Origin: an uncultured Bacilli bacterium
GTDB lineage: Bacteria; Bacillota_I; Bacilli_A; RF39; UBA660
NCBI GenBank assembly: GCA_934167875.1
Contig: CAKPMC010000001.1
Location: 13,634 to 77,633 of the forward strand
Reading direction: 5' to 3'
DNA length: 64,000 nucleotides
This document shows, one piece after another, positions 1 to 64,000 of this stretch. Under the pieces are notes generated by a model. It did not search any database. It saw nothing but the letters and a program-made list of their open reading frames with translations, and had not been told where the DNA came from. Within the stretch, counting starts at the first letter, position 1. Every line of letters begins with the position of its first letter. A program made the translations under genes and the position numbers.

Positions 1-72
1 AGATCCTGTATCTTTTTCATCTCTTGCATACTTTTTAATTAAAGCTTGCTTTGTTTCTTTAGTTAAAGCCAT
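1..72 (-). CDS. rpsO: 30S ribosomal protein S15, N-terminal 24 codons only (gene runs off the window start)
   Basis: Minus-strand translation from the ATG at 70-72 gives MALTKETKQALIKKYARDEKDTGS, the conserved S15 N-terminus. A strong RBS AAGGAGG lies 6 nt upstream. Confidence 0.7.
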   Translation of the reverse strand, partial: MALTKETKQALIKKYARDEKDTGS

Positions 73-154
73 TTCAATTCCTCCTTATATATTATTAGCC
101 TTTACCAAGTACAAGGTCGGAGTTTTCTCCATGTCCTAGAAAAGGTACAGGTAT

Positions 155-183
155 AATATACTAAATATTTACTTAAAAATCAA
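155..183 (-). promoter_or_regulatory. Putative sigma-A promoter for rpsO (TTGATT-17-TATATT)
   Basis: On the minus strand, TTGATT (178-183), a 17-nt spacer and TATATT (155-160) lie about 85 nt upstream of the rpsO start. Confidence 0.35.
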
Positions 184-643
184 GTGTTTTATTATTAAAT
201 TCAACTATACTTTCATTTTAAAATAAAACCCGAATTATTTTTGAAGGAGGTTTACATATGTGATTTTATAAATTTACATAGAAAAAGTTCAAGTAAATCA
301 TCTATAATTAAGTTAACACCAAAACTATAGAAAGAAGTGATTTCCTTGAACAATATTTATTCTAATATTTTAAAAAATAAAAAAATAAACATTTATCTCT
401 AAAAAAGTATCAAAAAATTGAATCTGAATATAATCATTATATGTCATCTAGAGTTAAAGACATAGAAATAACTGAATTTAAAAAGAAATTAGCTAAGATG
501 ATTGGTACTACTACATCTAACATTTATGAAATTATTAAAAAAGTTAAAAAAGAAACAAATTCTTAAATAATTTGCTTCTTAAAATCTAAAATAATTATAA
601 AAGTGAGGAATATTTTATTTCTAAAATATAGAAAAAGAATAAG

Positions 644-3600
644 TTATTCACTTACTCTTTCTACATCAAATTTAACATTTACGCCATTTAGATTAACTTC
701 TTCTGTATCTAATTCTTTCTTGATAATATCTAAAGCTAATGTTTCTTTTTTAATTATTTCAATATAATTAGAAATAGCGTTTTCAAAATCATTATTTTCA
801 GTATAGTAGATTTTAATTCTATCAGTAATTTCAAAATCCTTTGCCTTTCTTAAATTTTGAACTTTACTAATAAATTCACGCACAATTCCTTCATTAATTA
901 ATTCACTAGTTAAAGTAGTATTTAAAACAATAAAATGATTTCCTTCATGACTTGCGTTAAATCCTTCTTTAGAAGAAACTCTAATTTCTACCATTTCAGG
1001 AGTAACTTCTACTTCTTCATGATCAACTTCCATTTTGATAGTACCATTACTTTCTAAAGTAGTAATATCTTCTTCACTTAAAGAGACAAGTTTTTCTTGG
1101 AATTCTTTCATATGAGATCCAAACATCTTACCACAAATCTTAAAGTTAGGCTTTACTTCAAAATTCATATATAATGATAAATCTTTCGCAAAAGTAACTT
1201 TTTTTACATTTAATTCTTCTTTAATTAAATCTACTAAATCAGAAATAGTATCCTCATTTTTACCATCTAAAATAACTTCACTAATTGGTTGTCTTACTTT
1301 AATTTTAGCTTCTTCTCTAGCATTTCTACCAAGTGAGATTAAATCTCTTACTAAGTCCATTCTGCGTTCAATTTTTTCATTAATTTTAGCTTCATCACAA
1401 ACTGGATAACTAGCTAAATGAACACTTTCTTCACCAGTTAAATTAGTATAAATTTCATCAGATACAAAAGGTACAATTGGAGCAATTAATCTACAAATTC
1501 CTTCTAATACTTGATAAGTTGTCTTATAAACTGCCTTCTTACTAGTATCAAGACTACTACCCCAGAATCTTCTACGATTACGTCTAATATACCAGTTAGA
1601 TAATTCTTCATTTACAAAACTGTTTACTAATCTTACTGCTTTATTTAAATCATATTCATTCATAGCATGAGTCATATATTTTACTAATTTATTATATTTA
1701 GAAAGTAACCATTTATCAATTTCTTCTAATTCATCATATTCTACTTCAAACTCTCTAGGATCAACTTTATCTGTATTTGCATACATTTCAAAGAATGTAT
1801 AAGTATTTTTTAAGGTATTAAAGAATTTAGATTGAACTTCTTTGATACCATCTTCATCAAACTTAAGTGGTGTCCATACAGGAGATGCATATAACATATA
1901 AAATCTAGTAGCATCTGCTCCATATTTTTCTAAAATACTAAATGGTTCAACTGCATTTCCTTTAGATTTATGCATTTTTTGTCCAAATTTATCTAAAAGT
2001 AAGTCGTTTACAACAACATTTTTATAAGGACTACAACCTTTCACAAAAGTAGAAATTACTAATAAAGAATAGAACCAACCACGAGTTTGATCAATTCCTT
2101 CACTAATAAAATCAGCTGGGAACTGTTTTTCAAATAAATCTTTATTTTCAAATGGATAGTGATATTGAGCAAATGGCATAGAACCAGAATCAAACCAACA
2201 GTCCATTACTTCTTTAACACGACTCATTTCTTTTCCACAATTTGGACATTTAATATGAATATCATCAACATATGGTCTATGAAGTTCAATAGATTCATCA
2301 ATATTCTCAATTGCTTTTTCTACTAACTCTTTACGAGAACCTATCATTTCATCATGTCCACAACTACATCTCCATAATGGAATTGGAGTACCCCAATATC
2401 TATTTCTAGAAATAGCCCAATCATTCATATTTTCAAGCCAGTTACCAAAGCGTTTTTCTCCAACATATTCTGGATACCAATTAACTGTTTTATTAGCTTC
2501 TATAATCTTATCTTTAAAAGCAGTTGTTTTAATATATAAACTAGGTTTTGAATAATAAACAAGTGGTGTTTTACATCTCCAGCAATGTGGATAGTTATGT
2601 ACCATTTTTTGTTTCTTAAATAATTTATCTTCGCTTGCTAAATACTTAATAATATCAAGTTCAAGTTCGGAATCAACTACTAATCTTCCCTTCCATGGTC
2701 CATCTGTATAACAGCCATTTTCATCAACCGGATTTAACATTGGTAAATCATATTTTAATCCTACTTCATAGTCATCTTGTCCAAAAGCAGGAGCTATATG
2801 AACGATACCAGTACCATCTTCCATAGTAACATAATCGGCTACTGTTATATAAAAAGCTTTTTTATTAACAGATAAGAATGGTAAAAATTGTTCATATTCA
2901 CGATATTCTAAATCTTTTCCTAAATATTCTTCTACTACTTCAAATTCATCACCTAATACTTTATGAGCAAGTTTTTCTGCTACAATGAAGTTATGTCCTT
3001 TTGATAAACACTTAACATATTTTTCATTAGGATTTACACAAGCTGCAACATTAGAAATCAAAGTCCATGGAGTAGTTGTCCAAATTAATAAATAAGTATT
3101 ATCTTCATCTTTCATTTTAAAAGGAACTGTTACTGTATTAACACTAATTTCTTTATAACCTTGAGCAACTTCATGACTAGCAAGTCCTGTTCCACATCTA
3201 GGACAGTATGGTAAAATCTTAAGTCCATCATAGATTAATCCTTCATCAAAGAATTTCTTTAAAATCCACCACTCTGTTTCAATATAGTTATTATCATAAG
3301 TAATATATGGATTTTTTAAATCAATAAATTGACCCATTTTATTCGTAAAATCTTTAAATGATGCTTCATTTTTCCAAACAGATTCACGACATTTTTCATT
3401 AAATTCTTTAATACCATATTTCTCAATATCAGTTTTACCACTAAAACCTAATTCTTTTTCTACTTGTACTTCTACTGGAAGGCCATGAGTATCCCAACCT
3501 ACTTTACGAAGTACCTTGTATCCTTGCATCGTTTTATACTTACAAAAAGTATCTTTTAAAAGCTTAGCTAACATATGATGAATTCCTGGCATACCATTAG

Positions 3601-3739
3601 CTGTAGCAGGTCCATCATAGAAAACAAAATAATCTTTTCCCTTTTCAATAGATTTATTTAATAAGTCTTCCTCTAAAAACTTATTCATTAATTTTTCTTC
3701 TACAACACTATTTTTTTCTTTACTTAATTCTTTAAACAT
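644..3739 (-). CDS. ileS: Isoleucyl-tRNA synthetase (class I, long type, 1031 aa)
   Basis: The HIGH-region variant (PGIHHMLAKL) and the KMSKS variant (KMHKSKGN) are present, with editing and anticodon-binding domain architecture. The RBS AAGGGAAAGGGTG precedes the ATG at 3739. Confidence 0.95.
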   Translation of the reverse strand: MFKELSKEKNSVVEEKLMNKFLEEDLLNKSIEKGKDYFVFYDGPATANGMPGIHHMLAKLLKDTFCKYKTMQGYKVLRKVGWDTHGLPVEVQVEKELGFSGKTDIEKYGIKEFNEKCRESVWKNEASFKDFTNKMGQFIDLKNPYITYDNNYIETEWWILKKFFDEGLIYDGLKILPYCPRCGTGLASHEVAQGYKEISVNTVTVPFKMKDEDNTYLLIWTTTPWTLISNVAACVNPNEKYVKCLSKGHNFIVAEKLAHKVLGDEFEVVEEYLGKDLEYREYEQFLPFLSVNKKAFYITVADYVTMEDGTGIVHIAPAFGQDDYEVGLKYDLPMLNPVDENGCYTDGPWKGRLVVDSELELDIIKYLASEDKLFKKQKMVHNYPHCWRCKTPLVYYSKPSLYIKTTAFKDKIIEANKTVNWYPEYVGEKRFGNWLENMNDWAISRNRYWGTPIPLWRCSCGHDEMIGSRKELVEKAIENIDESIELHRPYVDDIHIKCPNCGKEMSRVKEVMDCWFDSGSMPFAQYHYPFENKDLFEKQFPADFISEGIDQTRGWFYSLLVISTFVKGCSPYKNVVVNDLLLDKFGQKMHKSKGNAVEPFSILEKYGADATRFYMLYASPVWTPLKFDEDGIKEVQSKFFNTLKNTYTFFEMYANTDKVDPREFEVEYDELEEIDKWLLSKYNKLVKYMTHAMNEYDLNKAVRLVNSFVNEELSNWYIRRNRRRFWGSSLDTSKKAVYKTTYQVLEGICRLIAPIVPFVSDEIYTNLTGEESVHLASYPVCDEAKINEKIERRMDLVRDLISLGRNAREEAKIKVRQPISEVILDGKNEDTISDLVDLIKEELNVKKVTFAKDLSLYMNFEVKPNFKICGKMFGSHMKEFQEKLVSLSEEDITTLESNGTIKMEVDHEEVEVTPEMVEIRVSSKEGFNASHEGNHFIVLNTTLTSELINEGIVREFISKVQNLRKAKDFEITDRIKIYYTENNDFENAISNYIEIIKKETLALDIIKKELDTEEVNLNGVNVKFDVERVSE

Positions 3740-3742
3740 AAT

Positions 3743-4345
3743 TTACACCCTTTCCCTTATTATTTTACGAATTTGTTTAACCTTAGTTTCTCCATAGATA
3801 CCAGAGTACTCTATTAACTCTTTTCTACAACGACCCTTTTTCATCAAGTGAATTTTTTCTAAGGTAAAACCAAAATGTTCTTCACGATAAATATTTATCA
3901 AACCACTAACACAATAATTATCAATAGCTATTCTTAAAGTTTCATCAAAATTGCTACTTTTAATTCCTAACCCTTTAGCAACCTCATTAGCCATAAAAGA
4001 AAAGTTTTTATCAACTGTATCATAATAACCAAGTGTAGGAATCAAAATATGACAGATACCACTAACATCAAGGTTCTCTATACCATCTAAATAAGAACTA
4101 AAATTTGTAAGAGACTCAGATTTTAAAATTCCATAATTATCTCTATGATAAATGCCATCTATTCTATCATCTTCAAAATTATATTTCTGCATTAAAATTT
4201 CTAATGACTCACAAGTTATTTCTTGATGTTCTCTCATATACTTAACAAACATAGCTTCTTTGTACTTAATAGCTTCATCACTTTTATGCTTTTTCAGGTA
4301 CTCTCTAATATCTTGTTCAGTAATTTCAAATTTTATATTTTCCAT
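3743..4345 (-). CDS. Hypothetical protein (200 aa) lying between the T-box leader and ileS
   Basis: The ORF is in the six-frame track. The true start is the internal ATG (MENIKFEIT) preceded by GGAGGG. The 29 residues ahead of it in the track ORF translate the T-box leader (LRWYR). There is a 3-nt gap to ileS. Confidence 0.6.
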   Translation of the reverse strand: MENIKFEITEQDIREYLKKHKSDEAIKYKEAMFVKYMREHQEITCESLEILMQKYNFEDDRIDGIYHRDNYGILKSESLTNFSSYLDGIENLDVSGICHILIPTLGYYDTVDKNFSFMANEVAKGLGIKSSNFDETLRIAIDNYCVSGLINIYREEHFGFTLEKIHLMKKGRCRKELIEYSGIYGETKVKQIRKIIRERV

Positions 4346-4582
4346 AAACCCTCCAATAAAAAAACGACTATTCTTCCATAAGGACGAATAATCGCGGTAC
4401 CACCTTAATTGATAATTATAAAAATTATCCACTTGAATCTGTAACGTAGATATACGGTTCTATCTTATCCATAAAACACAATCTTGAAAGTGATCTAAAT
4501 AATATTCTGTATATTCCTCTTTCACCAAATAAGGAACTCTCTAAATATTTCCTATTATTTCGTCTTTCGCACTTGTTTTAAC
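4346..4582 (-). promoter_or_regulatory. T-box riboswitch leader (tRNA-sensing antiterminator) controlling the hypothetical-gene/ileS operon
   Basis: On the minus strand there is an AGAGAG (AG-box) and GGTGAAAG, an F-box-like CCGTAT, and the conserved T-box AATTAAGGTGGTACCGCG at about 4395-4412. A terminator hairpin CGATTATTC...GAATAGTCG plus TTTTTTT follows immediately. Confidence 0.75.
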
Positions 4583-4587
4583 AACAT

Positions 4588-4620
4588 ATACTATAGCACA
4601 TTTTAATACTATGAACAAGT
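4588..4620 (-). promoter_or_regulatory. Putative sigma-A promoter for T-box leader 1 (TTGTTC-17-TATAGT)
   Basis: On the minus strand, TTGTTC (4613-4618), a 17-nt spacer and TATAGT (4590-4595) sit just upstream of the leader. Confidence 0.45.
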
Positions 4621-4633
4621 ATTTTTATACCAA

Positions 4634-5767
4634 TTATTTAACATACTTCTTTATTTTTTTATTATCATCATCAATTAAATTAAGAATTTTTAATACTTTT
4701 AACGTTTTATCTAATGCTAATCTATCATCAACATCTTTTTCTATCAATAGCTCAAAATTATCAAAAGCCTTAATAGCATCCTGTCTATTCTTTATATTAG
4801 TACTTTGCATCTTTAAATATAAATGTTTTTGAACTTCTAAAATTTCTGTTGAAAATAAATCTTTTATTAAAACTTTATCCTCTGTTTTTAATTGTCCTTT
4901 ATTTTTATATTTATAATTACCTGTTTCAATACTATCATAACGCGAATTAATTCTTTTTCCTTGACAAGAAACATAACTATTAACATTAAGATTAGTAACT
5001 ATTTTAGCTTTTTCACTTTTATTTTCTAATTGCGTAATAGTTACCTTATCACTAAAATCAGAACTAACTATATGACCACTATTATCTACAGCCTTTTTAT
5101 AATTAGGATCAAGAGTTGCATTTATAATATTTCCATAAGCTCCAAGATTATAATAGATTTTCTTATCTTTTCTAGAAAATTTATCATATAAAGTATTAAT
5201 TAGTCTTAATTTAGTTTTATCATTATGATATTTTTTCATTAACTCTTTAATATACTTTAAGCCCATAGTTCTATTATTTTTTTCATAATAAGCTAATAGA
5301 AGTATTTCTTTTCTAAATTGCGGTATATCAGCTTCTTTAATCTCATCAGCAGTAATATCGTTATAATAAACTCTTGTATATATTTTATTAACAGCTAAAT
5401 TATGTGGAAAATTATTTCTTGTTTTTCTTATTTCGATTCCTTGAAGCAATAAAGTAGCATCATACTTTATAGATTTAAAACCATTATCATATTGACTATA
5501 AGAATTACAAATAGCTATAGATTGTCTTAATTTAACTTTATCATTATTTTTCTTACCAATCTTAAGTAATATCAAAGCCTTAAAATAATCAATATTAGAT
5601 GATGATAAGGAATAGCTATTACATATTTCCAAGGCCTCATCACATTTTCCAGCGTCTAACAATTTACGAATATTTTTTAAAGTTTCATTTTCATTATTCA
5701 CAAGAATCATCTCCAATTTAATTGCTATTATAATATAAAGTAAGGTAAAAGAAAAGAATAAACACAA
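4634..5767 (-). CDS. Hypothetical protein (about 360-377 aa) downstream of divIVA
   Basis: A long ORF with no motif I recognise. The start is either the TTG at 5767 or the ATG at 5710, where the GGAG abuts the ATG with no spacer. Confidence 0.55.
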   Translation of the reverse strand: MCLFFSFTLLYIIIAIKLEMILVNNENETLKNIRKLLDAGKCDEALEICNSYSLSSSNIDYFKALILLKIGKKNNDKVKLRQSIAICNSYSQYDNGFKSIKYDATLLLQGIEIRKTRNNFPHNLAVNKIYTRVYYNDITADEIKEADIPQFRKEILLLAYYEKNNRTMGLKYIKELMKKYHNDKTKLRLINTLYDKFSRKDKKIYYNLGAYGNIINATLDPNYKKAVDNSGHIVSSDFSDKVTITQLENKSEKAKIVTNLNVNSYVSCQGKRINSRYDSIETGNYKYKNKGQLKTEDKVLIKDLFSTEILEVQKHLYLKMQSTNIKNRQDAIKAFDNFELLIEKDVDDRLALDKTLKVLKILNLIDDDNKKIKKYVK

Positions 5768-5770
5768 AAT

Positions 5771-6205
5771 TTATTCTTCAATCTCTAAAACTTCTATTTC
5801 TTCTACAACCTGTAATTGCTGTTCTACTATAGAACGCAATCTGTTCTTAAATATTCTTAAGTTACGTTCCATATTCTGATTTTTCATTTCGATCTTTTCA
5901 TTTCTAATTAAAGCATCATTAACTATTCTATTAGCATTACGATTAGCTTCATCTATAATAGCTTTAGCCTCACTTCTAGCCATTCTTCTAATATTTTCAC
6001 CAGACTCTTCAGCATTAGTTAAAGCTAAATTCAAACTTCTTTCAATATCTTGATAGTGGATAATTTGTCTTTTTAATGTAGCAATTTCATTTTGTTGGCG
6101 TTCAAGTTTATTTAATACTTTTTCAGTTTGTACGATCACATCATTTAAAAAAGCATTAACTTCTTGCTTATTATAGCCATTTAACTCCTTACTAAATTTC
6201 TTCAT
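5771..6205 (-). CDS. divIVA: Cell-division protein DivIVA
   Basis: The N-terminus FSKELNGYNKQEVNAFLNDV matches the conserved DivIVA lipid-binding N-terminal domain, followed by a coiled-coil. GAGGTGG precedes the ATG at 6205. The gene neighbours sepF and ileS, as in Bacillus. Confidence 0.85.
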   Translation of the reverse strand: MKKFSKELNGYNKQEVNAFLNDVIVQTEKVLNKLERQQNEIATLKRQIIHYQDIERSLNLALTNAEESGENIRRMARSEAKAIIDEANRNANRIVNDALIRNEKIEMKNQNMERNLRIFKNRLRSIVEQQLQVVEEIEVLEIEE

Positions 6206-6236
6206 AATCCACCTCAACTAATGAACTTCTAAAATT

Positions 6237-6665
6237 TTACCAATTAAATTCTTCTTCTTGTTTTTCTTCTTTCTTTCCTTTTACATTCTTTGATGTATCA
6301 TCAGTTATTTTTCCTTCAATATTTACATTATTAGGTGCACATAAGAAAATACCTCCACCTAATTTCTGTAAACTACCATTCATAGCATATAAACTTCCAG
6401 TCAAAAAATCAACAATCCTTTTGGCTTGATCTGGAGTAACTCTTTTCAAATTAACTACAACTGTATTTCTTTTCTTTAAATAATCAGTAATTTGAGTACT
6501 TTCTGAATATGCACGTGGTTCAAATAAAATCATTTTGTTACTACCCAAATCGTTACCTGTAGCATCCTCTTTAGATACACTATAAAATTCTTCTTCTGTT
6601 CCCTCTACTGATGGAGTAGTTTCTTCCTCTACACCAAAAAACTTTTTCATACCATCAAATGCCAT
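6237..6665 (-). CDS. sepF: Cell-division protein SepF
   Basis: The C-terminal SepF/DUF552 core is present (VVVNLKRVTPDQAKRIVDFLTGSLYAMNGSLQKLGGGIFLCAP). GGAGGAGAGGG precedes the ATGGCA start at 6665. Confidence 0.85.
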   Translation of the reverse strand: MAFDGMKKFFGVEEETTPSVEGTEEEFYSVSKEDATGNDLGSNKMILFEPRAYSESTQITDYLKKRNTVVVNLKRVTPDQAKRIVDFLTGSLYAMNGSLQKLGGGIFLCAPNNVNIEGKITDDTSKNVKGKKEEKQEEEFNW

Positions 6666-6757
6666 TGCCCTCTCCTCCATATTCTTCTAACTATAAACTA
6701 TTGTAGCACAGATATCAAAAAAATAAAATATCTTTTTTAAGAAAAGATTAAAGTACT

Positions 6758-7510
6758 TCATAGTTCAAAATATTTTTTCAAAAATATAGTCTCAGAATAA
6801 TAGTTATTTTTTAAAATGAAATAATGATAATAACCTCTTTTCATTTGTTTAACTTCAAAAATAATTTTCTTTTTTGAAAAATTATAAGTATATAAATATC
6901 GCTCCATCAAAAACTTTTCAAAGTAAAAATTAGCTTTATGTATCTCAGAATAAATCTGAAATCCAAGTAAGATTAAAATCAATAATATTAATAAATTCCA
7001 ACTAAAAAAAGCAAAATATAAAAATAATATTAAATACAAAAAGTAACTAAAATAAATAATATATCTTTGACTATAATAATAAGAAAAAATTAAAAATAAT
7101 AATAGTTGTAACAGTCTACCACCATCTAATGGAAAAATAGGAAGTAAATTAAATAAAAGTATAAAGTAATGGTACATATAAAAATAAGTTGGAACTGATA
7201 AATTAGAAATTTTAATAATATAAACAAATACAGTTTGAATAATTGGTCCCATAATTAAAACTAAAAATTCTTTAAATATTGGGATATTAACATCGTATTC
7301 TAATTTAGAACATCCACCATAAGGATATATTTCAATTCTATTTAATTTGAATTTTAGTAGAATTCCTGTTAAACTGTGTCCTAGTTCATGTACCAAAATA
7401 ATAATAGTAAAATAAAATAAATTTTTAAAATGACCTGTTAATAAGCAAATGAAAGCTACTAAATAAAATAATGGATGAAAATATAGTTTATTCCAAATAT
7501 TCTTTATAAT
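6758..7510 (-). CDS. Site-2 (M50) zinc metalloprotease, SpoIVFB-like; probable non-canonical ATT start
   Basis: The HELGH zinc motif and the LLPIFPLDGGRLL motif are present. The first transmembrane helix (LYFHPLFYLVAFICLLTGHFKNLFYFTIIIL) is encoded in frame upstream of the track ORF. That 38-codon stretch has no ATG, GTG or TTG. GGGGAG sits 7 nt upstream of an ATT at 7508-7510, straight after the in-frame stop. Confidence 0.55.
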   Translation of the reverse strand: MIKNIWNKLYFHPLFYLVAFICLLTGHFKNLFYFTIIILVHELGHSLTGILLKFKLNRIEIYPYGGCSKLEYDVNIPIFKEFLVLIMGPIIQTVFVYIIKISNLSVPTYFYMYHYFILLFNLLPIFPLDGGRLLQLLLFLIFSYYYSQRYIIYFSYFLYLILFLYFAFFSWNLLILLILILLGFQIYSEIHKANFYFEKFLMERYLYTYNFSKKKIIFEVKQMKRGYYHYFILKNNYYSETIFLKKYFEL

Positions 7511-8102
7511 CTAAAAACTCCCCTGCTTTTTGAAAATACAAATATATTTCATTACTAATAGCTTCACCAAGCAGCTTACCCTTTTCTACATAATCGTATA
7601 TTTTATAGCTACTATTTTCCACTCCTACATACCATAAATCAATTCCATTTACTTGTTGAACTATAATAGTATTTCCATAATTATCTTTATTACCACTAAA
7701 CACAATAATACCACTTTCTAGAATTGGCACTAGGTAATTATTATCAACTGTTAGCTTTACTCCTTCATTATAATCTTCTTTAGCTTTATATGTAAGTTTC
7801 TCATCAAAAACCATTGCTGTATCAGGCGTTAAATTAGGTAGTGGAAAAATAGAGCCAAAATATTTATTATACATTTTATCAATTTTAGCAAAAGAAAAAT
7901 TAGTTTGATAAACGTTTTTATTAATCCATAATTTAAAACTAGGATTAACTTTTATAATACATAAGCACACTAATAAAATAATACCAGATATCAAAAGTCT
8001 ATTCAAAGCCAAAATCGAATACTTTTTAGTTACAACACGATTATCATCATTTTTTTTATTTAAATACTTTTGAACTAATCGATATTCATCCATCACTATC
8101 AC
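7488..8102 (-). CDS. Membrane-anchored degenerate M23/LytM-like protein, SpoIVFA-like
   Basis: An N-terminal TM helix is followed by a C-terminal M23-fold signature (GIIVFSGNKDNYGNTIIVQQVNGIDLWYVGV...GKLLGEA) that lacks the zinc-binding His residues. It lies directly upstream of the M50 protease. Confidence 0.5.
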   Translation of the reverse strand: MIVMDEYRLVQKYLNKKNDDNRVVTKKYSILALNRLLISGIILLVCLCIIKVNPSFKLWINKNVYQTNFSFAKIDKMYNKYFGSIFPLPNLTPDTAMVFDEKLTYKAKEDYNEGVKLTVDNNYLVPILESGIIVFSGNKDNYGNTIIVQQVNGIDLWYVGVENSSYKIYDYVEKGKLLGEAISNEIYLYFQKAGEFLDYKEYLE

Positions 8103-8116
8103 CTAATAAATAACTA

Positions 8117-8572
8117 TTAATGCTTTTTATTTTTTATTCCTAAAAAGTAACTTAAAACCATACCATATATAATATTTACAGTTAAATTAAGTAAAATAGA
8201 AGTATAAAAAAAAGAAATAGGATAATTATAAAGAAATAGTATTATTAAATATTTTAAAAAGATAAAAGTTAGTATTCCAATTAAAAACAATAATGTTTTA
8301 TTCTTAATACTTTTACCGATATAAATTATTTCTATATATACAACAAAAAATATTAATATATATACAAAATGTATATTACTAAAAAAGAAATCATAAATAA
8401 TAGAAATATAAAAATAATATTTAGTTTTCTTATTGTTCAAATTGTAAATCAAGAAAACTATAACCGTACTAACAAATAATAATGGCAAGTATACAAATAC
8501 AGGGTTGAATAAAGGAATAAAGTATGAAAGTAAAAAATCAAAAAGAAGAGAAATAATAAATATAAATATCAT
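8117..8572 (-). CDS. mreD: Rod-shape protein MreD (polytopic membrane protein)
   Basis: A 151-aa multi-TM protein immediately downstream of mreC with a 1-nt overlap. The call rests on position and size only. Confidence 0.5.
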   Translation of the reverse strand: MIFIFIISLLFDFLLSYFIPLFNPVFVYLPLLFVSTVIVFLIYNLNNKKTKYYFYISIIYDFFFSNIHFVYILIFFVVYIEIIYIGKSIKNKTLLFLIGILTFIFLKYLIILFLYNYPISFFYTSILLNLTVNIIYGMVLSYFLGIKNKKH

Positions 8573-9324
8573 TATATACTCCTATCAACAACACTAACAT
8601 AACGTAACTTATCAAAAGATGTATCATTTTTTACTTTAATATTTTTTTCTATTCCTAAAGAATCATAACTAATATCAATTACTTTTCCAATATAGATTCC
8701 ATCTGGATATACTCCGCCTAACCCATTAGTATAAACTGAATCATTTATATTAATATCGCTATCCTTAGAAACATTAATAATATTAACTGTTTGCGAAAGA
8801 TTGTCATAACCATTTAAAATACCATGATAAACACTATTATTAGTTCTAATATCAACAGCTATTTTCATATCAGAATCATTAGAGCTTAATAATTTAACCA
8901 TACTAAAATTATTGGAAACTTTAATAATTTTTCCAATTAATCCATCATTAGCTATAACAGCCATATTAGTCTTTATGCCATCATTAAATCCCTTATTTAT
9001 TTTAATTTCTTGATACCATAAATCATTTCTTTCAATAACGTCAGCATGAATAAATTGATAATCAGTACTATCAAGTAACAGCATCTTCTTTAATTCCTTG
9101 TTTTCATCTTCTAGTTCCCTATTTATTCCAGAAACAATATTACTATAATCAACCTTAACTTTAGGTATCAAAAAATTTTCCACTTGTGATACTGTATTCT
9201 TTATAATTCTCTCAAAAAAGAAATAATTAGTTCTTTTCTTATCTAAATAAATAAATCCTAGTAAAAATATAATAATTATAACTATCAACAAATATTTTTT
9301 AGCTACTTTTTTCTTATTATACAT
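8572..9324 (-). CDS. mreC: Rod-shape protein MreC
   Basis: An N-terminal TM and coiled-coil are followed by a beta-rich domain (NDGLIGKIIKVSNNFSMVKLL...YPDGIYIGKV) typical of MreC. Confidence 0.8.
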   Translation of the reverse strand: MYNKKKVAKKYLLIVIIIIFLLGFIYLDKKRTNYFFFERIIKNTVSQVENFLIPKVKVDYSNIVSGINRELEDENKELKKMLLLDSTDYQFIHADVIERNDLWYQEIKINKGFNDGIKTNMAVIANDGLIGKIIKVSNNFSMVKLLSSNDSDMKIAVDIRTNNSVYHGILNGYDNLSQTVNIINVSKDSDININDSVYTNGLGGVYPDGIYIGKVIDISYDSLGIEKNIKVKNDTSFDKLRYVSVVDRSI

Positions 9325-9337
9325 AATTCACCTTTAG

Positions 9338-10024
9338 TTATAAATTAATAATTTTTCCATCTTCATAAAAACTATAGTAATCATTATCACCAATTATAAC
9401 ATGGTCAATAATAGGAATACCATTTACTTGTCCTAACTCAACTAAAGAATTAGTCAAACGAATATCTTCTCTACTAGGATTTACATTTCCACTAGGATGA
9501 TTATGAACACAAATAATACCTGATGCACTACATAAATAAGCATTTTTAAATACTTCTCTTGGATGTACTACACTACGATTTAAAGTCCCCATAAACAATA
9601 ATTTCCTTTCAATCAATTCTTTTCTTTGATTAACATATAAGCAATAAAAATACTCCTGTTTTTTATCATATAATTGATACTTCATATAATTATAAATACT
9701 GTTTGAAGAAGTAAGTAATAACTTATCACTAAAGTTATCATTCATATAAATTCGTTTACCAAGTTCAACAACACTAAGTAAAGTAAGAGCTTGTACTAGT
9801 CCTATTCCTTTTATCTGCTGTAACTGTTCCTTAGTTGCATCTTTTAAATTATTTATCCCATTAAAATAATTAAGAACATTATTACTAATCTCTTTTACAG
9901 ATAGTTTGCCATTACCAGTTTTTAGTATTATCGATAGTAATTCTTCATTAGATAAATTTTCTTTTCCATATTCCATTAACCTTTCTCTAGGTCTTTCTTT
10001 TAGTGGTAAATCTTTTACCTTCAT
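9338..10024 (-). CDS. radC: RadC-like JAB-domain protein (UPF0758)
   Basis: The JAB metalloprotease motif HNHPSGNVNPSREDIRLT and the helix-hairpin-helix-like N-terminal region are present. The gene sits upstream of mreC, as in the Bacillus maf-radC-mre cluster. Confidence 0.85.
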   Translation of the reverse strand: MKVKDLPLKERPRERLMEYGKENLSNEELLSIILKTGNGKLSVKEISNNVLNYFNGINNLKDATKEQLQQIKGIGLVQALTLLSVVELGKRIYMNDNFSDKLLLTSSNSIYNYMKYQLYDKKQEYFYCLYVNQRKELIERKLLFMGTLNRSVVHPREVFKNAYLCSASGIICVHNHPSGNVNPSREDIRLTNSLVELGQVNGIPIIDHVIIGDNDYYSFYEDGKIINL

Positions 10025-10065
10025 AATATCACCTAGTTATATTATTTACATAATTTATAAAATAT

Positions 10066-10518
10066 CTAAGGATTTAAAACAATTTCATCATAAGTAGCTA
10101 AAACTGTCTTTAAGACCGAATTAACTTCATCTATATTTTTACTACTTTCTAGTAAAACATCATACTGATTAAGCTGATTTATAAAATCAGTATTATTCAA
10201 ATTACTATGTTTAATATAAATATCTATTCCTTTGTCTTTATACATTTTTTTAATATTTTCAGCTATTTTTAAATTACCAGTCATTCCAATATAAGAATAG
10301 TATTTATCCCCTTCTTTTACTGTAATCTTAGTATCAATTCCATCTATCTTAGTATTACTAACATCATTATTAGTATAGGCACCACACTGTAAATAATAGA
10401 TATTATCATTTTCACTAAATACTAGTCCATTAACACCATATTGATTAAAAATAAATGAAGCACATAAATATCCAAGTAAAACTGCACATATTATAGGAAT
10501 AATTAAATTCATCTTCAT
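10066..10518 (-). CDS. Hypothetical membrane-anchored protein (150 aa)
   Basis: An ORF with an N-terminal hydrophobic segment and no recognisable motif. Confidence 0.45.
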   Translation of the reverse strand: MKMNLIIPIICAVLLGYLCASFIFNQYGVNGLVFSENDNIYYLQCGAYTNNDVSNTKIDGIDTKITVKEGDKYYSYIGMTGNLKIAENIKKMYKDKGIDIYIKHSNLNNTDFINQLNQYDVLLESSKNIDEVNSVLKTVLATYDEIVLNP

Positions 10519-10566
10519 ATCATCACCACTATTAGCATACGCTACTGGTTATAAAAAAAATGTCGA

Positions 10567-10600
10567 AAAAAAATAAGTACTTGAAATTTGTACTTATTTT
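10567..10600 (-). terminator. Putative rho-independent terminator after proS
   Basis: On the minus strand a hairpin AAATAAGTAC...GTACTTATTT is followed by TTTTTTTT. The stem is AT-rich. Confidence 0.4.
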
Positions 10601-10609
10601 TACACAATT

Positions 10610-12043
10610 TTAATATTGTTTTCCCCAATATACTAAGTGAGTAGCTTTTTCTCCACAAACTAAACATTTACCATCGTGATTATCACCATCAAATGGAATA
10701 CATCTAGAAGTAATTCCAGTCTCTTCTTTTATTTTATCTTCACATTCACGTTTTCCACACCAATAAGCCTTGATAAAGCCATTTTCTTTTTCAGCTAAAG
10801 CTTTCATTTCTTCTAGTGTTAAAACTGATTTAGTCATTTCATCTCTTCTAATTTTTGCACGAATATACATACTATTTTGAATTTCTAATAATAGTTTAAT
10901 TACCTCTTCAACTACACTATCTAATGTAACATGAACTTTTTCTAAAGTGTCACGTCTTACCAAAACACATAAATCATTTTCCAAATCTTTTGGTCCAAAT
11001 TCAATACGAACAGGTATTCCTCTCATTTCAGCTTCAGCAAATCTAAAGCCAGGAGATTTTTCACTATCATCAACTTCACAAGTAATACCAGCAAGTTTTA
11101 AGCTTTTAGCTATCTCATAACTTTTATCTAATACTTCAGTATTATTTTTACCAATTGGAATAATAGATACTTTAATAGGTGCGATATTAGGAGGAAGAAC
11201 TAATCCATGATCATCACTATGAGTCATAATCATTGCTCCAATAATACGTGTTGTCATTCCCCAAGAAGTTTGAAACATATATTTTTCAGTATTATCCTTA
11301 TCCATAAATTTCATATTAAAAGCTCTAGCAAACCCATCACCAAAATAATGACTAGTACCAGATTGTAACGCAACACCATTATACATTAAAGCTTCAATAG
11401 TATATGTAGCTTCAGCTCCGGCAAATCTTTCTTTTTCTGTTTTTTCACCCTTTATAACTGGTATAGCTAGTACTTCTTCACAAAAATCAGCATATATATT
11501 TAACATTTTTAAAGTTTCTTCTTTAGCTTCTTCACTAGTAGCATGGACAGTATGACCCTCTTGCCATAAAAATTCTCTACTTCTTAAAAAAGGACGTGTT
11601 GTTTTTTCCCAACGTACAACACTACACCATTGATTATATAGTTTAGGTAAATCACGATAACTTTTAACTATATTGGCATAATGTTCACAAAATAAAGTTT
11701 CACTAGTAGGTCTTACACAAAGTCTTTCTGGTAATTCCTCATTACCTCCTTGAGTTACCCAAGCAACTTCTGGAGCAAAACCTTCAACATGATCTTTTTC
11801 CTTTTGTAGTAAAGATTCAGGTATAAACATTGGCATATAAACATTTTGATGACCTGTTTCTTTAAATTTTTTATCAAGCTCTTTCTGAATATTTTCCCAA
11901 ATAGCAAAACCATAAGGTCTAATAATCATACAGCCTTTAACACTAGAATAGTCAATTAATTCTGCTTTTTTACATACATCAGTATACCATTTAGCAAAAT
12001 CAACATCACGGCTAGTTATTTCTTTTAATTCTTTTTGATCCAT
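10610..12043 (-). CDS. proS: Prolyl-tRNA synthetase, archaeal/eukaryotic-type class II
   Basis: About 478 aa ending in the conserved C-terminal Tyr (YWGKQY) with class II motifs. AGGAAGTGAG precedes the ATG at 12043. Confidence 0.93.
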
Positions 12044-12089
12044 TTTTCTCACTTCCTAGTAAGATTATACATTAAAAACACTTATTTTA

Positions 12090-12476
12090 TCAACAAAAAC
12101 AACTATCTTTTTTAATCATTACTTTTCTATCCGTACAATTTAAACTATCTATACCAAAATATTCTTTTAACACTAATATCATATGTTGATACTTAATAAT
12201 AGCTTCATCATACTGGCTAGAAGCAACCAAACTAGCTATTTCTGATAAAAACATCTTATAAAACTGCATCCATATATCTTTATCATGTGTTAAATCAAAA
12301 GTCTGTTTTATGTCATCAGCAATAACGCATCCTAATTCATCATCTTCTAGTAAAGCATTCTCATACTTAGGGTTACACTTAACAACACTATTTAAATCAG
12401 TTAATTCTTTTAAAACAAAACATTCCTTAGAATATCCTAATACATCACATAACACTACTATAATAATTTTATTCAT
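12090..12476 (-). CDS. Hypothetical small protein, paralog A of a tandem pair
   Basis: It shares CDVLGY..C.VL and W.QFY...KEYF motifs with the next gene. AGGAAGG precedes the ATG. Confidence 0.55.
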   Translation of the reverse strand: MNKIIIVVLCDVLGYSKECFVLKELTDLNSVVKCNPKYENALLEDDELGCVIADDIKQTFDLTHDKDIWMQFYKMFLSEIASLVASSQYDEAIIKYQHMILVLKEYFGIDSLNCTDRKVMIKKDSCFC

Positions 12477-12568
12477 ATTATACCTTCCTAACTATATAGT
12501 TTATGCAAAATAAAAGAGAAGTACCACAAATACTTCTCTTTAACTACTATTTAATAATAACAGATATT

Positions 12569-13117
12569 TTAATTTTGTTCAATAATTTTTACTCTACCAT
12601 GTCCACCATTAGTATAATCATAATTAATAACATCAGGATTATATTCATCTAAGTTAAAATATTCTTTTAGTGCTGCCACCATTTCTTTATATCTATTAAC
12701 AGCAGCATCAAATTTACCATCAGATACATAATTAGCTGTAGGTTGTAAATAAAAGTTATAGAACTGTGTCCATATTTCTCTATCGTTATTTTCTTCATAT
12801 TCCTTTTTAATAAAATAAGCAATATCAGGTCCAAGTGTATCATACTCTAATAAAAGATCACTATATTTAGAATCTTTTTGCATTACATTGTCTCTGAATG
12901 ATCTAAGAGTATCTAAAACACTACAATCATCAGCATACCCTAAAACATCACAAATAATAGTCGTTATATAACATCCACTACTAATCTCTCTAGGATTTTG
13001 ATGAGAACAACTATCACCAGGATAATAATATGTTCTATACCAACTACAATATCCTTTACTACAATCTCCTTGAAAATCAAAATATGTGCATCCACCACAT
13101 TGTGTTTCATATGCCAT
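12569..13117 (-). CDS. Hypothetical protein, paralog B, with an extra Cys-rich N-terminal extension
   Basis: The C-terminal 130 aa align with paralog A (ITTIICDVLGYADDCSVL, IWTQFY, ALKEYFNLDEYN). The N-terminal 50 aa carry 9 Cys. AAGGAGTGG precedes the ATG. Confidence 0.55.
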   Translation of the reverse strand: MAYETQCGGCTYFDFQGDCSKGYCSWYRTYYYPGDSCSHQNPREISSGCYITTIICDVLGYADDCSVLDTLRSFRDNVMQKDSKYSDLLLEYDTLGPDIAYFIKKEYEENNDREIWTQFYNFYLQPTANYVSDGKFDAAVNRYKEMVAALKEYFNLDEYNPDVINYDYTNGGHGRVKIIEQN

Positions 13118-13136
13118 TTAAACCACTCCTTTATAA

Positions 13137-13817
13137 TTAATAACTAATTTTCTGTGTTAATTGATAATCTGGAAAATATTCATTCATAATTTTACTACAA
13201 TTTTGAACATAATCAACTGACATTTTTTTCTTTTTCCAATTAACCCAACCATTATACATACCAAAAATATCATCAAGTGTATCAACATCATCTCTACTAG
13301 TAATATCATTTAATAAAAATAAACATGCTTCAGTGTTCTTTATTGGATCATTTAGTATTTCATCTTTAGTAAAACCAAGTTTAGTATTAATATAAGATAA
13401 ATTAGCTTTATTAATTTGAAATAATCCATAATCATTAGTAGCAGATATCACGCCATTAGTATTCCAAGTACCACCAGATTCTTGTTCACCAATAGTAAGC
13501 ACTATTTGATATGGTATACCATAATCATCTGACAATCTTTTTATTTCATCTTCTAATTCATTACTTAATGCCATTCCAGAATAATTATTTTCGCTAAATG
13601 TAATAGTAGAAGAATAATTATTGTTAATACAATCAGATAAATCAAAATTTAGATTAGTAAAACTATCAAAGTTAACATGTGATAATGAGAATTTAGAGGT
13701 AGCCTCACTAGCTAAACTTTCATGATTTGATGAACTAAAAATGGAAAACACAAAAGCAAAATAAAATAAATTACAGTATAATTTAGAAACAGCTTTTTTC
13801 TTCTTGTAATAATTCAT
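13137..13817 (-). CDS. Secreted lytic-transglycosylase-like (SLT-domain) protein
   Basis: An N-terminal signal peptide is followed by GEQESGG and YGLFQIN, which resemble the catalytic Glu and GLMQ motifs of SLT domains. Confidence 0.5.
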   Translation of the reverse strand: MNYYKKKKAVSKLYCNLFYFAFVFSIFSSSNHESLASEATSKFSLSHVNFDSFTNLNFDLSDCINNNYSSTITFSENNYSGMALSNELEDEIKRLSDDYGIPYQIVLTIGEQESGGTWNTNGVISATNDYGLFQINKANLSYINTKLGFTKDEILNDPIKNTEACLFLLNDITSRDDVDTLDDIFGMYNGWVNWKKKKMSVDYVQNCSKIMNEYFPDYQLTQKISY

Positions 13818-13840
13818 CTAATATCACCACCACTGTCGAC

Positions 13841-13873
13841 ATATTATACCACAAAAAGTTAAAGTTCGCAATC
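13841..13873 (-). promoter_or_regulatory. Putative sigma-A promoter with extended -10 (TTGCGA-17-TGGTATAAT) for the SLT gene cluster
   Basis: On the minus strand, TTGCGA (13866-13871), a 17-nt spacer and TGg-TATAAT (13843-13848) lie about 25 nt upstream of the ATG at 13817. Confidence 0.5.
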
Positions 13874-13914
13874 TTTTTATAAAAATCACATTTCAATATT
13901 TAATACCAATTTAT

Positions 13915-13946
13915 CAACAAAAAAGTCATAAACTTCGGTTTATGAC
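13915..13946 (-). terminator. Rho-independent terminator after the 602-aa TasA-like gene
   Basis: On the minus strand a hairpin GTCATAAAC-cgaa-GTTTATGAC is followed by TTTTTTGTTG, 6 nt after the stop. Confidence 0.65.
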
Positions 13947-13951
13947 TAAAA

Positions 13952-15760
13952 TCATTGTATTACAAATGGATCTGAACTTGATCCTGTCCCTGAAACTTTA
14001 GTATCTACTTTAATATTAACAACAGGACGAAGCAAATTAGAATAATTGGTACGATTACTATAAACAATGCCTGAATCATTAATGCGCCATTCACCTAAAT
14101 ATGTTATACCTACACCAGATGGGCTCATAGTCCAAGCAAAAGTACCGTTTTGTAAGTAATAAGAATCATTTTCTTGGTTAAAATAACCACCAGCATAGAT
14201 TAGTTCATCATATGTTATAAGTCCTATGTTAGAACTAACCAATCCTTTACCATTACCATCAGTTTCACATTTAAAGTTTGGAGTATAACTATCATATACT
14301 ATCATTTCTGCATTACCAGAAGTCCAAGAAGATGAAAACTTAGTTTTTGCTTCTTCACAATAATAATTACCAGTTGCTACATATTTTGAATAATTAGTAT
14401 TGTTTTTTATATTAGTACTATACCAATTTTCTAATTGTGTTTTAGCTTTGCTATTTGAATAATACATATATGTATAATTATCATATTTTGAATTAAATAC
14501 ATAACTAGCATTATTATTAATTCCATTTTGCATTATCATTCTTATTGTTCCATCTTCATTAATACGTACTATTCTCCATGTAAATCCAGCAAATGATACA
14601 TAATTATTTTCTACTGCTCCTCTAAAATAATAAGTAGGTTTACCAGTATTAGTATCAATTGATTTATATAATCCACTTTCATCACTAGTATTATTACTTG
14701 ATGTAGTTAATGTTGGTTCTTTAGTTATTAATGGGTTAACCTTTAGTATTTCATCTTTTAAAACAACTTTACCTTTTTCTACACTAATTTTAATTTTATA
14801 TTCATTAGTTGCTGTTTTATCTTCACTTGTTACTGTTACTTTAAAATAATTATCTCCTGGATTTAATTCAACTGTCTTTTTAGTTGATAGTCTTTTAATA
14901 TTTGATCTTGTTTCGTTATATGCTAAACTATCTATCTTCTCTACTTTAACTGTAGAATATTCATTTTCTGTTTCAATATCTATAGCTGCTTCTGTTGTTC
15001 CTTCTGGTAATGTAGCTTCATATTGATATTCTTTATCTTCTACTTTTGTAAGTTCACTATTATTTACTCTTACACTTTTTATGTTAGCATTTGCTGCTTG
15101 AACTTTATCACTTTCTGTTACTACATTAGCATTTGCATATACATTAACCGTTAAAGTAAAAGTCTTTCCATTATATGGATATGTATCATTTCCATCTTCA
15201 TCTTTTACTGGTGAAAAATCGATACCTTCATCTAACCACATTCTTAATTTAAAATTCTTTTCATATTTAGTTGTATTTGCTGGTACTTTTCCTTTATATA
15301 ATGTCTTCTCTACTATTCCTTCTGGTATAGTTGTATCAGTTTCTTTTAAATTAGAATAATTATCAAGTAATAATTCACTCTCTTCTCCATCTACTTCTGT
15401 TAAATATACTTTTACTGCTTTTTCATCTAATGTTGAATTACTACTTTTTCTTGCTGTTACTTCATATGGAATACTAGTATTACTTAATGTATCTGATGTT
15501 ATCTTAAATTCAAATACATTACCACTTCCTGTTAACAGTTTCCCTTGATCATCACTAATAGGTAAACTATCTTCTATCTTTATTCCTTTTCCTACTCCTG
15601 TTACTTCTGTATATAAGAATGTTATTGTTCCTGTTTTTATACTATTTTCTGTTGTTCCTTTTTTAGTATAACTAAAGAATGCATAACTTACTCCTATCGT
15701 TACTACTAGTAACATAACTATCGCTATTACCGATAATACCAAATTCTTTTTATTTTTCAT
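13952..15760 (-). CDS. Secreted protein with a SipW-cognate/TasA-camelysin-like N-terminal signal motif plus a large C-terminal extension (paralog 1, 602 aa)
   Basis: The N-terminus MKNKKNLVLSVIAIVMLLVVTIGVSYAFFSYTKKGTTEN resembles the TasA-family A.F.D signal-peptidase motif. The first 200 aa align with the 30904 and 27191 paralogs. AGGAGGAT precedes the ATG. Confidence 0.55.
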   Translation of the reverse strand: MKNKKNLVLSVIAIVMLLVVTIGVSYAFFSYTKKGTTENSIKTGTITFLYTEVTGVGKGIKIEDSLPISDDQGKLLTGSGNVFEFKITSDTLSNTSIPYEVTARKSSNSTLDEKAVKVYLTEVDGEESELLLDNYSNLKETDTTIPEGIVEKTLYKGKVPANTTKYEKNFKLRMWLDEGIDFSPVKDEDGNDTYPYNGKTFTLTVNVYANANVVTESDKVQAANANIKSVRVNNSELTKVEDKEYQYEATLPEGTTEAAIDIETENEYSTVKVEKIDSLAYNETRSNIKRLSTKKTVELNPGDNYFKVTVTSEDKTATNEYKIKISVEKGKVVLKDEILKVNPLITKEPTLTTSSNNTSDESGLYKSIDTNTGKPTYYFRGAVENNYVSFAGFTWRIVRINEDGTIRMIMQNGINNNASYVFNSKYDNYTYMYYSNSKAKTQLENWYSTNIKNNTNYSKYVATGNYYCEEAKTKFSSSWTSGNAEMIVYDSYTPNFKCETDGNGKGLVSSNIGLITYDELIYAGGYFNQENDSYYLQNGTFAWTMSPSGVGITYLGEWRINDSGIVYSNRTNYSNLLRPVVNIKVDTKVSGTGSSSDPFVIQ

Positions 15761-15832
15761 TATATCCTCCTACAACCCGAATATTCTATCTTATTACATT
15801 ACCAGTATATCTCATTTATTATTTATATACAA

Positions 15833-15858
15833 GAAAAAAGAACTGCAAACGCAGTCCT
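15833..15858 (-). terminator. Rho-independent terminator after htpG
   Basis: On the minus strand a hairpin GGACUGC-guuu-GCAGUUC is followed by UUUUUUCUU. Confidence 0.55.
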
Positions 15859-15865
15859 TACAAAA

Positions 15866-17749
15866 TTAATTTTTAGCTAAAACTTCACAAACTAAATTAC
15901 TTATTTCAGTTGGATTATCAATAGGCAGACCTTCTATTAATCTAGCTTGAGCATATAAAATCTTTGTATATTTTTCAAGTTCATCTTTATTATTTTTATA
16001 TAATTCATCTAACTTTTTACTGATATCATGATTTTCATTAATTTCAAGTATTGTCTTAGCCTTTACCTTTTCATCAGTTGGCATAGCATTCATAACTTTT
16101 TCCATTTCAATTGAAACATCACCTTCAGTAACCAAACAAACTGGATGATTTTTTAAACGATGAGTAAATCTTATATCACTAACATTATTATCTTTAAGTG
16201 TGTTTTTCATAACTTCAAATACATCTTTATATTCCTTATTCTTATTTTGAAGTTCTTGTTTTTCTTCATCACTATCAAGATCTACATTACTAGTAGATAC
16301 ATTAACAAATTGTTTTCCATCATAATTATTCATTACTTGCATAACGAATTCATCAACATAATCAGTTAAATATAATACTTCATATCCCTTATCTTTTAAC
16401 TGTTCTACTTGAGGTAACATATCTATCTTATCAACTGTTTCACCACAAGCATAATAAATTTTATCTTGTTTATCTTTAATACGTGAAATATATTCTTTTA
16501 AAGTAACTAATTTCTTTTCACTAGAAGAATAGAACATTAATAAATCCTGAAGTTCATCTTTCTTTATACCATAACTATTATAAATTCCGAACTTTAATTG
16601 CATACCAAATGCTTTAAAGAATTTTTCATAATTATCCCTATCTTCTTCAATCATCGTTTCTAATTCTTTTTTAATCTTCTTTTCAATATTAGAAGCAATT
16701 AGTCCTAAATTTTTATCTTGTTGAAGCATCTCACGAGAAATGTTTAAAGATAAATCACTTGTATCAACAAGGCCCTTTACAAAACTAAAATAATCTGGTA
16801 AAAGTTCCTTACATTTATCCATAATTAATACGCCATTAGCGTATAACTGTAATCCTTTTTCATATTCTTTAGTGTAAAAGTCATATGGAGCATGTGATGG
16901 AATATATAGTAAAGTTGTATAAGTACATTTACCTTCTACACTAGAATGAATTACCTTAATACTATCTTCATAATCAAAGAATTTATCATGATAGAATTGT
17001 TGATAATCTTCATTTTTAATATTTTTCTTATCTTTTTTCCAAATAGGAATCATACTGTTTAAAGTTTCTTCTTCTGTTTCTTTTTCTACTTCATTGCTAC
17101 CATCTTTTTTATGTTCATGAGTAACCAACATCGTAATAGGATAAGAAATATAATCAGAATACTTTTTAACAATCTGACGTAATTTATATTCTTCTAAGAA
17201 TTCATCATAATCACTACCATCTTTAATAGTAAGAGTAATAGTAGTACCTATATCTTCTTTATTTCCTTCTTTTATTTGATATCCATCTACACCAGTTGAT
17301 TCCCATCTATAGCTTTCTTTACTATCATACTTATGAGATTCAACAACTACATCATTAGCTACCATAAATGAAGAATAGAAACCAACACCAAATTGACCTA
17401 TTATATCAATATTCTTTTTCTTTTCCATTTCCTCTTTAAATAAGGATGAACCACTTTTAGCGATAGTACCTAAATTTTCTTCAAGTTCTTCTTTACTCAT
17501 ACCAATACCATTATCAGAAATAGTAAGTGTACGTTTATCTTTATCTACTGCTAATTTAATTTTTAAGTCATTCTTCTTAACTTTAATATCTTTATCTGTT
17601 AATGATAAATAATATAATTTATCAATCGCATCACTAGCATTTGATATAAGTTCCCTTAAAAATATTTCTTTATTTGTATAAATTGAATTAATCATTAAAT
17701 CAAGTAACTTCTTTGATTCTGCCTTAAACTGTTTTTTCAAAACAATCAT
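15866..17749 (-). CDS. htpG: Chaperone HtpG (Hsp90)
   Basis: The N-terminal ATPase motif NKEIFLRELISNASDAIDK and full Hsp90 architecture are present. The start is either the ATG at 17749 (GGAG abuts it) or the TTG 9 nt downstream. Confidence 0.93.
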   Translation of the reverse strand: MIVLKKQFKAESKKLLDLMINSIYTNKEIFLRELISNASDAIDKLYYLSLTDKDIKVKKNDLKIKLAVDKDKRTLTISDNGIGMSKEELEENLGTIAKSGSSLFKEEMEKKKNIDIIGQFGVGFYSSFMVANDVVVESHKYDSKESYRWESTGVDGYQIKEGNKEDIGTTITLTIKDGSDYDEFLEEYKLRQIVKKYSDYISYPITMLVTHEHKKDGSNEVEKETEEETLNSMIPIWKKDKKNIKNEDYQQFYHDKFFDYEDSIKVIHSSVEGKCTYTTLLYIPSHAPYDFYTKEYEKGLQLYANGVLIMDKCKELLPDYFSFVKGLVDTSDLSLNISREMLQQDKNLGLIASNIEKKIKKELETMIEEDRDNYEKFFKAFGMQLKFGIYNSYGIKKDELQDLLMFYSSSEKKLVTLKEYISRIKDKQDKIYYACGETVDKIDMLPQVEQLKDKGYEVLYLTDYVDEFVMQVMNNYDGKQFVNVSTSNVDLDSDEEKQELQNKNKEYKDVFEVMKNTLKDNNVSDIRFTHRLKNHPVCLVTEGDVSIEMEKVMNAMPTDEKVKAKTILEINENHDISKKLDELYKNNKDELEKYTKILYAQARLIEGLPIDNPTEISNLVCEVLAKN

Positions 17750-17807
17750 CTCCTAACATTTGATATCTTAACTCTTATTTTAGCAATTGTCAAGTATGAG
17801 TGCTAAA

Positions 17808-17847
17808 ATAAACAAAAAAGAAAATGTAAGTAATCTCTTACTTACAT
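17808..17847 (-). terminator. Rho-independent terminator overlapping the valS stop codon
   Basis: On the minus strand a hairpin AUGUAAGUA-agaga-UUACUUACAU is followed by UUUCUUUUUUGUUU. The stem includes the last codons of valS. Confidence 0.6.
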
Positions 17848-20379
17848 ATTATTCTTTAATAATTCTAATTTTTCCTTTTCTTCTGTTAATTTTTTTCTAT
17901 CCATTTCAACTATATTAGCTGGAGCTTTATTAACATAATTACTATTAGCAAGTAAACCTTCACGTCTAGCAATTGAAGCTTCTAATTTAGTTATTTCTTC
18001 TAATTTTTTAGATTCATCTTCTTTACTACCTTCATAGTAATAAGTAATATTAATATTTTTTGATTGATAATTACTACTTAACATATCTGTAATTTCACTA
18101 TCTATTAAATTTTCTTCTTTTATTTTAAGTTGTGAATAATAAATAGATTTAAGTAATTGATCAACTGTTACTTTTACCTTAGCATCTTTCATAATATTAT
18201 TTGATTGTTTTAAGTTACGGATAGAAACGATATCTTCTAGTACCTTATCAATTGTTTCTAATTCATTTGTATAATTATAATCTTCCGCAACAGGATACTT
18301 AGAAATCATGATTGATTTAGCTTCTTTTATTGGTAACATCTGGTAAATTTCTTCTGTTACATAAGGCATAAATGGATGAAGCATTTTAAGAATAGATGTT
18401 AATACCTTTAAAAGTACACTCTTCGTTGTATCATTCATATTAGCTTTAGAAAGTTCAATATACCAGTCACAGAAATCTTCCCAAATAAAGCTATAAAGTT
18501 CATTTCCAACATTATGATATTCATATTTTTCCATGCTTTCTCTAACACTTTTAATAATTCTATTTAGCTTTTCTAAAATCCATTTATCTGTTAATGATAA
18601 ATTTTCTAAAGTATAATTTTCTTCTTTAAAATCTTCCATATTCATTAATACATAACGAGAAGCATTCCATAATTTATTAACAAAATTCCAAGTGGATTTT
18701 ACTTTTTCTTCATCATATCTTAAATCCATACCAGGCGCACTATTTGTAGTTAAGAAAAATCTTAAGGAATCTGCTCCATATTCTTCGATAACGTCCATAG
18801 GATCAACACCATTACCAAGTGATTTTGACATCTTTCTACCAATTTTATCACGAATAAGGCCATGGATTAAACAGTCTTTAAATGGTCTAGAGTTAGTAAA
18901 ATGAAGGCCTTGGAAAGTCATACGATTTACCCAGAATGGAATAATATCATATCCTGTTACTAAACAGTTATTAGGATAGTATCTTTCAAAATCTTCTGTC
19001 TTATCTGGCCAACCCAATGTTGAGAAAGGCCATAAAGCGCTACTAAACCAAGTATCTAAAACATCACTATCTTGTACCCAACCATCTTCTTTAGGAGCTT
19101 CCATTCCTACATATACTTCATCACCTTTATACCAAGCAGGGATTCTATGACCCCACCATAATTGACGAGAAATACACCAGTCATAAGTAATTTCCATCCA
19201 GTGATTCATCGTTTTTTCATATCTTTCTGGCACAAAGTTTACTTTGGTATCTTTATTTTTTTGATTTTCTAAAACTCTATCTGCTAAAGGTCTCATCTTT
19301 ACAAACCATTGTTTAGATAAGTATGGTTCAACTACTGCATCACTTCTCTCACTATGACCAACACTATGAGTCATTGGTTCAATAGAAATTAATAAATCCT
19401 CTTTCTTTAAATCTTCTAATAATTTTTCTCTACACTCTTCTCTAGTTAAACCACAGTATTTTCCAGCATTTTCATTCATAGTAGCATCTGGATTCATGAC
19501 TACAACTCTTTCTAGGTTATGACGATTACCTACTTCAAAATCGTTAGGATCATGAGCAGGCGTGATTTTAACGACACCAGTTCCAAATTCAGGATCAGCG
19601 TGCATATCACCAATAATAGGAATTAATTTACCAACAATTGGTAAGATTACCTTTTTACCAATTAAATCTTTATACCTAGTATCATCTGGATTAACAGCAA
19701 CAGCAGTATCGCCAAATAATGTTTCAGGACGAGTTGTCGCAACATCTAGATACATACTCTTATCTTCTAAATAATATTTTAAATGATAGAAAGCTCCCTC
19801 ATCATCTTTATAAATAACCTCTTCATTAGATAAAGCTGTCATTTGAACAGGATCCCAGTTAATAATTCTTTCTCCCCTATAAATTAAACCTTGATTATAT
19901 AAATCAACAAATACTTGTCTTACTGCTTTTGATAATCCTTCATCTAAAGTAAATCTTTCTCTAGAATAATCTAGTGATAATCCTAAAGTTTTCCACTGTC
20001 TATGAATATTTTCTGCATATTCCTTTTTCCAATCCCAAGCAACTTTTAACCACTCTTCTCTATCCATTTCACGTGGTTTAATACCTTGTTCCTTTAATTT
20101 TTTATCAACTTTAGCTTGTGTTGCGATACCAGCATGATCCATTCCAGGAAGCCACAAAGCATCATATCCGTCCATTCTTTTATAACGAACCATAATATCT
20201 TGTAGTGTTGTATCCCAAGCATGACCTAAATGAAGTTTACCAGTTACATTAGGTGGTGGTATTACGACACAAAAAGGTACTTTACTTTTATCTTTTCCTG
20301 CTTCAAAGAATCCATTATCTTTCCAAAAATCATATTTATTTTCTTCTACTATCTTATGATCATATTTTTTATCTAACAT
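17842..20379 (-). CDS. valS: Valyl-tRNA synthetase
   Basis: A class I HIGH region ([12 protein letters not shown]) and KMSKS (KMSKSLGN) are present, with a C-terminal coiled-coil. AGGAGGAAG precedes the ATG. Confidence 0.95.
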
Positions 20380-20825
20380 AATCTTCCTCCTCTTTTTTTA
20401 TTATCTAATACATTTTTCTTATTCATTTCCATTATTATTTCACTAATACCATGTAATGTTTTCCAAGCAACACCATCTTCTCCTAAATAAATCATAGAAT
20501 ATCCACCAATAACTTGATATTTTGAAAATTCCATTTGATTTGCTGTTAAAAACTCTATTTGTCTATCAGTAACTAATTCTGGAATATAAAATATTAACTG
20601 TGAAACATCATCATCTGATTTTATAACTAAATGACCACTACCAGCAATCATACATGGAGCTTCATGATAATCACTTTCTCTAAAATTAAGACCTATATTA
20701 TAAGTATCAACAAATTCTTTCATCTCACCAGTATGACTAATACCTTCACCAACTTTTTTCTTAAATAATGGTTGAATTATTTGTTTTTCATCTGGAACAA
20801 TCCATAATGTACCTCTATCATTCAT
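20373..20825 (-). CDS. Hypothetical protein (150 aa) translationally coupled between the HD-domain gene and valS
   Basis: The ORF has an internal ATG (MNDRGTL) that overlaps the upstream stop as ATGAATGA, and it overlaps the valS start by 7 nt. No motif I recognise. Confidence 0.5.
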
Positions 20826-21570
20826 TTCTATTAACCCCCTTATTAATTGTATCAAAACACACTTCTCTTAACTTTTTCCATAACTTTTCACTATTAGAAT
20901 CAACATCTATTGTAGCTAAATACAAGTCAAAATTATCAGTACTAACTAATATATCTAAACTTTCATCATAATTAATATCAAAAATAAATGATAAACGAGA
21001 TATAGTTTTATCAGTATCAGTCTTAACTAAATTATTATCAACTGATTCATGTAAACTAAAACTTTTTAAAACTTCTTCAGTAACTTGACTAGCATTAAAA
21101 CTATCAGGATAATTAGTAGCCAACACTCTAAAAATATCAATTTTATCCATATCTCTAATCATCTTAGCATACATTAATTCTTCACTACTTAAACCATTTT
21201 CTATTTTTAATTTATTATGATTGATAATAGCTTTTAAAATAATAGAATCATATTTGTTATCTTTTATAAAATCTCTAATATGTCCATTATCAAAAAGATA
21301 AACACAAGATTCATTAGCATGATCAGTATTAGTAACTTTATCTGATATAATATTAAACTTTTTTATTTGTTCAAATCTACCAATATCATGTAAAAGTCCA
21401 ATAATTTTAGCTAGTTCTAAATGTTCTTTATCTAAATTCAATCTATAAGCGATCTCAGCCATTAAATCCACAACTTTATAGGTATGATAATATTTTAAAC
21501 TTATTAAATCATCCTTTAAATCATAATTACTAATATAGTTTTCAAACGCTAACTTAGCCTCTTCATACAT
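20818..21570 (-). CDS. HD-domain phosphohydrolase (250 aa), first gene of the T-box-controlled valS operon
   Basis: An HD signature (H...LLHDIGRFEQ...TDHANE...NHNK...RDMDKID) is present. The true start is the ATG (MYEEAK) whose RBS AAGGAGGAG is buried in the leader terminator stem. The upstream track residues translate the T-box (LRWYR). Confidence 0.75.
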   Translation of the reverse strand: MYEEAKLAFENYISNYDLKDDLISLKYYHTYKVVDLMAEIAYRLNLDKEHLELAKIIGLLHDIGRFEQIKKFNIISDKVTNTDHANESCVYLFDNGHIRDFIKDNKYDSIILKAIINHNKLKIENGLSSEELMYAKMIRDMDKIDIFRVLATNYPDSFNASQVTEEVLKSFSLHESVDNNLVKTDTDKTISRLSFIFDINYDESLDILVSTDNFDLYLATIDVDSNSEKLWKKLREVCFDTINKGVNRNE

Positions 21571-21795
21571 AAAAAAACTCCTCCTTACATAATAAGGACG
21601 AGCAAACCCGCGGTACCACCTTAATTCATTCAAAAAGAATACCCTCAATTACTTAAATAACGGTAAGTACCGTAACTAGTTACTAAACTCACTAATTATA
21701 CTCCATCGCTACATATTTATATTCATTTACTTATTTTCACCAATCATAAGCTCTCTACAAAAATTCTATAAATACCTCGATTTCATCGCAACAAC
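21571..21795 (-). promoter_or_regulatory. T-box riboswitch leader controlling the HD-gene/valS operon
   Basis: On the minus strand there is an AGAGAG, a GGTGAAAA, an F-box CCGTTA, the T-box AATTAAGGTGGTACCGCG, and a terminator CTCGTCCTT...AAGGAGGAG plus TTTTTTT. Confidence 0.8.
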
Positions 21796-21799
21796 TAAG

Positions 21800-21832
21800 A
21801 TAATTATATTATAATTTTATCAAAAAGTAAAT
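21800..21832 (-). promoter_or_regulatory. Putative sigma-A promoter for T-box leader 2 (TTTACT-17-TATAAT)
   Basis: On the minus strand, TTTACT (21826-21831), a 17-nt spacer and a perfect TATAAT (21803-21808). Confidence 0.45.
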
Positions 21833-21839
21833 TTATTAT

Positions 21840-22103
21840 TTATAAGTTAATTTTTTTCAAATAACTCTTGTTAATAAATAAAGCATTCTCATGCTCTGGA
21901 CTAAGTAATAGTTCATTATCTTTACCAGTTATATAATCACTAAATTTCATATAACTACCATCAGTAGTTTCTGCTATTTTCTGATCAGCCTCTTTAATTT
22001 GAGTATGTATGCATGTAATATTTTTAGTTTTCACTAATGATACACATACATATATATCACCTATATATAAATCTTTAATTACTTTTTCTTGTTTCTTTTT
22101 CAT
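21840..22103 (-). CDS. Hypothetical small protein (87 aa)
   Basis: An ORF upstream of the T-box promoter with no recognised motif. Confidence 0.45.
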   Translation of the reverse strand: MKKKQEKVIKDLYIGDIYVCVSLVKTKNITCIHTQIKEADQKIAETTDGSYMKFSDYITGKDNELLLSPEHENALFINKSYLKKINL

Positions 22104-22353
22104 ATACTACCTCATGCATTAATTATTATAGATATCGAATTAATAAATGTCAAATAAAATATAAAAACATATACTAAACTAGGTGAAGTATATGTTTAAG
22201 CAAAAAGGACATGGCTTCTTCTGTAGATGTGAATCATGTAAAATAAAAAGAAGAAGTAGTTTATGGTATATGGGATGTTTATTTGCATTATTAATTATAC
22301 TTATGTGGCAAGTTTTATTTACTATTTTCATAACCACAAGATTTAATGCTTTT

Positions 22354-23274
22354 CTAATTTTCATATTGATGTGGTGTGTCATAATTGGATTTATTCGTAT
22401 TATTTTTTAAGTAGAAAATAATTTTTTCTATATATAAAACCACATTAGTAACTTGTTTAATCTTAGAATATTCAGCTAATTCTAAATCAATTTTATCTGG
22501 TATAAGAAGAAGAGATAATAATAAATATAATTCTTCTTTTTTTAGTGGATATTTTAATTGATATATTTCTAGTAAACTATCTAAAGAAATATCTAAAAAA
22601 CTATTTCTATATAAAATTTCTAAATCATATATAGGAAGATCAATTCTTGATTTATCCCAACTAATAAAATATAGATCACTATTTTCTATTAAATGACTAC
22701 TACTTAAATTACCATGGATATAAGCGCATCTAATTCTATGCTCATTTTTAATAATAGAATACCACTTTTCTATATATTCTCTACTTTGTCTTATAGCTAA
22801 ATAAATATTAGAAATATTTCTAATTAATAAATAGTTGGCTGGCGTCATATATACTTCTAATTCTATCATATCTTGAATATCGTTATAATATTTATATATT
22901 TTATCTAGTTTATTTATAGTATTCTCATATATTTCTTTTACATAGTCATCATCCACATTTTTATAGAAAGTAGTTTTAGTATGCAAAATACTAACTAGAT
23001 ATATTAAATCTTCTAATCTTTGATCTACTGGTATATTATTATCTTCAACGTAATCTGTTAATTGAAATTTATCTAGATTACTAGAGTAAATATTAGGAAA
23101 ATTATTAAAATTACGCAACTGGAGATAATTAAAAAAATCTTGATTTTTATTTACTTCTTTTAATACATATTTTTTATTATCAGTAGTAATAATAGTTGCC
23201 ATACCCTTACGTTTTATAGATTTAGGTTTTATATTATAATAGTCAAGTATTTCTTGCCTATTCATTATTAGCAC
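22354..23274 (-). CDS. CotS/YsxE-like spore-coat protein (kinase-like fold)
   Basis: Kinase-like remnants are present (IHGNLSSSHL, then WDKSRIDLPIYDL). It lies immediately downstream of the SpoVID-like gene with a 17-nt overlap, mirroring Bacillus spoVID-ysxE. Confidence 0.5.
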   Translation of the reverse strand: MLIMNRQEILDYYNIKPKSIKRKGMATIITTDNKKYVLKEVNKNQDFFNYLQLRNFNNFPNIYSSNLDKFQLTDYVEDNNIPVDQRLEDLIYLVSILHTKTTFYKNVDDDYVKEIYENTINKLDKIYKYYNDIQDMIELEVYMTPANYLLIRNISNIYLAIRQSREYIEKWYSIIKNEHRIRCAYIHGNLSSSHLIENSDLYFISWDKSRIDLPIYDLEILYRNSFLDISLDSLLEIYQLKYPLKKEELYLLLSLLLIPDKIDLELAEYSKIKQVTNVVLYIEKIIFYLKNNTNKSNYDTPHQYEN

Positions 23275-24010
23275 ATGGAATTATTAATTTACTACCAATT
23301 TTAATATCATTTAAATCATTATAATTCTGTAATAGTTCTCGTGTTACTTTATATTTATCCATAATAAACTCTAAAGTATCATTTTCTCTAACTATATATA
23401 CATAGTAAGTAGAAAATGTTTCTTCATTAGAAGCAATTGATGAAAAAATTGAACCAACACTAGTAGGAGTAACTACTCCTGTTTCTTTCTTTGTTTCTAC
23501 TACTTTTTGAGCTGGTGTTTCATCATTAACATTTAAATCTTCTTCTATTTCTTTAGCTAATTTTGATAAAGGATTAACTTCATTATCTTTAAATTCTAAT
23601 TTTTCTTTAGTATCATCAACTTCAACAGGAACAGGAATAGCTAAATCTTCAGTATTATCTTCTAGTACCTCTCTTACCATTTGTTTTTCTTCTAAACCTT
23701 CAATATCTATTTCGACATTTATTTTTAAATCTTCTTCATTTATTATTTCAAAATAAAAGTCTCCAACAACAATTTCCATATTATCCAAATCATATTTATC
23801 ATCAATATTTATAACGAAAGGAAGCTTATAGTGAAATTCCTCTTCTATTTGACTAGCATCAGTCATTTTATAACGACCATCTACTAAAATATCGCCACTT
23901 ATCTCATTATCATCTTTTAATTTTAAATTATGTGTAACTTCAATATCAGTTACTTCCGCAATCATAGTTTTAAAAGTAATTGTTTTTGTAAAAGGTACAA
24001 CCTTCTTCAT
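23258..24010 (-). CDS. SpoVID-like spore morphogenetic protein with a C-terminal LysM domain
   Basis: The C-terminal LysM is YVYIVRENDTLEFIMDKYKVTRELLQNYNDLNDIKIGSKLIIP. There is an acidic middle region, and the N-terminal domain is loosely similar to the SpoVID N-domain. Confidence 0.55.
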   Translation of the reverse strand: MKKVVPFTKTITFKTMIAEVTDIEVTHNLKLKDDNEISGDILVDGRYKMTDASQIEEEFHYKLPFVINIDDKYDLDNMEIVVGDFYFEIINEEDLKINVEIDIEGLEEKQMVREVLEDNTEDLAIPVPVEVDDTKEKLEFKDNEVNPLSKLAKEIEEDLNVNDETPAQKVVETKKETGVVTPTSVGSIFSSIASNEETFSTYYVYIVRENDTLEFIMDKYKVTRELLQNYNDLNDIKIGSKLIIPCANNE

Positions 24011-24065
24011 AATATCCCTCTTTTCTGTTAAATCTTATGCCAAAAAAAAGAAAAAAGACTATAAT

Positions 24066-24773
24066 CTATCTTTTTTCTATATTAAATTGATATTTTTTAG
24101 TAACCTGAGTTTGAAATTGTTCCTCTATCTTTTCCAAACTAAGCATTGTATCTTTAGCCATTTTTGAATAAGTATGATATTTATTTTTAAACAATTTAGT
24201 TTGTAACAACATACTCAAAGAATAAGCATATGATAAGCAATCACCATTTTCAAAAATTTGAGGGAATTCATTAATGAGCATATTAATAGTTCCCAAACAG
24301 TAAAATGGATTATATATTGATGCATCGGTTAATTGTTGCGTCAAAATCATATCAGCATAATATTTTTCATTATAAAGAAGTTGATATATTCTTTCTAAAT
24401 CATAGCCTGGAAATTTTCTATATGGTAGTTTTCTTATTTCTGCCTGTTTATTTATCCAATTAGCTGTCAATAATAATTTTTGAGAATCTGATAAGTTTTT
24501 ATAAGTATTTATTACTTCCAACATCTCATTTAAATCAGCTATTGTATCCTTTTTATGTACTCCTTCAAATCTTTTAGTATGAACAATAGTAGCAAGTTTT
24601 TCTATTAACTTAGGACTAGTATAAAAGAAATCATCATGTTCAATAACCTGACAAATAATATCACAGTATATCTCAAAATTCTCTTCTAATTTCATACATT
24701 CAAGTAATTCATCACTAGTCATACCAACAAACTGTGCTTTAATCAACAAGTAATCTAATATTTCTTGGGTCAT
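24066..24773 (-). CDS. Hypothetical protein (about 235 aa) downstream of lon
   Basis: The ORF most likely starts at the internal ATG (MTQEIL), which overlaps the lon 3-prime end. Confidence 0.45.
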   Translation of the reverse strand: MTQEILDYLLIKAQFVGMTSDELLECMKLEENFEIYCDIICQVIEHDDFFYTSPKLIEKLATIVHTKRFEGVHKKDTIADLNEMLEVINTYKNLSDSQKLLLTANWINKQAEIRKLPYRKFPGYDLERIYQLLYNEKYYADMILTQQLTDASIYNPFYCLGTINMLINEFPQIFENGDCLSYAYSLSMLLQTKLFKNKYHTYSKMAKDTMLSLEKIEEQFQTQVTKKYQFNIEKR

Positions 24774-27090
24774 TTGTTTTTCTACCTCTCTTTTTTCTAA
24801 ATAAAACTTTATATATATCCATATAACGATCAACTAAGATAAACTTAATTTCTCTTTTTATATCAATTGGAATTTCATCTAAATCTTTCTCATTACTACT
24901 AGGAATAAAAATAGTACGAATACCATTACGATGAGCACCAATTACTTTTTCTTTTAAACCACCTATAGCTAATACTTTTCCCCTTAAAGTCATTTCACCA
25001 GTCATTGCAACATTGGTATGAATACTAGTATTAGTAAGAAGTGATATTAAAGTTGTTGTTAGTGTGACACCAGCACTAGGACCATCTTTAGGAATAGCTC
25101 CTTCTGGTACGTGTATATGAATATCTTTAGTTTCAAAAATAGAATAATCAATTCCAAACTTATCATAGTTAGCTTTTATATAATCAAGAGCTAAATTAGC
25201 TGATTCCTTCATTACATCACCTAAACTACCTGTCATAATAATATTTCCTTTACCAGGAAAATAAACTGCCTCTATTGGTAATGTATCACCACCATACGGA
25301 GTATAAGCCAAGCCATTTACTACACCTATATGTTCAATTATATCAACATCTGTCCATTGATATTTTTTCTTACCTAAATATTTTTCAATATTATAATCAG
25401 TAATATTATAATAATCTTTTCCTTCACCCAACATTTTATCTTTAACAATTTTTCTTAAAACAGTAGCTAAATTACGAGATAATTCACGAACTCCAGCTTC
25501 CTTTGTATAAGAACGAATCATAGTTAAAATAACTTCATCACTAAAAGATGCTTCCATATCAGTTAAACCATGTTCTTTTAATTCTCTAGGAATTAAATAA
25601 TTTTTAGCTATATCTAACTTTTCATATTCAGTATAAGAAGATAACTCAATAATTTCTAAACGATCTCTTAATTCAGTAGGAATTTGATCGTAATAATTAG
25701 CTGTTGTTATGAACATAACTTGACTTAAATCAAATTCTTCCTCAATGTAATGGTCAGAAAAATTCTTATTTTGTTCAGGATCTAATATTTCTAACAAGCT
25801 ACTAGCTGGATCACCCTTTATATCTTTAGTCATTTTATCAATTTCATCTATGATGAACACAGGATTAGAACTATCAGCCTTTTTCATGCCTTGAATAATA
25901 AGACCAGGAGCTGCACCAATGTATGTTCTTCTATGTCCAACAATCTCAGCTTCATCATTAATACCACCAACTGATATTTTAGTACACTTACGATTTAAGC
26001 TATCAGCAATACTTTTAGCTAGTGTTGTTTTACCTACACCAGGAGGTCCAACTAAACAAATGATTGGGCTTTTTAAATTATTAGTATTTTTCTTAACCGC
26101 TAAATATTCAACTATTCTTTGTTTTACTTGTTCAAGTCCAAAATGTGAAGAATCAAGAACTTCCTTTACCTTTTTTAAATCATTATTATCTTTAGTATAT
26201 TTATTCCAAGGTAAATCAAGTAACCAATCAATATAATTACGTATCATACCTACTTCTGGAGCATTAGGCGTCATAGCTTCATATCTATTAAGTTCTAAAT
26301 ATAAACGTTCTTTTACTTTTTTATTGCATTTTAACTTATCAATTTTATTTCTTAAATCTTGAATCTCGGTATCTTTATCATTAACATCTCCAAGTTCTTC
26401 TTTAATAACTCTAATCTTTTCTCTTAAAACATATTCTTTTTGACTTTTTTCTATCTCATAAGATAACTTATCATCAATTTTCTTTTCTAATTTAGCTATT
26501 TCTAATTCTTTATTAATATCCTGAATAATCATTTCACATCTTTTAATAGCAGAAGTTTCATTAATATATTCTCTCTTTCTTAAAAGAGAAAGTGGCATAT
26601 TAGCAACAATAAAATCAGTTAAATCAGATAAGTTATCAATTTTATTTATATCATTAATAAAATCTTCTCTAAAATCACTTGCTTCAATATAATTGTCTAT
26701 TTTTTTATAAAGAATTCTACCATAGACCTTATCATCTGAATTTATAACATCTTCTATATCATCTATTTCAGCTTCTAATACTTGATCAGATTGTTTATAA
26801 TTCAATATTTTAACTCTTTTTTCACCCATAATAACAATTTTAGTCTTACCATTAGGCATATCTAGTCTTAGTTTAATTAAACCAACTATTCCAACTTGAG
26901 GAAGATTATTAATATCAATTTTGTTATCATTCAAACCACTGTGTACAATTAAAAGACTACTACTATAATAACCCTCTGATAAAGAAAATAATCTTTTTTC
27001 TATTTCAGAGTCAAAATCAGCACGAATTTCATTAGAAGGCAAAAGAACAGTATCACTAAGTACCAATACAGGAAGAGTTAATTTAGTCAT
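24739..27090 (-). CDS. lon: ATP-dependent Lon protease (LonA)
   Basis: An N-terminal LON substrate-binding domain, AAA+ Walker A (GPPGVGKT) and the catalytic Ser motif PKDGPSAG are present. AAGGAGG precedes the ATG (MTKLTLP) at 27090. Confidence 0.93.
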   Translation of the reverse strand: MTKLTLPVLVLSDTVLLPSNEIRADFDSEIEKRLFSLSEGYYSSSLLIVHSGLNDNKIDINNLPQVGIVGLIKLRLDMPNGKTKIVIMGEKRVKILNYKQSDQVLEAEIDDIEDVINSDDKVYGRILYKKIDNYIEASDFREDFINDINKIDNLSDLTDFIVANMPLSLLRKREYINETSAIKRCEMIIQDINKELEIAKLEKKIDDKLSYEIEKSQKEYVLREKIRVIKEELGDVNDKDTEIQDLRNKIDKLKCNKKVKERLYLELNRYEAMTPNAPEVGMIRNYIDWLLDLPWNKYTKDNNDLKKVKEVLDSSHFGLEQVKQRIVEYLAVKKNTNNLKSPIICLVGPPGVGKTTLAKSIADSLNRKCTKISVGGINDEAEIVGHRRTYIGAAPGLIIQGMKKADSSNPVFIIDEIDKMTKDIKGDPASSLLEILDPEQNKNFSDHYIEEEFDLSQVMFITTANYYDQIPTELRDRLEIIELSSYTEYEKLDIAKNYLIPRELKEHGLTDMEASFSDEVILTMIRSYTKEAGVRELSRNLATVLRKIVKDKMLGEGKDYYNITDYNIEKYLGKKKYQWTDVDIIEHIGVVNGLAYTPYGGDTLPIEAVYFPGKGNIIMTGSLGDVMKESANLALDYIKANYDKFGIDYSIFETKDIHIHVPEGAIPKDGPSAGVTLTTTLISLLTNTSIHTNVAMTGEMTLRGKVLAIGGLKEKVIGAHRNGIRTIFIPSSNEKDLDEIPIDIKREIKFILVDRYMDIYKVLFRKKRGRKTNDPRNIRLLVD

Positions 27091-27190
27091 GCTGTTCGCC
27101 TCCTTAAAATTAATTTTTATTATAACATCTAACAAAAAAAAAGCAACAATTTATACAATTTTTTACATTGGATAATATTGCCACTTTAAA

Positions 27191-27757
27191 TTAAGCTTGA
27201 GAACCTTCTATTATTAACTTTCCGTAAAAATAATGATTCATAATTTCATTACCACTATTTTTATCAATCCATACTATCAAAGAAGAAGTAATAGTACCAT
27301 TAGCACTAATAGTACCACTAGATACTATATTATTATTACTAGATAATAATTGGGGTTCCGTATATGAACCATCTTCTTTTTTATAAGCAAATTTAATATA
27401 AGCAGTACTAAGTTCAGGACAATTTGTACCATCATCTAATTGACAACTACTAAGTTTATCAGTATCTGCAACTACTTTAATGGAATAATTAATATCACTA
27501 TTAGAATTATTTATCATTTTAAATTCAAATGGTTCTAAGTTAAGTCCTTCAGAATCAGATATAGGATAAGCATTATTTAAATTAAGACTATCATTATCAT
27601 TAACAATCTCAACTTTAATACCATTAATAGTAATAATATTTACTAAATCACCCTTCTTCATATATTTAAAAAAACCAAAACTATTACCTATTAAGAAAAT
27701 AATAGCTAGTCCAATCAAAATACTACATATAATCAAAATTATTTTTTTCTTATTCAT
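27191..27757 (-). CDS. Secreted protein of the TasA-like paralog family (paralog 3, about 188 aa)
   Basis: The N-terminal TM plus IGNSFGFFKY motif and the internal blocks (AYPISDSEG, FEFKMINNSNSD, YSIKVVADTD) align with the 13952 and 30904 proteins. AAGGTG precedes the ATG. Confidence 0.5.
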   Translation of the reverse strand: MNKKKIILIICSILIGLAIIFLIGNSFGFFKYMKKGDLVNIITINGIKVEIVNDNDSLNLNNAYPISDSEGLNLEPFEFKMINNSNSDINYSIKVVADTDKLSSCQLDDGTNCPELSTAYIKFAYKKEDGSYTEPQLLSSNNNIVSSGTISANGTITSSLIVWIDKNSGNEIMNHYFYGKLIIEGSQA

Positions 27758-27809
27758 AATAATCACACCTTACTATGCTCAGTATAGCATTTTTAGAAAA
27801 AAAAAGAAA

Positions 27810-29081
27810 CTATTTATTAGCTTCTTTTAATATTTCAATAACTTTTCTCATTTCAAGATCATATTTAATCATATCTTTAGAACCGATAGCTTTTAATAAA
27901 TCTTCTTCTTTCATATTATATTTACTAGCTAATTCTTTAATTTCATCTTCAACTTCTTTATCAGTTACTTCTACTTTTTCAAGTTCCATAATTTTCTCTA
28001 AAGTTAAACGATATAGTACATGTTGATATGCTTCTTTTTCCATTTGAGCATGTAATGCTTTTTCATCACTTTGAGTGAATTGAAAATACATTTCAAGACT
28101 AAGTCCTTGCATCTTTAATTGTTCTTCAAACTTATGAATCATGTGATGAACTTCATCATCTACCATTTCTTCTGGAATGTCAACTTCTACATTTTTACTA
28201 ATTTCTTCTAATAACTCGTCAACGTATTTATTTTCTGCATCAACATCTTTATTAGCTTTAATATTAGCTTTGATTTCTTCTTCTAATTTTTCTTTAGTAT
28301 CTACGCCTTCCATACCTAAATCATCAAAGAAATCTTTGTCTAATTCTCTTGTTTCTTTAACTTTAATTTCATTAACTTTTACTTTAAAAACTACTTCTTT
28401 ACCAGCTAAATCTTTAGCTCCATAGTCTTCTGGGAAAGTAACATTAATATCTTTTTCTTCTCCTGCTTTCATTCCTACTAATTGTTCTTCAAATCCAGGA
28501 ATAAATGTATGAGAACCAATTTCAAGTGAATAGTTTTCTCCTTTTCCACCATCAAATGCTACACCATCTTTAAATCCCTCAAAATCAATAATAGCTACAT
28601 CGCCATTCTCAACTTTACCTTTTTCTTTAACTACAAGTTCAGTATATTGTTCTAAAAGATGAGATAATTCATGTTCTATTTCTTCTTTAGTTACTTCTAC
28701 TTTATCTTTCTTTACTTTTAATCCTTTATATTTTTTTACATTAACTTCTGGTGCAGTAATAATAGTAAATACAAATTCTACTCCAGACTCATCAATTGAT
28801 TTAATATCAACACGAGGTTGAACAACAGGAATAACATCTTTATTTTCTTCCATTACTTTTTCATAAGCAGTACCTAATAATTTTTCTGCAGCATCAATAT
28901 ATAAAGATTCTTTTCCATATTTCTTTTCAAAAACGTTTCTAGGACATTTTCCTTTTCTAAAACCATCAACTGTAACAGTCTTAACTTTTTCTTGAAAAGC
29001 TTTATCAACAGCAGTAGTCCATTCTACACCATCAATTTTAATATTTAATTCTTTTTTATTAGTATTTTTTTCTTTTGCCAT
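27810..29081 (-). CDS. tig: Trigger factor
   Basis: A ribosome-binding N-domain, the FKBP-type PPIase domain (GFRKGKCPRNVFEKKYG...) and the C-terminal domain are present. GGAGGAAT precedes the ATG. Confidence 0.93.
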   Translation of the reverse strand: MAKEKNTNKKELNIKIDGVEWTTAVDKAFQEKVKTVTVDGFRKGKCPRNVFEKKYGKESLYIDAAEKLLGTAYEKVMEENKDVIPVVQPRVDIKSIDESGVEFVFTIITAPEVNVKKYKGLKVKKDKVEVTKEEIEHELSHLLEQYTELVVKEKGKVENGDVAIIDFEGFKDGVAFDGGKGENYSLEIGSHTFIPGFEEQLVGMKAGEEKDINVTFPEDYGAKDLAGKEVVFKVKVNEIKVKETRELDKDFFDDLGMEGVDTKEKLEEEIKANIKANKDVDAENKYVDELLEEISKNVEVDIPEEMVDDEVHHMIHKFEEQLKMQGLSLEMYFQFTQSDEKALHAQMEKEAYQHVLYRLTLEKIMELEKVEVTDKEVEDEIKELASKYNMKEEDLLKAIGSKDMIKYDLEMRKVIEILKEANK

Positions 29082-29127
29082 TATAATTCCTCCAATACGC
29101 TATTTATTATAACTTAATTTTCTAATG

Positions 29128-29158
29128 TAAACAAGAAAAAGATAGTATAAACTATCTA
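29128..29158 (-). terminator. Rho-independent terminator after greA
   Basis: On the minus strand a hairpin AGATAGT-ttat-ACTATCT is followed by TTTTTCTTGTTT. Confidence 0.55.
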
Positions 29159-29632
29159 TTTTATTTCTGTAATTTCTACTTGATAAGTTCCATTAGGACT
29201 TTCAACAGTAACTGTTTCACCAACTTTATGGTTCATCAAAGCCTTAGCTATAGGACTTTCATTAGAAATTTTACTAGCAAACGGATCAGCTTCTTGACTA
29301 CCAACAATCATATATTCATCTGATTCATCATCTTCATCTATATAGCGAATAGAAACTGTACTTCCAAGACCAACTTTATCTTTAGAAGTTTCTTCTATTA
29401 TTTCATAATTTTCTAACATTTGTTCAATTTTCTTAATACGACCTTCTAATACAGCCTGTTCATTTCTAGCAGCATCATAATCTGCATTTTCAGATAAATC
29501 TCCTAATGCACGTGCTTCTTTAATAGATTGAATATTAGCTGGTCTTTTAACATTAATTAAATCATCTAATTCTTCTTTTAATTCTTCTAATCCTTTTTGT
29601 GTTAGATAAACTGGTTTTTTACCACTCATCAT
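29156..29632 (-). CDS. greA: Transcription elongation factor GreA
   Basis: An N-terminal coiled-coil and C-terminal FKBP-like domain are present. GGAGGTGGAT precedes the ATGATG start. Confidence 0.9.
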   Translation of the reverse strand: MMSGKKPVYLTQKGLEELKEELDDLINVKRPANIQSIKEARALGDLSENADYDAARNEQAVLEGRIKKIEQMLENYEIIEETSKDKVGLGSTVSIRYIDEDDESDEYMIVGSQEADPFASKISNESPIAKALMNHKVGETVTVESPNGTYQVEITEIK

Positions 29633-29690
29633 ATCCACCTCCACTTACGAATACTTCTAAAATATTATCATAAAACTAATTAAATGTCAA

Positions 29691-30839
29691 TCATTTCGTA
29701 TTAACAGATATTTCTTTAATCTTTTTAACAAAATAATCATCAGTCATACCTGCAATATAATCAATAACCATTCTTTTACTATCAGTATTATCAATATAAC
29801 TAGCATCCATAGTATTTAAAAATATTTTATATATATCACTATCATAATTCTTATTAGTAATATCATCTAAATACTTATTAAATAAATTATTCATACCATT
29901 TCTATAAAATTCAAGTTCTTCTTTAGTATTAGCTTTACTATAAATATGTTCATAATTAAATTTCTTTAAATCAAAAATAGCTTTATAAACAGAATTACTT
30001 AACTTAATATATGGCTTATTATAACTATTTGTTACTATATCAATAATAATTGTATTAACTATTTCCTTATTAGTAGTGCCAAGTACCTCTCTAATATGAG
30101 TAGGTACATCTTCTCTAGTTAAAACGCCTAAATTAATAGCATCTTCTATATCTCTACCAATATAGCCAATAATATCACTAATACGTACTACACAACCTTC
30201 TAAAGTCATTGGTCTTATTTTTTTTAATATAACCTTGTCAGTATAACATTTCTCATACTCTTCTAAAAATTTTTCTTTAGTTTTAGGATTAGGTTCATAA
30301 ATATTAGATAACATTTCTCCATTATGACACATAATACCATCTAGTGTTTGAATAGCTAAATTACTACCAAATCCTTTTTTTTCTAAAACTAAATAATTAC
30401 GTACACTTTGAATATTATGATTAAACATAGTACCAGTTTCTCTAAGTGATATATCATTTAAAATAGCTTCCCCTGTATGACCAATAGGTGTATGACCAAT
30501 ATCATGTCCAAGCGCAATGGCTTCTATTAAATCTTCATTTAAATTTAATGCTCTACCAATTGTCCTAGCTATTTTACTAACTAACTGAACATGTACTATT
30601 CTTTTACTAATATGATCATTTTGTTTAAATGAAAATACTTGTGTCTTATCTAAATATCTAGTATATGATAAAGAATGAATAATACGATCTATATCATGAT
30701 AAAAATTTGGTCTAATATCATTATCAAAATTTTCTTCTCTGATTCTAATGGCATCACTACTTTTAGTAGCATATTCACTTAAATATTTCTCTTTATTTAA
30801 AAAATTTTCTTTTATCTGTTCTAATAATTTGCTAGTCAT
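29691..30839 (-). CDS. dGTPase-like HD-domain deoxynucleoside triphosphate triphosphohydrolase
   Basis: The HD motif (LGHDIGHTPIGHTGE) and a 380-aa Dgt-family architecture are present. Confidence 0.85.
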   Translation of the reverse strand: MTSKLLEQIKENFLNKEKYLSEYATKSSDAIRIREENFDNDIRPNFYHDIDRIIHSLSYTRYLDKTQVFSFKQNDHISKRIVHVQLVSKIARTIGRALNLNEDLIEAIALGHDIGHTPIGHTGEAILNDISLRETGTMFNHNIQSVRNYLVLEKKGFGSNLAIQTLDGIMCHNGEMLSNIYEPNPKTKEKFLEEYEKCYTDKVILKKIRPMTLEGCVVRISDIIGYIGRDIEDAINLGVLTREDVPTHIREVLGTTNKEIVNTIIIDIVTNSYNKPYIKLSNSVYKAIFDLKKFNYEHIYSKANTKEELEFYRNGMNNLFNKYLDDITNKNYDSDIYKIFLNTMDASYIDNTDSKRMVIDYIAGMTDDYFVKKIKEISVNTK

Positions 30840-30874
30840 AACATCAACTCCACACCAATATTAAAACACAATTC

Positions 30875-30905
30875 AAAAAAAAAGAATAGTCCAAACTATT
30901 CTTTT
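30875..30905 (-). terminator. Rho-independent terminator after TasA-like paralog 2
   Basis: On the minus strand a hairpin AAGAATAGT-ttgg-ACTATTCTT is followed by TTTTTTTGAA. Confidence 0.55.
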
Positions 30906-31593
30906 ATCCACCAGTTACTACTGTAGCATTAGCATAAACATTAACAGTAACTGTAAACTTTTTATTATTCATAGGGTACTCTCCACTTTCATTAGGACTA
31001 TAATCCGTATCATCAGCTATCCACATTCTTAATCTAAAATTCTTTTCATAATTAGTAGATGATGCTGGAACACTACCATTATAAATAGTTTTTTCGATAG
31101 TTCCATCCGTTACAGCTACACTTGTTTGATTAAGTTCACTAAATCTAGCTACGTTAGTATCTTTTAAAGTAAGTGGTGCTGGAGTTTCAGTATCAGTACC
31201 AACTTCAGTTAAATAAATCTTGATAGCTTCTTCTGGAACAGTTGAATCAGCTTTCTTACGAGCAGTTATTTCATATGGAAGACTAGTATTACCTGTAGTA
31301 GTAGCAAGTACTTTAAAATCAAAAACATTATTATCTCCAGTTAAAAGTTTACCGTTAGCATCAGTTGTAGGTAAAGCATCAACTATAGTAATACCATTTC
31401 CACTAGCATTCTTTTCATCATACAAGAAGGTAATTGTTCCTGTAGTAATAGTATTTTCTGTTGTACCTAATCTAGCATAAGTAAAAAATGCATAACTAAC
31501 ACCAATAGTAACAGCTACTAATAAAAAGATTGCTAATACTAACACTATTCTAGATTGTGTTCTTATTTCTTTTTTAGTATCTTTCTTATCCAT
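30904..31593 (-). CDS. Secreted protein of the TasA-like paralog family (paralog 2, 229 aa)
   Basis: TIGVSYAFFTYARLGTTENTITTGTITFLY is near-identical to the N-terminus of the 13952 protein. AAAGGAGA precedes the ATG. Confidence 0.55.
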   Translation of the reverse strand: MDKKDTKKEIRTQSRIVLVLAIFLLVAVTIGVSYAFFTYARLGTTENTITTGTITFLYDEKNASGNGITIVDALPTTDANGKLLTGDNNVFDFKVLATTTGNTSLPYEITARKKADSTVPEEAIKIYLTEVGTDTETPAPLTLKDTNVARFSELNQTSVAVTDGTIEKTIYNGSVPASSTNYEKNFRLRMWIADDTDYSPNESGEYPMNNKKFTVTVNVYANATVVTGG

Positions 31594-31639
31594 AATTTCT
31601 CCTTTCTACATAATAGTCTTCCCTATTTTTATTATTGCA

Positions 31640-31676
31640 TACAAAAAACAAACAAGTATTAATAAACTTGTTTGTT
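31640..31676 (-). terminator. Rho-independent terminator after the HTH regulator
   Basis: On the minus strand a hairpin AACAAACAAGT-ttattaat-ACTTGTTTGTT is followed by TTTTGT. Confidence 0.6.
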
Positions 31677-31682
31677 ATAAAT

Positions 31683-32306
31683 TTAATCTATATATTTTTT
31701 TATAAGCCTATTAACTGTTTCTGTATCATAAACAGTTGATTTCAAAAGAAAATTTGCATACTGTATTAAACTATCAATATCATTAGATGACAACATTAAA
31801 ACTTGTTTTTTTAAAGTTTCTAGCTTACTGATATAAACATCGTTATCAACATTAAAACTAGGAACTATATTTTTATCTACCAAAAATTTTCGATAATCAA
31901 CGCCAACATAATTACATATATATACAAAAGTATCAATAGAAATTTCTGTCCTTTTTCCATGTAAAATTCTAGATAATTGAGCTTCACTAATACCAGCAGC
32001 TATGCTAATATTTCTAGCTGTTAATAATGGATCTTTTTCTATTTCATCTTTCAAATAAGTCAAAAAATTAAATGAAGAAACAAAATCATTAGGATTAGAA
32101 AAATCTAATTTAGCAAATCCACCAAAATCATAAGGATTTAAATTTAAACAAGTCATTAATTTTAAAAAAGTTTCTTTTTTTAATGTTTTTCTTTTATCAT
32201 CTCTAATACACTTTATCTCTGTATTGGAAACACCAACCAGTTTTGCTACTTCCTGCTGAGATATTTTTAGTTCTTTTATTCTAGCATCTATTTCCTTACC
32301 ATACAT
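31683..32306 (-). CDS. Tandem double HTH (XRE-family) transcriptional regulator
   Basis: There are two helix-turn-helix segments (ISQQEVAKLVGVSNTEIKCIR and TARNISIAAGISEAQLSRILHGKR). AGAGGTGG precedes the ATG. Confidence 0.7.
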   Translation of the reverse strand: MYGKEIDARIKELKISQQEVAKLVGVSNTEIKCIRDDKRKTLKKETFLKLMTCLNLNPYDFGGFAKLDFSNPNDFVSSFNFLTYLKDEIEKDPLLTARNISIAAGISEAQLSRILHGKRTEISIDTFVYICNYVGVDYRKFLVDKNIVPSFNVDNDVYISKLETLKKQVLMLSSNDIDSLIQYANFLLKSTVYDTETVNRLIKKYID

Positions 32307-32327
32307 AAAATACCACCTCTTTTATAA

Positions 32328-33941
32328 TTACTTATTTGCCTGTTCTCTTAGTTTAATTACTTCTTTATTTTCTAAATACTCATCATATGGTAATCTTCTA
32401 TCAATTACACCAGTTGGTAAAATTTCAATTATACGATTAGCTATAGTTGAAACAAATTGATGATCATGTGATGCAAATAATAATTCTGAATCATATTTGA
32501 TTAAACCATTATTTAATGAAGTTATACTTTCAAGATCTAAATGAGCAGTTGGTTCATCTAATATTAACATATTACTAGCTTCTAACATACATTTAGATAG
32601 CATACATCTAGCTTTTTCACCACCAGATAAAACTGGTACTTTTTTAAATACATCTTCTCCTGAAAATAACATTCTACCTAAAAAACTTCTAAGTACTGTT
32701 TCATCATCTATATTATAATATTGTCCAATCCATTCCATAATATTAATATCTTTAGTAAAATAAGCAGAATTATCCTGAGGAAAATATGATTTAGTAACTG
32801 TTTTACCCCAAATAACTTCACCAGAATCAAATTTTTCTTCACCCATTAATATTTTAAAAAGCATTGTTTTAGCAAGTTCATCATTACCTACAAAAGCTAC
32901 TTTATCACCTTTTAAAATACTAAATGATACTTTATTTAAAATCTTTTTACCATCTACTGTTTTACATAAATTTTTAACAGTTAAAATTTCCTTACCACTA
33001 GCCTTTTCAGGTTTAAAATCAATATATGGATATTTTCTAGATGAAGGAACTATTTCATCAAGTTCAATCTTTTCTAACATTTTTTTACGTGAAGTAGCCT
33101 GCTTACTTTTAGAGGCATTAGCAGAGAATCTAGCAATAAAATCTTGTAGTTCTTTTATTTTCTCTTCTTTCTTTTTATTAGCTTCTTTCATTTGTTTTAA
33201 AGCAAGTTGACTAGACTCATACCAAAAATCATAATTTCCAATATAAAGCTTAATTTTATTGTAATCAATATCAGCAATATGAGTACAAACTTTATTTAAA
33301 AAATGACGATCATGACTAACTACAATTACTGTATTTGAATAGTTTATTAAAAATTCTTCTAACCAATTAATAGCATCCATATCTAAGTTGTTAGTAGGTT
33401 CATCAAGTAATAAAATATCAGGGTTTCCAAATAATGCTTGAGCAAGTAATACTTTAACTTTTAATTTAGCTGGTATTTCACTCATTAATGAATAATGAAG
33501 TAAAACATCAATTCCAAGATTAGATAATAATTCGCCAGCTTCACTTTCAGCTTCCCAACCATTAAGTTCCATGAATTCACCTTCAAGTTCAGCTAGTCTC
33601 ATACCATCTTCATCAGTAAAATCAGTATGTGAATATAATTCATTTTTTTCTCTCATTATTTCATATAGTCTAGTATTACCCATAATAACAGTATCCATAA
33701 CTGTATGATCTTCATATGCATAATGATCTTGCTTTAAAGTAGAAATTCTTTCCCCCTTAGAAATTATAATTTCACCACTAGTTGTCTCAATCTCTCCACT
33801 TAAAAGCTTAAGAAAAGTACTTTTCCCAGCTCCATTAGCTCCAATCAAACCATAACAGTTACCGGCAGTAAATTTAATATTAACATCTTCAAACAAAGTT
33901 CTTTTTCCAAAACGAAGTGTAACATTTTTAGTTTGTATCAT
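32328..33941 (-). CDS. ABC-F family ATPase with two ABC domains and no TM domain
   Basis: It has two Walker A motifs (GANGAGKST, and a second in the C-terminal half), two LSGGE signatures, and a linker between them. Confidence 0.9.
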   Translation of the reverse strand: MIQTKNVTLRFGKRTLFEDVNIKFTAGNCYGLIGANGAGKSTFLKLLSGEIETTSGEIIISKGERISTLKQDHYAYEDHTVMDTVIMGNTRLYEIMREKNELYSHTDFTDEDGMRLAELEGEFMELNGWEAESEAGELLSNLGIDVLLHYSLMSEIPAKLKVKVLLAQALFGNPDILLLDEPTNNLDMDAINWLEEFLINYSNTVIVVSHDRHFLNKVCTHIADIDYNKIKLYIGNYDFWYESSQLALKQMKEANKKKEEKIKELQDFIARFSANASKSKQATSRKKMLEKIELDEIVPSSRKYPYIDFKPEKASGKEILTVKNLCKTVDGKKILNKVSFSILKGDKVAFVGNDELAKTMLFKILMGEEKFDSGEVIWGKTVTKSYFPQDNSAYFTKDINIMEWIGQYYNIDDETVLRSFLGRMLFSGEDVFKKVPVLSGGEKARCMLSKCMLEASNMLILDEPTAHLDLESITSLNNGLIKYDSELLFASHDHQFVSTIANRIIEILPTGVIDRRLPYDEYLENKEVIKLREQANK

Positions 33942-34040
33942 AGAATCACCCTTTCAAAACTATTCATAATTTTACTATATTTTTTATATTTAAGCAAGAA
34001 AAATACTAGTTACTAGAACTAGTATAATATCCTAACTTCA

Positions 34041-34140
34041 GCTAATCTCTCCAATTCTTCAATTATTTTGATATCATTTGAGTTATTTATTATCTATCTC
34101 ATATTCTTAAAACTAGTTACTAAAAATAATGATATGATAA
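34041..34140. repeat. Roughly 100-bp degenerate duplicate of an internal segment (34376-34475) of the adjacent Rpn-like gene
   Basis: A direct repeat at about 85 percent identity (GCTAATCTCTCCAATTCTTCAATTATTTT...CATATTCTTAAAACTAGTT) is seen by eye. In the gene frame the copy runs into a stop. Confidence 0.6.
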
Positions 34141-34149
34141 CACTACTAA

Positions 34150-35013
34150 CTACTGCTTTGACAATTCATTTAGTGTATCAATGTCTAATCCAATAGCTTT
34201 TGAAATATCTTTCATTGAAACAGTTCCTAATTTTAAAAAATTTTTAGCTATTTCTATTTTTTCTTGTTTAGAGCCTTGTTCTAAACCATTTTGAAATGAT
34301 TCTACTTTAATAGAATTCTCTGTCTTTTTTCTTACTGCTTCAGCATTATAATGTAGTTTAAATTCTTCATCCATAGCTAATCTCTCCAATTCTTCAATTA
34401 TTTTAATATCTTTTGGATTATTTGTTAACTCTCTCATATTCTTAAAACTAGTTGCTAAAAATAGCGATAGGCTAACTTCTAATTCACTACTATCATAACA
34501 TACTTTTTTAAAATTAGGTAAATAAAGATGTAAACTTTCTATATCTTCTATTCTTAAATTAGTCTTAGGATCTTCAAAAATATAATTACCCATCTTTAAA
34601 TATGGTAATTCTTTATTTCTATAATTATCAAAAGATATTAGTTTTGTTTGTTTACCACTATAAACTTCTCCCGTATCATACATACTCCCTGCTTCTCTAT
34701 AAAGATACTGATGATTCTTAGACTCCAAAAAATCATAATACTTTTGATTCATCTCTATAATAATAGTATTATTTCCATCACTTAATTTTAAATCCATTCG
34801 ATAATCTTTTACTTTATTTCCTGTATTCGATTCATTATCTATTAAATAATAATTACTAATATCTAAAAAGAATGCTTCTCTAATAATATTTTCTAACCAA
34901 TTCCTAGTTTCTTTATTTTTATATAAATATTTAAACGTTGTATCAGATAATAAAGATATAAAGTTATCTTCTTCTAATTTTTCTTTATTTTTTTCTAATA
35001 ATAATTCTGTCAT
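34150..35013 (-). CDS. PD-(D/E)XK nuclease family transposase / Rpn (YhgA-like) recombination-promoting nuclease homolog
   Basis: The N-terminal block LLSDTTFKYLYKNKETRNWLENIIREAF and the C-terminal block GLEQG...IAKNFLKLG...ISKAIGL are characteristic of Transposase_31/Rpn proteins. The RBS is weak. Confidence 0.6.
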   Translation of the reverse strand: MTELLLEKNKEKLEEDNFISLLSDTTFKYLYKNKETRNWLENIIREAFFLDISNYYLIDNESNTGNKVKDYRMDLKLSDGNNTIIIEMNQKYYDFLESKNHQYLYREAGSMYDTGEVYSGKQTKLISFDNYRNKELPYLKMGNYIFEDPKTNLRIEDIESLHLYLPNFKKVCYDSSELEVSLSLFLATSFKNMRELTNNPKDIKIIEELERLAMDEEFKLHYNAEAVRKKTENSIKVESFQNGLEQGSKQEKIEIAKNFLKLGTVSMKDISKAIGLDIDTLNELSKQ

Positions 35014-35168
35014 ATTTTATTAATTTATAATCTCCTTTAATAATATTAGAAGGCGCTAGCAAACCTCCTAATTATATTATTTAAAGTTTTTCTAAAAAAA
35101 CTAAGTTTTTTTCAAAAAAAATACACAAAAGTTAATTGATCTTTTGTGTATTTATAAATACTTTAAAT

Positions 35169-36008
35169 TTATTCAGAATCTCTCCAAGACTCATAAAAAT
35201 CCTTTACCTTATTCTTACCACTAACAGCTAATTCTTTTATTAAATCCCAAGTAAAACCAAAACTACTCTTCATAGTATTAAAATCTTCCTTTGCCTGATT
35301 ACAAGTATCTTCACCAACACTATCACATAAACTAGCAGCAACTTCCAAATATAATGAAGCTAACTTACCCTTTAAATTATCATATTTAGTTTTAATTGTT
35401 TCTTTATAATCAGGAAAGTATTTTTCTATTTTAGAATCAATAGAAAAAGCTATTTTAATAATTTGTAACTTAGCACTATTACTTAATTCCTTAAATGTAT
35501 GACCTTTAATTTCTTTATCATAAAAAATAAAATCAACTATAGTAACAAAAGTATTCTTAGCTTTTTCTTTAAATGTAGCACCTTCCTGATAAGTAGAAAT
35601 ACTATTTTCTTCATTTTGAAAATAACTAATCACATCATTTTCAGTATAAACAGTAGAATTAGAAGTTGAACTATTACTTGTATTACTATTATTAGAATTA
35701 CTATTTGCATTAGGTGTGCTTGAAGGAATAGGACTTGGTGTATTTACTGGAGTATTTGTAGGAACTGAACTTGGAACTGGTGTAGGTGTAGGAATAATAT
35801 CATTTTGTTTAGTATCATCTTTACTATCATTTTCACTAGTTTTATTATCCTCTAATTGAATTTGCTTATTATCACTTTTATTTTCTAAATTATTACTATT
35901 ATTAAATATAGAATATTTACCATTTAACATAAGAGCTATAGCTACAACAAGTAAAGTAATAGCTACACTAATTAACACAACTGGAATAAACTTTTTCTTA
36001 TCTTCCAT
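35169..36008 (-). CDS. Membrane-anchored protein with a Pro/Thr/Ser-rich linker and a C-terminal globular domain
   Basis: An N-terminal TM is followed by a low-complexity PTPTPVPSSVPTNTP...NSNS linker and a 150-aa C-terminal domain. Confidence 0.45.
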   Translation of the reverse strand: MEDKKKFIPVVLISVAITLLVVAIALMLNGKYSIFNNSNNLENKSDNKQIQLEDNKTSENDSKDDTKQNDIIPTPTPVPSSVPTNTPVNTPSPIPSSTPNANSNSNNSNTSNSSTSNSTVYTENDVISYFQNEENSISTYQEGATFKEKAKNTFVTIVDFIFYDKEIKGHTFKELSNSAKLQIIKIAFSIDSKIEKYFPDYKETIKTKYDNLKGKLASLYLEVAASLCDSVGEDTCNQAKEDFNTMKSSFGFTWDLIKELAVSGKNKVKDFYESWRDSE

Positions 36009-36057
36009 ACTACCACCTCTAACAGCTACTAATTATACCACATTTTCCTTAAATTTA

Positions 36058-38679
36058 CTAGACCCCAATAATCAATCCTTTTTTTCTCAAATATAACTTT
36101 CTAATCCAATCAACAGGAATAACCGTAATAGCTAATAAAATAGTAGTTAGTAATTCCTTAAAAGTTAAACCATAAGTCCTAAATAAATTACCACCATAAT
36201 ATATAAGAATAATTTGAATAATCACAATAAAAGCAATTATTATAATAAACACTTTATTTTTAAGTAAATTAGAAAATAAATTAAGACGATGTGTCCTAGC
36301 ATTAAAACAGTTAAATATACCCATAAAAATAAATAAAGCAAAAAAAGCAGTCATTAAATAACTATATGAACTATCTATTCTATACAAACTTCTAACCCAA
36401 TCACTTTTTAAGAAAAAGATACATAATAGTGATGAATATGTACCAGTAAAAATAATTTCATCACGCATATATCTATTTAAAATATTCTCTTTTTTCTTTT
36501 TAGGAGCTTCATCCATATACTCAACCAAAGGCGGTTCATAACTAAAAGCAATTCCGGCTAATGTATCCATAATCATATTTATCCACAACATTTGAATAAC
36601 AGTAACCGGTGTTTCAACTCCTATAAATGGTCCAATAATAGATAAAGAAATAGCACACATATTTACTGTTAATTGAAAAATTATAAATTTACGAATACTT
36701 TTAAAAGTCGTTCTACCAAACAAAATAGCTTTTGATATAGATAAAAAGTTATCATCTAATATTACTATTTCACTTGCTTCTTTAGCTACTTCTGTACCAC
36801 TTCCCATAGCAAACGCAACATCAGCTTTCTTCAGCGCTGGAGCATCATTTACCCCATCACCTGTCATACCAACAACCATGCCCATTTCTTGACATATTTT
36901 AACTAATTTACTCTTATCCTGCGGCAAACTTCTAGCAACTATTCTAAGTTTAGGCAAAATCTTCTTAATTTCATCACTAGTCAACCTATTTAGTTCTGTA
37001 CTTGTTAATACTACATCACTATTATCATTAATTAAACCAACCTCTCTACCAATAGCTAAAGCAGTATCCTTATTATCACCAGTAATCATAACTGTTTGAA
37101 TACCAGCTTTTTTAACAAGTTCAATTCCCTCAATTGCTTCTTTTCTAACTTCATCCTTCATAAAAATAAAACCAATTAAAGTTAGTCTATCCATTTTATC
37201 AGAATCATAATTATCATTAAACGCAAGTAATAATACTCTAATTCCCTTTTTAGTAACCTCATTCAAATGTTTTTGAATAATATCAGGAAGAATCTTTTCT
37301 TTTTCCCCATTTTCTTTTAAATAGTTACTACATTTAGAAAGTAATACTTCAGGTGCACCCTTTATTAAATTAATCCTCTTCTTAACACCATCAGTATATT
37401 CAATCATCGTACTAGAATATTTTTCCCTACTATTAAAAGGAACTCTAGATAATACCCTTAGACTAGGAACAGGTGTCGTTATAAATTTACGCAAAGCTCT
37501 ATCAGTTATATTACCACCAATTACCTCACCATCAGACATCGTACTATCATTATTATAAGTCAACGATAATTTTAAGTATTTATATAGTTTACTATAAGGA
37601 GATACTTCCAGTTCATTATTATAAGTTTTCAAACTACCAGATAAAAAACCTACTACATCCAACTTTCCTTTAGTAAGTGTTCCTGTTTTATCAGTAAATA
37701 AAATATTTAAACTTCCTGCTGTTTCTATACCAACTAACTTTCTAGCTAAAACATTATTTTTTAACATCCTTTTCATATTAGAAGAAAGAACTAAAGTTAT
37801 CATCATAGGTAGTCCTTCCGGTACCGCAACAACGATAATCGTAACGCTTAAAGTAAGAGCATATATTAAATAATTCATAAGCAAAGGGAAATTAGTAACC
37901 GTACTAATTATTTTATTAATATCAAAGTTATTTTCAATTACTATTACTGAGAACAAATATGATATTGAAACTAAAAAGGCACCAATATATCCTATTCTAC
38001 TAATTATTTTAGCAAGTTTAGCAAGTCTTATTTTCATAGGACTATCTGGATTATCTTCCTGTATTTCTAATGCTAGTTTTCCATAAAAAGTATCATTTCC
38101 TATCTTTTCTACCCTCATATAAGCTAGTTTTGAATAAACAACTGTACCTCTATAAACTTTATTTTTATCAGTAGGAGTTCCCTCTACTTTATATTTATAA
38201 GCTTCCCTAGTTTCACCATTTAAAGCTGATTCATCAACACTAACTTCACCATCTATAATTACCCCATCTGCAGGTATTTTATCACCCGTTTCAAGTCTAA
38301 CAACATCACCTACTACTACTTCATCAATAGGTATCTCTATTAATTTTCCGCTTCTTTTAACCTTACACTTAATACGAGAAGATTCTTCCTGTAAATGTAA
38401 AAAAGCCTTTTCACTACCATATTCTGAAATAGTAGAAATAAAACTAGCTATAAAAATAGCTATCATAATACCTAGTGTTTCAAACCAATCAAAATCTTTA
38501 AATAAAAAAATAGTTTTTATCGCCAGTGCTATCAACAATATCTTAATTATAGGATCTCCCATAGTTTCTATAAACTGTCGTAAAAATGATTTTTTCTTTT
38601 TACTAGTTAATGAATTATTTCCATATTTTTTACGAGATTCTAATACTTCATCATTACTTAAACCATTTGTATTAATCAT
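36058..38679 (-). CDS. P-type cation-transporting ATPase (type II, Ca2+-ATPase-like)
   Basis: The DKTGTLT phosphorylation site, the GDGVNDAPAL hinge and about ten TM segments are present. TAGGAGGA precedes the ATG. Confidence 0.9.
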   Translation of the reverse strand: MINTNGLSNDEVLESRKKYGNNSLTSKKKKSFLRQFIETMGDPIIKILLIALAIKTIFLFKDFDWFETLGIMIAIFIASFISTISEYGSEKAFLHLQEESSRIKCKVKRSGKLIEIPIDEVVVGDVVRLETGDKIPADGVIIDGEVSVDESALNGETREAYKYKVEGTPTDKNKVYRGTVVYSKLAYMRVEKIGNDTFYGKLALEIQEDNPDSPMKIRLAKLAKIISRIGYIGAFLVSISYLFSVIVIENNFDINKIISTVTNFPLLMNYLIYALTLSVTIIVVAVPEGLPMMITLVLSSNMKRMLKNNVLARKLVGIETAGSLNILFTDKTGTLTKGKLDVVGFLSGSLKTYNNELEVSPYSKLYKYLKLSLTYNNDSTMSDGEVIGGNITDRALRKFITTPVPSLRVLSRVPFNSREKYSSTMIEYTDGVKKRINLIKGAPEVLLSKCSNYLKENGEKEKILPDIIQKHLNEVTKKGIRVLLLAFNDNYDSDKMDRLTLIGFIFMKDEVRKEAIEGIELVKKAGIQTVMITGDNKDTALAIGREVGLINDNSDVVLTSTELNRLTSDEIKKILPKLRIVARSLPQDKSKLVKICQEMGMVVGMTGDGVNDAPALKKADVAFAMGSGTEVAKEASEIVILDDNFLSISKAILFGRTTFKSIRKFIIFQLTVNMCAISLSIIGPFIGVETPVTVIQMLWINMIMDTLAGIAFSYEPPLVEYMDEAPKKKKENILNRYMRDEIIFTGTYSSLLCIFFLKSDWVRSLYRIDSSYSYLMTAFFALFIFMGIFNCFNARTHRLNLFSNLLKNKVFIIIIAFIVIIQIILIYYGGNLFRTYGLTFKELLTTILLAITVIPVDWIRKLYLRKKGLIIGV

Positions 38680-38732
38680 AACTAGTCCTCCTACTAAAAT
38701 ATATTTAGATATATTTATTTTAGAAGAAGAGT

Positions 38733-38760
38733 TTTTGTCGAAAAAAAAAGAGAATAAATT
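38733..38760 (-). terminator. Putative terminator after feoB
   Basis: On the minus strand a short hairpin GAGAA-uuua-UUCUC is followed by UUUUUUUUUCG. Confidence 0.4.
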
Positions 38761-38762
38761 CT

Positions 38763-40799
38763 CTACAAAGTAATCAATAATTTATAAACAATCGTCGTTA
38801 TTAAACACATAGTAATTCCACAAATAGTAGGTATAATCATTGCATAAATCATCCATTTAATACTATTAGTTTCTTTTTTTATAGTAAGACACGTAGTAGA
38901 ACATGGAAAATGCATTAATGAAAATAAAATGGTGTTAATAGCAGTAAGTATTGTCCAACCATTATCTATAAATAAAGTTTTAAGTTCTAATATACTATTA
39001 TAATCAGTAATAGTACCAAGTGATAAATAAGACATAATCATAATTGGAATTAGTATTTCATTAGCTGGATATGCAAGAATAAAAGCTGTTATGATAACTC
39101 CATCTAGTCCAATTAACTTTCCAAATGGATCTAAGAAATTATTAATATGCATAAGTATACTAACTCCACTAATATTAATATTAGCAAGTAACCAAATTAT
39201 AGTACCAGCTGGTATAGTAACAATTATCGCTCTACCCAAAACGTGTAAAGTTTTATCAAAAATACTTCTAACTATTACTTTTAATATTTGAGGTTTACGA
39301 TATGGAGGTAATTCTAAAGTAAATGATGAAGGCATACCCTTTAGTAATGTTTTAGATAATAGCCATGATATTAATAATGTCATTCCTACTCCAAGAAGAA
39401 TAAATAATGTAAGTATAACTACTTGGAAAAAGGACATAAATTTACCACTACCAACCATAAATATAGAAATAAGTAAAATAATAGTTGGAAATCTACCATT
39501 ACATGGCACAAAATTATTAGTTAAAATAGCTAGTAATCTTTCTCTTTTAGAATCAATTATTCTAGTTCCAGTAACTCCAACTGCATTACATCCAAAACCC
39601 ATCATCATACAAAGTGCCTGTTTTCCACACGCATTACATTTTTGAAATCCTCTATCTAAATTAAAAGCTATACGTGGTAATACTCCTAAATCTTCTAATA
39701 ATGTAAATAAAGGAAAAAATATAGCCATCGGAGGTAACATTACTGCAACTACCCAAGATAATGTTTTATAAATTCCCCCAACTAATAAATCATTAAGCCA
39801 ACTAGGTAAATGTAACCAACTATTTATACTAACAAAATAATTACTAAGACTAGAAAAAAAATCAAATAATATCTGTGACGGATAATTAGCTCCTGTTATT
39901 GTTAACCAAAAAATAAACATCAATAAAATAATCATAATAGGTATACCTGTTATTCTACTAGTTAATAATCTATCAATTCTTCTACTTCTCTTTTCATAAT
40001 CACAGTTTCCATAACTAATAACATCTTTATTAATTGCTTCTGCCTTATCCATAATTTGACTTACTATATCATCTTTTAAAAGTAAATTATCACTACCTAT
40101 AATTTTATTAATAGTATCATTTTCTTTTAATGAAAAGCCTAAATAATTATCTATTTCCTTATCTAAAAGAAAATCACCCTCTAAAAGCCTAATAGCTAAC
40201 CATCTACTAGATAAATTTTTAATATTTAAAAAAGCTAATTCTGTTTCTAATAGTTTTAACTTTTCCTCTATCTTTTTACTATAACGTACTTTAGTACCAA
40301 TATGTTTAATATTATCAAAATTATCAATAGTATCAAGAAGTTTAGTAATACCCTTCTTCTTTCTAGCTTCTGTTCCAATTACTGGTACACCTAATTTCTT
40401 TTCTAACTTTTCTAAATCAATACAAACTTTCTTTTTTCTAGCTTCATCCATCAAATTACAGCACACAATAACATTAGGGGTTATTTCAAGTATCTGTAAT
40501 ACTAAATTAAGATTTCTCTCTAAACATAAGCTATCACATACAACGATAACCATATCATAATTATCAAAACACAAAAAATTTCTTGTAACTTCTTCTTCAT
40601 CTGAATGTGAAATTAAAGAATAAGTACCTGGTAAATCGATAAGTTCATAAGTATTATCTTTATAAATAAAATTTCCCACTGCCTGACTAACTGTTTTACC
40701 AGGCCAATTACCAGTATGTTGATGCATACCAGTTAAACTATTAAAAATAGTACTCTTACCTACATTAGGATTACCTGCTAACGCAATTCTCTTTTTCAA
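38763..40799 (-). CDS. feoB: Ferrous iron transporter FeoB
   Basis: An N-terminal G-domain (GNPNVGKST) and a C-terminal polytopic membrane domain are present. GGAGGAG precedes the TTG start, which overlaps the feoA stop. Confidence 0.93.
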   Translation of the reverse strand: MKKRIALAGNPNVGKSTIFNSLTGMHQHTGNWPGKTVSQAVGNFIYKDNTYELIDLPGTYSLISHSDEEEVTRNFLCFDNYDMVIVVCDSLCLERNLNLVLQILEITPNVIVCCNLMDEARKKKVCIDLEKLEKKLGVPVIGTEARKKKGITKLLDTIDNFDNIKHIGTKVRYSKKIEEKLKLLETELAFLNIKNLSSRWLAIRLLEGDFLLDKEIDNYLGFSLKENDTINKIIGSDNLLLKDDIVSQIMDKAEAINKDVISYGNCDYEKRSRRIDRLLTSRITGIPIMIILLMFIFWLTITGANYPSQILFDFFSSLSNYFVSINSWLHLPSWLNDLLVGGIYKTLSWVVAVMLPPMAIFFPLFTLLEDLGVLPRIAFNLDRGFQKCNACGKQALCMMMGFGCNAVGVTGTRIIDSKRERLLAILTNNFVPCNGRFPTIILLISIFMVGSGKFMSFFQVVILTLFILLGVGMTLLISWLLSKTLLKGMPSSFTLELPPYRKPQILKVIVRSIFDKTLHVLGRAIIVTIPAGTIIWLLANINISGVSILMHINNFLDPFGKLIGLDGVIITAFILAYPANEILIPIMIMSYLSLGTITDYNSILELKTLFIDNGWTILTAINTILFSLMHFPCSTTCLTIKKETNSIKWMIYAMIIPTICGITMCLITTIVYKLLITL

Positions 40800-41035
40800 T
40801 TTAACTCCTCCACTATAATATTTTTGCTATCATTTTTCCTAATAGCTATTAAACTATTTCTAATTTTATAAGCTATAGGATCATTGAAAGGACTAATTAA
40901 AGTGGCAGTAACTATAGTACCTGGAATCAAACCTATATCAAGAAGTCTTCTACGTATAGAACCAACATTATCTATTTTAATTACTTTAGCACTATTTCCT
41001 ATTTTTAATTTATCTAATGAATATCGTTTTTTCAT
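40796..41035 (-). CDS. feoA: FeoA
   Basis: A 79-aa SH3-like small protein immediately upstream of feoB. AGGAAGGAT precedes the ATG. Confidence 0.85.
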   Translation of the reverse strand: MKKRYSLDKLKIGNSAKVIKIDNVGSIRRRLLDIGLIPGTIVTATLISPFNDPIAYKIRNSLIAIRKNDSKNIIVEELN

Positions 41036-41112
41036 AATATCCTTCCTAACTCTATTTTAATATATGAGTTAAGAATAGATTTGGACAAAAGAAAAAGCTT
41101 CAATATTGAAGC

Positions 41113-41785
41113 TTACTCACTTATTACCATTCCATTTTCATCGAATTTGTAGCCACCTGTAACTTGAGGTTCAGGTGTATTATTAACAGTTTCGGTTTCA
41201 TCATTAATTACAGTACCGTTTTCATCAAATTGGTATTGAGGAATATTTGTAGCTGTAGAATTTTCATCAGTACCATCGCTAATAACTACTCCATTTTCAT
41301 CGAATTTATAATTATTTGTAGTATCTTGAGCAGGTGTACTATTAATAACCTCAGTACCATCATCAATCACAGTACCATTTTTATCGAACTTGTACTGAGA
41401 AGTAGTTGAAGTTTCAGAAACATTATCAACGCCATCACTAATAACAACACCATTCTCATCAAACTTATAATTATTTGTATCTTGAGGTGTAGGATTACTA
41501 TTAACAGTTTCAGTTCCATCACTTATTACGAATCCGTTTTCATCAAATTGATACTTAGGAGTACTAGCAGAATTTTCATTAGTTTCAGTACCATCACTAA
41601 TAACTACACCATTTTCATCGAATTTAAAAATATTAGCTTTATCCTGATTTGTAGCTATTTCAGTACTATATTCATTTTTAAAAGGATTAACAGTCTCTAC
41701 AGGTTCATTACTTACCAAATTTTCTTCAAGACTAGTATTTCCATCAAAAACAACAACTCCATTTTCGTCAAATTTTAAATTTGCC
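41113..41785. repeat. Tandem coding repeats of about 80-90 bp (roughly 8-9 units) inside the 41113-42084 gene
   Basis: Repeated DNA units containing TTCATCGAATTT/TTCATCAAATTG and GTACCATC are visible in this span. The spurious plus-strand ORFs 41164-41409 and 41482-41778 arise from it. Confidence 0.7.
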
Positions 41786-42084
41786 ATAAATGCTTTTCGA
41801 TCATAATCTTTATCAGGTTCTTCTATATTTCTATTTAATGCGTTATTAAATACTTCATATTGATCGTTTTTAAAGCCAAGAAAATCAATATTTTCAATTT
41901 GAACATGATTAAAAGAAATTACCTGTGAAGGTAAAAGTAAACCTTCTGGATAAACACATCCCTTATAATCATACATAGTAACATTTCCATTATATTCAAT
42001 AGAAAAATAGCTAATAACCATTATTTTTTTATTATTGCCTTTCAAAGTACACACAGTACCTATAGGTAAATATTTATTATTCAT
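41113..42084 (-). CDS. DUF4176-like N-terminal domain protein with a C-terminal array of about nine tandem FDENG(V/T)VISDGTE repeats
   Basis: The N-terminal 90 aa (LPIGTVCTLKGNNKKIMVISY...YDYKGCVYPEGLL) resemble DUF4176 proteins found in T7SSb loci. The rest is a visible 25-30-aa repeat (YKFDENGVVISDGTE...). Confidence 0.55.
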   Translation of the reverse strand: MNNKYLPIGTVCTLKGNNKKIMVISYFSIEYNGNVTMYDYKGCVYPEGLLLPSQVISFNHVQIENIDFLGFKNDQYEVFNNALNRNIEEPDKDYDRKAFMANLKFDENGVVVFDGNTSLEENLVSNEPVETVNPFKNEYSTEIATNQDKANIFKFDENGVVISDGTETNENSASTPKYQFDENGFVISDGTETVNSNPTPQDTNNYKFDENGVVISDGVDNVSETSTTSQYKFDKNGTVIDDGTEVINSTPAQDTTNNYKFDENGVVISDGTDENSTATNIPQYQFDENGTVINDETETVNNTPEPQVTGGYKFDENGMVISE

Positions 42085-42149
42085 ATCTAACCTCTCTTTA
42101 TTCTTTTACTAAATTATACAAAAAATATTAATATTTTTCAACACATACT

Positions 42150-42458
42150 TTATATTTTACTAACCCTTTTAGTGATTTCAGTTACTGGTAACACACTAGC
42201 ATATTTTTCTAACTCATCTGATGTTTTAGTAATTATATTTATGCTATTAGTTAAATGGTCTTGTTCATCAATAAGACTATTTTTAGCATTACTTAAATCT
42301 GACTTTATTTGAAGTAATTGTGTTTTATATTTGAAATTACCTGGAATAACAGTAGAATCCATAAGATTAAGTGCTGGAGACAAACTACTAATGCTATCTT
42401 TTAGATTAGGAATGATAGTATTTTGAATCTGTTCTGGATTAAATTCTAATTTAGCCAT
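42150..42458 (-). CDS. Small helical T7SS-associated protein (102 aa)
   Basis: Its start overlaps the upstream stop as TAATG. TGAGGTGAAAG precedes the ATG. Predicted all-helical. Confidence 0.45.
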   Translation of the reverse strand: MAKLEFNPEQIQNTIIPNLKDSISSLSPALNLMDSTVIPGNFKYKTQLLQIKSDLSNAKNSLIDEQDHLTNSINIITKTSDELEKYASVLPVTEITKRVSKI

Positions 42459-42745
42459 TATTCTTTCACCTCATTGATTTTCTGTTCCATGGTATCAGCA
42501 TAATCTAATAAGAACTTGCCATAATTATAAATATTACTTTTTATATTTAAATATTGAAGTTTATCTATTTTAGCAGTCTCTGTAAATAAATTAGCACTAG
42601 CACCAACCCATTCACCAGTAGTAACATTCATATTATTTATGCGAGTAAACATTGTAGTAATAATTTCATTCATTTCTTTTGATAATTCTATTATTTCAGT
42701 ACCACATTCTCTTATTTTAGTTGTATCTATATTTATTTGAGTCAT
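42458..42745 (-). CDS. WXG100 family secreted protein (EsxA-like)
   Basis: At about 95 aa it carries the central WXG motif (TGEWVGASANLF) in a helix-turn-helix-sized protein. AAGAGGTG precedes the ATG (MTQINID). Confidence 0.65.
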   Translation of the reverse strand: MTQINIDTTKIRECGTEIIELSKEMNEIITTMFTRINNMNVTTGEWVGASANLFTETAKIDKLQYLNIKSNIYNYGKFLLDYADTMEQKINEVKE

Positions 42746-42801
42746 AAACACCTCTTATTTTAATAAAAGCTAGTAACAATATGTCCTAGCTTTTATTATC
42801 A

Positions 42802-43296
42802 TTATTTAGTTAAACTAACATTTTTCATTTTATTATTACTTGCAGGTTTGCTAGGTTTAGAAACATTAGGTTTACTAACTGAAGGTTGACTAGGTTTAGA
42901 ATTTGAACTAGGTGTAGGATTACTACTAGAAGAAGAATTTTGATTACTAGCAGCTTGCTGTGCAGCTAATCTAGCAGCTTCTTCCTGAGCCCTACGTTCA
43001 GCTTCTAAACGTTGTTCTTCCTGACTAATAGCATTACTTATATTTCTAATCTTAACTTCAATCTCAGGTAAAATCTGATTAGAAATTAAGTTGCGATCAT
43101 TAACAATAATATTTCTACTATTACTAATAACACCATTATCACCACTATTATCATCAATACTAAAGTATGATTCAATATTAGAACAAACTTCCAATGAATC
43201 TTTACTTTTATCTAAATAATTACAAACCTGTGATAATATATTTTTTAAATTAATATATTGATTTCTTTCATTTCTTAAAGCATTTAAATCTGCCAT
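42802..43296 (-). CDS. Hypothetical T7SS-locus protein with a coiled-coil and a Ser/Pro-rich tail
   Basis: The ORF has an AQEEAARLAAQQAA coiled-coil followed by a SSSSSNPTPSSNSKPSQPS low-complexity C-terminus. Confidence 0.4.
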   Translation of the reverse strand: MADLNALRNERNQYINLKNILSQVCNYLDKSKDSLEVCSNIESYFSIDDNSGDNGVISNSRNIIVNDRNLISNQILPEIEVKIRNISNAISQEEQRLEAERRAQEEAARLAAQQAASNQNSSSSSNPTPSSNSKPSQPSVSKPNVSKPSKPASNNKMKNVSLTK

Positions 43297-43313
43297 AATT
43301 TTAACCTAACAAA

Positions 43314-43763
43314 CTACTTATGTTCAGTATATTTTTCTTTTGAATCAACTGCTGATGCCATATTATCATAATTACTTGCAACACGATTAATATTAGTTTG
43401 ATATGCTTCATAAACATATTGTAACTTATCAGAAAAAGCTAATAAGCCACTAACATAAACTGACCAAGCCTTTCTTACGCCTTCAATATATTTTTTTACC
43501 GCTGCTTGTACTTCATCACTTTTAAAAGCACCATCTGCACCAGCTAATGGATCAATAGCATCAATATTAGATGTAACATTGTCAACATATTGTCTAATAG
43601 CATCCCTCATTGCAGGAATTTTATTAGCATTAATACCAACAACACTATAATCACCTTCAATATAGTTACTTTGAAGTTCATTATCCATACCTCTAGTAAC
43701 ATCAAAATTTCTATCTTTTATTTCATTTCCAGCATTAAAAGCTGCTGCTAAACCCCAAGCCAT
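43314..43763 (-). CDS. Hypothetical T7SS-locus protein (149 aa)
   Basis: The ORF has a strong RBS GAGGAGGAAA and no recognised motif. Confidence 0.45.
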   Translation of the reverse strand: MAWGLAAAFNAGNEIKDRNFDVTRGMDNELQSNYIEGDYSVVGINANKIPAMRDAIRQYVDNVTSNIDAIDPLAGADGAFKSDEVQAAVKKYIEGVRKAWSVYVSGLLAFSDKLQYVYEAYQTNINRVASNYDNMASAVDSKEKYTEHK

Positions 43764-43833
43764 ATATTATTTCCTCCTCACTATAAATCATAATACTAAT
43801 ATTTAAAACCAAAAATATTTTTATTTATAAATT

Positions 43834-44160
43834 TTAACCTTCATAATTATCATATACAATAGAATCAATATTAAAGTAATTATTCATAAGTGTTGTAAGT
43901 TCGGTTTCAAAATTTTTCTTTTGAACATCAATGTTTTTTATTATTTGATTAAGATTTTCTTTAAAATCTTTAATGAAATTATCTCTTGAAACACCTTGCC
44001 AACCATCACTTATAACAGATTCCAAATAAGAATAGCCATCAGTAAGATCACGCCCAGTCCTATTAAAAATCTGATCAGATAGATTATCAATATAACTTTG
44101 CATACCAGCTTTAGATACTCCAATACTAAGATCACCTATGCCTAAATCTTCACCATACAT
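43834..44160 (-). CDS. WXG100-like small protein
   Basis: At 108 aa it carries the central SDGWQGVSRDNF motif. TGGGAGATGA precedes the ATG. Confidence 0.55.
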   Translation of the reverse strand: MYGEDLGIGDLSIGVSKAGMQSYIDNLSDQIFNRTGRDLTDGYSYLESVISDGWQGVSRDNFIKDFKENLNQIIKNIDVQKKNFETELTTLMNNYFNIDSIVYDNYEG

Positions 44161-44488
44161 TTTTATTCATCTCCCATTCTCTACTATTTGCTAAAATATT
44201 ATCAGCAATATTTTCAGCACCAACTTTGTAAGATTGCTTTACTTTAACAAAATCACTTGCATAGCTTAAAATATTTTGATTAATAATTTGATAATATTCT
44301 GCCTGCTTTTTAAAATTACTACAAAAGATTTGATTCACTTCTGAATTAAAATAATTTTTAGAATTATCAACCAAAATTTGAAGTTGATTGAAAATATTAT
44401 TTAACTTATCAGCATATTCAATTATATCTGTAGCCATCCTATCTAAGCCAATTTCATTAACACCACTAACATTATACTGTTCATGCAT
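44150..44488 (-). CDS. Small helical T7SS-associated protein (112 aa), first gene behind the internal promoter
   Basis: The ORF follows a TTGACA-18-TAAAAT promoter, and its stop overlaps the next gene. Confidence 0.45.
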   Translation of the reverse strand: MHEQYNVSGVNEIGLDRMATDIIEYADKLNNIFNQLQILVDNSKNYFNSEVNQIFCSNFKKQAEYYQIINQNILSYASDFVKVKQSYKVGAENIADNILANSREWEMNKNVW

Positions 44489-44527
44489 TATACTATCACC
44501 ATACTATCAAACTTCTATCTTACAATT

Positions 44528-44561
44528 AAATTTTACACATTGTTAAACATAATTGTCAATA
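44528..44561 (-). promoter_or_regulatory. Sigma-A-like promoter (TTGACA-18-TAAAAT) driving the WXG100/small-protein cluster
   Basis: On the minus strand there is a perfect -35 TTGACA (44554-44559), an 18-nt spacer and TAAAAT (44530-44535). It lies between the yukD terminator and the 44488 start. Confidence 0.5.
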
Positions 44562-44565
44562 TATA

Positions 44566-44601
44566 AAAGAAAAAAATGTAAAATTTAATTTTTTTTTACA
44601 T
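44566..44601 (-). terminator. Rho-independent terminator after esaB/yukD
   Basis: On the minus strand a hairpin AUGUAAAA-10-nt loop-UUUUACAU is followed by UUUUUUCUUUU. Confidence 0.55.
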
Positions 44602-44608
44602 TTTTCAA

Positions 44609-44863
44609 CTAAAACAAAACTATTTTACTACCATTTCTAATGTTAGTATCCAAAACTGTTGCATCCATATTATAGGCATTTCCTGTACTAACATCATATA
44701 AATTGGTCTTATTACTAACAGTATAAACACCACCAGTTAGTTCACTAACTGCTTTAGAAAGCAAAATAATTACATTTCCAATCTTTCTATTAATAGGAAG
44801 AAAAACATTATAAGATTCTTCTACTTCTGGAACAATCAACTCTACTAATATTTTATTTTTCAT
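44609..44863 (-). CDS. esaB: EsaB/YukD ubiquitin-like T7SS protein
   Basis: An 84-aa beta-grasp-sized protein (KILVELIVPEVEESYNVFLPINRKIGNVIILL...GSKIVLF). AAGGAAGTGG precedes the ATG, which overlaps the essC 3-prime end by 11 nt. Confidence 0.75.
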   Translation of the reverse strand: MKNKILVELIVPEVEESYNVFLPINRKIGNVIILLSKAVSELTGGVYTVSNKTNLYDVSTGNAYNMDATVLDTNIRNGSKIVLF

Positions 44864-47800
44864 TTTGTTCCACTTCCTTTTCAACTACATGTTTAAATAC
44901 TGTATAATTACCATCATTAATAGCAAAACCCATATAAGGGAAATTTATTTTTCTATCATCCATAGTCAAATTAGGAATATTAAATGCTAACTGACTACCA
45001 ACATCCTCACCTAACCAAATACCATATAAAGAATTAATATTAGATTGATACCATACTTCCAATTGAAGATTTTTATAAGAATCATATGTATCTACTAAAA
45101 TAAAATGAATATTAGTAGCATCACCTATATTTTGAAATAAATGATTTAAAATAGCTTGACCATTCTGTGATAGATATTTTCTTAACATACCAATACCTAA
45201 GAAAACATAATAATAATCATTTCCATTATTTTTACTAGATAAAGCTTCATTATGTATTTGAATTACAGCTTGATCAAAATCTTTTTTATAACATTTAATA
45301 TCATTTTCTTTATCATATGCATTAACAAAATCGCAAATAGAAATATTAGCACCAGCTTTTTTGATTAGTTCTATTATACTAATAACAAAACTCATCCTAT
45401 CATAATTCATACTTCTAGTAACTATAGAATTATAGACAGACATAAAATTATAAGTTATAGGTTGCTTAGTAGCTACATTATATCCAATAGGTATTTTATC
45501 TAAGGTATTATTCTGCTCTAATAGATCTAAAGTAACTACTTTAGGAAGTACTGGTATCTTCCTAGCTCTAGAAGTATAAGCATTATTTAATTGTTTTGAA
45601 ACTTCTCTCATAACATTAGTCATATCTTTACGTGGAGCAAAACTAGCTGTTTGAAATTCATAAGCTGTATCATTCATAGCTATCAAACCTCTACCAAAAA
45701 TCTTAGATGGAAATAATCCTCTTGGTGCATCAACTACTGTCCTATATTCAGTCTCATTTGGTATTTGTAAACATAAACGATTAGCAAAGTTTTGTACCAT
45801 TCTACCTCTAACACCATTAGTTGAAATCGCACTAATAATAAATACTATACCGTATTTAACTCCATCTCTATATAAGTTTTGCACAGCTTCAGATAATTTA
45901 GAAAAGTTTTCCACAAAAATTTCATAACTATTAATCATAGTAACGATAAGAGGTAATTTTTTTCCACTGTTTTGTAGATATTCATTATAACTACCTGCAT
46001 AATCTTTAAATAATTCTTTTCTTCTTTCAATTTCTTCATTAATCATTTCAAAGATATCATAAACTAAATCACTGTTTTCAATAGTAGCCACTTCCCCAAC
46101 ATGAGGAATATTATAAAACATCTTCAATGTCTCACTACCACAATCAATTATATACATATTAACTTCATCTGGAGTATGTTCAGCCATCATAGAGAAAATC
46201 ATTGTAGATAATAAATTTTCTTTACCACTACCAGTCTGTCCATATATTAAAGTATTACCTTTATTAGTTAAATCAACATTTAATATTCCTTGTTCCTGAT
46301 TAGAAGGATTATCATATTCACCAATAACTGGATTTATAACATAAGGAACTGGTTTATAATTATATTTCTTTTTCAAGTTAAATAAATTAATATCACTAGG
46401 TAACGCATCAAGCCATAACTTCTTAGTAACAATATTTTCTCTAGTACTTAAATTATAAATATATTTAACTAAGTTAGTTAACTGTTCACCATAATTAGTA
46501 TCATTATTTTCTTTAACCATATCTTTAATTGTTTTAACTGGATAACCAACATCGTTAACGAAATTAATAGAATCATCTACTTTTTTAATAATTCTATCTG
46601 AAGGAACATATTTAGCCCCACTCCATCCAGATTGTCCAATATCAAAATAATCATTATAACCAACTTGTAAATAAAATCTTCCTGTTTCCTTTATACTAGC
46701 TGCTTCTGGTCTTTTTAACATTTCCATACTATCAGATCTATCTTGAACCTTCAAACAAACTTTAAATTTTGAATTACTCCAAATTTGATCATTTACTACT
46801 CCACTAGGTTTTTGGGTAGCAAGTATCAAGTGAAGTCCTAAACTACGTCCAATACGAGCTGTAGAAATTAATTGTTGCATAAACTCTGGTTGCTGACTTT
46901 TTAATTCTGCAAACTCATCACTAATAATAAATAAATGTGCCATAGGTTCACTAACTGCACCCTCACGATATAATTTTTGATACTTATAAATATCAATAGT
47001 ACCTTCACCTAATTTATCTCTAACCTCATTAAATACTCTTTGTCTTCTCTTAAGTTCTGAATCAATAGATACTAAAGTTCTATTCATTTCAGCTGTATCT
47101 AAGTTAGTAATAGTACCAATTAAATGTGGGATTTTAACTCCTGTTTCTTTATTCTCAAAAGCACCAGCTAAACCACCACCCTTATAATCTATCAAAACAA
47201 ACTGTACTTCATAAGGATGATAATTAACTGCAAGAGATAAAATATAAGTAATTATAAATTCACTTTTTCCACTACCAGTCATACCAGCAATTAAACCATG
47301 TGGACCATGAAATTTCTCATGTAAATCAAGTTTAAACTCTTCACCATTAGCATGTACTCCAACTGGAGTAGCTAAAGATACAACTGGATTATTATTTTGC
47401 CAACGAGATAAGATATTTAATTGTTCTATCTTAGATACTTTCATCATTTCTAAGAAAGCTAATGAATTAGGTAATACCGAAATACCATCTTTAGTAACTA
47501 CTGGTATATTAGCTAACTTATTACTTATTTTTCTCATATCTATATCAAGTGCATATTCATTATTAAATTTAATAATTTCTTTTTGATCTTCTTTTTCAGA
47601 TATAATAGTACCATTCTTTTCTGTTATTTCAATAAATGCATCACATTTACCAGGTAAGTTCTTAATCTTATCACCAATACATAAATAAGAAAATCCATAA
47701 TTAGTAGCTGTCTTTAATAATAAATCAATTATAATAGAATTCTTAGCTAAGTTATAATCATCATTAATAACTAAATAGTAAGGACTATTCTTTTTATAAG

Positions 47801-49484
47801 ATTCTTTTTTAGCTACTTCTTCTTCATCAGCAACAGTATTAGTAGAATCTTCTGTTGATTTACTAGAAGCTTTACGTTTTTTATATTCATCCTCTAAATA
47901 ACTAGAAATTTCACTTATTTCATTCAAATTAGTAGCAAAAAATCTTGTTTCTTTATCATCACTAAAACAGTGTGGTAAATACTTAGCATATTCCCATTTA
48001 TCTTTATTAGCATCATTAGTCATAATAACTATTTTTAGATCAATAGAACTATGTAAGCTAACTAACTGTAGTATTAAACTATTAATATATTCTTGTTCAT
48101 GACTATTATTTATAATGAGTCCTGTTACAGGATTATCTAATAATGAAACTGTAATAGGTATATTATTTAAATTCTTTGCTTGTTCACTAATATTATAAAC
48201 CTGATTAAGTAGATCATCTTCATCAAGTGTAAAATGTCTTTCAGGTGCATCAATAACTATTTTAGATAAACAAGTACCACTACCTAAACGTACTGTCAAA
48301 AAATCATAATCTGTTATTAAACGACTCCAAAACTTAATATTAGTTATTTTATTAGAAGTAGTTAACATTTGATAACATTCAATCGCACTTGGATTATTAT
48401 CTTTTAAAGTTTGTTCTTGCTTCTTTTTTATATCCATTATTTGATTTTGCTTTTCTAATATATAACTAGTATATTTAGATACTCTTAATTTTTCTCTTTT
48501 AGCAGCCTGTTTTTTCTGATACTTGGAAGCAATTCTAGGTATAATCAAACTACCAAATATCATAGTAACACACATAACTATTTGTGGAAGTGAAGACATA
48601 AGCGTTTTACTACCGGTAGAAAGTCCATAAATAACCGTATAACCTGTCATTAAAGAAGAAGCAGCCATAGTTATACTAGAACCAATTGACAAAAATAATG
48701 GCATATCTTCTTTTATTTCTGATTGTGGCACAGGTTCTATTTTTACATATTCTTCTTTTAGCTGATCATCCATTCTAAGCGTATGATAAAAATAATCATT
48801 TTCCTGATATAAGTTCAAATTATTATCAGTATCATTAGAAGTTTGGTAATTAGAATTATCGGTATCTCTTTGATATAAATTAAGTTTTTGAACAGCTACT
48901 AATTCATTAGGATTATTAACATTTAAAAAGCTACCCATCCAAATAATTTTTAAACCATTGATAAATATTATATCTCCAATATTTAAAATCTTACTTTTAA
49001 CTAAATTATTATTAACATATATCCTAGAATTATCTTGTAATGAATTTAGTTTCCAACCAGTTTCATTTTCACCAATAGCTTTTACTATTTCAGCATGATT
49101 TGGTTGAATAAAAGAATCTTTATAACAGATTTCATTATCATTACTACTACCTATTCCTATTCTAGAAAGATTATCAAATGATAAATTATAATTATTAGTA
49201 TCTTTAACAGGTAAAGTATATAAAACTATATTTTTTTCTATTCCTTCAATATTTAAAAAATAATATTGATAATCTTTTAATTCAACGCTAAAAATTTTAG
49301 TATCATTTTCAATAATACTAAAAGTATCATTACTTTTTAAAATCCATTTTCCATTCTCTGCTTCTATATTTAATTGAATTTCAAAATTATCATCAATTAC
49401 TTCATTAATAGAAACAGATTCATCTATCTTTTGAGGTAGTTTAAATACCTTTAAAGTTTCCTTACCAAGTAAATATAACTTCAT
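44853..49484 (-). CDS. essC: EssC (FtsK/SpoIIIE-family T7SSb ATPase, 1543 aa)
   Basis: N-terminal FHA-like repeats, TM segments and three P-loop ATPase domains (GMTGSGKSEF, GQTGSGKENLL) are present. TAGGAGTTGG precedes the ATG. Confidence 0.93.
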   Translation of the reverse strand: MKLYLLGKETLKVFKLPQKIDESVSINEVIDDNFEIQLNIEAENGKWILKSNDTFSIIENDTKIFSVELKDYQYYFLNIEGIEKNIVLYTLPVKDTNNYNLSFDNLSRIGIGSSNDNEICYKDSFIQPNHAEIVKAIGENETGWKLNSLQDNSRIYVNNNLVKSKILNIGDIIFINGLKIIWMGSFLNVNNPNELVAVQKLNLYQRDTDNSNYQTSNDTDNNLNLYQENDYFYHTLRMDDQLKEEYVKIEPVPQSEIKEDMPLFLSIGSSITMAASSLMTGYTVIYGLSTGSKTLMSSLPQIVMCVTMIFGSLIIPRIASKYQKKQAAKREKLRVSKYTSYILEKQNQIMDIKKKQEQTLKDNNPSAIECYQMLTTSNKITNIKFWSRLITDYDFLTVRLGSGTCLSKIVIDAPERHFTLDEDDLLNQVYNISEQAKNLNNIPITVSLLDNPVTGLIINNSHEQEYINSLILQLVSLHSSIDLKIVIMTNDANKDKWEYAKYLPHCFSDDKETRFFATNLNEISEISSYLEDEYKKRKASSKSTEDSTNTVADEEEVAKKESYKKNSPYYLVINDDYNLAKNSIIIDLLLKTATNYGFSYLCIGDKIKNLPGKCDAFIEITEKNGTIISEKEDQKEIIKFNNEYALDIDMRKISNKLANIPVVTKDGISVLPNSLAFLEMMKVSKIEQLNILSRWQNNNPVVSLATPVGVHANGEEFKLDLHEKFHGPHGLIAGMTGSGKSEFIITYILSLAVNYHPYEVQFVLIDYKGGGLAGAFENKETGVKIPHLIGTITNLDTAEMNRTLVSIDSELKRRQRVFNEVRDKLGEGTIDIYKYQKLYREGAVSEPMAHLFIISDEFAELKSQQPEFMQQLISTARIGRSLGLHLILATQKPSGVVNDQIWSNSKFKVCLKVQDRSDSMEMLKRPEAASIKETGRFYLQVGYNDYFDIGQSGWSGAKYVPSDRIIKKVDDSINFVNDVGYPVKTIKDMVKENNDTNYGEQLTNLVKYIYNLSTRENIVTKKLWLDALPSDINLFNLKKKYNYKPVPYVINPVIGEYDNPSNQEQGILNVDLTNKGNTLIYGQTGSGKENLLSTMIFSMMAEHTPDEVNMYIIDCGSETLKMFYNIPHVGEVATIENSDLVYDIFEMINEEIERRKELFKDYAGSYNEYLQNSGKKLPLIVTMINSYEIFVENFSKLSEAVQNLYRDGVKYGIVFIISAISTNGVRGRMVQNFANRLCLQIPNETEYRTVVDAPRGLFPSKIFGRGLIAMNDTAYEFQTASFAPRKDMTNVMREVSKQLNNAYTSRARKIPVLPKVVTLDLLEQNNTLDKIPIGYNVATKQPITYNFMSVYNSIVTRSMNYDRMSFVISIIELIKKAGANISICDFVNAYDKENDIKCYKKDFDQAVIQIHNEALSSKNNGNDYYYVFLGIGMLRKYLSQNGQAILNHLFQNIGDATNIHFILVDTYDSYKNLQLEVWYQSNINSLYGIWLGEDVGSQLAFNIPNLTMDDRKINFPYMGFAINDGNYTVFKHVVEKEVEQNEK

Positions 49485-49555
49485 ATTTCCAACTCCTATT
49501 ATTCTATATAAATAATACCAAAAGTTGGAAATGATTTCAATGTCTTTTCCGGATT

Positions 49556-50470
49556 TTACTTAAAAGTTTTAATAGTTTTAATCATATTATCAAAGTTATT
49601 TTTATTCTTTTTATTTTTAAAGATAAATCTAATCTTTTTTAAGTAAACTGTATTAGCTAATACTTCTATAATTGTTACTAAAATTATTAATAATAATTCT
49701 TCTTCTATCTTATTATTTAAACTAGGAATATAAATATTTCCTTCCTCTATGATATTAGCTTCGTATTTATATAAATCAAGCATTAACTTTCTATTTATTA
49801 TTTTTTCCTCTATAGGTTTAATTTTAATATTAGAGTAATATTTAGAAATATCTAAATAATTATCAGTATAATTACCATCCAAGGTAGATATACCATTTTT
49901 AATTATCTTTTGAATATTTTTAAAACTACATCCTAAGTTAGAAGTATGATAATAAATATATGCAAGTTTAATAAAGGTATAATTCATAGGTATATAATCA
50001 TTATCAAAATATAGTTTAGATTTTAAACAAAAAGGACATAAACATAAATTATTTTTATTTACGCTTTTAATCTTATCAACATAAAAAATATTTAAACAAT
50101 GATAACATATAGCTATATTATTAGTATCTAATTTTTCTCTATATGGTAAATTAGTTTTTAAATTTTTTATTTCATCTAACATTTCTATTAAAGAATAATC
50201 ACTACTAGGAAAACTATTATCAGGTATTTCTAAAAGTTTTTCTATAATAATATTTAAATGGTTATTTTTAATATTTTTAGTTGTTACTATTTTATATAAA
50301 ATAATTAATAATTCTTCTTCTAGTAAATTATTTATTTCTTTATTTTTTAATATTTGGTACTGTTTTTCATAATTTTTAGGCATGGTTATAAAATAATGAA
50401 CATCTTTGTATAAGTCATTTATCTGAATAATTTTAAAGTTTTTATATTTTTCTAACCACCAGTATTTCAT
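49556..50470 (-). CDS. Hypothetical protein (304 aa) with a Cys cluster (CYHC...CLCPFC); extremely AT-rich
   Basis: The ORF has RBS CAGAGGTAAAC. Its composition is noticeably more A/T- and Lys/Asn/Ile-rich than its neighbours. Confidence 0.45.
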   Translation of the reverse strand: MKYWWLEKYKNFKIIQINDLYKDVHYFITMPKNYEKQYQILKNKEINNLLEEELLIILYKIVTTKNIKNNHLNIIIEKLLEIPDNSFPSSDYSLIEMLDEIKNLKTNLPYREKLDTNNIAICYHCLNIFYVDKIKSVNKNNLCLCPFCLKSKLYFDNDYIPMNYTFIKLAYIYYHTSNLGCSFKNIQKIIKNGISTLDGNYTDNYLDISKYYSNIKIKPIEEKIINRKLMLDLYKYEANIIEEGNIYIPSLNNKIEEELLLIILVTIIEVLANTVYLKKIRFIFKNKKNKNNFDNMIKTIKTFK

Positions 50471-50485
50471 GTTTACCTCTGTTTA

Positions 50486-51340
50486 TTAATTTTTTGTAAA
50501 TTCTAATTCTCTATTATTTGTATTCCAAACTAAAATTAATTTGTTTTTACTGTTTTTATCTAATTTAAAAGTAAAACCATTTTTTATTAAATCAATTGTG
50601 TCATCATAGTTTGTTCCATCTTCTTTATATTTATTTTTATAAGTAATTACTTTATAGTAATAGTAATCATCATCACCATATAATGTTTCATCTTCGCCTA
50701 AATCAATGCCTTCATCTACACTATATTTACCATAGTAATAATTATCTATTAAAGTATCACTATTAGCATATAAATAGTAATTACCTTCATTATCTAAATA
50801 AAGTAAATGATCATATTCATCTAACCAATAGCCATGGAGTTTATTTTCATAATATATAGATTCAAAAACACTAAATAAATCATCTTTAAGAGTTGTTTCA
50901 TAACCATTAGAGTATACCATTTTAATATTTCCAACAAATATAAAAATAGAAATCATTAAAGATAATATAAAAGTAATAATAGTAGTAATAAGTGAAAAAA
51001 CGCCAAAATTATGGGAAGTATATTTTAGTCCTACAATAACTAAAATAAGTGAAACAATACTAAAACCTATTCCTATCCAACAGTTCCATATACCAACAGG
51101 TATAGCTAATATTCCTAGTATTAATCCAATTAAACTATTATTATTTCTAGGTGTAGAATTAAGTTCATCTATATTACTTTTAGTATTATTACTATAATTT
51201 TGTTGATAATAATATTGATCCTGATGAGTATCTATTCTAATACTTTTAAATGGATCATCATAAGTATTAATACTATTTCCACAATAAGGGCAAAAATTAG
51301 AATTATCATCTATTATACTATTACATTTTAAACATCTCAT
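50486..51340 (-). CDS. Zinc-ribbon membrane protein (N-terminal double CxxC, two TM helices, C-terminal Tyr/Asp-rich domain)
   Basis: MRCLKCNSIIDDNSNFCPYCG is followed by two hydrophobic helices. AGGAAGTG precedes the ATG at 51340. Confidence 0.5.
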   Translation of the reverse strand: MRCLKCNSIIDDNSNFCPYCGNSINTYDDPFKSIRIDTHQDQYYYQQNYSNNTKSNIDELNSTPRNNNSLIGLILGILAIPVGIWNCWIGIGFSIVSLILVIVGLKYTSHNFGVFSLITTIITFILSLMISIFIFVGNIKMVYSNGYETTLKDDLFSVFESIYYENKLHGYWLDEYDHLLYLDNEGNYYLYANSDTLIDNYYYGKYSVDEGIDLGEDETLYGDDDYYYYKVITYKNKYKEDGTNYDDTIDLIKNGFTFKLDKNSKNKLILVWNTNNRELEFTKN

Positions 51341-51462
51341 ATTATCACTTCCTAATAACATTATAACAAACAAATCATAATTTTTAACAAAATTTAAAGA
51401 TAGTTAACTTGTTTAAAAATAAATATTAAGATATAATTGATTTATTAAAATTGGAGGCAACA

Positions 51463-52425
51463 ATGAAAGTATGTATATTAGGAGCAGGAAGTTATGGTTT
51501 AGCACTAGCTCTAGCTTTTTATAAAAATAATAATGATGTAACAGTTTGGACTAAAGTAGAAAGTGAAAAAGAAGAAATAATTAATTATCGTGAAAATAGA
51601 AAAGCTCTACCTGGTGTTTCTATACCAGAAGAGATAAAAATAACTACTAATTTAAATGATAATTATAAATTAATAGTTATAGCTATACCAATTAACTATT
51701 TTAGAAGTGTATGTGAAGAAATTAAAAATAATATTAATAGTGATACTATCTTATGTATCGCATCTAAGGGTATAGAAAAAGATACTAATTTATTCCCACA
51801 CGAAGTTTTAAATTCAATTATCGAAACTAATAATATAGCTATTTTATCAGGACCAACTTTCGCTATTGATTTAGCTAAAAATAGTCCTAGTGGTCTAGTA
51901 TGTGCTAGTACTTCAATTAATATTTATAAAAGTATTAAAAATTGTTTAGAAAGTAACACTTTAAAAATAACTTATACTAATGACTTAATAGGAACTGAAA
52001 TTTGTGGTTCCATAAAAAATGTAATGGCTATCTTATCAGGATTATTAGAAGGAATAAAGATAACTGAGACAACTAAAGCCCTATTTCTAACAGAAGCACT
52101 TAATGAAACTAGTAATTTTATCGAAACCATGAATGGAAATAAAGAAACTAGCTATACACTAGCTGGACTTGGAGATTTAATATTAACATGTACTAGTAAA
52201 AAAAGTAGAAACTATACACTAGGAACACTAATAGCTACTGAAAATAAAAGTAATATTGATAACTATATACTAAATAATACTGTTGAAGGATATTATACTT
52301 TAATAGCTATTAATCAAATAATTAAAAAGAAAGAAATATCAGTACCTTTAGTTGAATTATTATATAAAATTTTATTTGAGGGACTAGATAAAAAAGAAAT
52401 CTTTAACTTATTAATTAAAAATTAA
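51463..52425 (+). CDS. gpsA: NAD(P)H-dependent glycerol-3-phosphate dehydrogenase
   Basis: A Rossmann GxGxxG motif (ILGAGSYGLALALA) and the GpsA C-terminal domain are present. GGAGG precedes the ATG at 51463. It is the only plus-strand gene in the window. Confidence 0.9.
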   Translation: MKVCILGAGSYGLALALAFYKNNNDVTVWTKVESEKEEIINYRENRKALPGVSIPEEIKITTNLNDNYKLIVIAIPINYFRSVCEEIKNNINSDTILCIASKGIEKDTNLFPHEVLNSIIETNNIAILSGPTFAIDLAKNSPSGLVCASTSINIYKSIKNCLESNTLKITYTNDLIGTEICGSIKNVMAILSGLLEGIKITETTKALFLTEALNETSNFIETMNGNKETSYTLAGLGDLILTCTSKKSRNYTLGTLIATENKSNIDNYILNNTVEGYYTLIAINQIIKKKEISVPLVELLYKILFEGLDKKEIFNLLIKN

Positions 52426-52429
52426 AAGA

Positions 52430-52459
52430 CAATGTATAAATAATTACATTGCCTTTTTT
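52430..52459. terminator. Bidirectional rho-independent terminator between convergent gpsA and the 52444 gene
   Basis: On the plus strand CAATGTA-taaataat-TACATTG is followed by CCTTTTTTG. On the minus strand the same hairpin is followed by a U-rich tract. Confidence 0.6.
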
Positions 52460-52683
52460 GTATATTCTTTATTAGTTTCTTCTTTTTTATCTCTTGGTAA
52501 TGGAAAATAAGAACGTTTAACGCAAGAAAAGTCACGTAATTCTTCTTCATCTTCATTATCTTTAGCTTCAATTATAAATAATTCAGTTGTTTTTCTCTTT
52601 CTAGATAAATGATATAAAGCATAGCCACTACCAACTAAAGCAGAAACACCTAAAGCTATATTAAAAATATTCTTTTTCTTCAT
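52444..52683 (-). CDS. Small membrane-anchored protein (79 aa)
   Basis: One hydrophobic helix and an acidic stretch. GAAAGGATAT precedes the ATG. Confidence 0.45.
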   Translation of the reverse strand: MKKKNIFNIALGVSALVGSGYALYHLSRKRKTTELFIIEAKDNEDEEELRDFSCVKRSYFPLPRDKKEETNKEYTKKAM

Positions 52684-52780
52684 AATATATCCTTTCTATA
52701 CATGCATTAAATATAATATTTCATTTATGCTAATATGTCAAGAAATGCTATATCAAAGTCATAAAAAGTAATATATTATC

Positions 52781-53065
52781 TTATTTATTTGTATTTTGGT
52801 AGTAATTAGTTTCTGCTAATGAAATTGAAAGTTTTTCTAAATCGTCTAGTTCCATATCATAATTTTCATCTAAATATTCTTGGATATCAAAAATCAAACT
52901 ATTTAAATTAGAATAATTACTTACATTAAAATTATATTTATTTAATACCTCAATATCATTATCTGACAAGTAAATATTACCATTATAATGTTTTCTTAAT
53001 GAAGCATAAGGTTTTAAATCAGCAACTAAATCTTCTATACTAACATCAGTATCATTAATTTTCAT
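52781..53065 (-). CDS. Hypothetical acidic protein (94 aa)
   Basis: AAGGAGT precedes the ATG, and the ORF overlaps the upstream stop by 11 nt. Confidence 0.4.
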   Translation of the reverse strand: MKINDTDVSIEDLVADLKPYASLRKHYNGNIYLSDNDIEVLNKYNFNVSNYSNLNSLIFDIQEYLDENYDMELDDLEKLSISLAETNYYQNTNK

Positions 53066-54317
53066 TTTTACTCCTTAATAATTCTGTAACTGCCTTCATA
53101 ACACCAAATTTACCATAAGAATAAGTAAGTCCTCCTTGTTGATAAGCTATATAAGGTTCTCTTAAAGGTCCATCACATGAAAGTTCAATTGAAGATCCTT
53201 GAGTAAAACAACCTGCAGCCATTATTACTTGATCAGTATAACCTGGCATATCCCAAGGATAAGGAATAGCATTTGAATCTATTGGCGAAGCCATTTGAAT
53301 ACCTTGACAATATTTAATTAGTCCTTCTCTATTATGAAAAATGATATTTTGAACAATATCAGCTCTCTTATCACAGTATCTTGGTTCTACTTCATATCCT
53401 AAATCTTCTAAAACTTTACTAGTTAAAACAGCTGTTTTTAAACTAGCTGCTACTACACTAGGAGCAAAAAATAATCCTTGAAGTATTTGCTTATTAATAC
53501 CCAAAGTAGGTCCAACTTCTCTACCTTCTCCAGGACATGTAAGTCGTTCTCCAGCTAATTCAATCAAATCATGTCTACCAGCTATATAAGCACCATTTGG
53601 ACTAATTCCACCACCTAAGTTCTTAATAAGTGATCCAACCATAACATCACAACCAACAATTATTGGTGTTTCTTCGGTAACAAATTCACAATAACAGTTA
53701 TCTACCATAATAATAATATCTTTATCAATACTTTTAATTAACTCTACTACTTTCTTAATTTTATTAATAGTAATACTTTTTCTAGTAGAGTAACCTTTAG
53801 ATCTTTGAATCTCTATTAATTTTACTTTATTAGTACTTATAAAATTCTTTATTTTTTCATAATCAAAATCATCATCTATTAAATCAATTTGTTCATACTT
53901 AACACCAAAAGATTTTAAACTACTATTATTATTAACAATTCCAATAACTTCATGTAAGGTATCATAAGGAACACCACTTATACTAAGCATAATATCACCA
54001 GGTCTCAAATAAGCAAATAAAGCTACTGTCAAGGCATGAGTACCTGATATAAATTGACTACGTACAAGTGCATCTTCGCTACCTAAAACAGAAGCAAAAA
54101 CTTTTTCAATAGTATCTCTTCCTATATCATTATATCCATACCCTGTAGTACTACTAAAATGAACTTCACTTATCTGATATTTATGAAAAGCACTAAGTAC
54201 TCTTAAAGTATTTTTCTCTTCTAATTTATTTATTTCATTGAAAATATTACTTAAACTAGCTTCAGTATCTTCAAACATTTTTAAAACATTACTATCAATA
54301 TCTAATTCTTGTAGCAT
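53055..54317 (-). CDS. YnbB-family PLP-dependent enzyme (aluminium-resistance / methionine gamma-lyase-like)
   Basis: At 420 aa it has the PLP-Lys region (QRSKGYSTRKS) and the GSLIKNLGGGISPNGAYIAG block typical of this family. Confidence 0.6.
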   Translation of the reverse strand: MLQELDIDSNVLKMFEDTEASLSNIFNEINKLEEKNTLRVLSAFHKYQISEVHFSSTTGYGYNDIGRDTIEKVFASVLGSEDALVRSQFISGTHALTVALFAYLRPGDIMLSISGVPYDTLHEVIGIVNNNSSLKSFGVKYEQIDLIDDDFDYEKIKNFISTNKVKLIEIQRSKGYSTRKSITINKIKKVVELIKSIDKDIIIMVDNCYCEFVTEETPIIVGCDVMVGSLIKNLGGGISPNGAYIAGRHDLIELAGERLTCPGEGREVGPTLGINKQILQGLFFAPSVVAASLKTAVLTSKVLEDLGYEVEPRYCDKRADIVQNIIFHNREGLIKYCQGIQMASPIDSNAIPYPWDMPGYTDQVIMAAGCFTQGSSIELSCDGPLREPYIAYQQGGLTYSYGKFGVMKAVTELLRSKNEN

Positions 54318-54775
54318 TTCTTATTACCTCCATTTTGTTTTTGTCTTTTTAATTTTATTTCTTTAAATATTTCACTTAAAGGATTTGAATATTCACAATC
54401 TATATCTTTTTCTATAAGAATTGGAAAACTAGTATTCTTATAAACAAATCCATGAATAGAAAATTTTCTTAATGTATTATACCTAGTTTTAATCCAATTA
54501 TATTGATTATCACTAATATAATTAGGTATAAACATTATAGCTATATTGCCTTCTATATTTATTACCATATTACCAAAATCTACTAATTGAAACGATAAAA
54601 CCTGACTAGGTATACCATCTTCCTTTGAAATACTATAATTATATTTATCAGCAAATTCTCTTAATTTTTGTCCATGATCAATTGAATCTAAAAAACTCTC
54701 TTCATATATACCATCTGGAATAACTAAATCATTTTCATTTGGTATAATTATTATCTGTTTTAAATAACGTTCCAT
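54302..54775 (-). CDS. Unknown-domain protein (one copy of a roughly 150-aa repeat domain)
   Basis: It shares IIPNEN...G.Y.E...HG...F...Y...FLPN..SDNQ..W with both halves of the upstream gene. AGGAGAAG precedes the ATG at 54775, and it overlaps the upstream gene by 41 nt. Confidence 0.5.
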   Translation of the reverse strand: MERYLKQIIIIPNENDLVIPDGIYEESFLDSIDHGQKLREFADKYNYSISKEDGIPSQVLSFQLVDFGNMVINIEGNIAIMFIPNYISDNQYNWIKTRYNTLRKFSIHGFVYKNTSFPILIEKDIDCEYSNPLSEIFKEIKLKRQKQNGGNKKCYKN

Positions 54776-55673
54776 CAACTTCTCCTGCCTTCATTAAAAT
54801 AATATCATATAAGTCTTTTATTAATTTTTCTTTAGAACTGTTATCTTCTAAATAAATGAGTTGGTTTTTATTACCATTAATAATATCAGCTTCTATCATC
54901 GAAAAATTCTTCAAATAATCTTTCTTATCAAATAGCCATCTAAACTGATTATCAGATAGTTTATTAGGTAAAAATAAATATATCTCATCATCTTCTTTAA
55001 TAATAGACATCATTCCCATATTACTAAGACTTTGCCCCCAAAAATAACCACTAACTGTAGTAAGTGATACATTTATATGGTATAACTCACAAAACTCTTT
55101 ATATATTTTACCATGACCTTCTAATATATTACTATCAAATTCTTTTAAATATAAACCATTTTCTATCTTTAAACTATTTTCATTAGGAATAATTAAAGCA
55201 TAAGAATTATTACTAGGAATGTACTTTTCCTTTATTTTTTCATATAAAAGATCAAATGGTGTGTTCTCATATTCATCAACTATTTCTCCTATACTATCCT
55301 GATAAAAAGTACCATCTTCATAAATCAATGATAAAACATGAATTCTTCTATTATAATTTTGGAAACCAGATCTATTTTCTAATAAATATCTATATTGATT
55401 TCTAGTAATTGTTGGTGGAAGATAAATAATTATATCTTCATCTTTTTGTATTACTAAGTGTCCTATCTTAGCAAGTTCAATAAACCAATGAATATCATGA
55501 AAATCACCATCAGTTAAACCTAAGGACTTACAACTTAATCCTAAATTATATTTATTAGAAAATTCATATACTCCTAAGCCATGGGCTTCACTATTAGTAA
55601 GCTCGCGTCGATAAATTCCACTATTTATTTTATTTTCATCAGGAACAATAACAGTTTGTCTTATATTATCCAT
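54735..55673 (-). CDS. Unknown-domain protein (two tandem copies of the same 150-aa domain)
   Basis: There is an internal duplication (VIVPDENKINSGIYRRE... and LIIPNENSLKIENGLYLKE...), each copy ending in a (T/S)xNQ(Y/F)(R/N)(Y/W)L block. Confidence 0.5.
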   Translation of the reverse strand: MDNIRQTVIVPDENKINSGIYRRELTNSEAHGLGVYEFSNKYNLGLSCKSLGLTDGDFHDIHWFIELAKIGHLVIQKDEDIIIYLPPTITRNQYRYLLENRSGFQNYNRRIHVLSLIYEDGTFYQDSIGEIVDEYENTPFDLLYEKIKEKYIPSNNSYALIIPNENSLKIENGLYLKEFDSNILEGHGKIYKEFCELYHINVSLTTVSGYFWGQSLSNMGMMSIIKEDDEIYLFLPNKLSDNQFRWLFDKKDYLKNFSMIEADIINGNKNQLIYLEDNSSKEKLIKDLYDIILMKAGEVDGTLFKTDNNYTK

Positions 55674-55690
55674 ATAAAAACCTCCTTTTA

Positions 55691-56434
55691 TTATTTACAA
55701 CCACCATCAACACGAATAATACTACCATTTATATAACTAGCATCACTACTAGCTAAAAATACTATTACTTTAGCTATCTCACTTGGATCAGCAAAACGAT
55801 TCAATATTATTTTTTCTTCTTCTTTTTTTATAAAATTGTAATCAAGTTCTTTATTCATATCAGTTGTAACCCAACCAGGAGCAACAGTATTTACTCTAAT
55901 ATTAGGTGCATACTGTAAAGCAAGATTTTTAGTAAGTGAAATAACTCCAGCCTTTGATGCATCATAATCTAAACTTTCAGGATAAACAGTATCAATACCA
56001 TTAGTAGAAGAAACATTAATAATATTACCTTCCCCATTAGCAAGCATATACTTTCCAACATATTTACTAACTATAAAAGTACCAATCAAGTTAACCTTCA
56101 AAATTTCCATAAAATTATCATAAGTCTTATCATCAAAAGTAGTATCAATAGCTATACCTGCATTATTAACAAGAACATCAATATGTCCAAATACTTCAAT
56201 AACTTGTTCAACCATAGCCTCTACTTCACTTTCATTTGAAACAGAAGCCTTAATTACCAAAGCACTAACATTATACTCTTTTTCTACAAATTCTTTTAAT
56301 TCATTACTATCAGCTTCACTATGACAGTAATTAATAACCACATCATAATTTCTTTTAGCAAACTCTATAATGGTACTTCTACCTATTCCTCTAGCTCCAC
56401 CTGTAACTAGTACTACTTTTCTCTTAGAATCCAT
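55691..56434 (-). CDS. Short-chain dehydrogenase/reductase (FabG-like 3-oxoacyl-ACP reductase)
   Basis: TGGARGIGRS for cofactor binding, NNAG, and the catalytic YDASK are present. AAAGGAGAAA precedes the ATG. Confidence 0.85.
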   Translation of the reverse strand: MDSKRKVVLVTGGARGIGRSTIIEFAKRNYDVVINYCHSEADSNELKEFVEKEYNVSALVIKASVSNESEVEAMVEQVIEVFGHIDVLVNNAGIAIDTTFDDKTYDNFMEILKVNLIGTFIVSKYVGKYMLANGEGNIINVSSTNGIDTVYPESLDYDASKAGVISLTKNLALQYAPNIRVNTVAPGWVTTDMNKELDYNFIKKEEEKIILNRFADPSEIAKVIVFLASSDASYINGSIIRVDGGCK

Positions 56435-56957
56435 ATAAATTTCTCCTTTTTAATGCACCTTTTAATAAAACTTCTTTAGTAGTAAAAAAAGTTGAAGATA
56501 AATAAACTTTTTGTCTAAAGTTTAAAGTATATTTAGATAAATAAATTTTATTTAAAGAAAATTTAACTTTTCTCGTCTTTTTTATATAACCACAAATAAA
56601 CAATTTACATGCAACATTTCTAACACTACATCCTTTATCAGTTAAATATTTACAGTTTTCATGTCTTGTTGTACTGTAACAGCATCCATTTGGATATATA
56701 GGAACATCTTTCTTACACACACATCTTCTTTTTTCACATATACCGTTTTTAAACTTACACAAATTATATTCCTGACATTTATTATCTAGATAATCACATA
56801 GTTCATCATAAAGTCTAGAATACTTTTCATTACGATCTGTTATTTCTAATATCTCTGTTATTTTTTTTATTCTTAATTCTTTTTCTTTTTTAGTTATAGG
56901 TTCATCTTCTATAAATTTTATCGTCTTTCTCAATATTCTTTTATCTCTTCTTTTCAT
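56424..56957 (-). CDS. Cys-rich protein (12 Cys; possibly a YkgJ-type zinc/iron-chelating domain)
   Basis: Paired cysteines (CVCKKD, GCCYS, CKLFICGY) are present. AGAGGTAA precedes the ATG. Confidence 0.45.
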   Translation of the reverse strand: MKRRDKRILRKTIKFIEDEPITKKEKELRIKKITEILEITDRNEKYSRLYDELCDYLDNKCQEYNLCKFKNGICEKRRCVCKKDVPIYPNGCCYSTTRHENCKYLTDKGCSVRNVACKLFICGYIKKTRKVKFSLNKIYLSKYTLNFRQKVYLSSTFFTTKEVLLKGALKRRNLYGF

Positions 56958-57042
56958 AAAAATTACCTCTACTTATTTAACTTATTATATCACATATAGC
57001 TATTTAAAAAAAGAAAAGTGTTTCTATAAAGAAACACTCTAA

Positions 57043-57876
57043 TTAATGGTTTTCTAGATAATTAGCCATATTTTTAGCCCAAAGTGGATAATAAAATCCC
57101 TTAGGGTGAACACCATCTGTAGAAAATGGATTTGCATTATATTCTAGATAAACACTGTTTTCTAAAAAAGGAATACCTTCACTATCAGCAAGTTCTTTAA
57201 GTCTTGTATTAAATAATTGTTGATATGAAAAAGCATTATTACGTTTAATTGCATCTTCACTAACCGGAAGTATTGAATTAATAATTATTTGTGTATTAGG
57301 TAAAACACTTTTTATATAACTGAGTGTATTTTTAAAATGATTAATAAATGGATCAACTCTACCAACCCAAAGTTCTAAATCATTAGAACCATATGTTAAA
57401 AATAAATAATTAGGTTGTAGTGCTATTATTTTAGGCATATCAGTTTTCATATTATCAATTCGCCTACCCCTATACCAAACAACATTGCTATCTGGTAATA
57501 CCCCATAAGCAACTAATCCCTCTGCCATAGAATCTCCTGCTACTACCGCTTTCTTTTCTTCAAAAATTCGAGTTATTTCTGTTTTTGATACTGATGGTAC
57601 TGGTTTAGGCGAAGAAGTTGGTTTAGGTTTAGATGATGGACTAGGACTTGGTGATGGAGTAACACTTGGTGTTGGACTTGGAGTTGTTGTAGGTATTGGA
57701 GTTGGAGTAACACTAGGTATTGGTGTTTGACTAGGAACAGGTGTAGTATCATTAGATTTATTGCTATGAGAATTTAAAGGTAATATTAACAGTACCATAA
57801 TTATAATTAAAATTAGACAAACAGCTGAAATTCCTACTATTAAATACAAGTTTTTTTTATTAGATAAATTTTTCAT
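57043..57876 (-). CDS. Membrane-anchored SGNH/GDSL-family hydrolase (esterase/acyltransferase-like)
   Basis: An N-terminal TM is followed by a Pro/Thr/Ser-rich linker and the GDSMAEG block I motif. GGAGATGGTGAGA precedes the ATG (MKNLSNKK) at 57876. Confidence 0.7.
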   Translation of the reverse strand: MKNLSNKKNLYLIVGISAVCLILIIIMVLLILPLNSHSNKSNDTTPVPSQTPIPSVTPTPIPTTTPSPTPSVTPSPSPSPSSKPKPTSSPKPVPSVSKTEITRIFEEKKAVVAGDSMAEGLVAYGVLPDSNVVWYRGRRIDNMKTDMPKIIALQPNYLFLTYGSNDLELWVGRVDPFINHFKNTLSYIKSVLPNTQIIINSILPVSEDAIKRNNAFSYQQLFNTRLKELADSEGIPFLENSVYLEYNANPFSTDGVHPKGFYYPLWAKNMANYLENH

Positions 57877-57964
57877 GTATCTCACCATCTCCAGTATATT
57901 CCATTTTAATAGAAAAATAGAAGAATATTTATTAAACATTCTCCTATTTGACATCAATTTACTA

Positions 57965-58429
57965 TTATTTTAAGTTTAAGAAATTATCACGAATAGTTGA
58001 AGCATATTCATTATCCATTATTAAGATAACTAAATCCCCTTTGCTTTCAACAAAAACATTTTTCTCATCTACACCAACACATATCCATTTTCTAGGATCA
58101 ATTTTCTCTTTTATTTCTTTCTTAATGTTATCAACATCTTTAATACTATTAGCTCTAACTAATACAACTGAGTGAGCAACAGAAGACATAAGTGGCTCAG
58201 ATGCTAAAGCTTCTTTATAAGTAATATCACCACTTCCTAAATAATACTCTTGATTATCTTTATTTACTTTTTCATTTATTAACTCTGGTAATTCATCTTC
58301 AGGAATATTTTTATAAACTTCTTTCATAATATCACTTAGTGAGCCAGAAATATTCTCATTCTGTTTTTGACATCCTGCAAAACATAAAACTAAACTTAAT
58401 ACTAATAATCCATAACCTATTTTTTTCAT
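57965..58429 (-). CDS. Lipoprotein (signal peptide with lipobox LCFAGC)
   Basis: MKKIGYGLLVLSLVLCFAGCQ is present. AAAGGAGAAA precedes the ATG. Confidence 0.6.
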   Translation of the reverse strand: MKKIGYGLLVLSLVLCFAGCQKQNENISGSLSDIMKEVYKNIPEDELPELINEKVNKDNQEYYLGSGDITYKEALASEPLMSSVAHSVVLVRANSIKDVDNIKKEIKEKIDPRKWICVGVDEKNVFVESKGDLVILIMDNEYASTIRDNFLNLK

Positions 58430-58455
58430 CTAAATTTCTCCTTTTATTTTATTAT

Positions 58456-59550
58456 TTATTTTAAAGTAAAACTGTTATTAATAATTGGTACACTATATAA
58501 AAATAGAATATCATCTGCTGTATCAAATGAAACTTCATCAATATTACCAAGTAATTTACTATTAATATAACGTAAATCAATAAGTGTTATCTTACTATAA
58601 TTATCAATTAATAATGGTGAAATACTACTTCCAAAAGAATCTCTAAATATAATTAATTCTCTATCATTACTACAATTATCATTATTAATAACTAATAACG
58701 GTGTAGCACCAGATAAATAAACATCATAACTATCTACATTCTTTAAATATTCTTCTGTATACACTTTTTGAGTTATCTTTTTCTCATAATTATAAACTGT
58801 AGCTTTATTGATATTATCACTAGTTAAATAAACTAACGTGTCAGCTGGTACTGCTGATGAAATTCTTCCATATAAAGCTCCATAAAATGAATTATATTCA
58901 TGTCTACTACTAGGAAATATAGTATTACCTAAATTCATTTCATTTTGTAGTTTTCTTACTACCGGTTCTAATTTATCCTGTTTCCAGTGAATATCAGTAC
59001 GATAATATGAATCTAAACTTAAAGTATCTTTTAAATCAATAAATTTAATATTATTAGATAAATTTTCTTTTAATAAATTTTCTAACTTGTCATAATCAAT
59101 TTTTGGTACTGAACTATCATCCAAATAATAATTTTTATCTGGTATCATTCCAAAATAAATATTCTGGTTAGTCAAATATTCATTATTAATGTAATTAACT
59201 CTATCTGTTAAATGATTAACTGATTTTGTATTTAGAACAGTATCTAATTGAAATAAGTAATTATTTTGAACAAACACCTGATGCTCTATTTTTTTATTAA
59301 ATAGTTTAACTGACGCAATTCCTTTTACCTTCCTAAACCAGTCTCTAAATGGAAACTGATCTAAGAAATAATCATCTAAATCATCAAAGAAAGTACTATC
59401 TTCATCAAGTACTGTGTTCCAATCAGTTGGTAATTTAGCTAGTTTTCTTCTTTCTTGATAAGATATATCTTTATCTTTAATAAATATTCCAAGTATCATA
59501 AATAGTATTAAACAAATTATAAATGAAAATGTAATTATTTTATCTTTCAT
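58456..59550 (-). CDS. DltD/AlgJ/DHHW-like membrane-anchored protein partnered with the MBOAT
   Basis: An N-terminal TM plus RTDIHW and IFRDSFGSS blocks are reminiscent of DltD/AlgJ-type SGNH-like acyl-transfer partners. AGGGGGG precedes the ATG. Confidence 0.55.
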   Translation of the reverse strand: MKDKIITFSFIICLILFMILGIFIKDKDISYQERRKLAKLPTDWNTVLDEDSTFFDDLDDYFLDQFPFRDWFRKVKGIASVKLFNKKIEHQVFVQNNYLFQLDTVLNTKSVNHLTDRVNYINNEYLTNQNIYFGMIPDKNYYLDDSSVPKIDYDKLENLLKENLSNNIKFIDLKDTLSLDSYYRTDIHWKQDKLEPVVRKLQNEMNLGNTIFPSSRHEYNSFYGALYGRISSAVPADTLVYLTSDNINKATVYNYEKKITQKVYTEEYLKNVDSYDVYLSGATPLLVINNDNCSNDRELIIFRDSFGSSISPLLIDNYSKITLIDLRYINSKLLGNIDEVSFDTADDILFLYSVPIINNSFTLK

Positions 59551-59559
59551 ATTACCCCC

Positions 59560-60960
59560 CTAAAAGCGAAAATATAAGAATGGATTAAAAGATTCATCAA
59601 CAATAAATGCTGTACATAATAGTAATAATCCAATATAAATAACTGGTTCAATTACTGATATTATAGTATTACCAATCTTATATTTTTTTATTCTTAACAC
59701 CAAGTATTTACATAAAGGAGTTGAAAACAAAATACTAATTATTAATATAACGATATAATTTTTTAAATAATACATTGTTTCAATATTAGTAAATTTTAAA
59801 TTATTAAATCCAAACATTGAACTTATAAAGGTTCCTATTCCTGATAAAGTAGTCTGATTAAAAATAACGAAACTAATAACAGCTAATAAATCAGTCCAAA
59901 TAATACCTAATACTTTATGTTTATTAAAAAACTTATATAAAAACATCTTTTCTAGTATTAGAAAAACAGCGAAATAAACACCCCATAATACAAAATTCCA
60001 ACTAGCTCCATGCCAAAGTCCTGTTACCATCCAAACTATAAATATATTTAAGTATCTTCTAAAAGTTCCTACTCTGCTTCCCCCAAGTGGAATATAAATA
60101 TAATCTTTAAACCAACTTGATAAAGATATATGCCAACGATGCCAAAACTCTGTAACACTACTAGCTATAAAAGGATAGTTAAAGTTTTCCAAGAAATGAA
60201 AACCAAACATAAGTCCTAAACCAATAGCCATATCACTATATCCTGAAAAATCTAAATATATCTGTAAAGTATCAGCTATTGCTTTTAACCAATAAGCTAA
60301 AATACTTTTAGTTTGCATTGAAAATAATATACTTGAAAATTCACCTAATACATTAGCAAGTAATACTTTTTTAGAAAGTCCAAAGATAAATCTTCTAACT
60401 CCATTACTAAAATTAGCATAACTAGTCTTACGATTTTCCATCTCTTCTGCTACTGTTTCATAACGAACTATTGGTCCCGCAATTAATTGTGGAAAAAGTG
60501 ATAAGTAAGTAGCAAAATCTAAAACACTTTTGGCACTTGTTACCTTACCTCTATATATATCGATAACATAACTGCTAGCCTGAAAAGTAAAGAAACTAAT
60601 ACCAATTGGCATAACTATACTAAGAGGATTAATATTAGTTGCAAAAATATTATTGATATTATCTATAAAGAAATTAAAGTATTTAAAATAAAATAATAAT
60701 CCAAAATTAATAACTATACTACTTATAAAAACCGTTTTCTTAATATTTTTATTAGTTAACTTTTCTATTAACCTTCCACTATAATAGTTAAAAATAATAG
60801 AAAATATTAATACTAAAATATATCTAGGTTCTCCATAAAAATAGAAAAACAAACTACCAATTAATAAAACCAAATTTCTAAGTTTTTGTGGGGCTAAAAA
60901 ATAGAAAATTAATATAATTGGTAAAAAATAATATAAAAATGAAACACTAGAAAAAACCAT
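59560..60960 (-). CDS. MBOAT family membrane O-acyltransferase (DltB/AlgI/PatA-like)
   Basis: At 466 aa it is polytopic, with the conserved His region (WHRWHISLSSWFKDYIYIPLGG) and WHGASWNF. AAGGAGA precedes the ATG. Confidence 0.85.
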   Translation of the reverse strand: MVFSSVSFLYYFLPIILIFYFLAPQKLRNLVLLIGSLFFYFYGEPRYILVLIFSIIFNYYSGRLIEKLTNKNIKKTVFISSIVINFGLLFYFKYFNFFIDNINNIFATNINPLSIVMPIGISFFTFQASSYVIDIYRGKVTSAKSVLDFATYLSLFPQLIAGPIVRYETVAEEMENRKTSYANFSNGVRRFIFGLSKKVLLANVLGEFSSILFSMQTKSILAYWLKAIADTLQIYLDFSGYSDMAIGLGLMFGFHFLENFNYPFIASSVTEFWHRWHISLSSWFKDYIYIPLGGSRVGTFRRYLNIFIVWMVTGLWHGASWNFVLWGVYFAVFLILEKMFLYKFFNKHKVLGIIWTDLLAVISFVIFNQTTLSGIGTFISSMFGFNNLKFTNIETMYYLKNYIVILIISILFSTPLCKYLVLRIKKYKIGNTIISVIEPVIYIGLLLLCTAFIVDESFNPFLYFRF

Positions 60961-61015
60961 ATATATCTCCTTATTATATCTATTTCTTAATTAGTATATC
61001 ATATTTTATAAATAA

Positions 61016-61050
61016 AGGTAAGACTACTTACTAGCCTTACCAATATAAAT
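61016..61050 (-). terminator. Putative terminator after phosphoketolase
   Basis: On the minus strand a hairpin GGUAAG...CUUACC is followed by UUUAUUUAU. The inner stem is imperfect. Confidence 0.35.
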
Positions 61051-63443
61051 TATATTAAATTATTTGTGTTAGTTGCCTTTTCCCAAGTCCAATTTTTGAC
61101 ATCAGGCATATCATCACCATATTCATCAATATATTCTTTATGTTCAATTAATTTATCCTTACACCATTGGTTAAGAATAGCGCTTCTATTACCAAGTTGA
61201 GGTAAATATTTTAAAGCATCCATTACTAAATGATAACGATCAAGTTCGTTTTGAACACGCATATCAAATGGTGTCGTAATAGTTCCTTCTTCTTTATAAC
61301 CATGAACATGTAATTCTTTGTTAGTACGTTTATATGTAAGTTGATGTATTAATGAAGCATAACCATGGAAAGCAAATATAATAGGTTTATCTTTAGTAAA
61401 TAGTAAATCATAATCTTCATCTTTTAAACCATGTGGATGTTCCAAATTAGATTGTAGTCTCATTAAGTCAACTACATTAACTACTCTAATTTTTAACTCT
61501 GGAAAACTATTACGAAGTATTGATACTGCTGCTAGTGTTTCAAGAGTTGGAGTATCACCACAACATGCCATTACGATATCTGTTTCACTATTTTGATCAT
61601 TACTTGCCCAGTCCCAAATACCAATTCCTTGTGTACAATGTTTAACTGCTTGTTCCATTGTTAACCACTGAGGTCTAGGATGTTTGCTAGCTACTATTAC
61701 GTTTATATAATTTTTAGTTTTAATACAGTGATCAAAGCATGATAATAAACAGTTTGCATCTGGCGGTAAGTACATTCTAACTATATCAGCTTTTTTTGTT
61801 ACTAAATGTGATAAAAAACCTGGATCTTGGTGTGTATAACCATTATGGTCTTGCTGCCAAATATGACTAGATAAAATATAATTAAGTGAAGCTATTGGTC
61901 TACGCCAAGGAAGTTCACTAGTAACTTTTAACCATTTTGCATGTTGACTAGCCATTGAATCAATTATTCTAGCAAATGCTTCATAAGTATGGAAAAAACC
62001 ATGTCTACCTGTTAACAAATATCCTTCTAACCATCCTTCACAAGCATGCTCTGATAAATAAGAATCAAGTACTCTTCCTTCATTAGCTAAAAATTCATCA
62101 CTATTATAAGTGGTAGCGTTAAATTGACGATTAGTTTTCTCAAAAATATAATTAAGACGATTAGATAAAGCTTCATCAGGTCCAAATATTCTAAAGTTCT
62201 TCTTATCTTCATTAAGTGCTACTACATCACGAATATATCTTCCTAGTTCTTTCATATCTTGTGCCATTACTTCACCTGGCATTGTAACATCAACACCATA
62301 TTCTCTAAAATCAGGTGTACGTAATTCTTCAAGCAACATTCCACCATTAGCATGAGGATTAGAACCCATTCTTCTATTTCCAGTTGGAGTTAGTGCTTTT
62401 AGCTCAGGTAGTAAAGTACCATTTTCATCAAATAATTCTTCTGGATGATAACTTCTTAACCAATTTTCTAATAATACTACATTTTCAGGAGAATTTTCAG
62501 AAATAACGATAGGAACTTGATGTGACCTAAAAGAATTTTCTACTGGTTTACCATCTACCTCTTTAGGTCCTGTCCAACCTTTTGGTGTTTTTAAAATAAT
62601 CATAGGCCAAATAGGTCTAGTAGTAATACCATTAGTTCTAGCATCAGTTTGTATCTTTTTAATTCTCTCAACAACTCTATCTAAAGTATAAGCCATTTTT
62701 TGATGCATAATTTTTGGATCATTTCCACTAACTATGATAGGATCATATCCACATCCCTTAAAGAAATCTATTAATTCTTCCTCACTAATTCTCGCAAAAA
62801 TAGTAGGATTAGCTATTTTATAACCATTTAAATGTAAAATAGGAATTATAGCTCCATCTGTTTTTGGATTTAAAAATTTATTATAATGCCAACTAGTAGC
62901 AAGTGGTCCAGTTTCAGCTTCGCCATCACCTACTACACAAGTAGCTATTAAATTAGGATTATCTAAAACAGCCCCAAAAGCATGTGCTAAACTATATCCT
63001 AATTCTCCACCCTCATGAATAGAACCAGGTGTTTCAGGTGCCACATGGCTAGATACCCCTCCTGGAAAAGAAAACTGTTTAAATAGTTTTTGCATTCCCT
63101 CAATATCTTCAGTAATATTAGGATAAACTTCACTATAACTACCTTCCAAATAAGTATTAGCTATCATAAAGTTACCACCATGTCCTGGTCCTGATAAATA
63201 AATCATATCTAAATCATACTTTTTAATAATACGATTCAAATGTGTATAAATAAAATTTTGTCCTGGCACAGTTCCCCAATGACCAACAATATTCTTTTTA
63301 ATATCACTAAACTTTAGTGGTTCTCTTAAAAGCGGATTACTTCTTAAATATAATTGTCCAACTGATAAATAATTAGCTGCTCTAAAATACCTATCAATAT
63401 TTTTTAATTCTATATCAGATAATACATTTTGATATTCTTCCAT
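61050..63443 (-). CDS. xfp: Xylulose-5-phosphate/fructose-6-phosphate phosphoketolase
   Basis: At 797 aa it has the thiamine-diphosphate-binding region ([11 protein letters not shown]...GPGHGG) and the typical Xfp length. AAAGGAGAA precedes the ATG. Confidence 0.93.
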
Positions 63444-63540
63444 TTCTATTCTCCTTTACTATAAACATTATATAATAAATATTATAAAAGCTCAATTATA
63501 AGCACATAAGTTTACAGAACAAAAAAATAAAAATTAAAAT

Positions 63541-63640
63541 TTTTATTCGTCTTGGTAGTTGCCTTCCAAGCTTCCTACTTCATAGATAGAGTACCCTCTA
63601 TTCTCCATAGGCTTAAATTCCGATAGTCGCTACCGTACTC
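63541..63640 (-). other. GC-enriched structured segment in the phosphoketolase 5-prime leader (candidate cis-regulatory RNA or riboswitch)
   Basis: The minus-strand RNA GAGUACGGUAGCGACUAUCGGAAUUUAAGCCUAUGGAGAAUAGAGGGUACUC is closed by a 6-bp helix. It is followed by the CUUGG...CCAAG hairpin and an A/U hairpin plus U-run. GC content is far above the flanking intergenic DNA. Confidence 0.3.
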
Positions 63641-63737
63641 ATATTTTTATTTATTTGTATTTTAGTTTCTTAATTTTGATGATGTAATCTTGATTCTATT
63701 TAGACTTTTTTAAAAATAATTCAAACGCACTTTCCTT

Positions 63738-63770
63738 ATATATAAAAAGAAGTTCAATAAAGAACTTCTT
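63738..63770 (-). terminator. Rho-independent terminator after the window-edge Asn-rich ORF
   Basis: On the minus strand a hairpin AAGAAGUUC-uuuauu-GAACUUCUU is followed by UUUAUAUAU. Confidence 0.55.
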
Positions 63771-63775
63771 AATAA

Positions 63776-63973
63776 TTAAAATTTATTACTTGGATTATAA
63801 CTACCATCATAATTTGAAATATTTTGATTATTTGTTTCTTGATTATTATAGTAATCAGTAGTTAAATTACCTGATAATCTGTTTATAGAAAAATCTAAAT
63901 AATAATTTGTAGGATCGTTTGCATCAATAATTAAATCAATCATTCTATTATTATTAGCTTCCTCAGCATACAT
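63776..63973 (-). CDS. Asn/Tyr-rich low-complexity ORF, probably the 3-prime part of a longer gene that continues past the window end
   Basis: The reading frame stays open upstream of the listed ATG to the window edge, and the RBS is weak. Confidence 0.3.
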   Translation of the reverse strand: MYAEEANNNRMIDLIIDANDPTNYYLDFSINRLSGNLTTDYYNNQETNNQNISNYDGSYNPSNKF

Positions 63974-64000
63974 ATTATTACCACGTAAAACAACAGTATT

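Follow-up and report, generated by a model that had tools for sequence, protein, structure and literature searches.

In the T7SSb, the FHA region of EssC contacts the EssB pseudokinase (PMC11217815), and in the described T7SSb loci the genes for EssB, EsaA and EssA cluster with essC (PMC13492133). The subtypes T7SSc to T7SSj are built on a trio of TsxA (WXG100), TsxB (ubiquitin-like) and TsxC (ATPase) (Garrett, Higginson and Palmer 2024, PMC11217815). None of the described subtypes consists of this trio alone; their additional conserved parts include the kinase TsxD, the PPM phosphatase TsxF, the vWA protein TscE, the EspG-like TsxG, TsxH/I/J/K (with TsxI being Ig-rich and TsxJ a DUF6382-FHA protein), the beta-propeller protein TsgL and the AAA+ protein TsfV; T7SSg has been described as 'relatively simple' (PMC11217815). 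As that survey was based on RefSeq genomes, metagenome-assembled genomes of uncultured lineages such as those considered here are probably not covered. Among the accessory proteins, those with DUF4176 act in the cytoplasm as chaperones for LXG toxins (PMC12482557).

A compact island with an EssC-type ATPase and a YukD-like protein

Here, we analyzed a 64,000-nucleotide stretch of DNA (the window) from an uncultured gut member of the Bacilli with about 26% GC. Positions 41113-49484 of the window hold a real and unusually stripped-down type VII secretion island, which encodes an EssC ATPase, a YukD-like protein, six small helical proteins and a protein consisting of DUF4176 plus repeats. All genes are on the minus strand, and the island is located between two conserved backbone genes, feoA and a gene for a 304-aa macrodomain-like protein. 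The features of the island are:

44853-49484, minus strand: 1543-aa motor ATPase of the EssC type, with an FHA region at the N-terminus, two TM segments and P-loop domains of the FtsK/SpoIIIE family
44609-44863, minus strand: 84-aa ubiquitin-fold protein (YukD/EsaB-like, 'TsxB'), start overlapping the essC stop
44530-44606, minus strand: A/T hairpin with T-run and promoter-like element in the 120-bp gap between the yukD-like gene and the cassette
44150-44488, minus strand: 112-aa WXG100-like protein without a WXG motif, 11-nt overlap with the next gene
43834-44160, minus strand: 108-aa WXG100-like protein (DGWQGVS), hypervariable
43314-43763, minus strand: 149-aa helical protein with an LXG/EspC/WXG-clan-like T7SS targeting domain, hypervariable
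42802-43296, minus strand: 164-aa protein of no family, with a helical N-terminal part, an E/R/Q-rich coil and an S/P/N/K-rich tail
42458-42745, minus strand: 95-aa WXG100-like protein (TGEWVGAS), alternative GTG start at 42751
42150-42458, minus strand: 102-aa helical protein of no family, start coupled to the stop of the 95-aa gene
41113-42084, minus strand: 323-aa DUF4176-repeat protein, DUF4176 at residues 1-77 followed by 8 repeats
41095-41114, minus strand: terminator-like hairpin AAGCTTCAATATTGAAGCTT with T-run, closing the island before feoA, aligned with island-less relatives

A sequence-only reading of this DNA had proposed a type VII secretion locus, and EssC, the YukD-like protein and the WXG100-like cassette were indeed found. 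The ATPase, which that reading had called clear, matched Pfam FtsK_SpoIIIE in two stretches (E=4.9e-52) and FHA at residues 111-173 (E=1.6e-6), and in a PDB search its closest solved structure was B. subtilis YukB (9qks, E=3e-118), with EccC at E=3.5e-53. It contains two hydrophobic segments, located around residues 261-320. The motifs of D1 are intact (Walker A GMTGSGKS at residue 734, Walker B LFIISDE at residue 851) and D2 carries GQTGSGKE at residue 1082; a P-loop motif was looked for in D3 and not found. The initial description (three ATPase domains, FHA repeats) is thus broadly correct; Pfam recognizes a single FHA domain and two FtsK stretches. The protein has what type VII systems in general require of their ATPase, namely a membrane-bound FtsK/SpoIIIE-family EssC with several P-loop domains, as well as the N-terminal FHA region that T7SSb requires of EssC, and the assignment of the locus to the EssC (T7SSb-like) lineage of type VII secretion is supported.

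The YukD-like gene, which is translationally coupled to essC, most likely starts with the ATG at 44863. Its product displays the small ubiquitin fold without a C-terminal Gly-Gly that is general to type VII systems, but the protein is less clearly EsaB/YukD than first proposed, since by sequence it has neither a Pfam YukD match nor a PDB match. The A/T hairpin with T-run at 44571-44606 (-8.1 kcal/mol, z=-2.1) had been taken for a terminator before the cassette, but it was not called by a terminator scan. The near-consensus promoter TTGACA-18-TAAAAT is present at 44559-44530 with an 11/12 match, but such promoter-like matches occur at chance level in this AT-rich region (90 found versus 89.8 expected in shuffles). 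The gap 3' of the yukD-like gene is the position of a lipoprotein gene in most related islands (L011/L049/L050/L057).

The small-protein cassette and the DUF4176-repeat protein

The six small genes (112, 108, 149, 164, 97/95 and 102 aa) are present as previously read, including the overlapping stop and start couplings at 44150-44160 and at 42458 and both WXG motifs, TGEWVGAS and DGWQGVS. Judged by weak or sub-threshold scores, three of the six appear WXG100-like and one LXG/EspC-like, while two match no family; the Pfam and TIGRFAM WXG100 scores of the window's small proteins all stay below the curated cut-offs. The 108-aa protein reached E=0.021 for Pfam WXG100, below threshold, and the top PDB profile match of its family is S. 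aureus EsxA (2vs0, E=0.003). The 95-aa protein matched NCBIfam ESAT6_2 (E=4.7e-4), Pfam EspC (0.01) and WXG100 (0.039), with a weak top PDB match to EsxA (3zbh, E=0.19) and a weak Pfam WXG100 match of its L050 homolog. The remaining four proteins had been regarded as helical unknowns, which holds for the 164-aa and the 102-aa protein, but not for the other two. In the family of the 112-aa protein, three of five members match Pfam WXG100 (best E=5.9e-4); its top PDB profile match, 4lws_A, is weak (E=0.074), and it aligns with the 97-aa family in hhalign (E=0.0025). The 149-aa protein carries an apparent LXG/EspC-clan helical domain. For the 164-aa protein no significant match was obtained in Pfam or PDB, and L011, L049, L050 and L056 have homologs of it at the corresponding place in the cassette; the 102-aa protein has no family in Pfam or PDB either, and its gene keeps its own position in L011, L049, L050, L056 and L057.

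The 149-aa protein shows the conserved motifs AFKSEE and LLAFSDKL and the C-terminus KYTE(Q/H)K. Exhaustive HMMER searches yielded 457 cluster representatives of its family, most of which are stand-alone proteins of 150-180 aa. Elsewhere, the same domain forms the N-terminus of 425-465-aa proteins with lipase-type (GHSLAG) or HExxH C-terminal motifs, and three long family members carry such toxin-like motifs. In a family sample of 104, weak matches were obtained to EspC (9/104), LXG (8/104, best 1.2e-4) and WXG100 (8/104). These patterns suggest that the 149-aa protein may work like an LXG-type targeting domain, its scores being below the threshold for LXG membership. The window's own copy has no Pfam match, with neither PF04740 nor a toxin domain, in line with the earlier statement that the locus encodes no large LXG toxin; an immunity gene is likewise absent from the island.

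The last gene of the island encodes a protein with a DUF4176 domain (PF13780, E=3.8e-21; 75 bits versus a cut-off of 25; 72 of 74 profile positions), as in the LXG toxin chaperones ('Ltc'). Its fusion to eight repeats of Y(K/Q)FDENGxVISDG, joined by S/T/N-rich linkers, is atypical. The gene lies within the span covered by the sequence-only reading, which did not mention it.

Absence of EssB, EsaA and EssA from the island and its relatives

As already noted from the sequence, no recognizable EssB, EsaA or EssA is encoded. None of the ten non-EssC proteins of the locus matched these families in Pfam or NCBIfam, and the matches of EssC itself were limited to FtsK, FHA and AAA. Pfam also gave no match in the ORFs checked across the 64-kb window, where a few small ORFs lay outside the scan and several of the scanned ones have no Pfam family. 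Within these bounds, the membrane components required in T7SSb, i.e. the EssB/YukC pseudokinase, EsaA/YueB and EssA/YueC, are missing, and TM proteins at the locus are limited to EssC and a zinc-ribbon neighbor. The same picture emerged from the related islands: by a simple hydropathy scan, no protein of 17 related loci besides EssC has TM segments, a single-TM protein of about 400 aa (EssB/YukC-like) was not found, and the gene tables of L049-L057 list no T7SS membrane-component families.

One explanation would be an ordinary T7SSb with EssB, EsaA and EssA encoded at other sites in the genome. EssC is closest to YukB and keeps the FHA region, which in T7SSb binds EssB (PMC11217815) and therefore argues for an unseen partner, and our view covers 64 kb of the genome. 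However, described T7SSb loci cluster these genes with essC (PMC13492133), whereas here essC, yukD and the cassette move jointly between at least five genomic contexts, never with EssB, EsaA or EssA genes within 10 kb, and the checked parts of the window gave no Pfam match. We therefore regard this explanation as unlikely, although it is the strongest of the alternatives.

The locus had also been suspected to be possibly incomplete. It indeed lacks EssB, EsaA and EssA, but a cassette of practically the same six genes in the same order is found in five diverged relatives (L011, L049, L050, L056 and L057), and this order is kept whichever way the cassette is oriented to essC, and in four further genomic contexts. 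Since many lineages share practically this compact gene set, the island represents a recurrent type and has the look of a subtype, not of a T7SSb in decay. It appears quite improbable that the window copy is non-functional and decaying, as the remnant of a once more complete secretion locus. Most related islands encode a HExxH lipoprotein of 545-578 aa (after yukD in L011, L049, L050 and L057, and also within the L056 island), whose absence from the window island means that this copy could be impaired; the window island has no toxin either, and L035 demonstrates that cargo remnants without EssC do occur at the same site. On the other hand, all 11 ORFs of the island and the two upstream flank genes are intact, EssC is 99.3% identical at the amino acid level between strains and the YukD-like protein 100% identical across contigs, in both cases from independent samples, the D1 Walker motifs are preserved, and the small genes are tightly coupled in a conserved order.

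Upstream of essC, the AT-rich Cys-cluster protein and the zinc-ribbon membrane protein of the sequence-only reading were both confirmed:

49556-50470, minus strand: flanking gene outside the system, 304-aa Cys-cluster protein (Cys304)
50486-51373, minus strand: flanking gene outside the system, zinc-ribbon protein (about 3 TM segments; C-terminal domain rich in Y/D/N)

Cys304, encoded within a stretch of 19-20% GC, consists of an N-terminal helical domain, a CxxC...CxCxxC cluster and a macrodomain-like alpha/beta domain, and the zinc-ribbon protein matches Pfam Zn_Ribbon_1 (E=6e-6). The suggestion that this pair replaces EssB, EsaA or EssA is largely refuted, and we give it very little credence. 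In its favor, both genes lie directly upstream of essC here and in L007/L008, where psd instead of gpsA is found beyond the pair, and, EssC aside, the locus encodes no membrane protein but the zinc-ribbon one. However, Cys304 is confidently modeled as a macrodomain-like soluble protein with a fold predicted to be unrelated to EssB or EsaA. Moreover, it belongs to a conserved backbone, gpsA-(ZnR)-Cys304-feoAB, and directly adjoins feoAB, free of secretion genes and of an intervening EssC, in about 10 related species. The zinc-ribbon gene is missing beside 5 of 10 EssC-bearing loci (L012, L014, L028, L030 and L036), both genes are absent from islands of the same type in at least three other genomic contexts (L049, L050 and L056/L057), and the Cys304 family, with 125 clusters, falls far short of the 820 clusters of the YukD-like family. 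The two proteins are neighbors by synteny and not components.

Finally, an FtsK/SpoIIIE ATPase for DNA translocation or conjugation can be dismissed, as the FtsK-family domains common to DNA pumps and the weak PDB matches to FtsK (E=1.7e-11) and coupling proteins are far outweighed by the match to YukB, by the T7SS hallmarks around it (FHA N-terminus, YukD-fold partner, WXG100-like genes and DUF4176) and by the lack of any relaxase or other conjugation family among the island proteins in Pfam and NCBIfam.

Comparison with described type VII systems

The island shares with T7SSb the EssC/YukB-type ATPase with its N-terminal FHA region, a separate EsaB/YukD-like ubiquitin-fold protein, WXG100-like small proteins, a domain of the DUF4176 chaperone family and, in close relatives, LXG-like toxins with WXG partners. 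It differs in that EssB/YukC, EsaA/YueB and EssA/YueC are absent from the island, the related islands seen and the checked parts of the window, that yukD comes after essC and not before it, that a fixed six-gene helical cassette takes the place of a single esxA heading the locus, and that the YukD-like and most small proteins fall below Pfam family thresholds. With T7SSc-T7SSj it has in common the TsxA/TsxB/TsxC trio and small Lap-like WXG100-related partners encoded beside cargo, and with T7SSf, i and j an ATPase with an FHA region. No domain specific to T7SSc-j was found in the island proteins (Pfam/NCBIfam) or in the gene tables of the related islands. As judged by gene content, the island has none of the subtype-defining extra components of T7SSb-j.

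The streptococcal LXG/Lap/DUF4176 module likewise combines a helical stalk, two small WXG100-like partners and a DUF4176 protein, and other organisms have the 149-aa domain at the N-terminus of proteins whose C-terminal motifs are toxin-like. Unlike in that module, the stalk protein here has no toxin domain and no immunity gene beside it, no Pfam LXG, DUF3130 or DUF3958 match reaches threshold, and DUF4176 is fused to a 245-aa repeat region, compared to a protein of roughly 90 aa.

These features raise the tentative possibility of an unclassified T7SS subtype in which EssC is the sole membrane component, the rest being a ubiquitin-fold protein and six helical proteins, mostly together with the HExxH lipoprotein. 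If true, this would be the smallest natural type VII system, with a strain-specific, exchangeable two-protein 'tip' formed by the 108-aa/149-aa pair.

Possible mechanism and role

We favor, with moderate confidence, the view that the compact island at positions 41113-49484 belongs to the EssC lineage of type VII secretion, is self-contained and works as follows. EssC would serve as membrane channel and motor, and the YukD-like protein may dock on its cytoplasmic domains, by analogy to YukD on YukB and the EccD Ubl domain on EccC. Gene order and analogy suggest both an export signal and a pairing of the small proteins, with WXG100-like members pairing as 112 with 108 aa and 95 with 102 aa. Together with the 149-aa LXG-like stalk, the WXG100-like proteins would form elongated helical complexes to be recognized and exported by EssC, while the DUF4176 domain may hold the cargo in the cytoplasm. 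Relatives carry toxins with a C-terminal Hydrolase_2 domain beside WXG partners; as these load the same machine with cell-wall-hydrolase toxins, the system in general probably serves interbacterial competition or surface interaction in the gut.

A strain-specific gene pair within the cassette

Comparison within the species revealed a further feature:

43300-44200, no strand assigned: hypervariable patch comprising both the 108-aa and the 149-aa gene as well as the 3' end of the 112-aa one

DNA identity of this patch to the same-species locus L047 is 33-76%, compared to 98-100% in most of the flanking sequence. On one shared backbone, at least three alleles of the two genes occur within one species, with 43-52% amino acid identity between the 108-aa alleles and 56-70% between the 149-aa alleles. 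The 108-aa/149-aa pair is a strain-specific, co-varying module, and most likely it is exposed to the cell exterior and subject to diversifying or frequency-dependent selection. Within-species, strain-to-strain gene replacement just downstream of conserved machinery is also a feature of S. aureus essC1-4, Listeria and GBS. In these organisms, the published variation extends to the EssC C-terminus and whole toxin-immunity sets, whereas EssC here is 99.3% identical and the swap is confined to two small helical genes on a patch of roughly 0.9 kb.

Organization and transcription of the locus

Between gpsA and feoA/feoB, the window carries eleven head-to-tail genes on the minus strand, in DNA with a GC content of about 26% throughout the window and of 19-20% at 49-51 kb. 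The genes from essC to the DUF4176-repeat gene (41113-49484) form a compact type VII secretion system (T7SS) island.

Features of the locus
51451-52425, plus strand: gpsA, flanking gene
50486-51373, minus strand: ZnR, zinc-ribbon membrane protein
49556-50470, minus strand: Cys304, 304-aa Cys-cluster protein
44853-49484, minus strand: EssC, T7SS ATPase
44609-44863, minus strand: YukD-like protein, 84 aa; its ATG overlaps the essC stop codon
Between the 84-aa gene and the six small genes: gap of 120 bp
42150-44488, minus strand: cassette of six small genes, in the order 112, 108, 149, 164, 95/97 and 102 aa
41113-42084, minus strand: DUF4176-plus-repeat protein, 323 aa
41095-41114: terminator-like hairpin
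40796-41035: feoA
38763-40799: feoB

The identical locus was found on contigs from several human-gut metagenomes, including Hadza samples. As to insertion signatures, there is no tRNA, the two ends of the island share no clear direct repeats, and none of the island's proteins matched an integrase family in Pfam/NCBIfam.

The sequence-only reading had placed a terminator and a separate promoter ahead of the cassette. The 120-bp gap indeed contains TTGACA-18-TAAAAT (44559-44530) and a hairpin; however, promoter-like matches in this AT-rich region occur at chance level (90 found versus 89.8 expected), and the hairpin consists of A/T only (-8.1 kcal/mol, z=-2.1). Transcription of the cassette on its own is plausible.

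EssC is accompanied by a protein with a YukD fold

The sequence of EssC marks it as a genuine T7SS ATPase. It matches Pfam FtsK_SpoIIIE (E=4.9e-52, two stretches) and FHA (E=1.6e-6), and B. subtilis YukB (9qks) is the best match among solved structures (E=3e-118), compared to E=3.5e-53 for T. curvata EccC and E=1.7e-11 for FtsK in the PDB search. The Walker A and Walker B motifs are intact in domain 1, domain 2 has the motif GQTGSGKE, and no P-loop motif was found in domain 3. Two hydrophobic segments lie at residues ~261-320. The retained FHA region hints at a partner beyond the genes seen.

The 84-aa protein had been called a clear EsaB/YukD, but it is not recognizable as such by sequence: the window protein has no Pfam match (among nine relatives, a single one does, at E=0.041), and a PDB profile search returned no match either. 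Where these had failed, a fold search recognized a YukD fold. The family comprises 820 clusters, of which 120 were listed; these have lengths of 84-91 aa and no Pfam annotation.

ZnR and Cys304 are neighbors of the island

It had also been proposed that ZnR and Cys304 may replace the missing core components EssB, EsaA and EssA. The distribution of both genes argues that they are only neighbors and not parts of the secretion system. A genome-collection scan for Cys304 yielded 36 loci, mostly from MAGs labeled uncultured Bacilli, Bacillales or 'Tenericutes', in which gpsA-(ZnR)-Cys304-feoAB forms a conserved backbone. EssC is encoded downstream of Cys304 in 10 of these loci, while in about 10 others feoAB follows directly and EssC is absent. 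Vice versa, the same island type occurs without either gene: after a PAP2 gene (L049; L numbers denote related loci compared with the window), after TetR/ADH genes (L050), and between secG and eno (L056 and L057). ZnR, which is also missing beside EssC in L012, L014, L028, L030 and L036, is ruled out as a T7SS part by its absence beside many islands. Structure prediction gave a macrodomain-like fold for Cys304 and not that of EssB or EsaA; together with the occurrence of Cys304 without a T7SS, this predicted fold rules out an EssB/EsaA role. Residues 253-272, considered as a transmembrane (TM) anchor, were rejected as one because they are modeled as a helix within the alpha/beta domain (pLDDT 95). 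Members of the Cys304 family (125 clusters, no Pfam match, no names) invariably begin with MKYWWLEKY and contain the Cys cluster CxxC...CxCxxC.

The island recurs in relatives and differs from described T7SS subtypes

The order of the six small genes recurs in L011, L049, L050, L056 and L057, including loci whose cassette is turned around with respect to essC. BLAST matched the cassette positions nearly throughout (23-50% amino acid identity), with not every gene matched in every locus. This conserved order suggests that the six small proteins may be associated with the machine, like EsxA, and are not interchangeable cargo. Most related islands additionally carry a lipoprotein of 545-578 aa, which has a lipobox Cys as well as the motif HExxH. 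Its copies share 24-35% identity and have no Pfam match at threshold. This lipoprotein could belong to T7SSs of this type as an extracellular component; although present in most relatives, it has no trace in the window.

HExxH lipoprotein genes in related islands
L011:6713-8398: directly after yukD
L049:5848-7575: directly after yukD
L050:6873-8510: directly after yukD
L057:10334-12070: directly after yukD
L056:13655-15358: within the island, not directly after yukD

A hydropathy scan of 17 related loci revealed no TM segments in island proteins except EssC, and the gene tables of related islands contain no kinase, phosphatase, vWA, EspG, beta-propeller or AAA+ domains. In L056, a Y1 (IS200-like) transposase gene (10481-10963) lies between yukD and the inverted cassette and may explain the inversion.

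T7SSb requires EssB, EsaA and EssA in addition to EssC and EsaB (PMC13492133). In the B. subtilis core complex, YukB and YukC are bridged by YukD (PMC12637312), and the core structure is still without YueB and YueC (PMC13492133). Ten T7SS subtypes with differing accessory sets are now proposed, of which Garrett, Higginson and Palmer described c-j from RefSeq genomes (PMC11217815). TsxA, TsxB and TsxC are common to c-j, except that T7SSd is without TsxB and the TsxA of T7SSi was not pinpointed; each described subtype has further conserved parts, and even the 'relatively simple' T7SSg encodes a beta-propeller protein, while its ATPase has no FHA (PMC11217815). The island likewise has TsxC, as an FHA-bearing, YukB-like ATPase, and TsxB, with the WXG100-like proteins as its probable TsxA. 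Unlike subtypes c-j, it contains no subtype-specific part in Pfam/NCBIfam searches of its proteins, and it has conserved extras of its own: the six-gene cassette, in most cases the lipoprotein and frequently the DUF4176-repeat protein. Based on the gene content of the loci, we therefore file the island as a variant of type VII secretion apart from T7SSb proper. A literature search on T7SS in Erysipelotrichaceae found nothing.

What an EssC channel requires for working is an open question in the field. An island shared across a lineage and made up of nothing but EssC, a YukD-fold protein and six conserved helical proteins would lend itself to reconstitution as a minimal system found in nature, and would help to tell universal T7SS parts from lineage-specific ones.

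The cassette and the DUF4176-repeat protein

The WXG motifs quoted in the sequence-only reading are present in the 108-aa and 95-aa proteins, whose Pfam/TIGRFAM scores in the window are below threshold. For both family profiles the best PDB match is an EsxA structure (E=0.003 for the 108-aa family, a weak E=0.19 for the 95-aa family). The 112-aa protein has no WXG motif, and three of five family members match Pfam WXG100 (5.9e-4). The 149-aa protein has no Pfam match; its family comprises 457 cluster representatives in an exhaustive HMMER search, mostly of 150-180 aa. In a sample of 104, weak matches to EspC (9), LXG (8) and WXG100 (8) occurred. The 149-aa domain also forms the N-terminus of three long proteins with differing C-termini: one with a lipase-type GHSLAG, one with HExxH and weak M90/ATLF matches, and one with no recognizable domain. 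We read the 149-aa protein as a putative stand-alone targeting/stalk domain of the LXG/EspC clan. In hhalign comparisons, the 149-aa and 102-aa families showed no significant match to WXG families, and PDB profile searches with the 149-, 164- and 102-aa families gave only chance-level helical matches. The 164-aa protein has a helical N-terminus, an E/R/Q coil and an S/P/N/K-rich tail; like the 102-aa protein, it matched nothing in Pfam or PDB profile searches. The family assignments of the small proteins are weak.

In the last island gene, DUF4176 (E=3.8e-21) is fused to a repeat region in which a unit of 25-28 aa with the motif Y(K/Q)FDENGxVISDG occurs eight times, with S/T/N-rich linkers and a sub-threshold Pfam DUF6980 match. 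DUF4176 proteins serve LXG toxins as cytoplasmic chaperones (PMC12482557) and are normally small and stand-alone (e.g. 92 aa in L014); the fusion at 41113-42084 is also kept in L011 and L050.

The 108-aa and 149-aa genes form a hypervariable pair

We compared the window with same-species contigs (L047/L048 and L054/L055). EssC (99.3% amino acid identity), YukD (100%) and the 95/97-aa (98%), 102-aa (98-100%) and DUF4176-repeat (about 97%) proteins are nearly invariant, while the 108-aa and 149-aa proteins reach only 43-52% and 56-70%. Three alleles of these two genes occur among the window and the same-species contigs, and a related entry, P0123, likely represents a fourth. The patch is sharply bounded (window 43300-44200; L047:9552-10342; L054:5364-6196): DNA identity to L047 is 33-76% at about 43300-44200 and 98-100% in most flanking sequence. 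Thus, both genes behave as a co-varying, exchangeable pair in a conserved machine. This pattern suggests that the two proteins may interact with each other, and that the pair may face diversifying or frequency-dependent selection. The pair offers a testable handle on interactions of the system's secreted end in the human gut, the hosts being uncultured low-GC Bacilli from Hadza and other gut metagenomes.

Between strains, essC DNA identity drops to 92-95% only at 48600-49100 (EssC residues ~130-295), the FHA-to-TM region and not the C-terminus; by contrast, the essC variants reported for S. aureus and GBS differ in their C-terminal region.

A possible mode of action

We propose that EssC, identified as a T7SS ATPase, would form channel and motor, with the YukD-fold protein docking on its cytoplasmic part by analogy to YukD-YukB and EccD-Ubl-EccC. 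The WXG100-like proteins may form hairpin dimers, as suggested by the coupling of gene 112 with 108 and of 95 with 102. These dimers could sit along the 149-aa stalk protein, much as Laps decorate LXG domains. At the C-terminus of the 149-aa protein, the conserved KYTE(Q/H)K is a candidate for a tail used in recognition. DUF4176 would keep a partner in the cytoplasm, and the exported helical complex might act at the cell surface or on neighboring cells.

Probable cargo and differing arrangements in other relatives

In the more distant relatives L007, L008, L024, L028 and L030, proteins of 320-445 aa with a helical N-terminus and WXG partners are encoded between Cys304 and essC. They are ruled out as EssB candidates, since they have no predicted TM segment and instead hydrolase domains or WXG100-like partners: two of six tested end in a cell-wall hydrolase domain, and WXG100-like partner genes adjoin several of them. 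By their architecture, they look like LXG-like toxins. Those in L008 (11358-12593) and L024 (11019-11978), of 319-411 aa with a helical N-terminus, a C-terminal Hydrolase_2 domain (SleB-like cell-wall hydrolase), adjoining WXG100-like partners and no Pfam LXG match at E<=0.01, are probable peptidoglycan-targeting T7SS toxins. Such Hydrolase_2 proteins with WXG partners therefore suggest that machines of this lineage carry antibacterial-type cargo.

Some MAGs with a Bacilli-type locus (L022, L033) are labeled 'uncultured Muribaculaceae', and one 'Candidatus Scybalousia' entry stands under Bacteroidales in the NCBI taxonomy; both are likely mislabels or homonyms. In L014 (9663-19530), Cys304 is followed by a yukD-like gene, five small helical genes, the 92-aa DUF4176 gene, a gene for a protein of 1724 aa that has two hydrophobic segments, and an EssC only 36% identical to that of the window. 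This different arrangement may represent another T7SS type occupying the same site. L035 (11045-14086, Cys304 to feoA) has no EssC; it encodes a 144-aa N-terminal piece of the LXG-like toxin of L024/L030/L041, two small proteins and a 649-aa protein. The island at this site, the one that the window's island occupies, thus seems to have decayed or been replaced in L035.

Follow-up and report, generated by a model that had tools for sequence, protein, structure and literature searches.

The last gene of a T7SSb locus in an AT-rich, uncultured Bacilli bacterium of the gut encodes a 323-residue protein that, by its sequence match to PF13780, belongs to the DUF4176 / Ltc family of T7SSb chaperones, and whose C-terminal 220 residues are predicted to form a strongly acidic disordered chain with eight β-hairpins rather than a folded domain. 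We give roughly even chances to the reading that the protein acts in the cytoplasm as a T7SSb chaperone or adaptor of the Ltc type, with the tail serving as a multivalent docking ('sticker') array for a putative partner. Within the window, the whole 64,000-nucleotide stretch that was analyzed, the gene and its parts are:

41113..42084, minus strand: complete coding sequence, 323 aa, ATG start, a single open reading frame (ORF list)
41827..42084, minus strand: DUF4176 domain, aa 1-86, an SH3-like β-barrel followed by a helix (aa 74-83)
41740..41778, minus strand: hairpin motif 1, aa 103-115, LKFDENGVVVFDG, present in every family member including short paralogs
41680..41688, minus strand: NPF element, aa 133-135, in the linker of motifs 1 and 2 (alignments A1 and A2)
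41116..41628, minus strand: regular array of motifs 2-8, aa 153-323, alternating 25/28-aa units that make a 159-bp super-repeat (unit coordinates, TRF, repeat search, AF2)

The PF13780 profile matches residues 5–77 over profile positions 1–72 of 74 (75.4 bits, cut-off 25, E 3.8e-21), and all 18 aligned relatives match it as well. The fold is that of the DUF4176 structures 9DCS, 9DCR, and 9DCT, a four-stranded antiparallel sheet or barrel plus a helix; in the AlphaFold (AF2) model this core is folded, the β-hairpins are isolated, and the acidic linkers are disordered. An earlier note on this DNA had described a DUF4176-like domain fused to FDENG repeats, and the profile match together with the FDENG-type repeats C-terminal of it bears this out. 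The 323-residue protein contains neither a signal peptide nor a hydrophobic or transmembrane segment (maximum 19-residue hydropathy 0.72). It also lacks a WxG motif, which sets it apart from WXG100/LXG-type T7SS substrates, and its fold, an SH3-like barrel with a disordered tail, is unlike a helical-hairpin or LXG substrate domain. The closest relative in the genome collection, from an uncultured Bacilli MAG of the Hadza gut, is 54% identical. Two plus-strand ORFs inside the repeat (41164–41409 and 41482–41778) have low-complexity translations and were set aside as antisense by-products.

The hairpin core consists of 10 residues, with F-D-E-N-G-V-V-I and an Asn-Gly turn. Eight motifs lie at residues 105, 155, 180, 208, 233, 261, 286, and 314, one short of the 'about nine' first reported; motif 1 lies 50 residues apart from the rest, the regular array comprises motifs 2–8 only, and the protein C-terminus directly follows motif 8. 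In motif 1, residues F105, D106, E107, N108, G109, and V111 are invariant (alignment A1), and AF2 places strands at 103–105 and 111–114 with a pLDDT of ~74. Between motifs 1 and 2, N133, P134, and F135 are each at least 90% conserved (alignment A2, 108 sequences), and F135 is invariant (alignment A1). Across two AF2 runs, the hairpins score pLDDT 55–77 and remain isolated, and the linkers fall below 50; this tail confidence is low, and single-chain AF2 is blind to binding-induced or inter-chain folding. The tail has a net charge of −34 and a pI of 4.05, and R, H, W, C, and L are absent from residue 151 onward. The pentapeptide FD[EK]NG occurs eight times in 220 residues, and the wider motif pattern finds a single further, unrelated match in a six-frame translation of the 64-kb window, which excludes chance.

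The repeats are visible in the DNA as well, as the earlier note had it. Tandem-repeat finder returned a period of 159 with 2.3 copies (score 397, 73% matches), and a DNA repeat search found a 41-nt core in eight copies, with the array covered by repeat families D1 and D2. The unit of 80–90 bp given in that note requires correction, since the 25/28-residue alternation corresponds to 75/84 bp and the true DNA period is 159 bp. Its description of the repeat as near-perfect holds for the ~10-residue peptide core and fails for the DNA, where identity is 67–75% between the 159-bp copies and 73% on average between the 39-nt cores, and no exact repeat exceeds 18 nt.

Conservation is concentrated in the hairpin cores. 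A motif logo built from 252 instances gives F 100%, D 96%, N 86%, G 100%, and V 92%; the Y (39%) and E (76%) positions are not the conserved ones. Among 18 relatives, variable columns make up 31% of the cores, 44% of the DUF4176 domain, and 82% of the linkers, and the same peptide core is encoded by differing codons (73% nucleotide identity of the cores). The cores are thus under purifying selection and the linkers drift. The core is almost invariant even between proteins whose domains are only 30–50% identical, and in ~20 of 54 proteins the sequence stops 9–11 residues past the F of the final motif. In the ~45 gut Bacilli MAG loci where such a gene closes the T7SSb operon, each protein carries 2–12 motifs. 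Inter-motif spacing across the family has a minimum of 20 residues and a mode of 24–29 and reaches 108, a breadth that speaks against a periodic solenoid.

Repeat number shifts via in-register recombination between units. Among relatives 81–97% identical to the protein, most close alleles retain eight motifs; 7-motif alleles arose from two different in-register deletions, and there is one apparent conversion event. The array had been called prone to copy-number variation: the number does vary, as the two 7-motif alleles and the familywide range show, but rapid slipped-strand switching is unlikely because the DNA is too diverged, its longest exact repeat being those 18 nt. It had also been allowed that an independent assembly might collapse the repeat or change its frame, in which case the array would be a collapsed or mis-joined artefact. 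Repeats are error-prone in short-read metagenome assemblies, and the array of one homologue, L027, contains a stretch of X. However, the identical 323-residue protein is present on 15 contigs in ENA and Logan, the longest 141 kb, and the five places shown for it represent five different samples and two assembly pipelines; an 18-nt exact repeat is, moreover, assembled unambiguously with 100–150-nt reads. For this allele, an artefact is thereby refuted.

The gene occupies the end of the T7SSb locus, whose other features in the window are:

44853..49484, minus strand: EssC, the T7SSb ATPase, with FHA and FtsK/SpoIIIE domains (TIGR03928; Pfam FHA and FtsK_SpoIIIE)
42150..44884, minus strand: seven small genes upstream, with products of 91, 112, 108, 149, 164, 97, and 102 aa (ORFs)
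42091..42141, minus strand: candidate expression signals of the DUF4176 gene itself (promoter scan; ribosome-binding site read from the sequence)
41085..41114, minus strand: intrinsic-terminator-like hairpin AAGCTTCAATATTGAAGCTT plus T-run, overlapping the stop codon, between the gene and feoAB (terminator scan, sequence read)

EssC lies 2.8 kb upstream on the same strand and is an equivalog match to TIGR03928 (T7_EssCb_Firm; 958.8 bits, cut-off 778.4), which agrees with the original placement of the DUF4176 gene at the T7SS edge. The order EssC, 91-residue gene, six small helical genes, DUF4176 gene is kept in ~35 of 48 related gut Bacilli MAG loci. The 91-residue product, which matches a ubiquitin-like Pfam family only weakly (E 0.033), may be YukD/EsaB-like, and the 97- and 108-residue products carry WxG motifs. 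Weak matches to WXG100/ESAT-6 profiles occur among the small products. All seven small products are candidate substrates or clients. None of the seven small genes matches LXG, Lap, or DUF443, so neither an LXG toxin nor a DUF443 linkage is found among them. A second, paralogous locus type, L041, has a motif-bearing DUF4176 protein that precedes two WXG100 genes and a large protein of 898 residues, presumably a toxin, without a curated-family match. A phmmer search with the latter finds nothing in the 64-kb window; the possibility that the 102-residue upstream protein is an LXG-like-domain stub was dropped, its BLASTP match to the L041 protein being insignificant (E 0.063). Downstream, the terminator scan found one site against 0.2 expected. 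Upstream, a promoter-like TTGAAA-17-TATAAT (42141–42113) matches at 11 of 12 positions; the candidate is weak because such matches are unenriched in this AT-rich region (nine found, 13.7 expected). A ribosome-binding site, GAGAGG (42096–42091), lies 6 nt upstream of the ATG.

A full-length search returned 474 clusters (90% identity) at E <= 1e-3. When the tail was searched against 1.84 billion representatives, DUF4176 proteins accounted for 98 of the best 150 matches (50%-identity representatives). Outside this family, the motif is found in ParB linkers, as one copy with PPIGPGLP in L048 and three copies in P0191, the latter in the context jag-mnmE-mnmG-rsmG-parB. A companion motif, P[IV]GPGLPGY, accompanies FDENG in both DUF4176 tails and ParB. 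Locus L044 has the motif in an acidic family; its gene there directly adjoins a WXG100-like gene, with a stop–start overlap between the two. A further fusion, P0227 (a 489-residue EssC N-terminus joined to FDENG repeats), was rejected as proof of the motif in EssC: it comes from a single 2.9-kb contig flanked by trigger factor and DD-carboxypeptidase and looks like a remnant, apparently left by an in-frame deletion of a whole operon.

The statement that the repeat has no obvious named family stands, the matches to MORN_2, RHS_repeat, and DUF6980 being sub-threshold or partial. MORN_2 (PF07661), a family of contiguous ~22–23-residue repeats, scores 14.9 bits on the 323-residue protein against a cut-off of 29.6, which leaves it outside the MORN variants; the profile does pick up 11 of the 18 family members, at best with E 1.7e-13. 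RHS/YD (PF05593) gives no match to the protein at E <= 0.1; RHS_repeat is matched only by the non-DUF4176 relative in L044 (23.5 bits, cut-off 22). For DUF6980 (PF22400), the whole-protein sum reaches 38.7 bits (cut-off 27), but every single stretch is below it and each covers only positions 29–53 of 99, and a precomputed table marks the match as faint; as judged from these profile alignments, the resemblance appears to be at the motif level only. A literature search for 'FDENG' found nothing relevant, and the architecture of a DUF4176 domain with a hairpin-repeat tail was not found described in the literature searched. Three motif-level candidates were also discarded: a YxxxD/E or FxxxD export signal as the defining feature, given the poorly kept Y and E and the L027 repeats that read LQFDANG; 'DGTE' as a phosphothreonine ligand of EssC FHA domains, given that the Thr varies and neither Ser nor Thr is present in the unit repeated in L027; and an EF-hand or dockerin-like calcium loop, in which Gly would fall at loop position 4 rather than 6 and position 5 is hydrophobic.

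DUF4176 proteins are dimeric toxin-stabilizing chaperones that bind a disordered amphipathic helix (PMC12478183; also PMC12482557). They comprise a small class of 70–130 residues and a large, bilobed class of 200–250 residues, and their chaperone role is tied to LXG toxins (PMC12478183). Binding sites are reported to be conserved in structure and divergent in sequence (PMC12478183). The small-class protein MQE10_09270 of Streptococcus intermedius GC1825 (PDB 9DCS, TelD-associated) has 104 residues and is tailless, and its gene, downstream of an LXG toxin, adjoins DUF443 immunity genes. In the window protein, a 220-residue acidic tail with eight hairpins is added; the gene is conserved as the last one of the core operon, and no LXG toxin is encoded close by. 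In LtcA and LtcB (PDB 9DCR, 9DCT, 9MNO), the extra mass is a folded N-terminal α/β lobe and DUF4176 forms the C-lobe, whereas the window protein begins with its DUF4176 domain and owes its additional mass to the disordered repeat tail at the C-terminus. Ltc genes are flanked by lap genes on one side and an LXG toxin gene on the other, a position that the window gene does not share.

The hairpins themselves share an aromatic-x-aromatic-D-x-N/D-G-hydrophobic-hydrophobic β-hairpin core with MORN-variant (PF07661, YwqK-type), RHS/YD (PF05593), and cell-wall/choline-binding repeats. Those repeats are contiguous, packed into continuous sheets or shells, and mostly extracellular, whereas the window hairpins are 8 to >90 disordered acidic residues apart, score below the family thresholds, and reside in carriers expected to be cytoplasmic. 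The T7SS export motifs YxxxD/E (T7SSa) and FxxxD (Lap1, T7SSb) are likewise short, acidic/aromatic, and found in T7SS-associated proteins, and many window copies read Y-K-F-D-E, formally YxxxE. However, the invariants here are F, D, N, G, and V, and they belong to a hairpin present in many copies, unlike a lone signal that flanks a helix.

In the chaperone reading, the DUF4176 domain would dimerize, judging from its homologs LtcA, LtcB, and MQE10_09270 of S. intermedius, and would bind a T7SS substrate by a hydrophobic or amphipathic helix of the latter, stabilizing it until export. Because no LXG toxin is encoded at the locus, the likely client is one of the small helical proteins whose conserved genes lie immediately upstream. 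Substrate recognition, which the earlier note had offered as a role of the repeats, passes by homology to the DUF4176 domain. The hairpins would most likely be multivalent docking motifs ('stickers on spacers') that bind a conserved cytoplasmic partner or one another and so concentrate chaperone and client at the secretion machine, with changes in repeat number tuning the valency. Against this reading, the gene has no LXG toxin/Lap pair beside it, the setting where DUF4176 function was established, the motif resembles the extracellular YD/RHS, cell-wall-binding, and MORN-variant repeats, and AF2 confidence in the tail is low.

The motif in ParB means that the partner is arguably not T7SS-specific, which weakens the step of docking to the secretion machine. 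It also opens a different reading, in which FDENG hairpins bind each other or a lineage-specific organizer and gather their carriers at one site or condensate, the T7SS being one use among others. Two independent representatives, P0191 and L048, place the motif in chromosomal ParB linkers, the P[IV]GPGLPGY companion is found alongside FDENG in both settings, the near-invariant core across divergent domains fits one conserved partner or self-recognition, and the tail has a stickers-and-spacers composition. Yet the ParB examples seen number only two, and the predominance of DUF4176 proteins among the best 150 tail matches makes the motif overwhelmingly T7SS-linked, and we consider such general targeting rather unlikely.

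That the protein leaves via the T7SS and its repeats bind the cell wall or a target-cell surface, as choline-binding, YD, and MORN-type repeats do, is improbable in our estimate. The tail-only search returns YD/RHS-like lipoproteins and cell-wall-binding repeat proteins, the MORN_2 and L044 RHS_repeat matches point the same way, and the acidic Ser/Thr/Asn/Pro-rich linkers look like wall-spanning regions. A surface-binding role, also raised by the earlier note, is nevertheless disfavored by the absence of a signal peptide and transmembrane segment, by the statement in PMC12478183 that, according to earlier published data, cells export neither LtcA nor LtcB, and by the presence of the motif in ParB, a cytoplasmic DNA-binding protein. 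Further, T7SSb substrates are helical bundles rather than SH3-like domains, MORN_2 stays far under its cut-off on the window protein, and AF2 parts the hairpins by disordered linkers with no packed binding sheet. Very unlikely, finally, is a neutral low-complexity tail grown by slippage, with the DUF4176 domain alone mattering. The AT-rich motif codons of a 26% G+C genome, the 2–12 copies, and the fast-evolving linkers would suit such an expansion. Against it, the cores vary no more than the DUF4176 domain does, core peptides are kept though their codons diverge, the motif persists in 98 of the 150 best-matching 50%-identity representatives and in unrelated protein families, and the ~20 of 54 proteins end shortly after the last-motif F.

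Being short, portable, and extremely conserved, the hairpin motif is directly testable; the host organisms are uncultured, so practical impact is limited for now. On a broader and quite unlikely view, the FDENGVV hairpin and P-I-G-P-G-L-P-G-Y would form a portable, lineage-specific localization or assembly code of uncultured low-G+C gut Bacilli, common to ParB, T7SS chaperones, and the WXG100-linked acidic family, and would be read by a putative hub protein or act through hairpin–hairpin association that drives condensate formation. If true, the type VII machinery and the chromosome origin would be physically coupled at one cellular site. For the DUF4176 family, the protein represents a third architecture, in which a small-type domain is followed by a disordered, multivalent tail of hairpins. 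Gut Bacilli MAGs commonly encode it, and its gene belongs invariably to the core operon, not to a variable toxin island.

The gene at 41113-42084 (minus strand) is a single ORF that encodes 323 aa from an ATG start, with a ribosome-binding site (GAGAGG) 6 nt 5' of the start codon and a terminator-like hairpin overlapping its stop codon. Pfam places DUF4176 (PF13780) on residues 5–77 (75.4 bits versus a cut-off of 25), followed by eight FD[EK]NG motifs at residues 105, 155, 180, 208, 233, 261, 286, and 314. This bears out the kind of protein described in the earlier note, a DUF4176 domain joined to FDENG repeats, with eight copies instead of about nine. The first two copies lie 50 residues apart with a conserved NPF element in between, and copies 2–8 alternate between 25- and 28-residue units, generating a super-repeat of 53 aa (159 bp). 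The eighth hairpin is the end of the protein (...YKFDENGMVISE, then stop). Tandem Repeats Finder reports a period of 159 with 2.3 copies and 73% matches, and a repeat search recovers eight 41-nt cores at a spacing of 84/75, correcting the proposed 80–90-bp unit to 75/84 bp. The description 'near-perfect' holds for the ~10-residue peptide core but not for the DNA, where the 159-bp copies are 67–75% identical, the 39-nt cores have a mean identity of 73%, and the longest exact repeat within the gene is 18 nt. Because identical cores use different codons (TTT/TTC, GAA/GAG, AAT/AAC, GGA/GGT) and the DNA copies have diverged, the repeats are old duplications kept by peptide-level selection, not fresh slippage.

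The 90% cluster of the protein has 31 members of 298–326 aa, and the copy-number variation anticipated for the array is found there as two separate deletions. The homologous protein P0130 is a seven-motif allele with an in-register deletion fusing units 5 and 6, and P0002/P0135 are seven-motif alleles in which a different in-register deletion fuses units 4 and 5. One linker of P0133 was apparently converted from another unit, and the motif count over the wider family is 2–12. Copy number changes by recombination.

Residues 101–323 carry a net charge of −34 with a pI of 4.05, and Arg, His, Trp, Cys, and Leu are all absent from residue 151 onward. In both AlphaFold runs, each motif is predicted as an isolated two-stranded hairpin (pLDDT 55–77), whose strands x-F-D and V-V-I flank the E-N-G turn, and the linkers fall below a pLDDT of 50, yielding a predicted tail of hairpins and disordered linkers. 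With 252 motif instances drawn from 54 family proteins, the logo is [Y/I/F/L]-[K/Q/E]-F(100%)-D(96)-E(76)-N(86)-G(100)-V(61)-V(92)-[I/V]-[S/A]-D(62). Start-to-start spacing in these proteins has a minimum of 20 residues and a mode of 24–29 and reaches up to 108, a breadth that argues against a periodic solenoid and for independent hairpin modules on flexible spacers; in ~20 of the 54, the Phe of the last motif lies 9–11 residues before the C-terminus. Across 18 relatives (down to ~56% identity), variable columns make up 31% of the hairpin cores, 44% of the DUF4176 domain, and 82% of the linkers, and the hairpin cores are under purifying selection. As suspected earlier, no repeat family claims the FDENG motif in profile searches. 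MORN_2 scores 14.9 bits on the target (cut-off 29.6) and matches 11 of the 18 relatives (best E 1.7e-13), DUF6980 reaches 38.7 bits solely by summing partial matches to profile positions 29–53, and RHS_repeat is narrowly above cut-off on one non-DUF4176 relative. The likeness to YD, MORN-variant, and cell-wall-binding repeats is that of a generic aromatic-x-aromatic-D-x-N-G-hydrophobic hairpin.

The target sits at the edge of a T7SSb locus, as the earlier note proposed, and is the end gene of an operon with EssC upstream on the same strand and feoAB past the terminator.

Genes around the target, all on its strand
3' of the target, past the terminator: feoA, feoB
5' of the target: seven small genes of 102, 97, 164, 149, 108, 112, and 91 aa
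5' of the 91-aa gene: EssC (TIGR03928, 958.8 bits versus 778.4)
Upstream of essC: two unassigned genes, encoding a conserved 304-aa protein that contains Cys pairs and a 295-aa membrane protein with a zinc ribbon

Among the small proteins, those of 97 and 108 aa have WxG motifs and match WXG100/ESAT-6 weakly. The 91-aa product, whose only Pfam match is weak and ubiquitin-like (E 0.033), is a putative YukD/EsaB-like protein. Despite the clear EssC, Pfam and NCBIfam detected no EssA, EssB, or EsaA at this locus (window 44853-51373), whose core machinery may be reduced or divergent.

Scanning one genome per species with a degenerate pattern yielded 48 related loci, almost all in uncultured Bacilli MAGs, from guts of human (Hadza, Brazil), rabbit, mouse, and chicken and from rumen; the closest protein among them is only 54% identical to the target. 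Searches with the window proteins (phmmer) found the order EssC, 91-aa, gap, 112, 108, 149, 164, 97, 102, target in ~35 of the 48. In most related loci, a gene of ~565 aa (e.g. L002:6013-7710) fills this gap, with the 91-aa gene on one side and the first of the small helical genes on the other; its product is lipoprotein-like, with an N-terminal signal ending ..LSSC, and has no family match. The window is without it, leaving a mere 120-bp gap at 44489-44608 between the 91-aa and 112-aa genes. Twelve loci (L008, L010, L014, L016, L022, L024, L025, L027, L028, L030, L034, and L037) end the operon with two tandem DUF4176 paralogues, around locus positions 9900–11700. The shorter of the two (~190 aa) carries the NPF element alongside two motifs, and the longer has as many as 11 near-identical repeats. 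Repeats homogenised within single genes (e.g. L027, L008) point to concerted evolution. A second T7SS locus type (L041:9992-13983), in the same MAG as L024, encodes in order a DUF4176 protein of 184 aa that combines a single full FDENG motif with two PIGPGLPGY (IPPIGPGLPGYVAP) motifs, two WXG100 proteins, and an 898-aa protein that matches no curated family and is presumed to be a toxin. The full-length target has 474 homologous clusters at E ≤ 1e-3, and the 120 listed bear no informative name beyond 'DUF4176 domain-containing protein'.

A search with the tail alone (residues 151–323) against 1.84 billion representatives gave 192 matches at E ≤ 1e-3. Among the best 150 of these, 98 contain DUF4176; those that lack it include an acidic family with five representatives (280–340 aa, 3–7 FDENG motifs), and YD/RHS-like lipoproteins and cell-wall-binding repeat proteins with a related Y-x-Y-D-E-N-G core. 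The motif is portable among proteins.

Carriers of the motif without DUF4176
P0146, P0215, P0218, P0259, P0261, and L044:9507-10813: acidic family
L055:5001-6800 and L056:2113-3912: P0191, a chromosomal ParB, in the context jag-mnmE-mnmG-rsmG-parB
L048:9230-10855: a second chromosomal ParB, from MAG UMGS1613
L054:710-2509: P0227, a truncated EssC with an FDENG tail

Members of the acidic family are conserved at their C-terminus, which is helical and closes with ..S[NE]MQF; in L044, outside any T7SS locus, a WXG100-like gene of 97 aa precedes the family's gene so closely that the stop codon of the former and the start codon of the latter overlap. Both ParB proteins, from related gut Bacilli, have ParB_N and HTH_ParB, by precomputed Pfam annotation for P0191 and by profile scan for L048, and a long Pro/Gln-rich linker, which holds three IQFDANGFVVSDGT units in P0191 and, in L048, one LQFDENGVVISA and one PPIGPGLP, the latter known from some DUF4176 tails. 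In P0227, an EssC N-terminus of 489 aa (FHA domain and membrane part) continues in frame into an FDENG tail, next to trigger factor and DD-carboxypeptidase genes; this ORF is probably what was left of the operon after a deletion running all the way from EssC to the DUF4176 gene.

Gkragkopoulou et al. 2025 (PMC12478183) describe DUF4176 proteins as dimeric chaperones of the T7SSb that keep LXG toxins stable through binding to a disordered amphipathic helix; Wu et al. 2025 (PMC12482557) found this stabilising function in S. suis too. The described classes are small (70–130 aa) or large and bilobed (200–250 aa, with DUF4176 as the C-lobe), and neither of the large chaperones LtcA and LtcB is exported, per earlier published data cited there (PMC12478183). 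The target differs from both classes in that what it adds to DUF4176 is a disordered repeat tail at the C-terminus instead of a folded N-lobe, and in that its gene belongs to a conserved core operon; this repeat-tailed form is absent from both papers and from a 2026 review (PMC13492133). In the PDB, the target sequence matches only 9DCS (E 1.5e-6), the small S. intermedius DUF4176 protein associated with TelD. In an AlphaFold2 model of residues 1–170 (108-sequence alignment), residues 1–86 reach pLDDT 85–94. By sequence, fold, and locus, the target is a DUF4176 protein and a member of the operon, but it lacks the LXG/Lap or DUF443 neighbors that are the setting of the published functional work.

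We give an even chance to the target being a chaperone or adaptor with a docking tail. The DUF4176 domain would dimerise and grip a hydrophobic helix in a substrate whose gene lies upstream, and the tail would act as a multivalent docking array, so that chaperone and client gather at a conserved partner or at the array itself. The motif is near-invariant while its carrier domains are only 30–50% identical, which argues for a conserved partner, not variable toxins. ParB carries the motif as well, a sign that this partner may not be T7SS-specific; a general hub or self-association code is an unlikely alternative. We regard an exported surface binder as less probable still; related cores do occur in lipoproteins and cell-wall-binding proteins. 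A tail arising by neutral expansion is improbable, set beside the selection on its hairpin cores. The assembly artefact weighed in the earlier note is excluded for all practical purposes, as the identical 323-aa sequence is recorded on 15 contigs (longest 141 kb), and, in the five places listed, it was assembled from a different human-gut sample each time, by two pipelines in total, with gene context always alike. For T7SS specialists, the function inferred here, in uncultured hosts, comes with a short testable motif.
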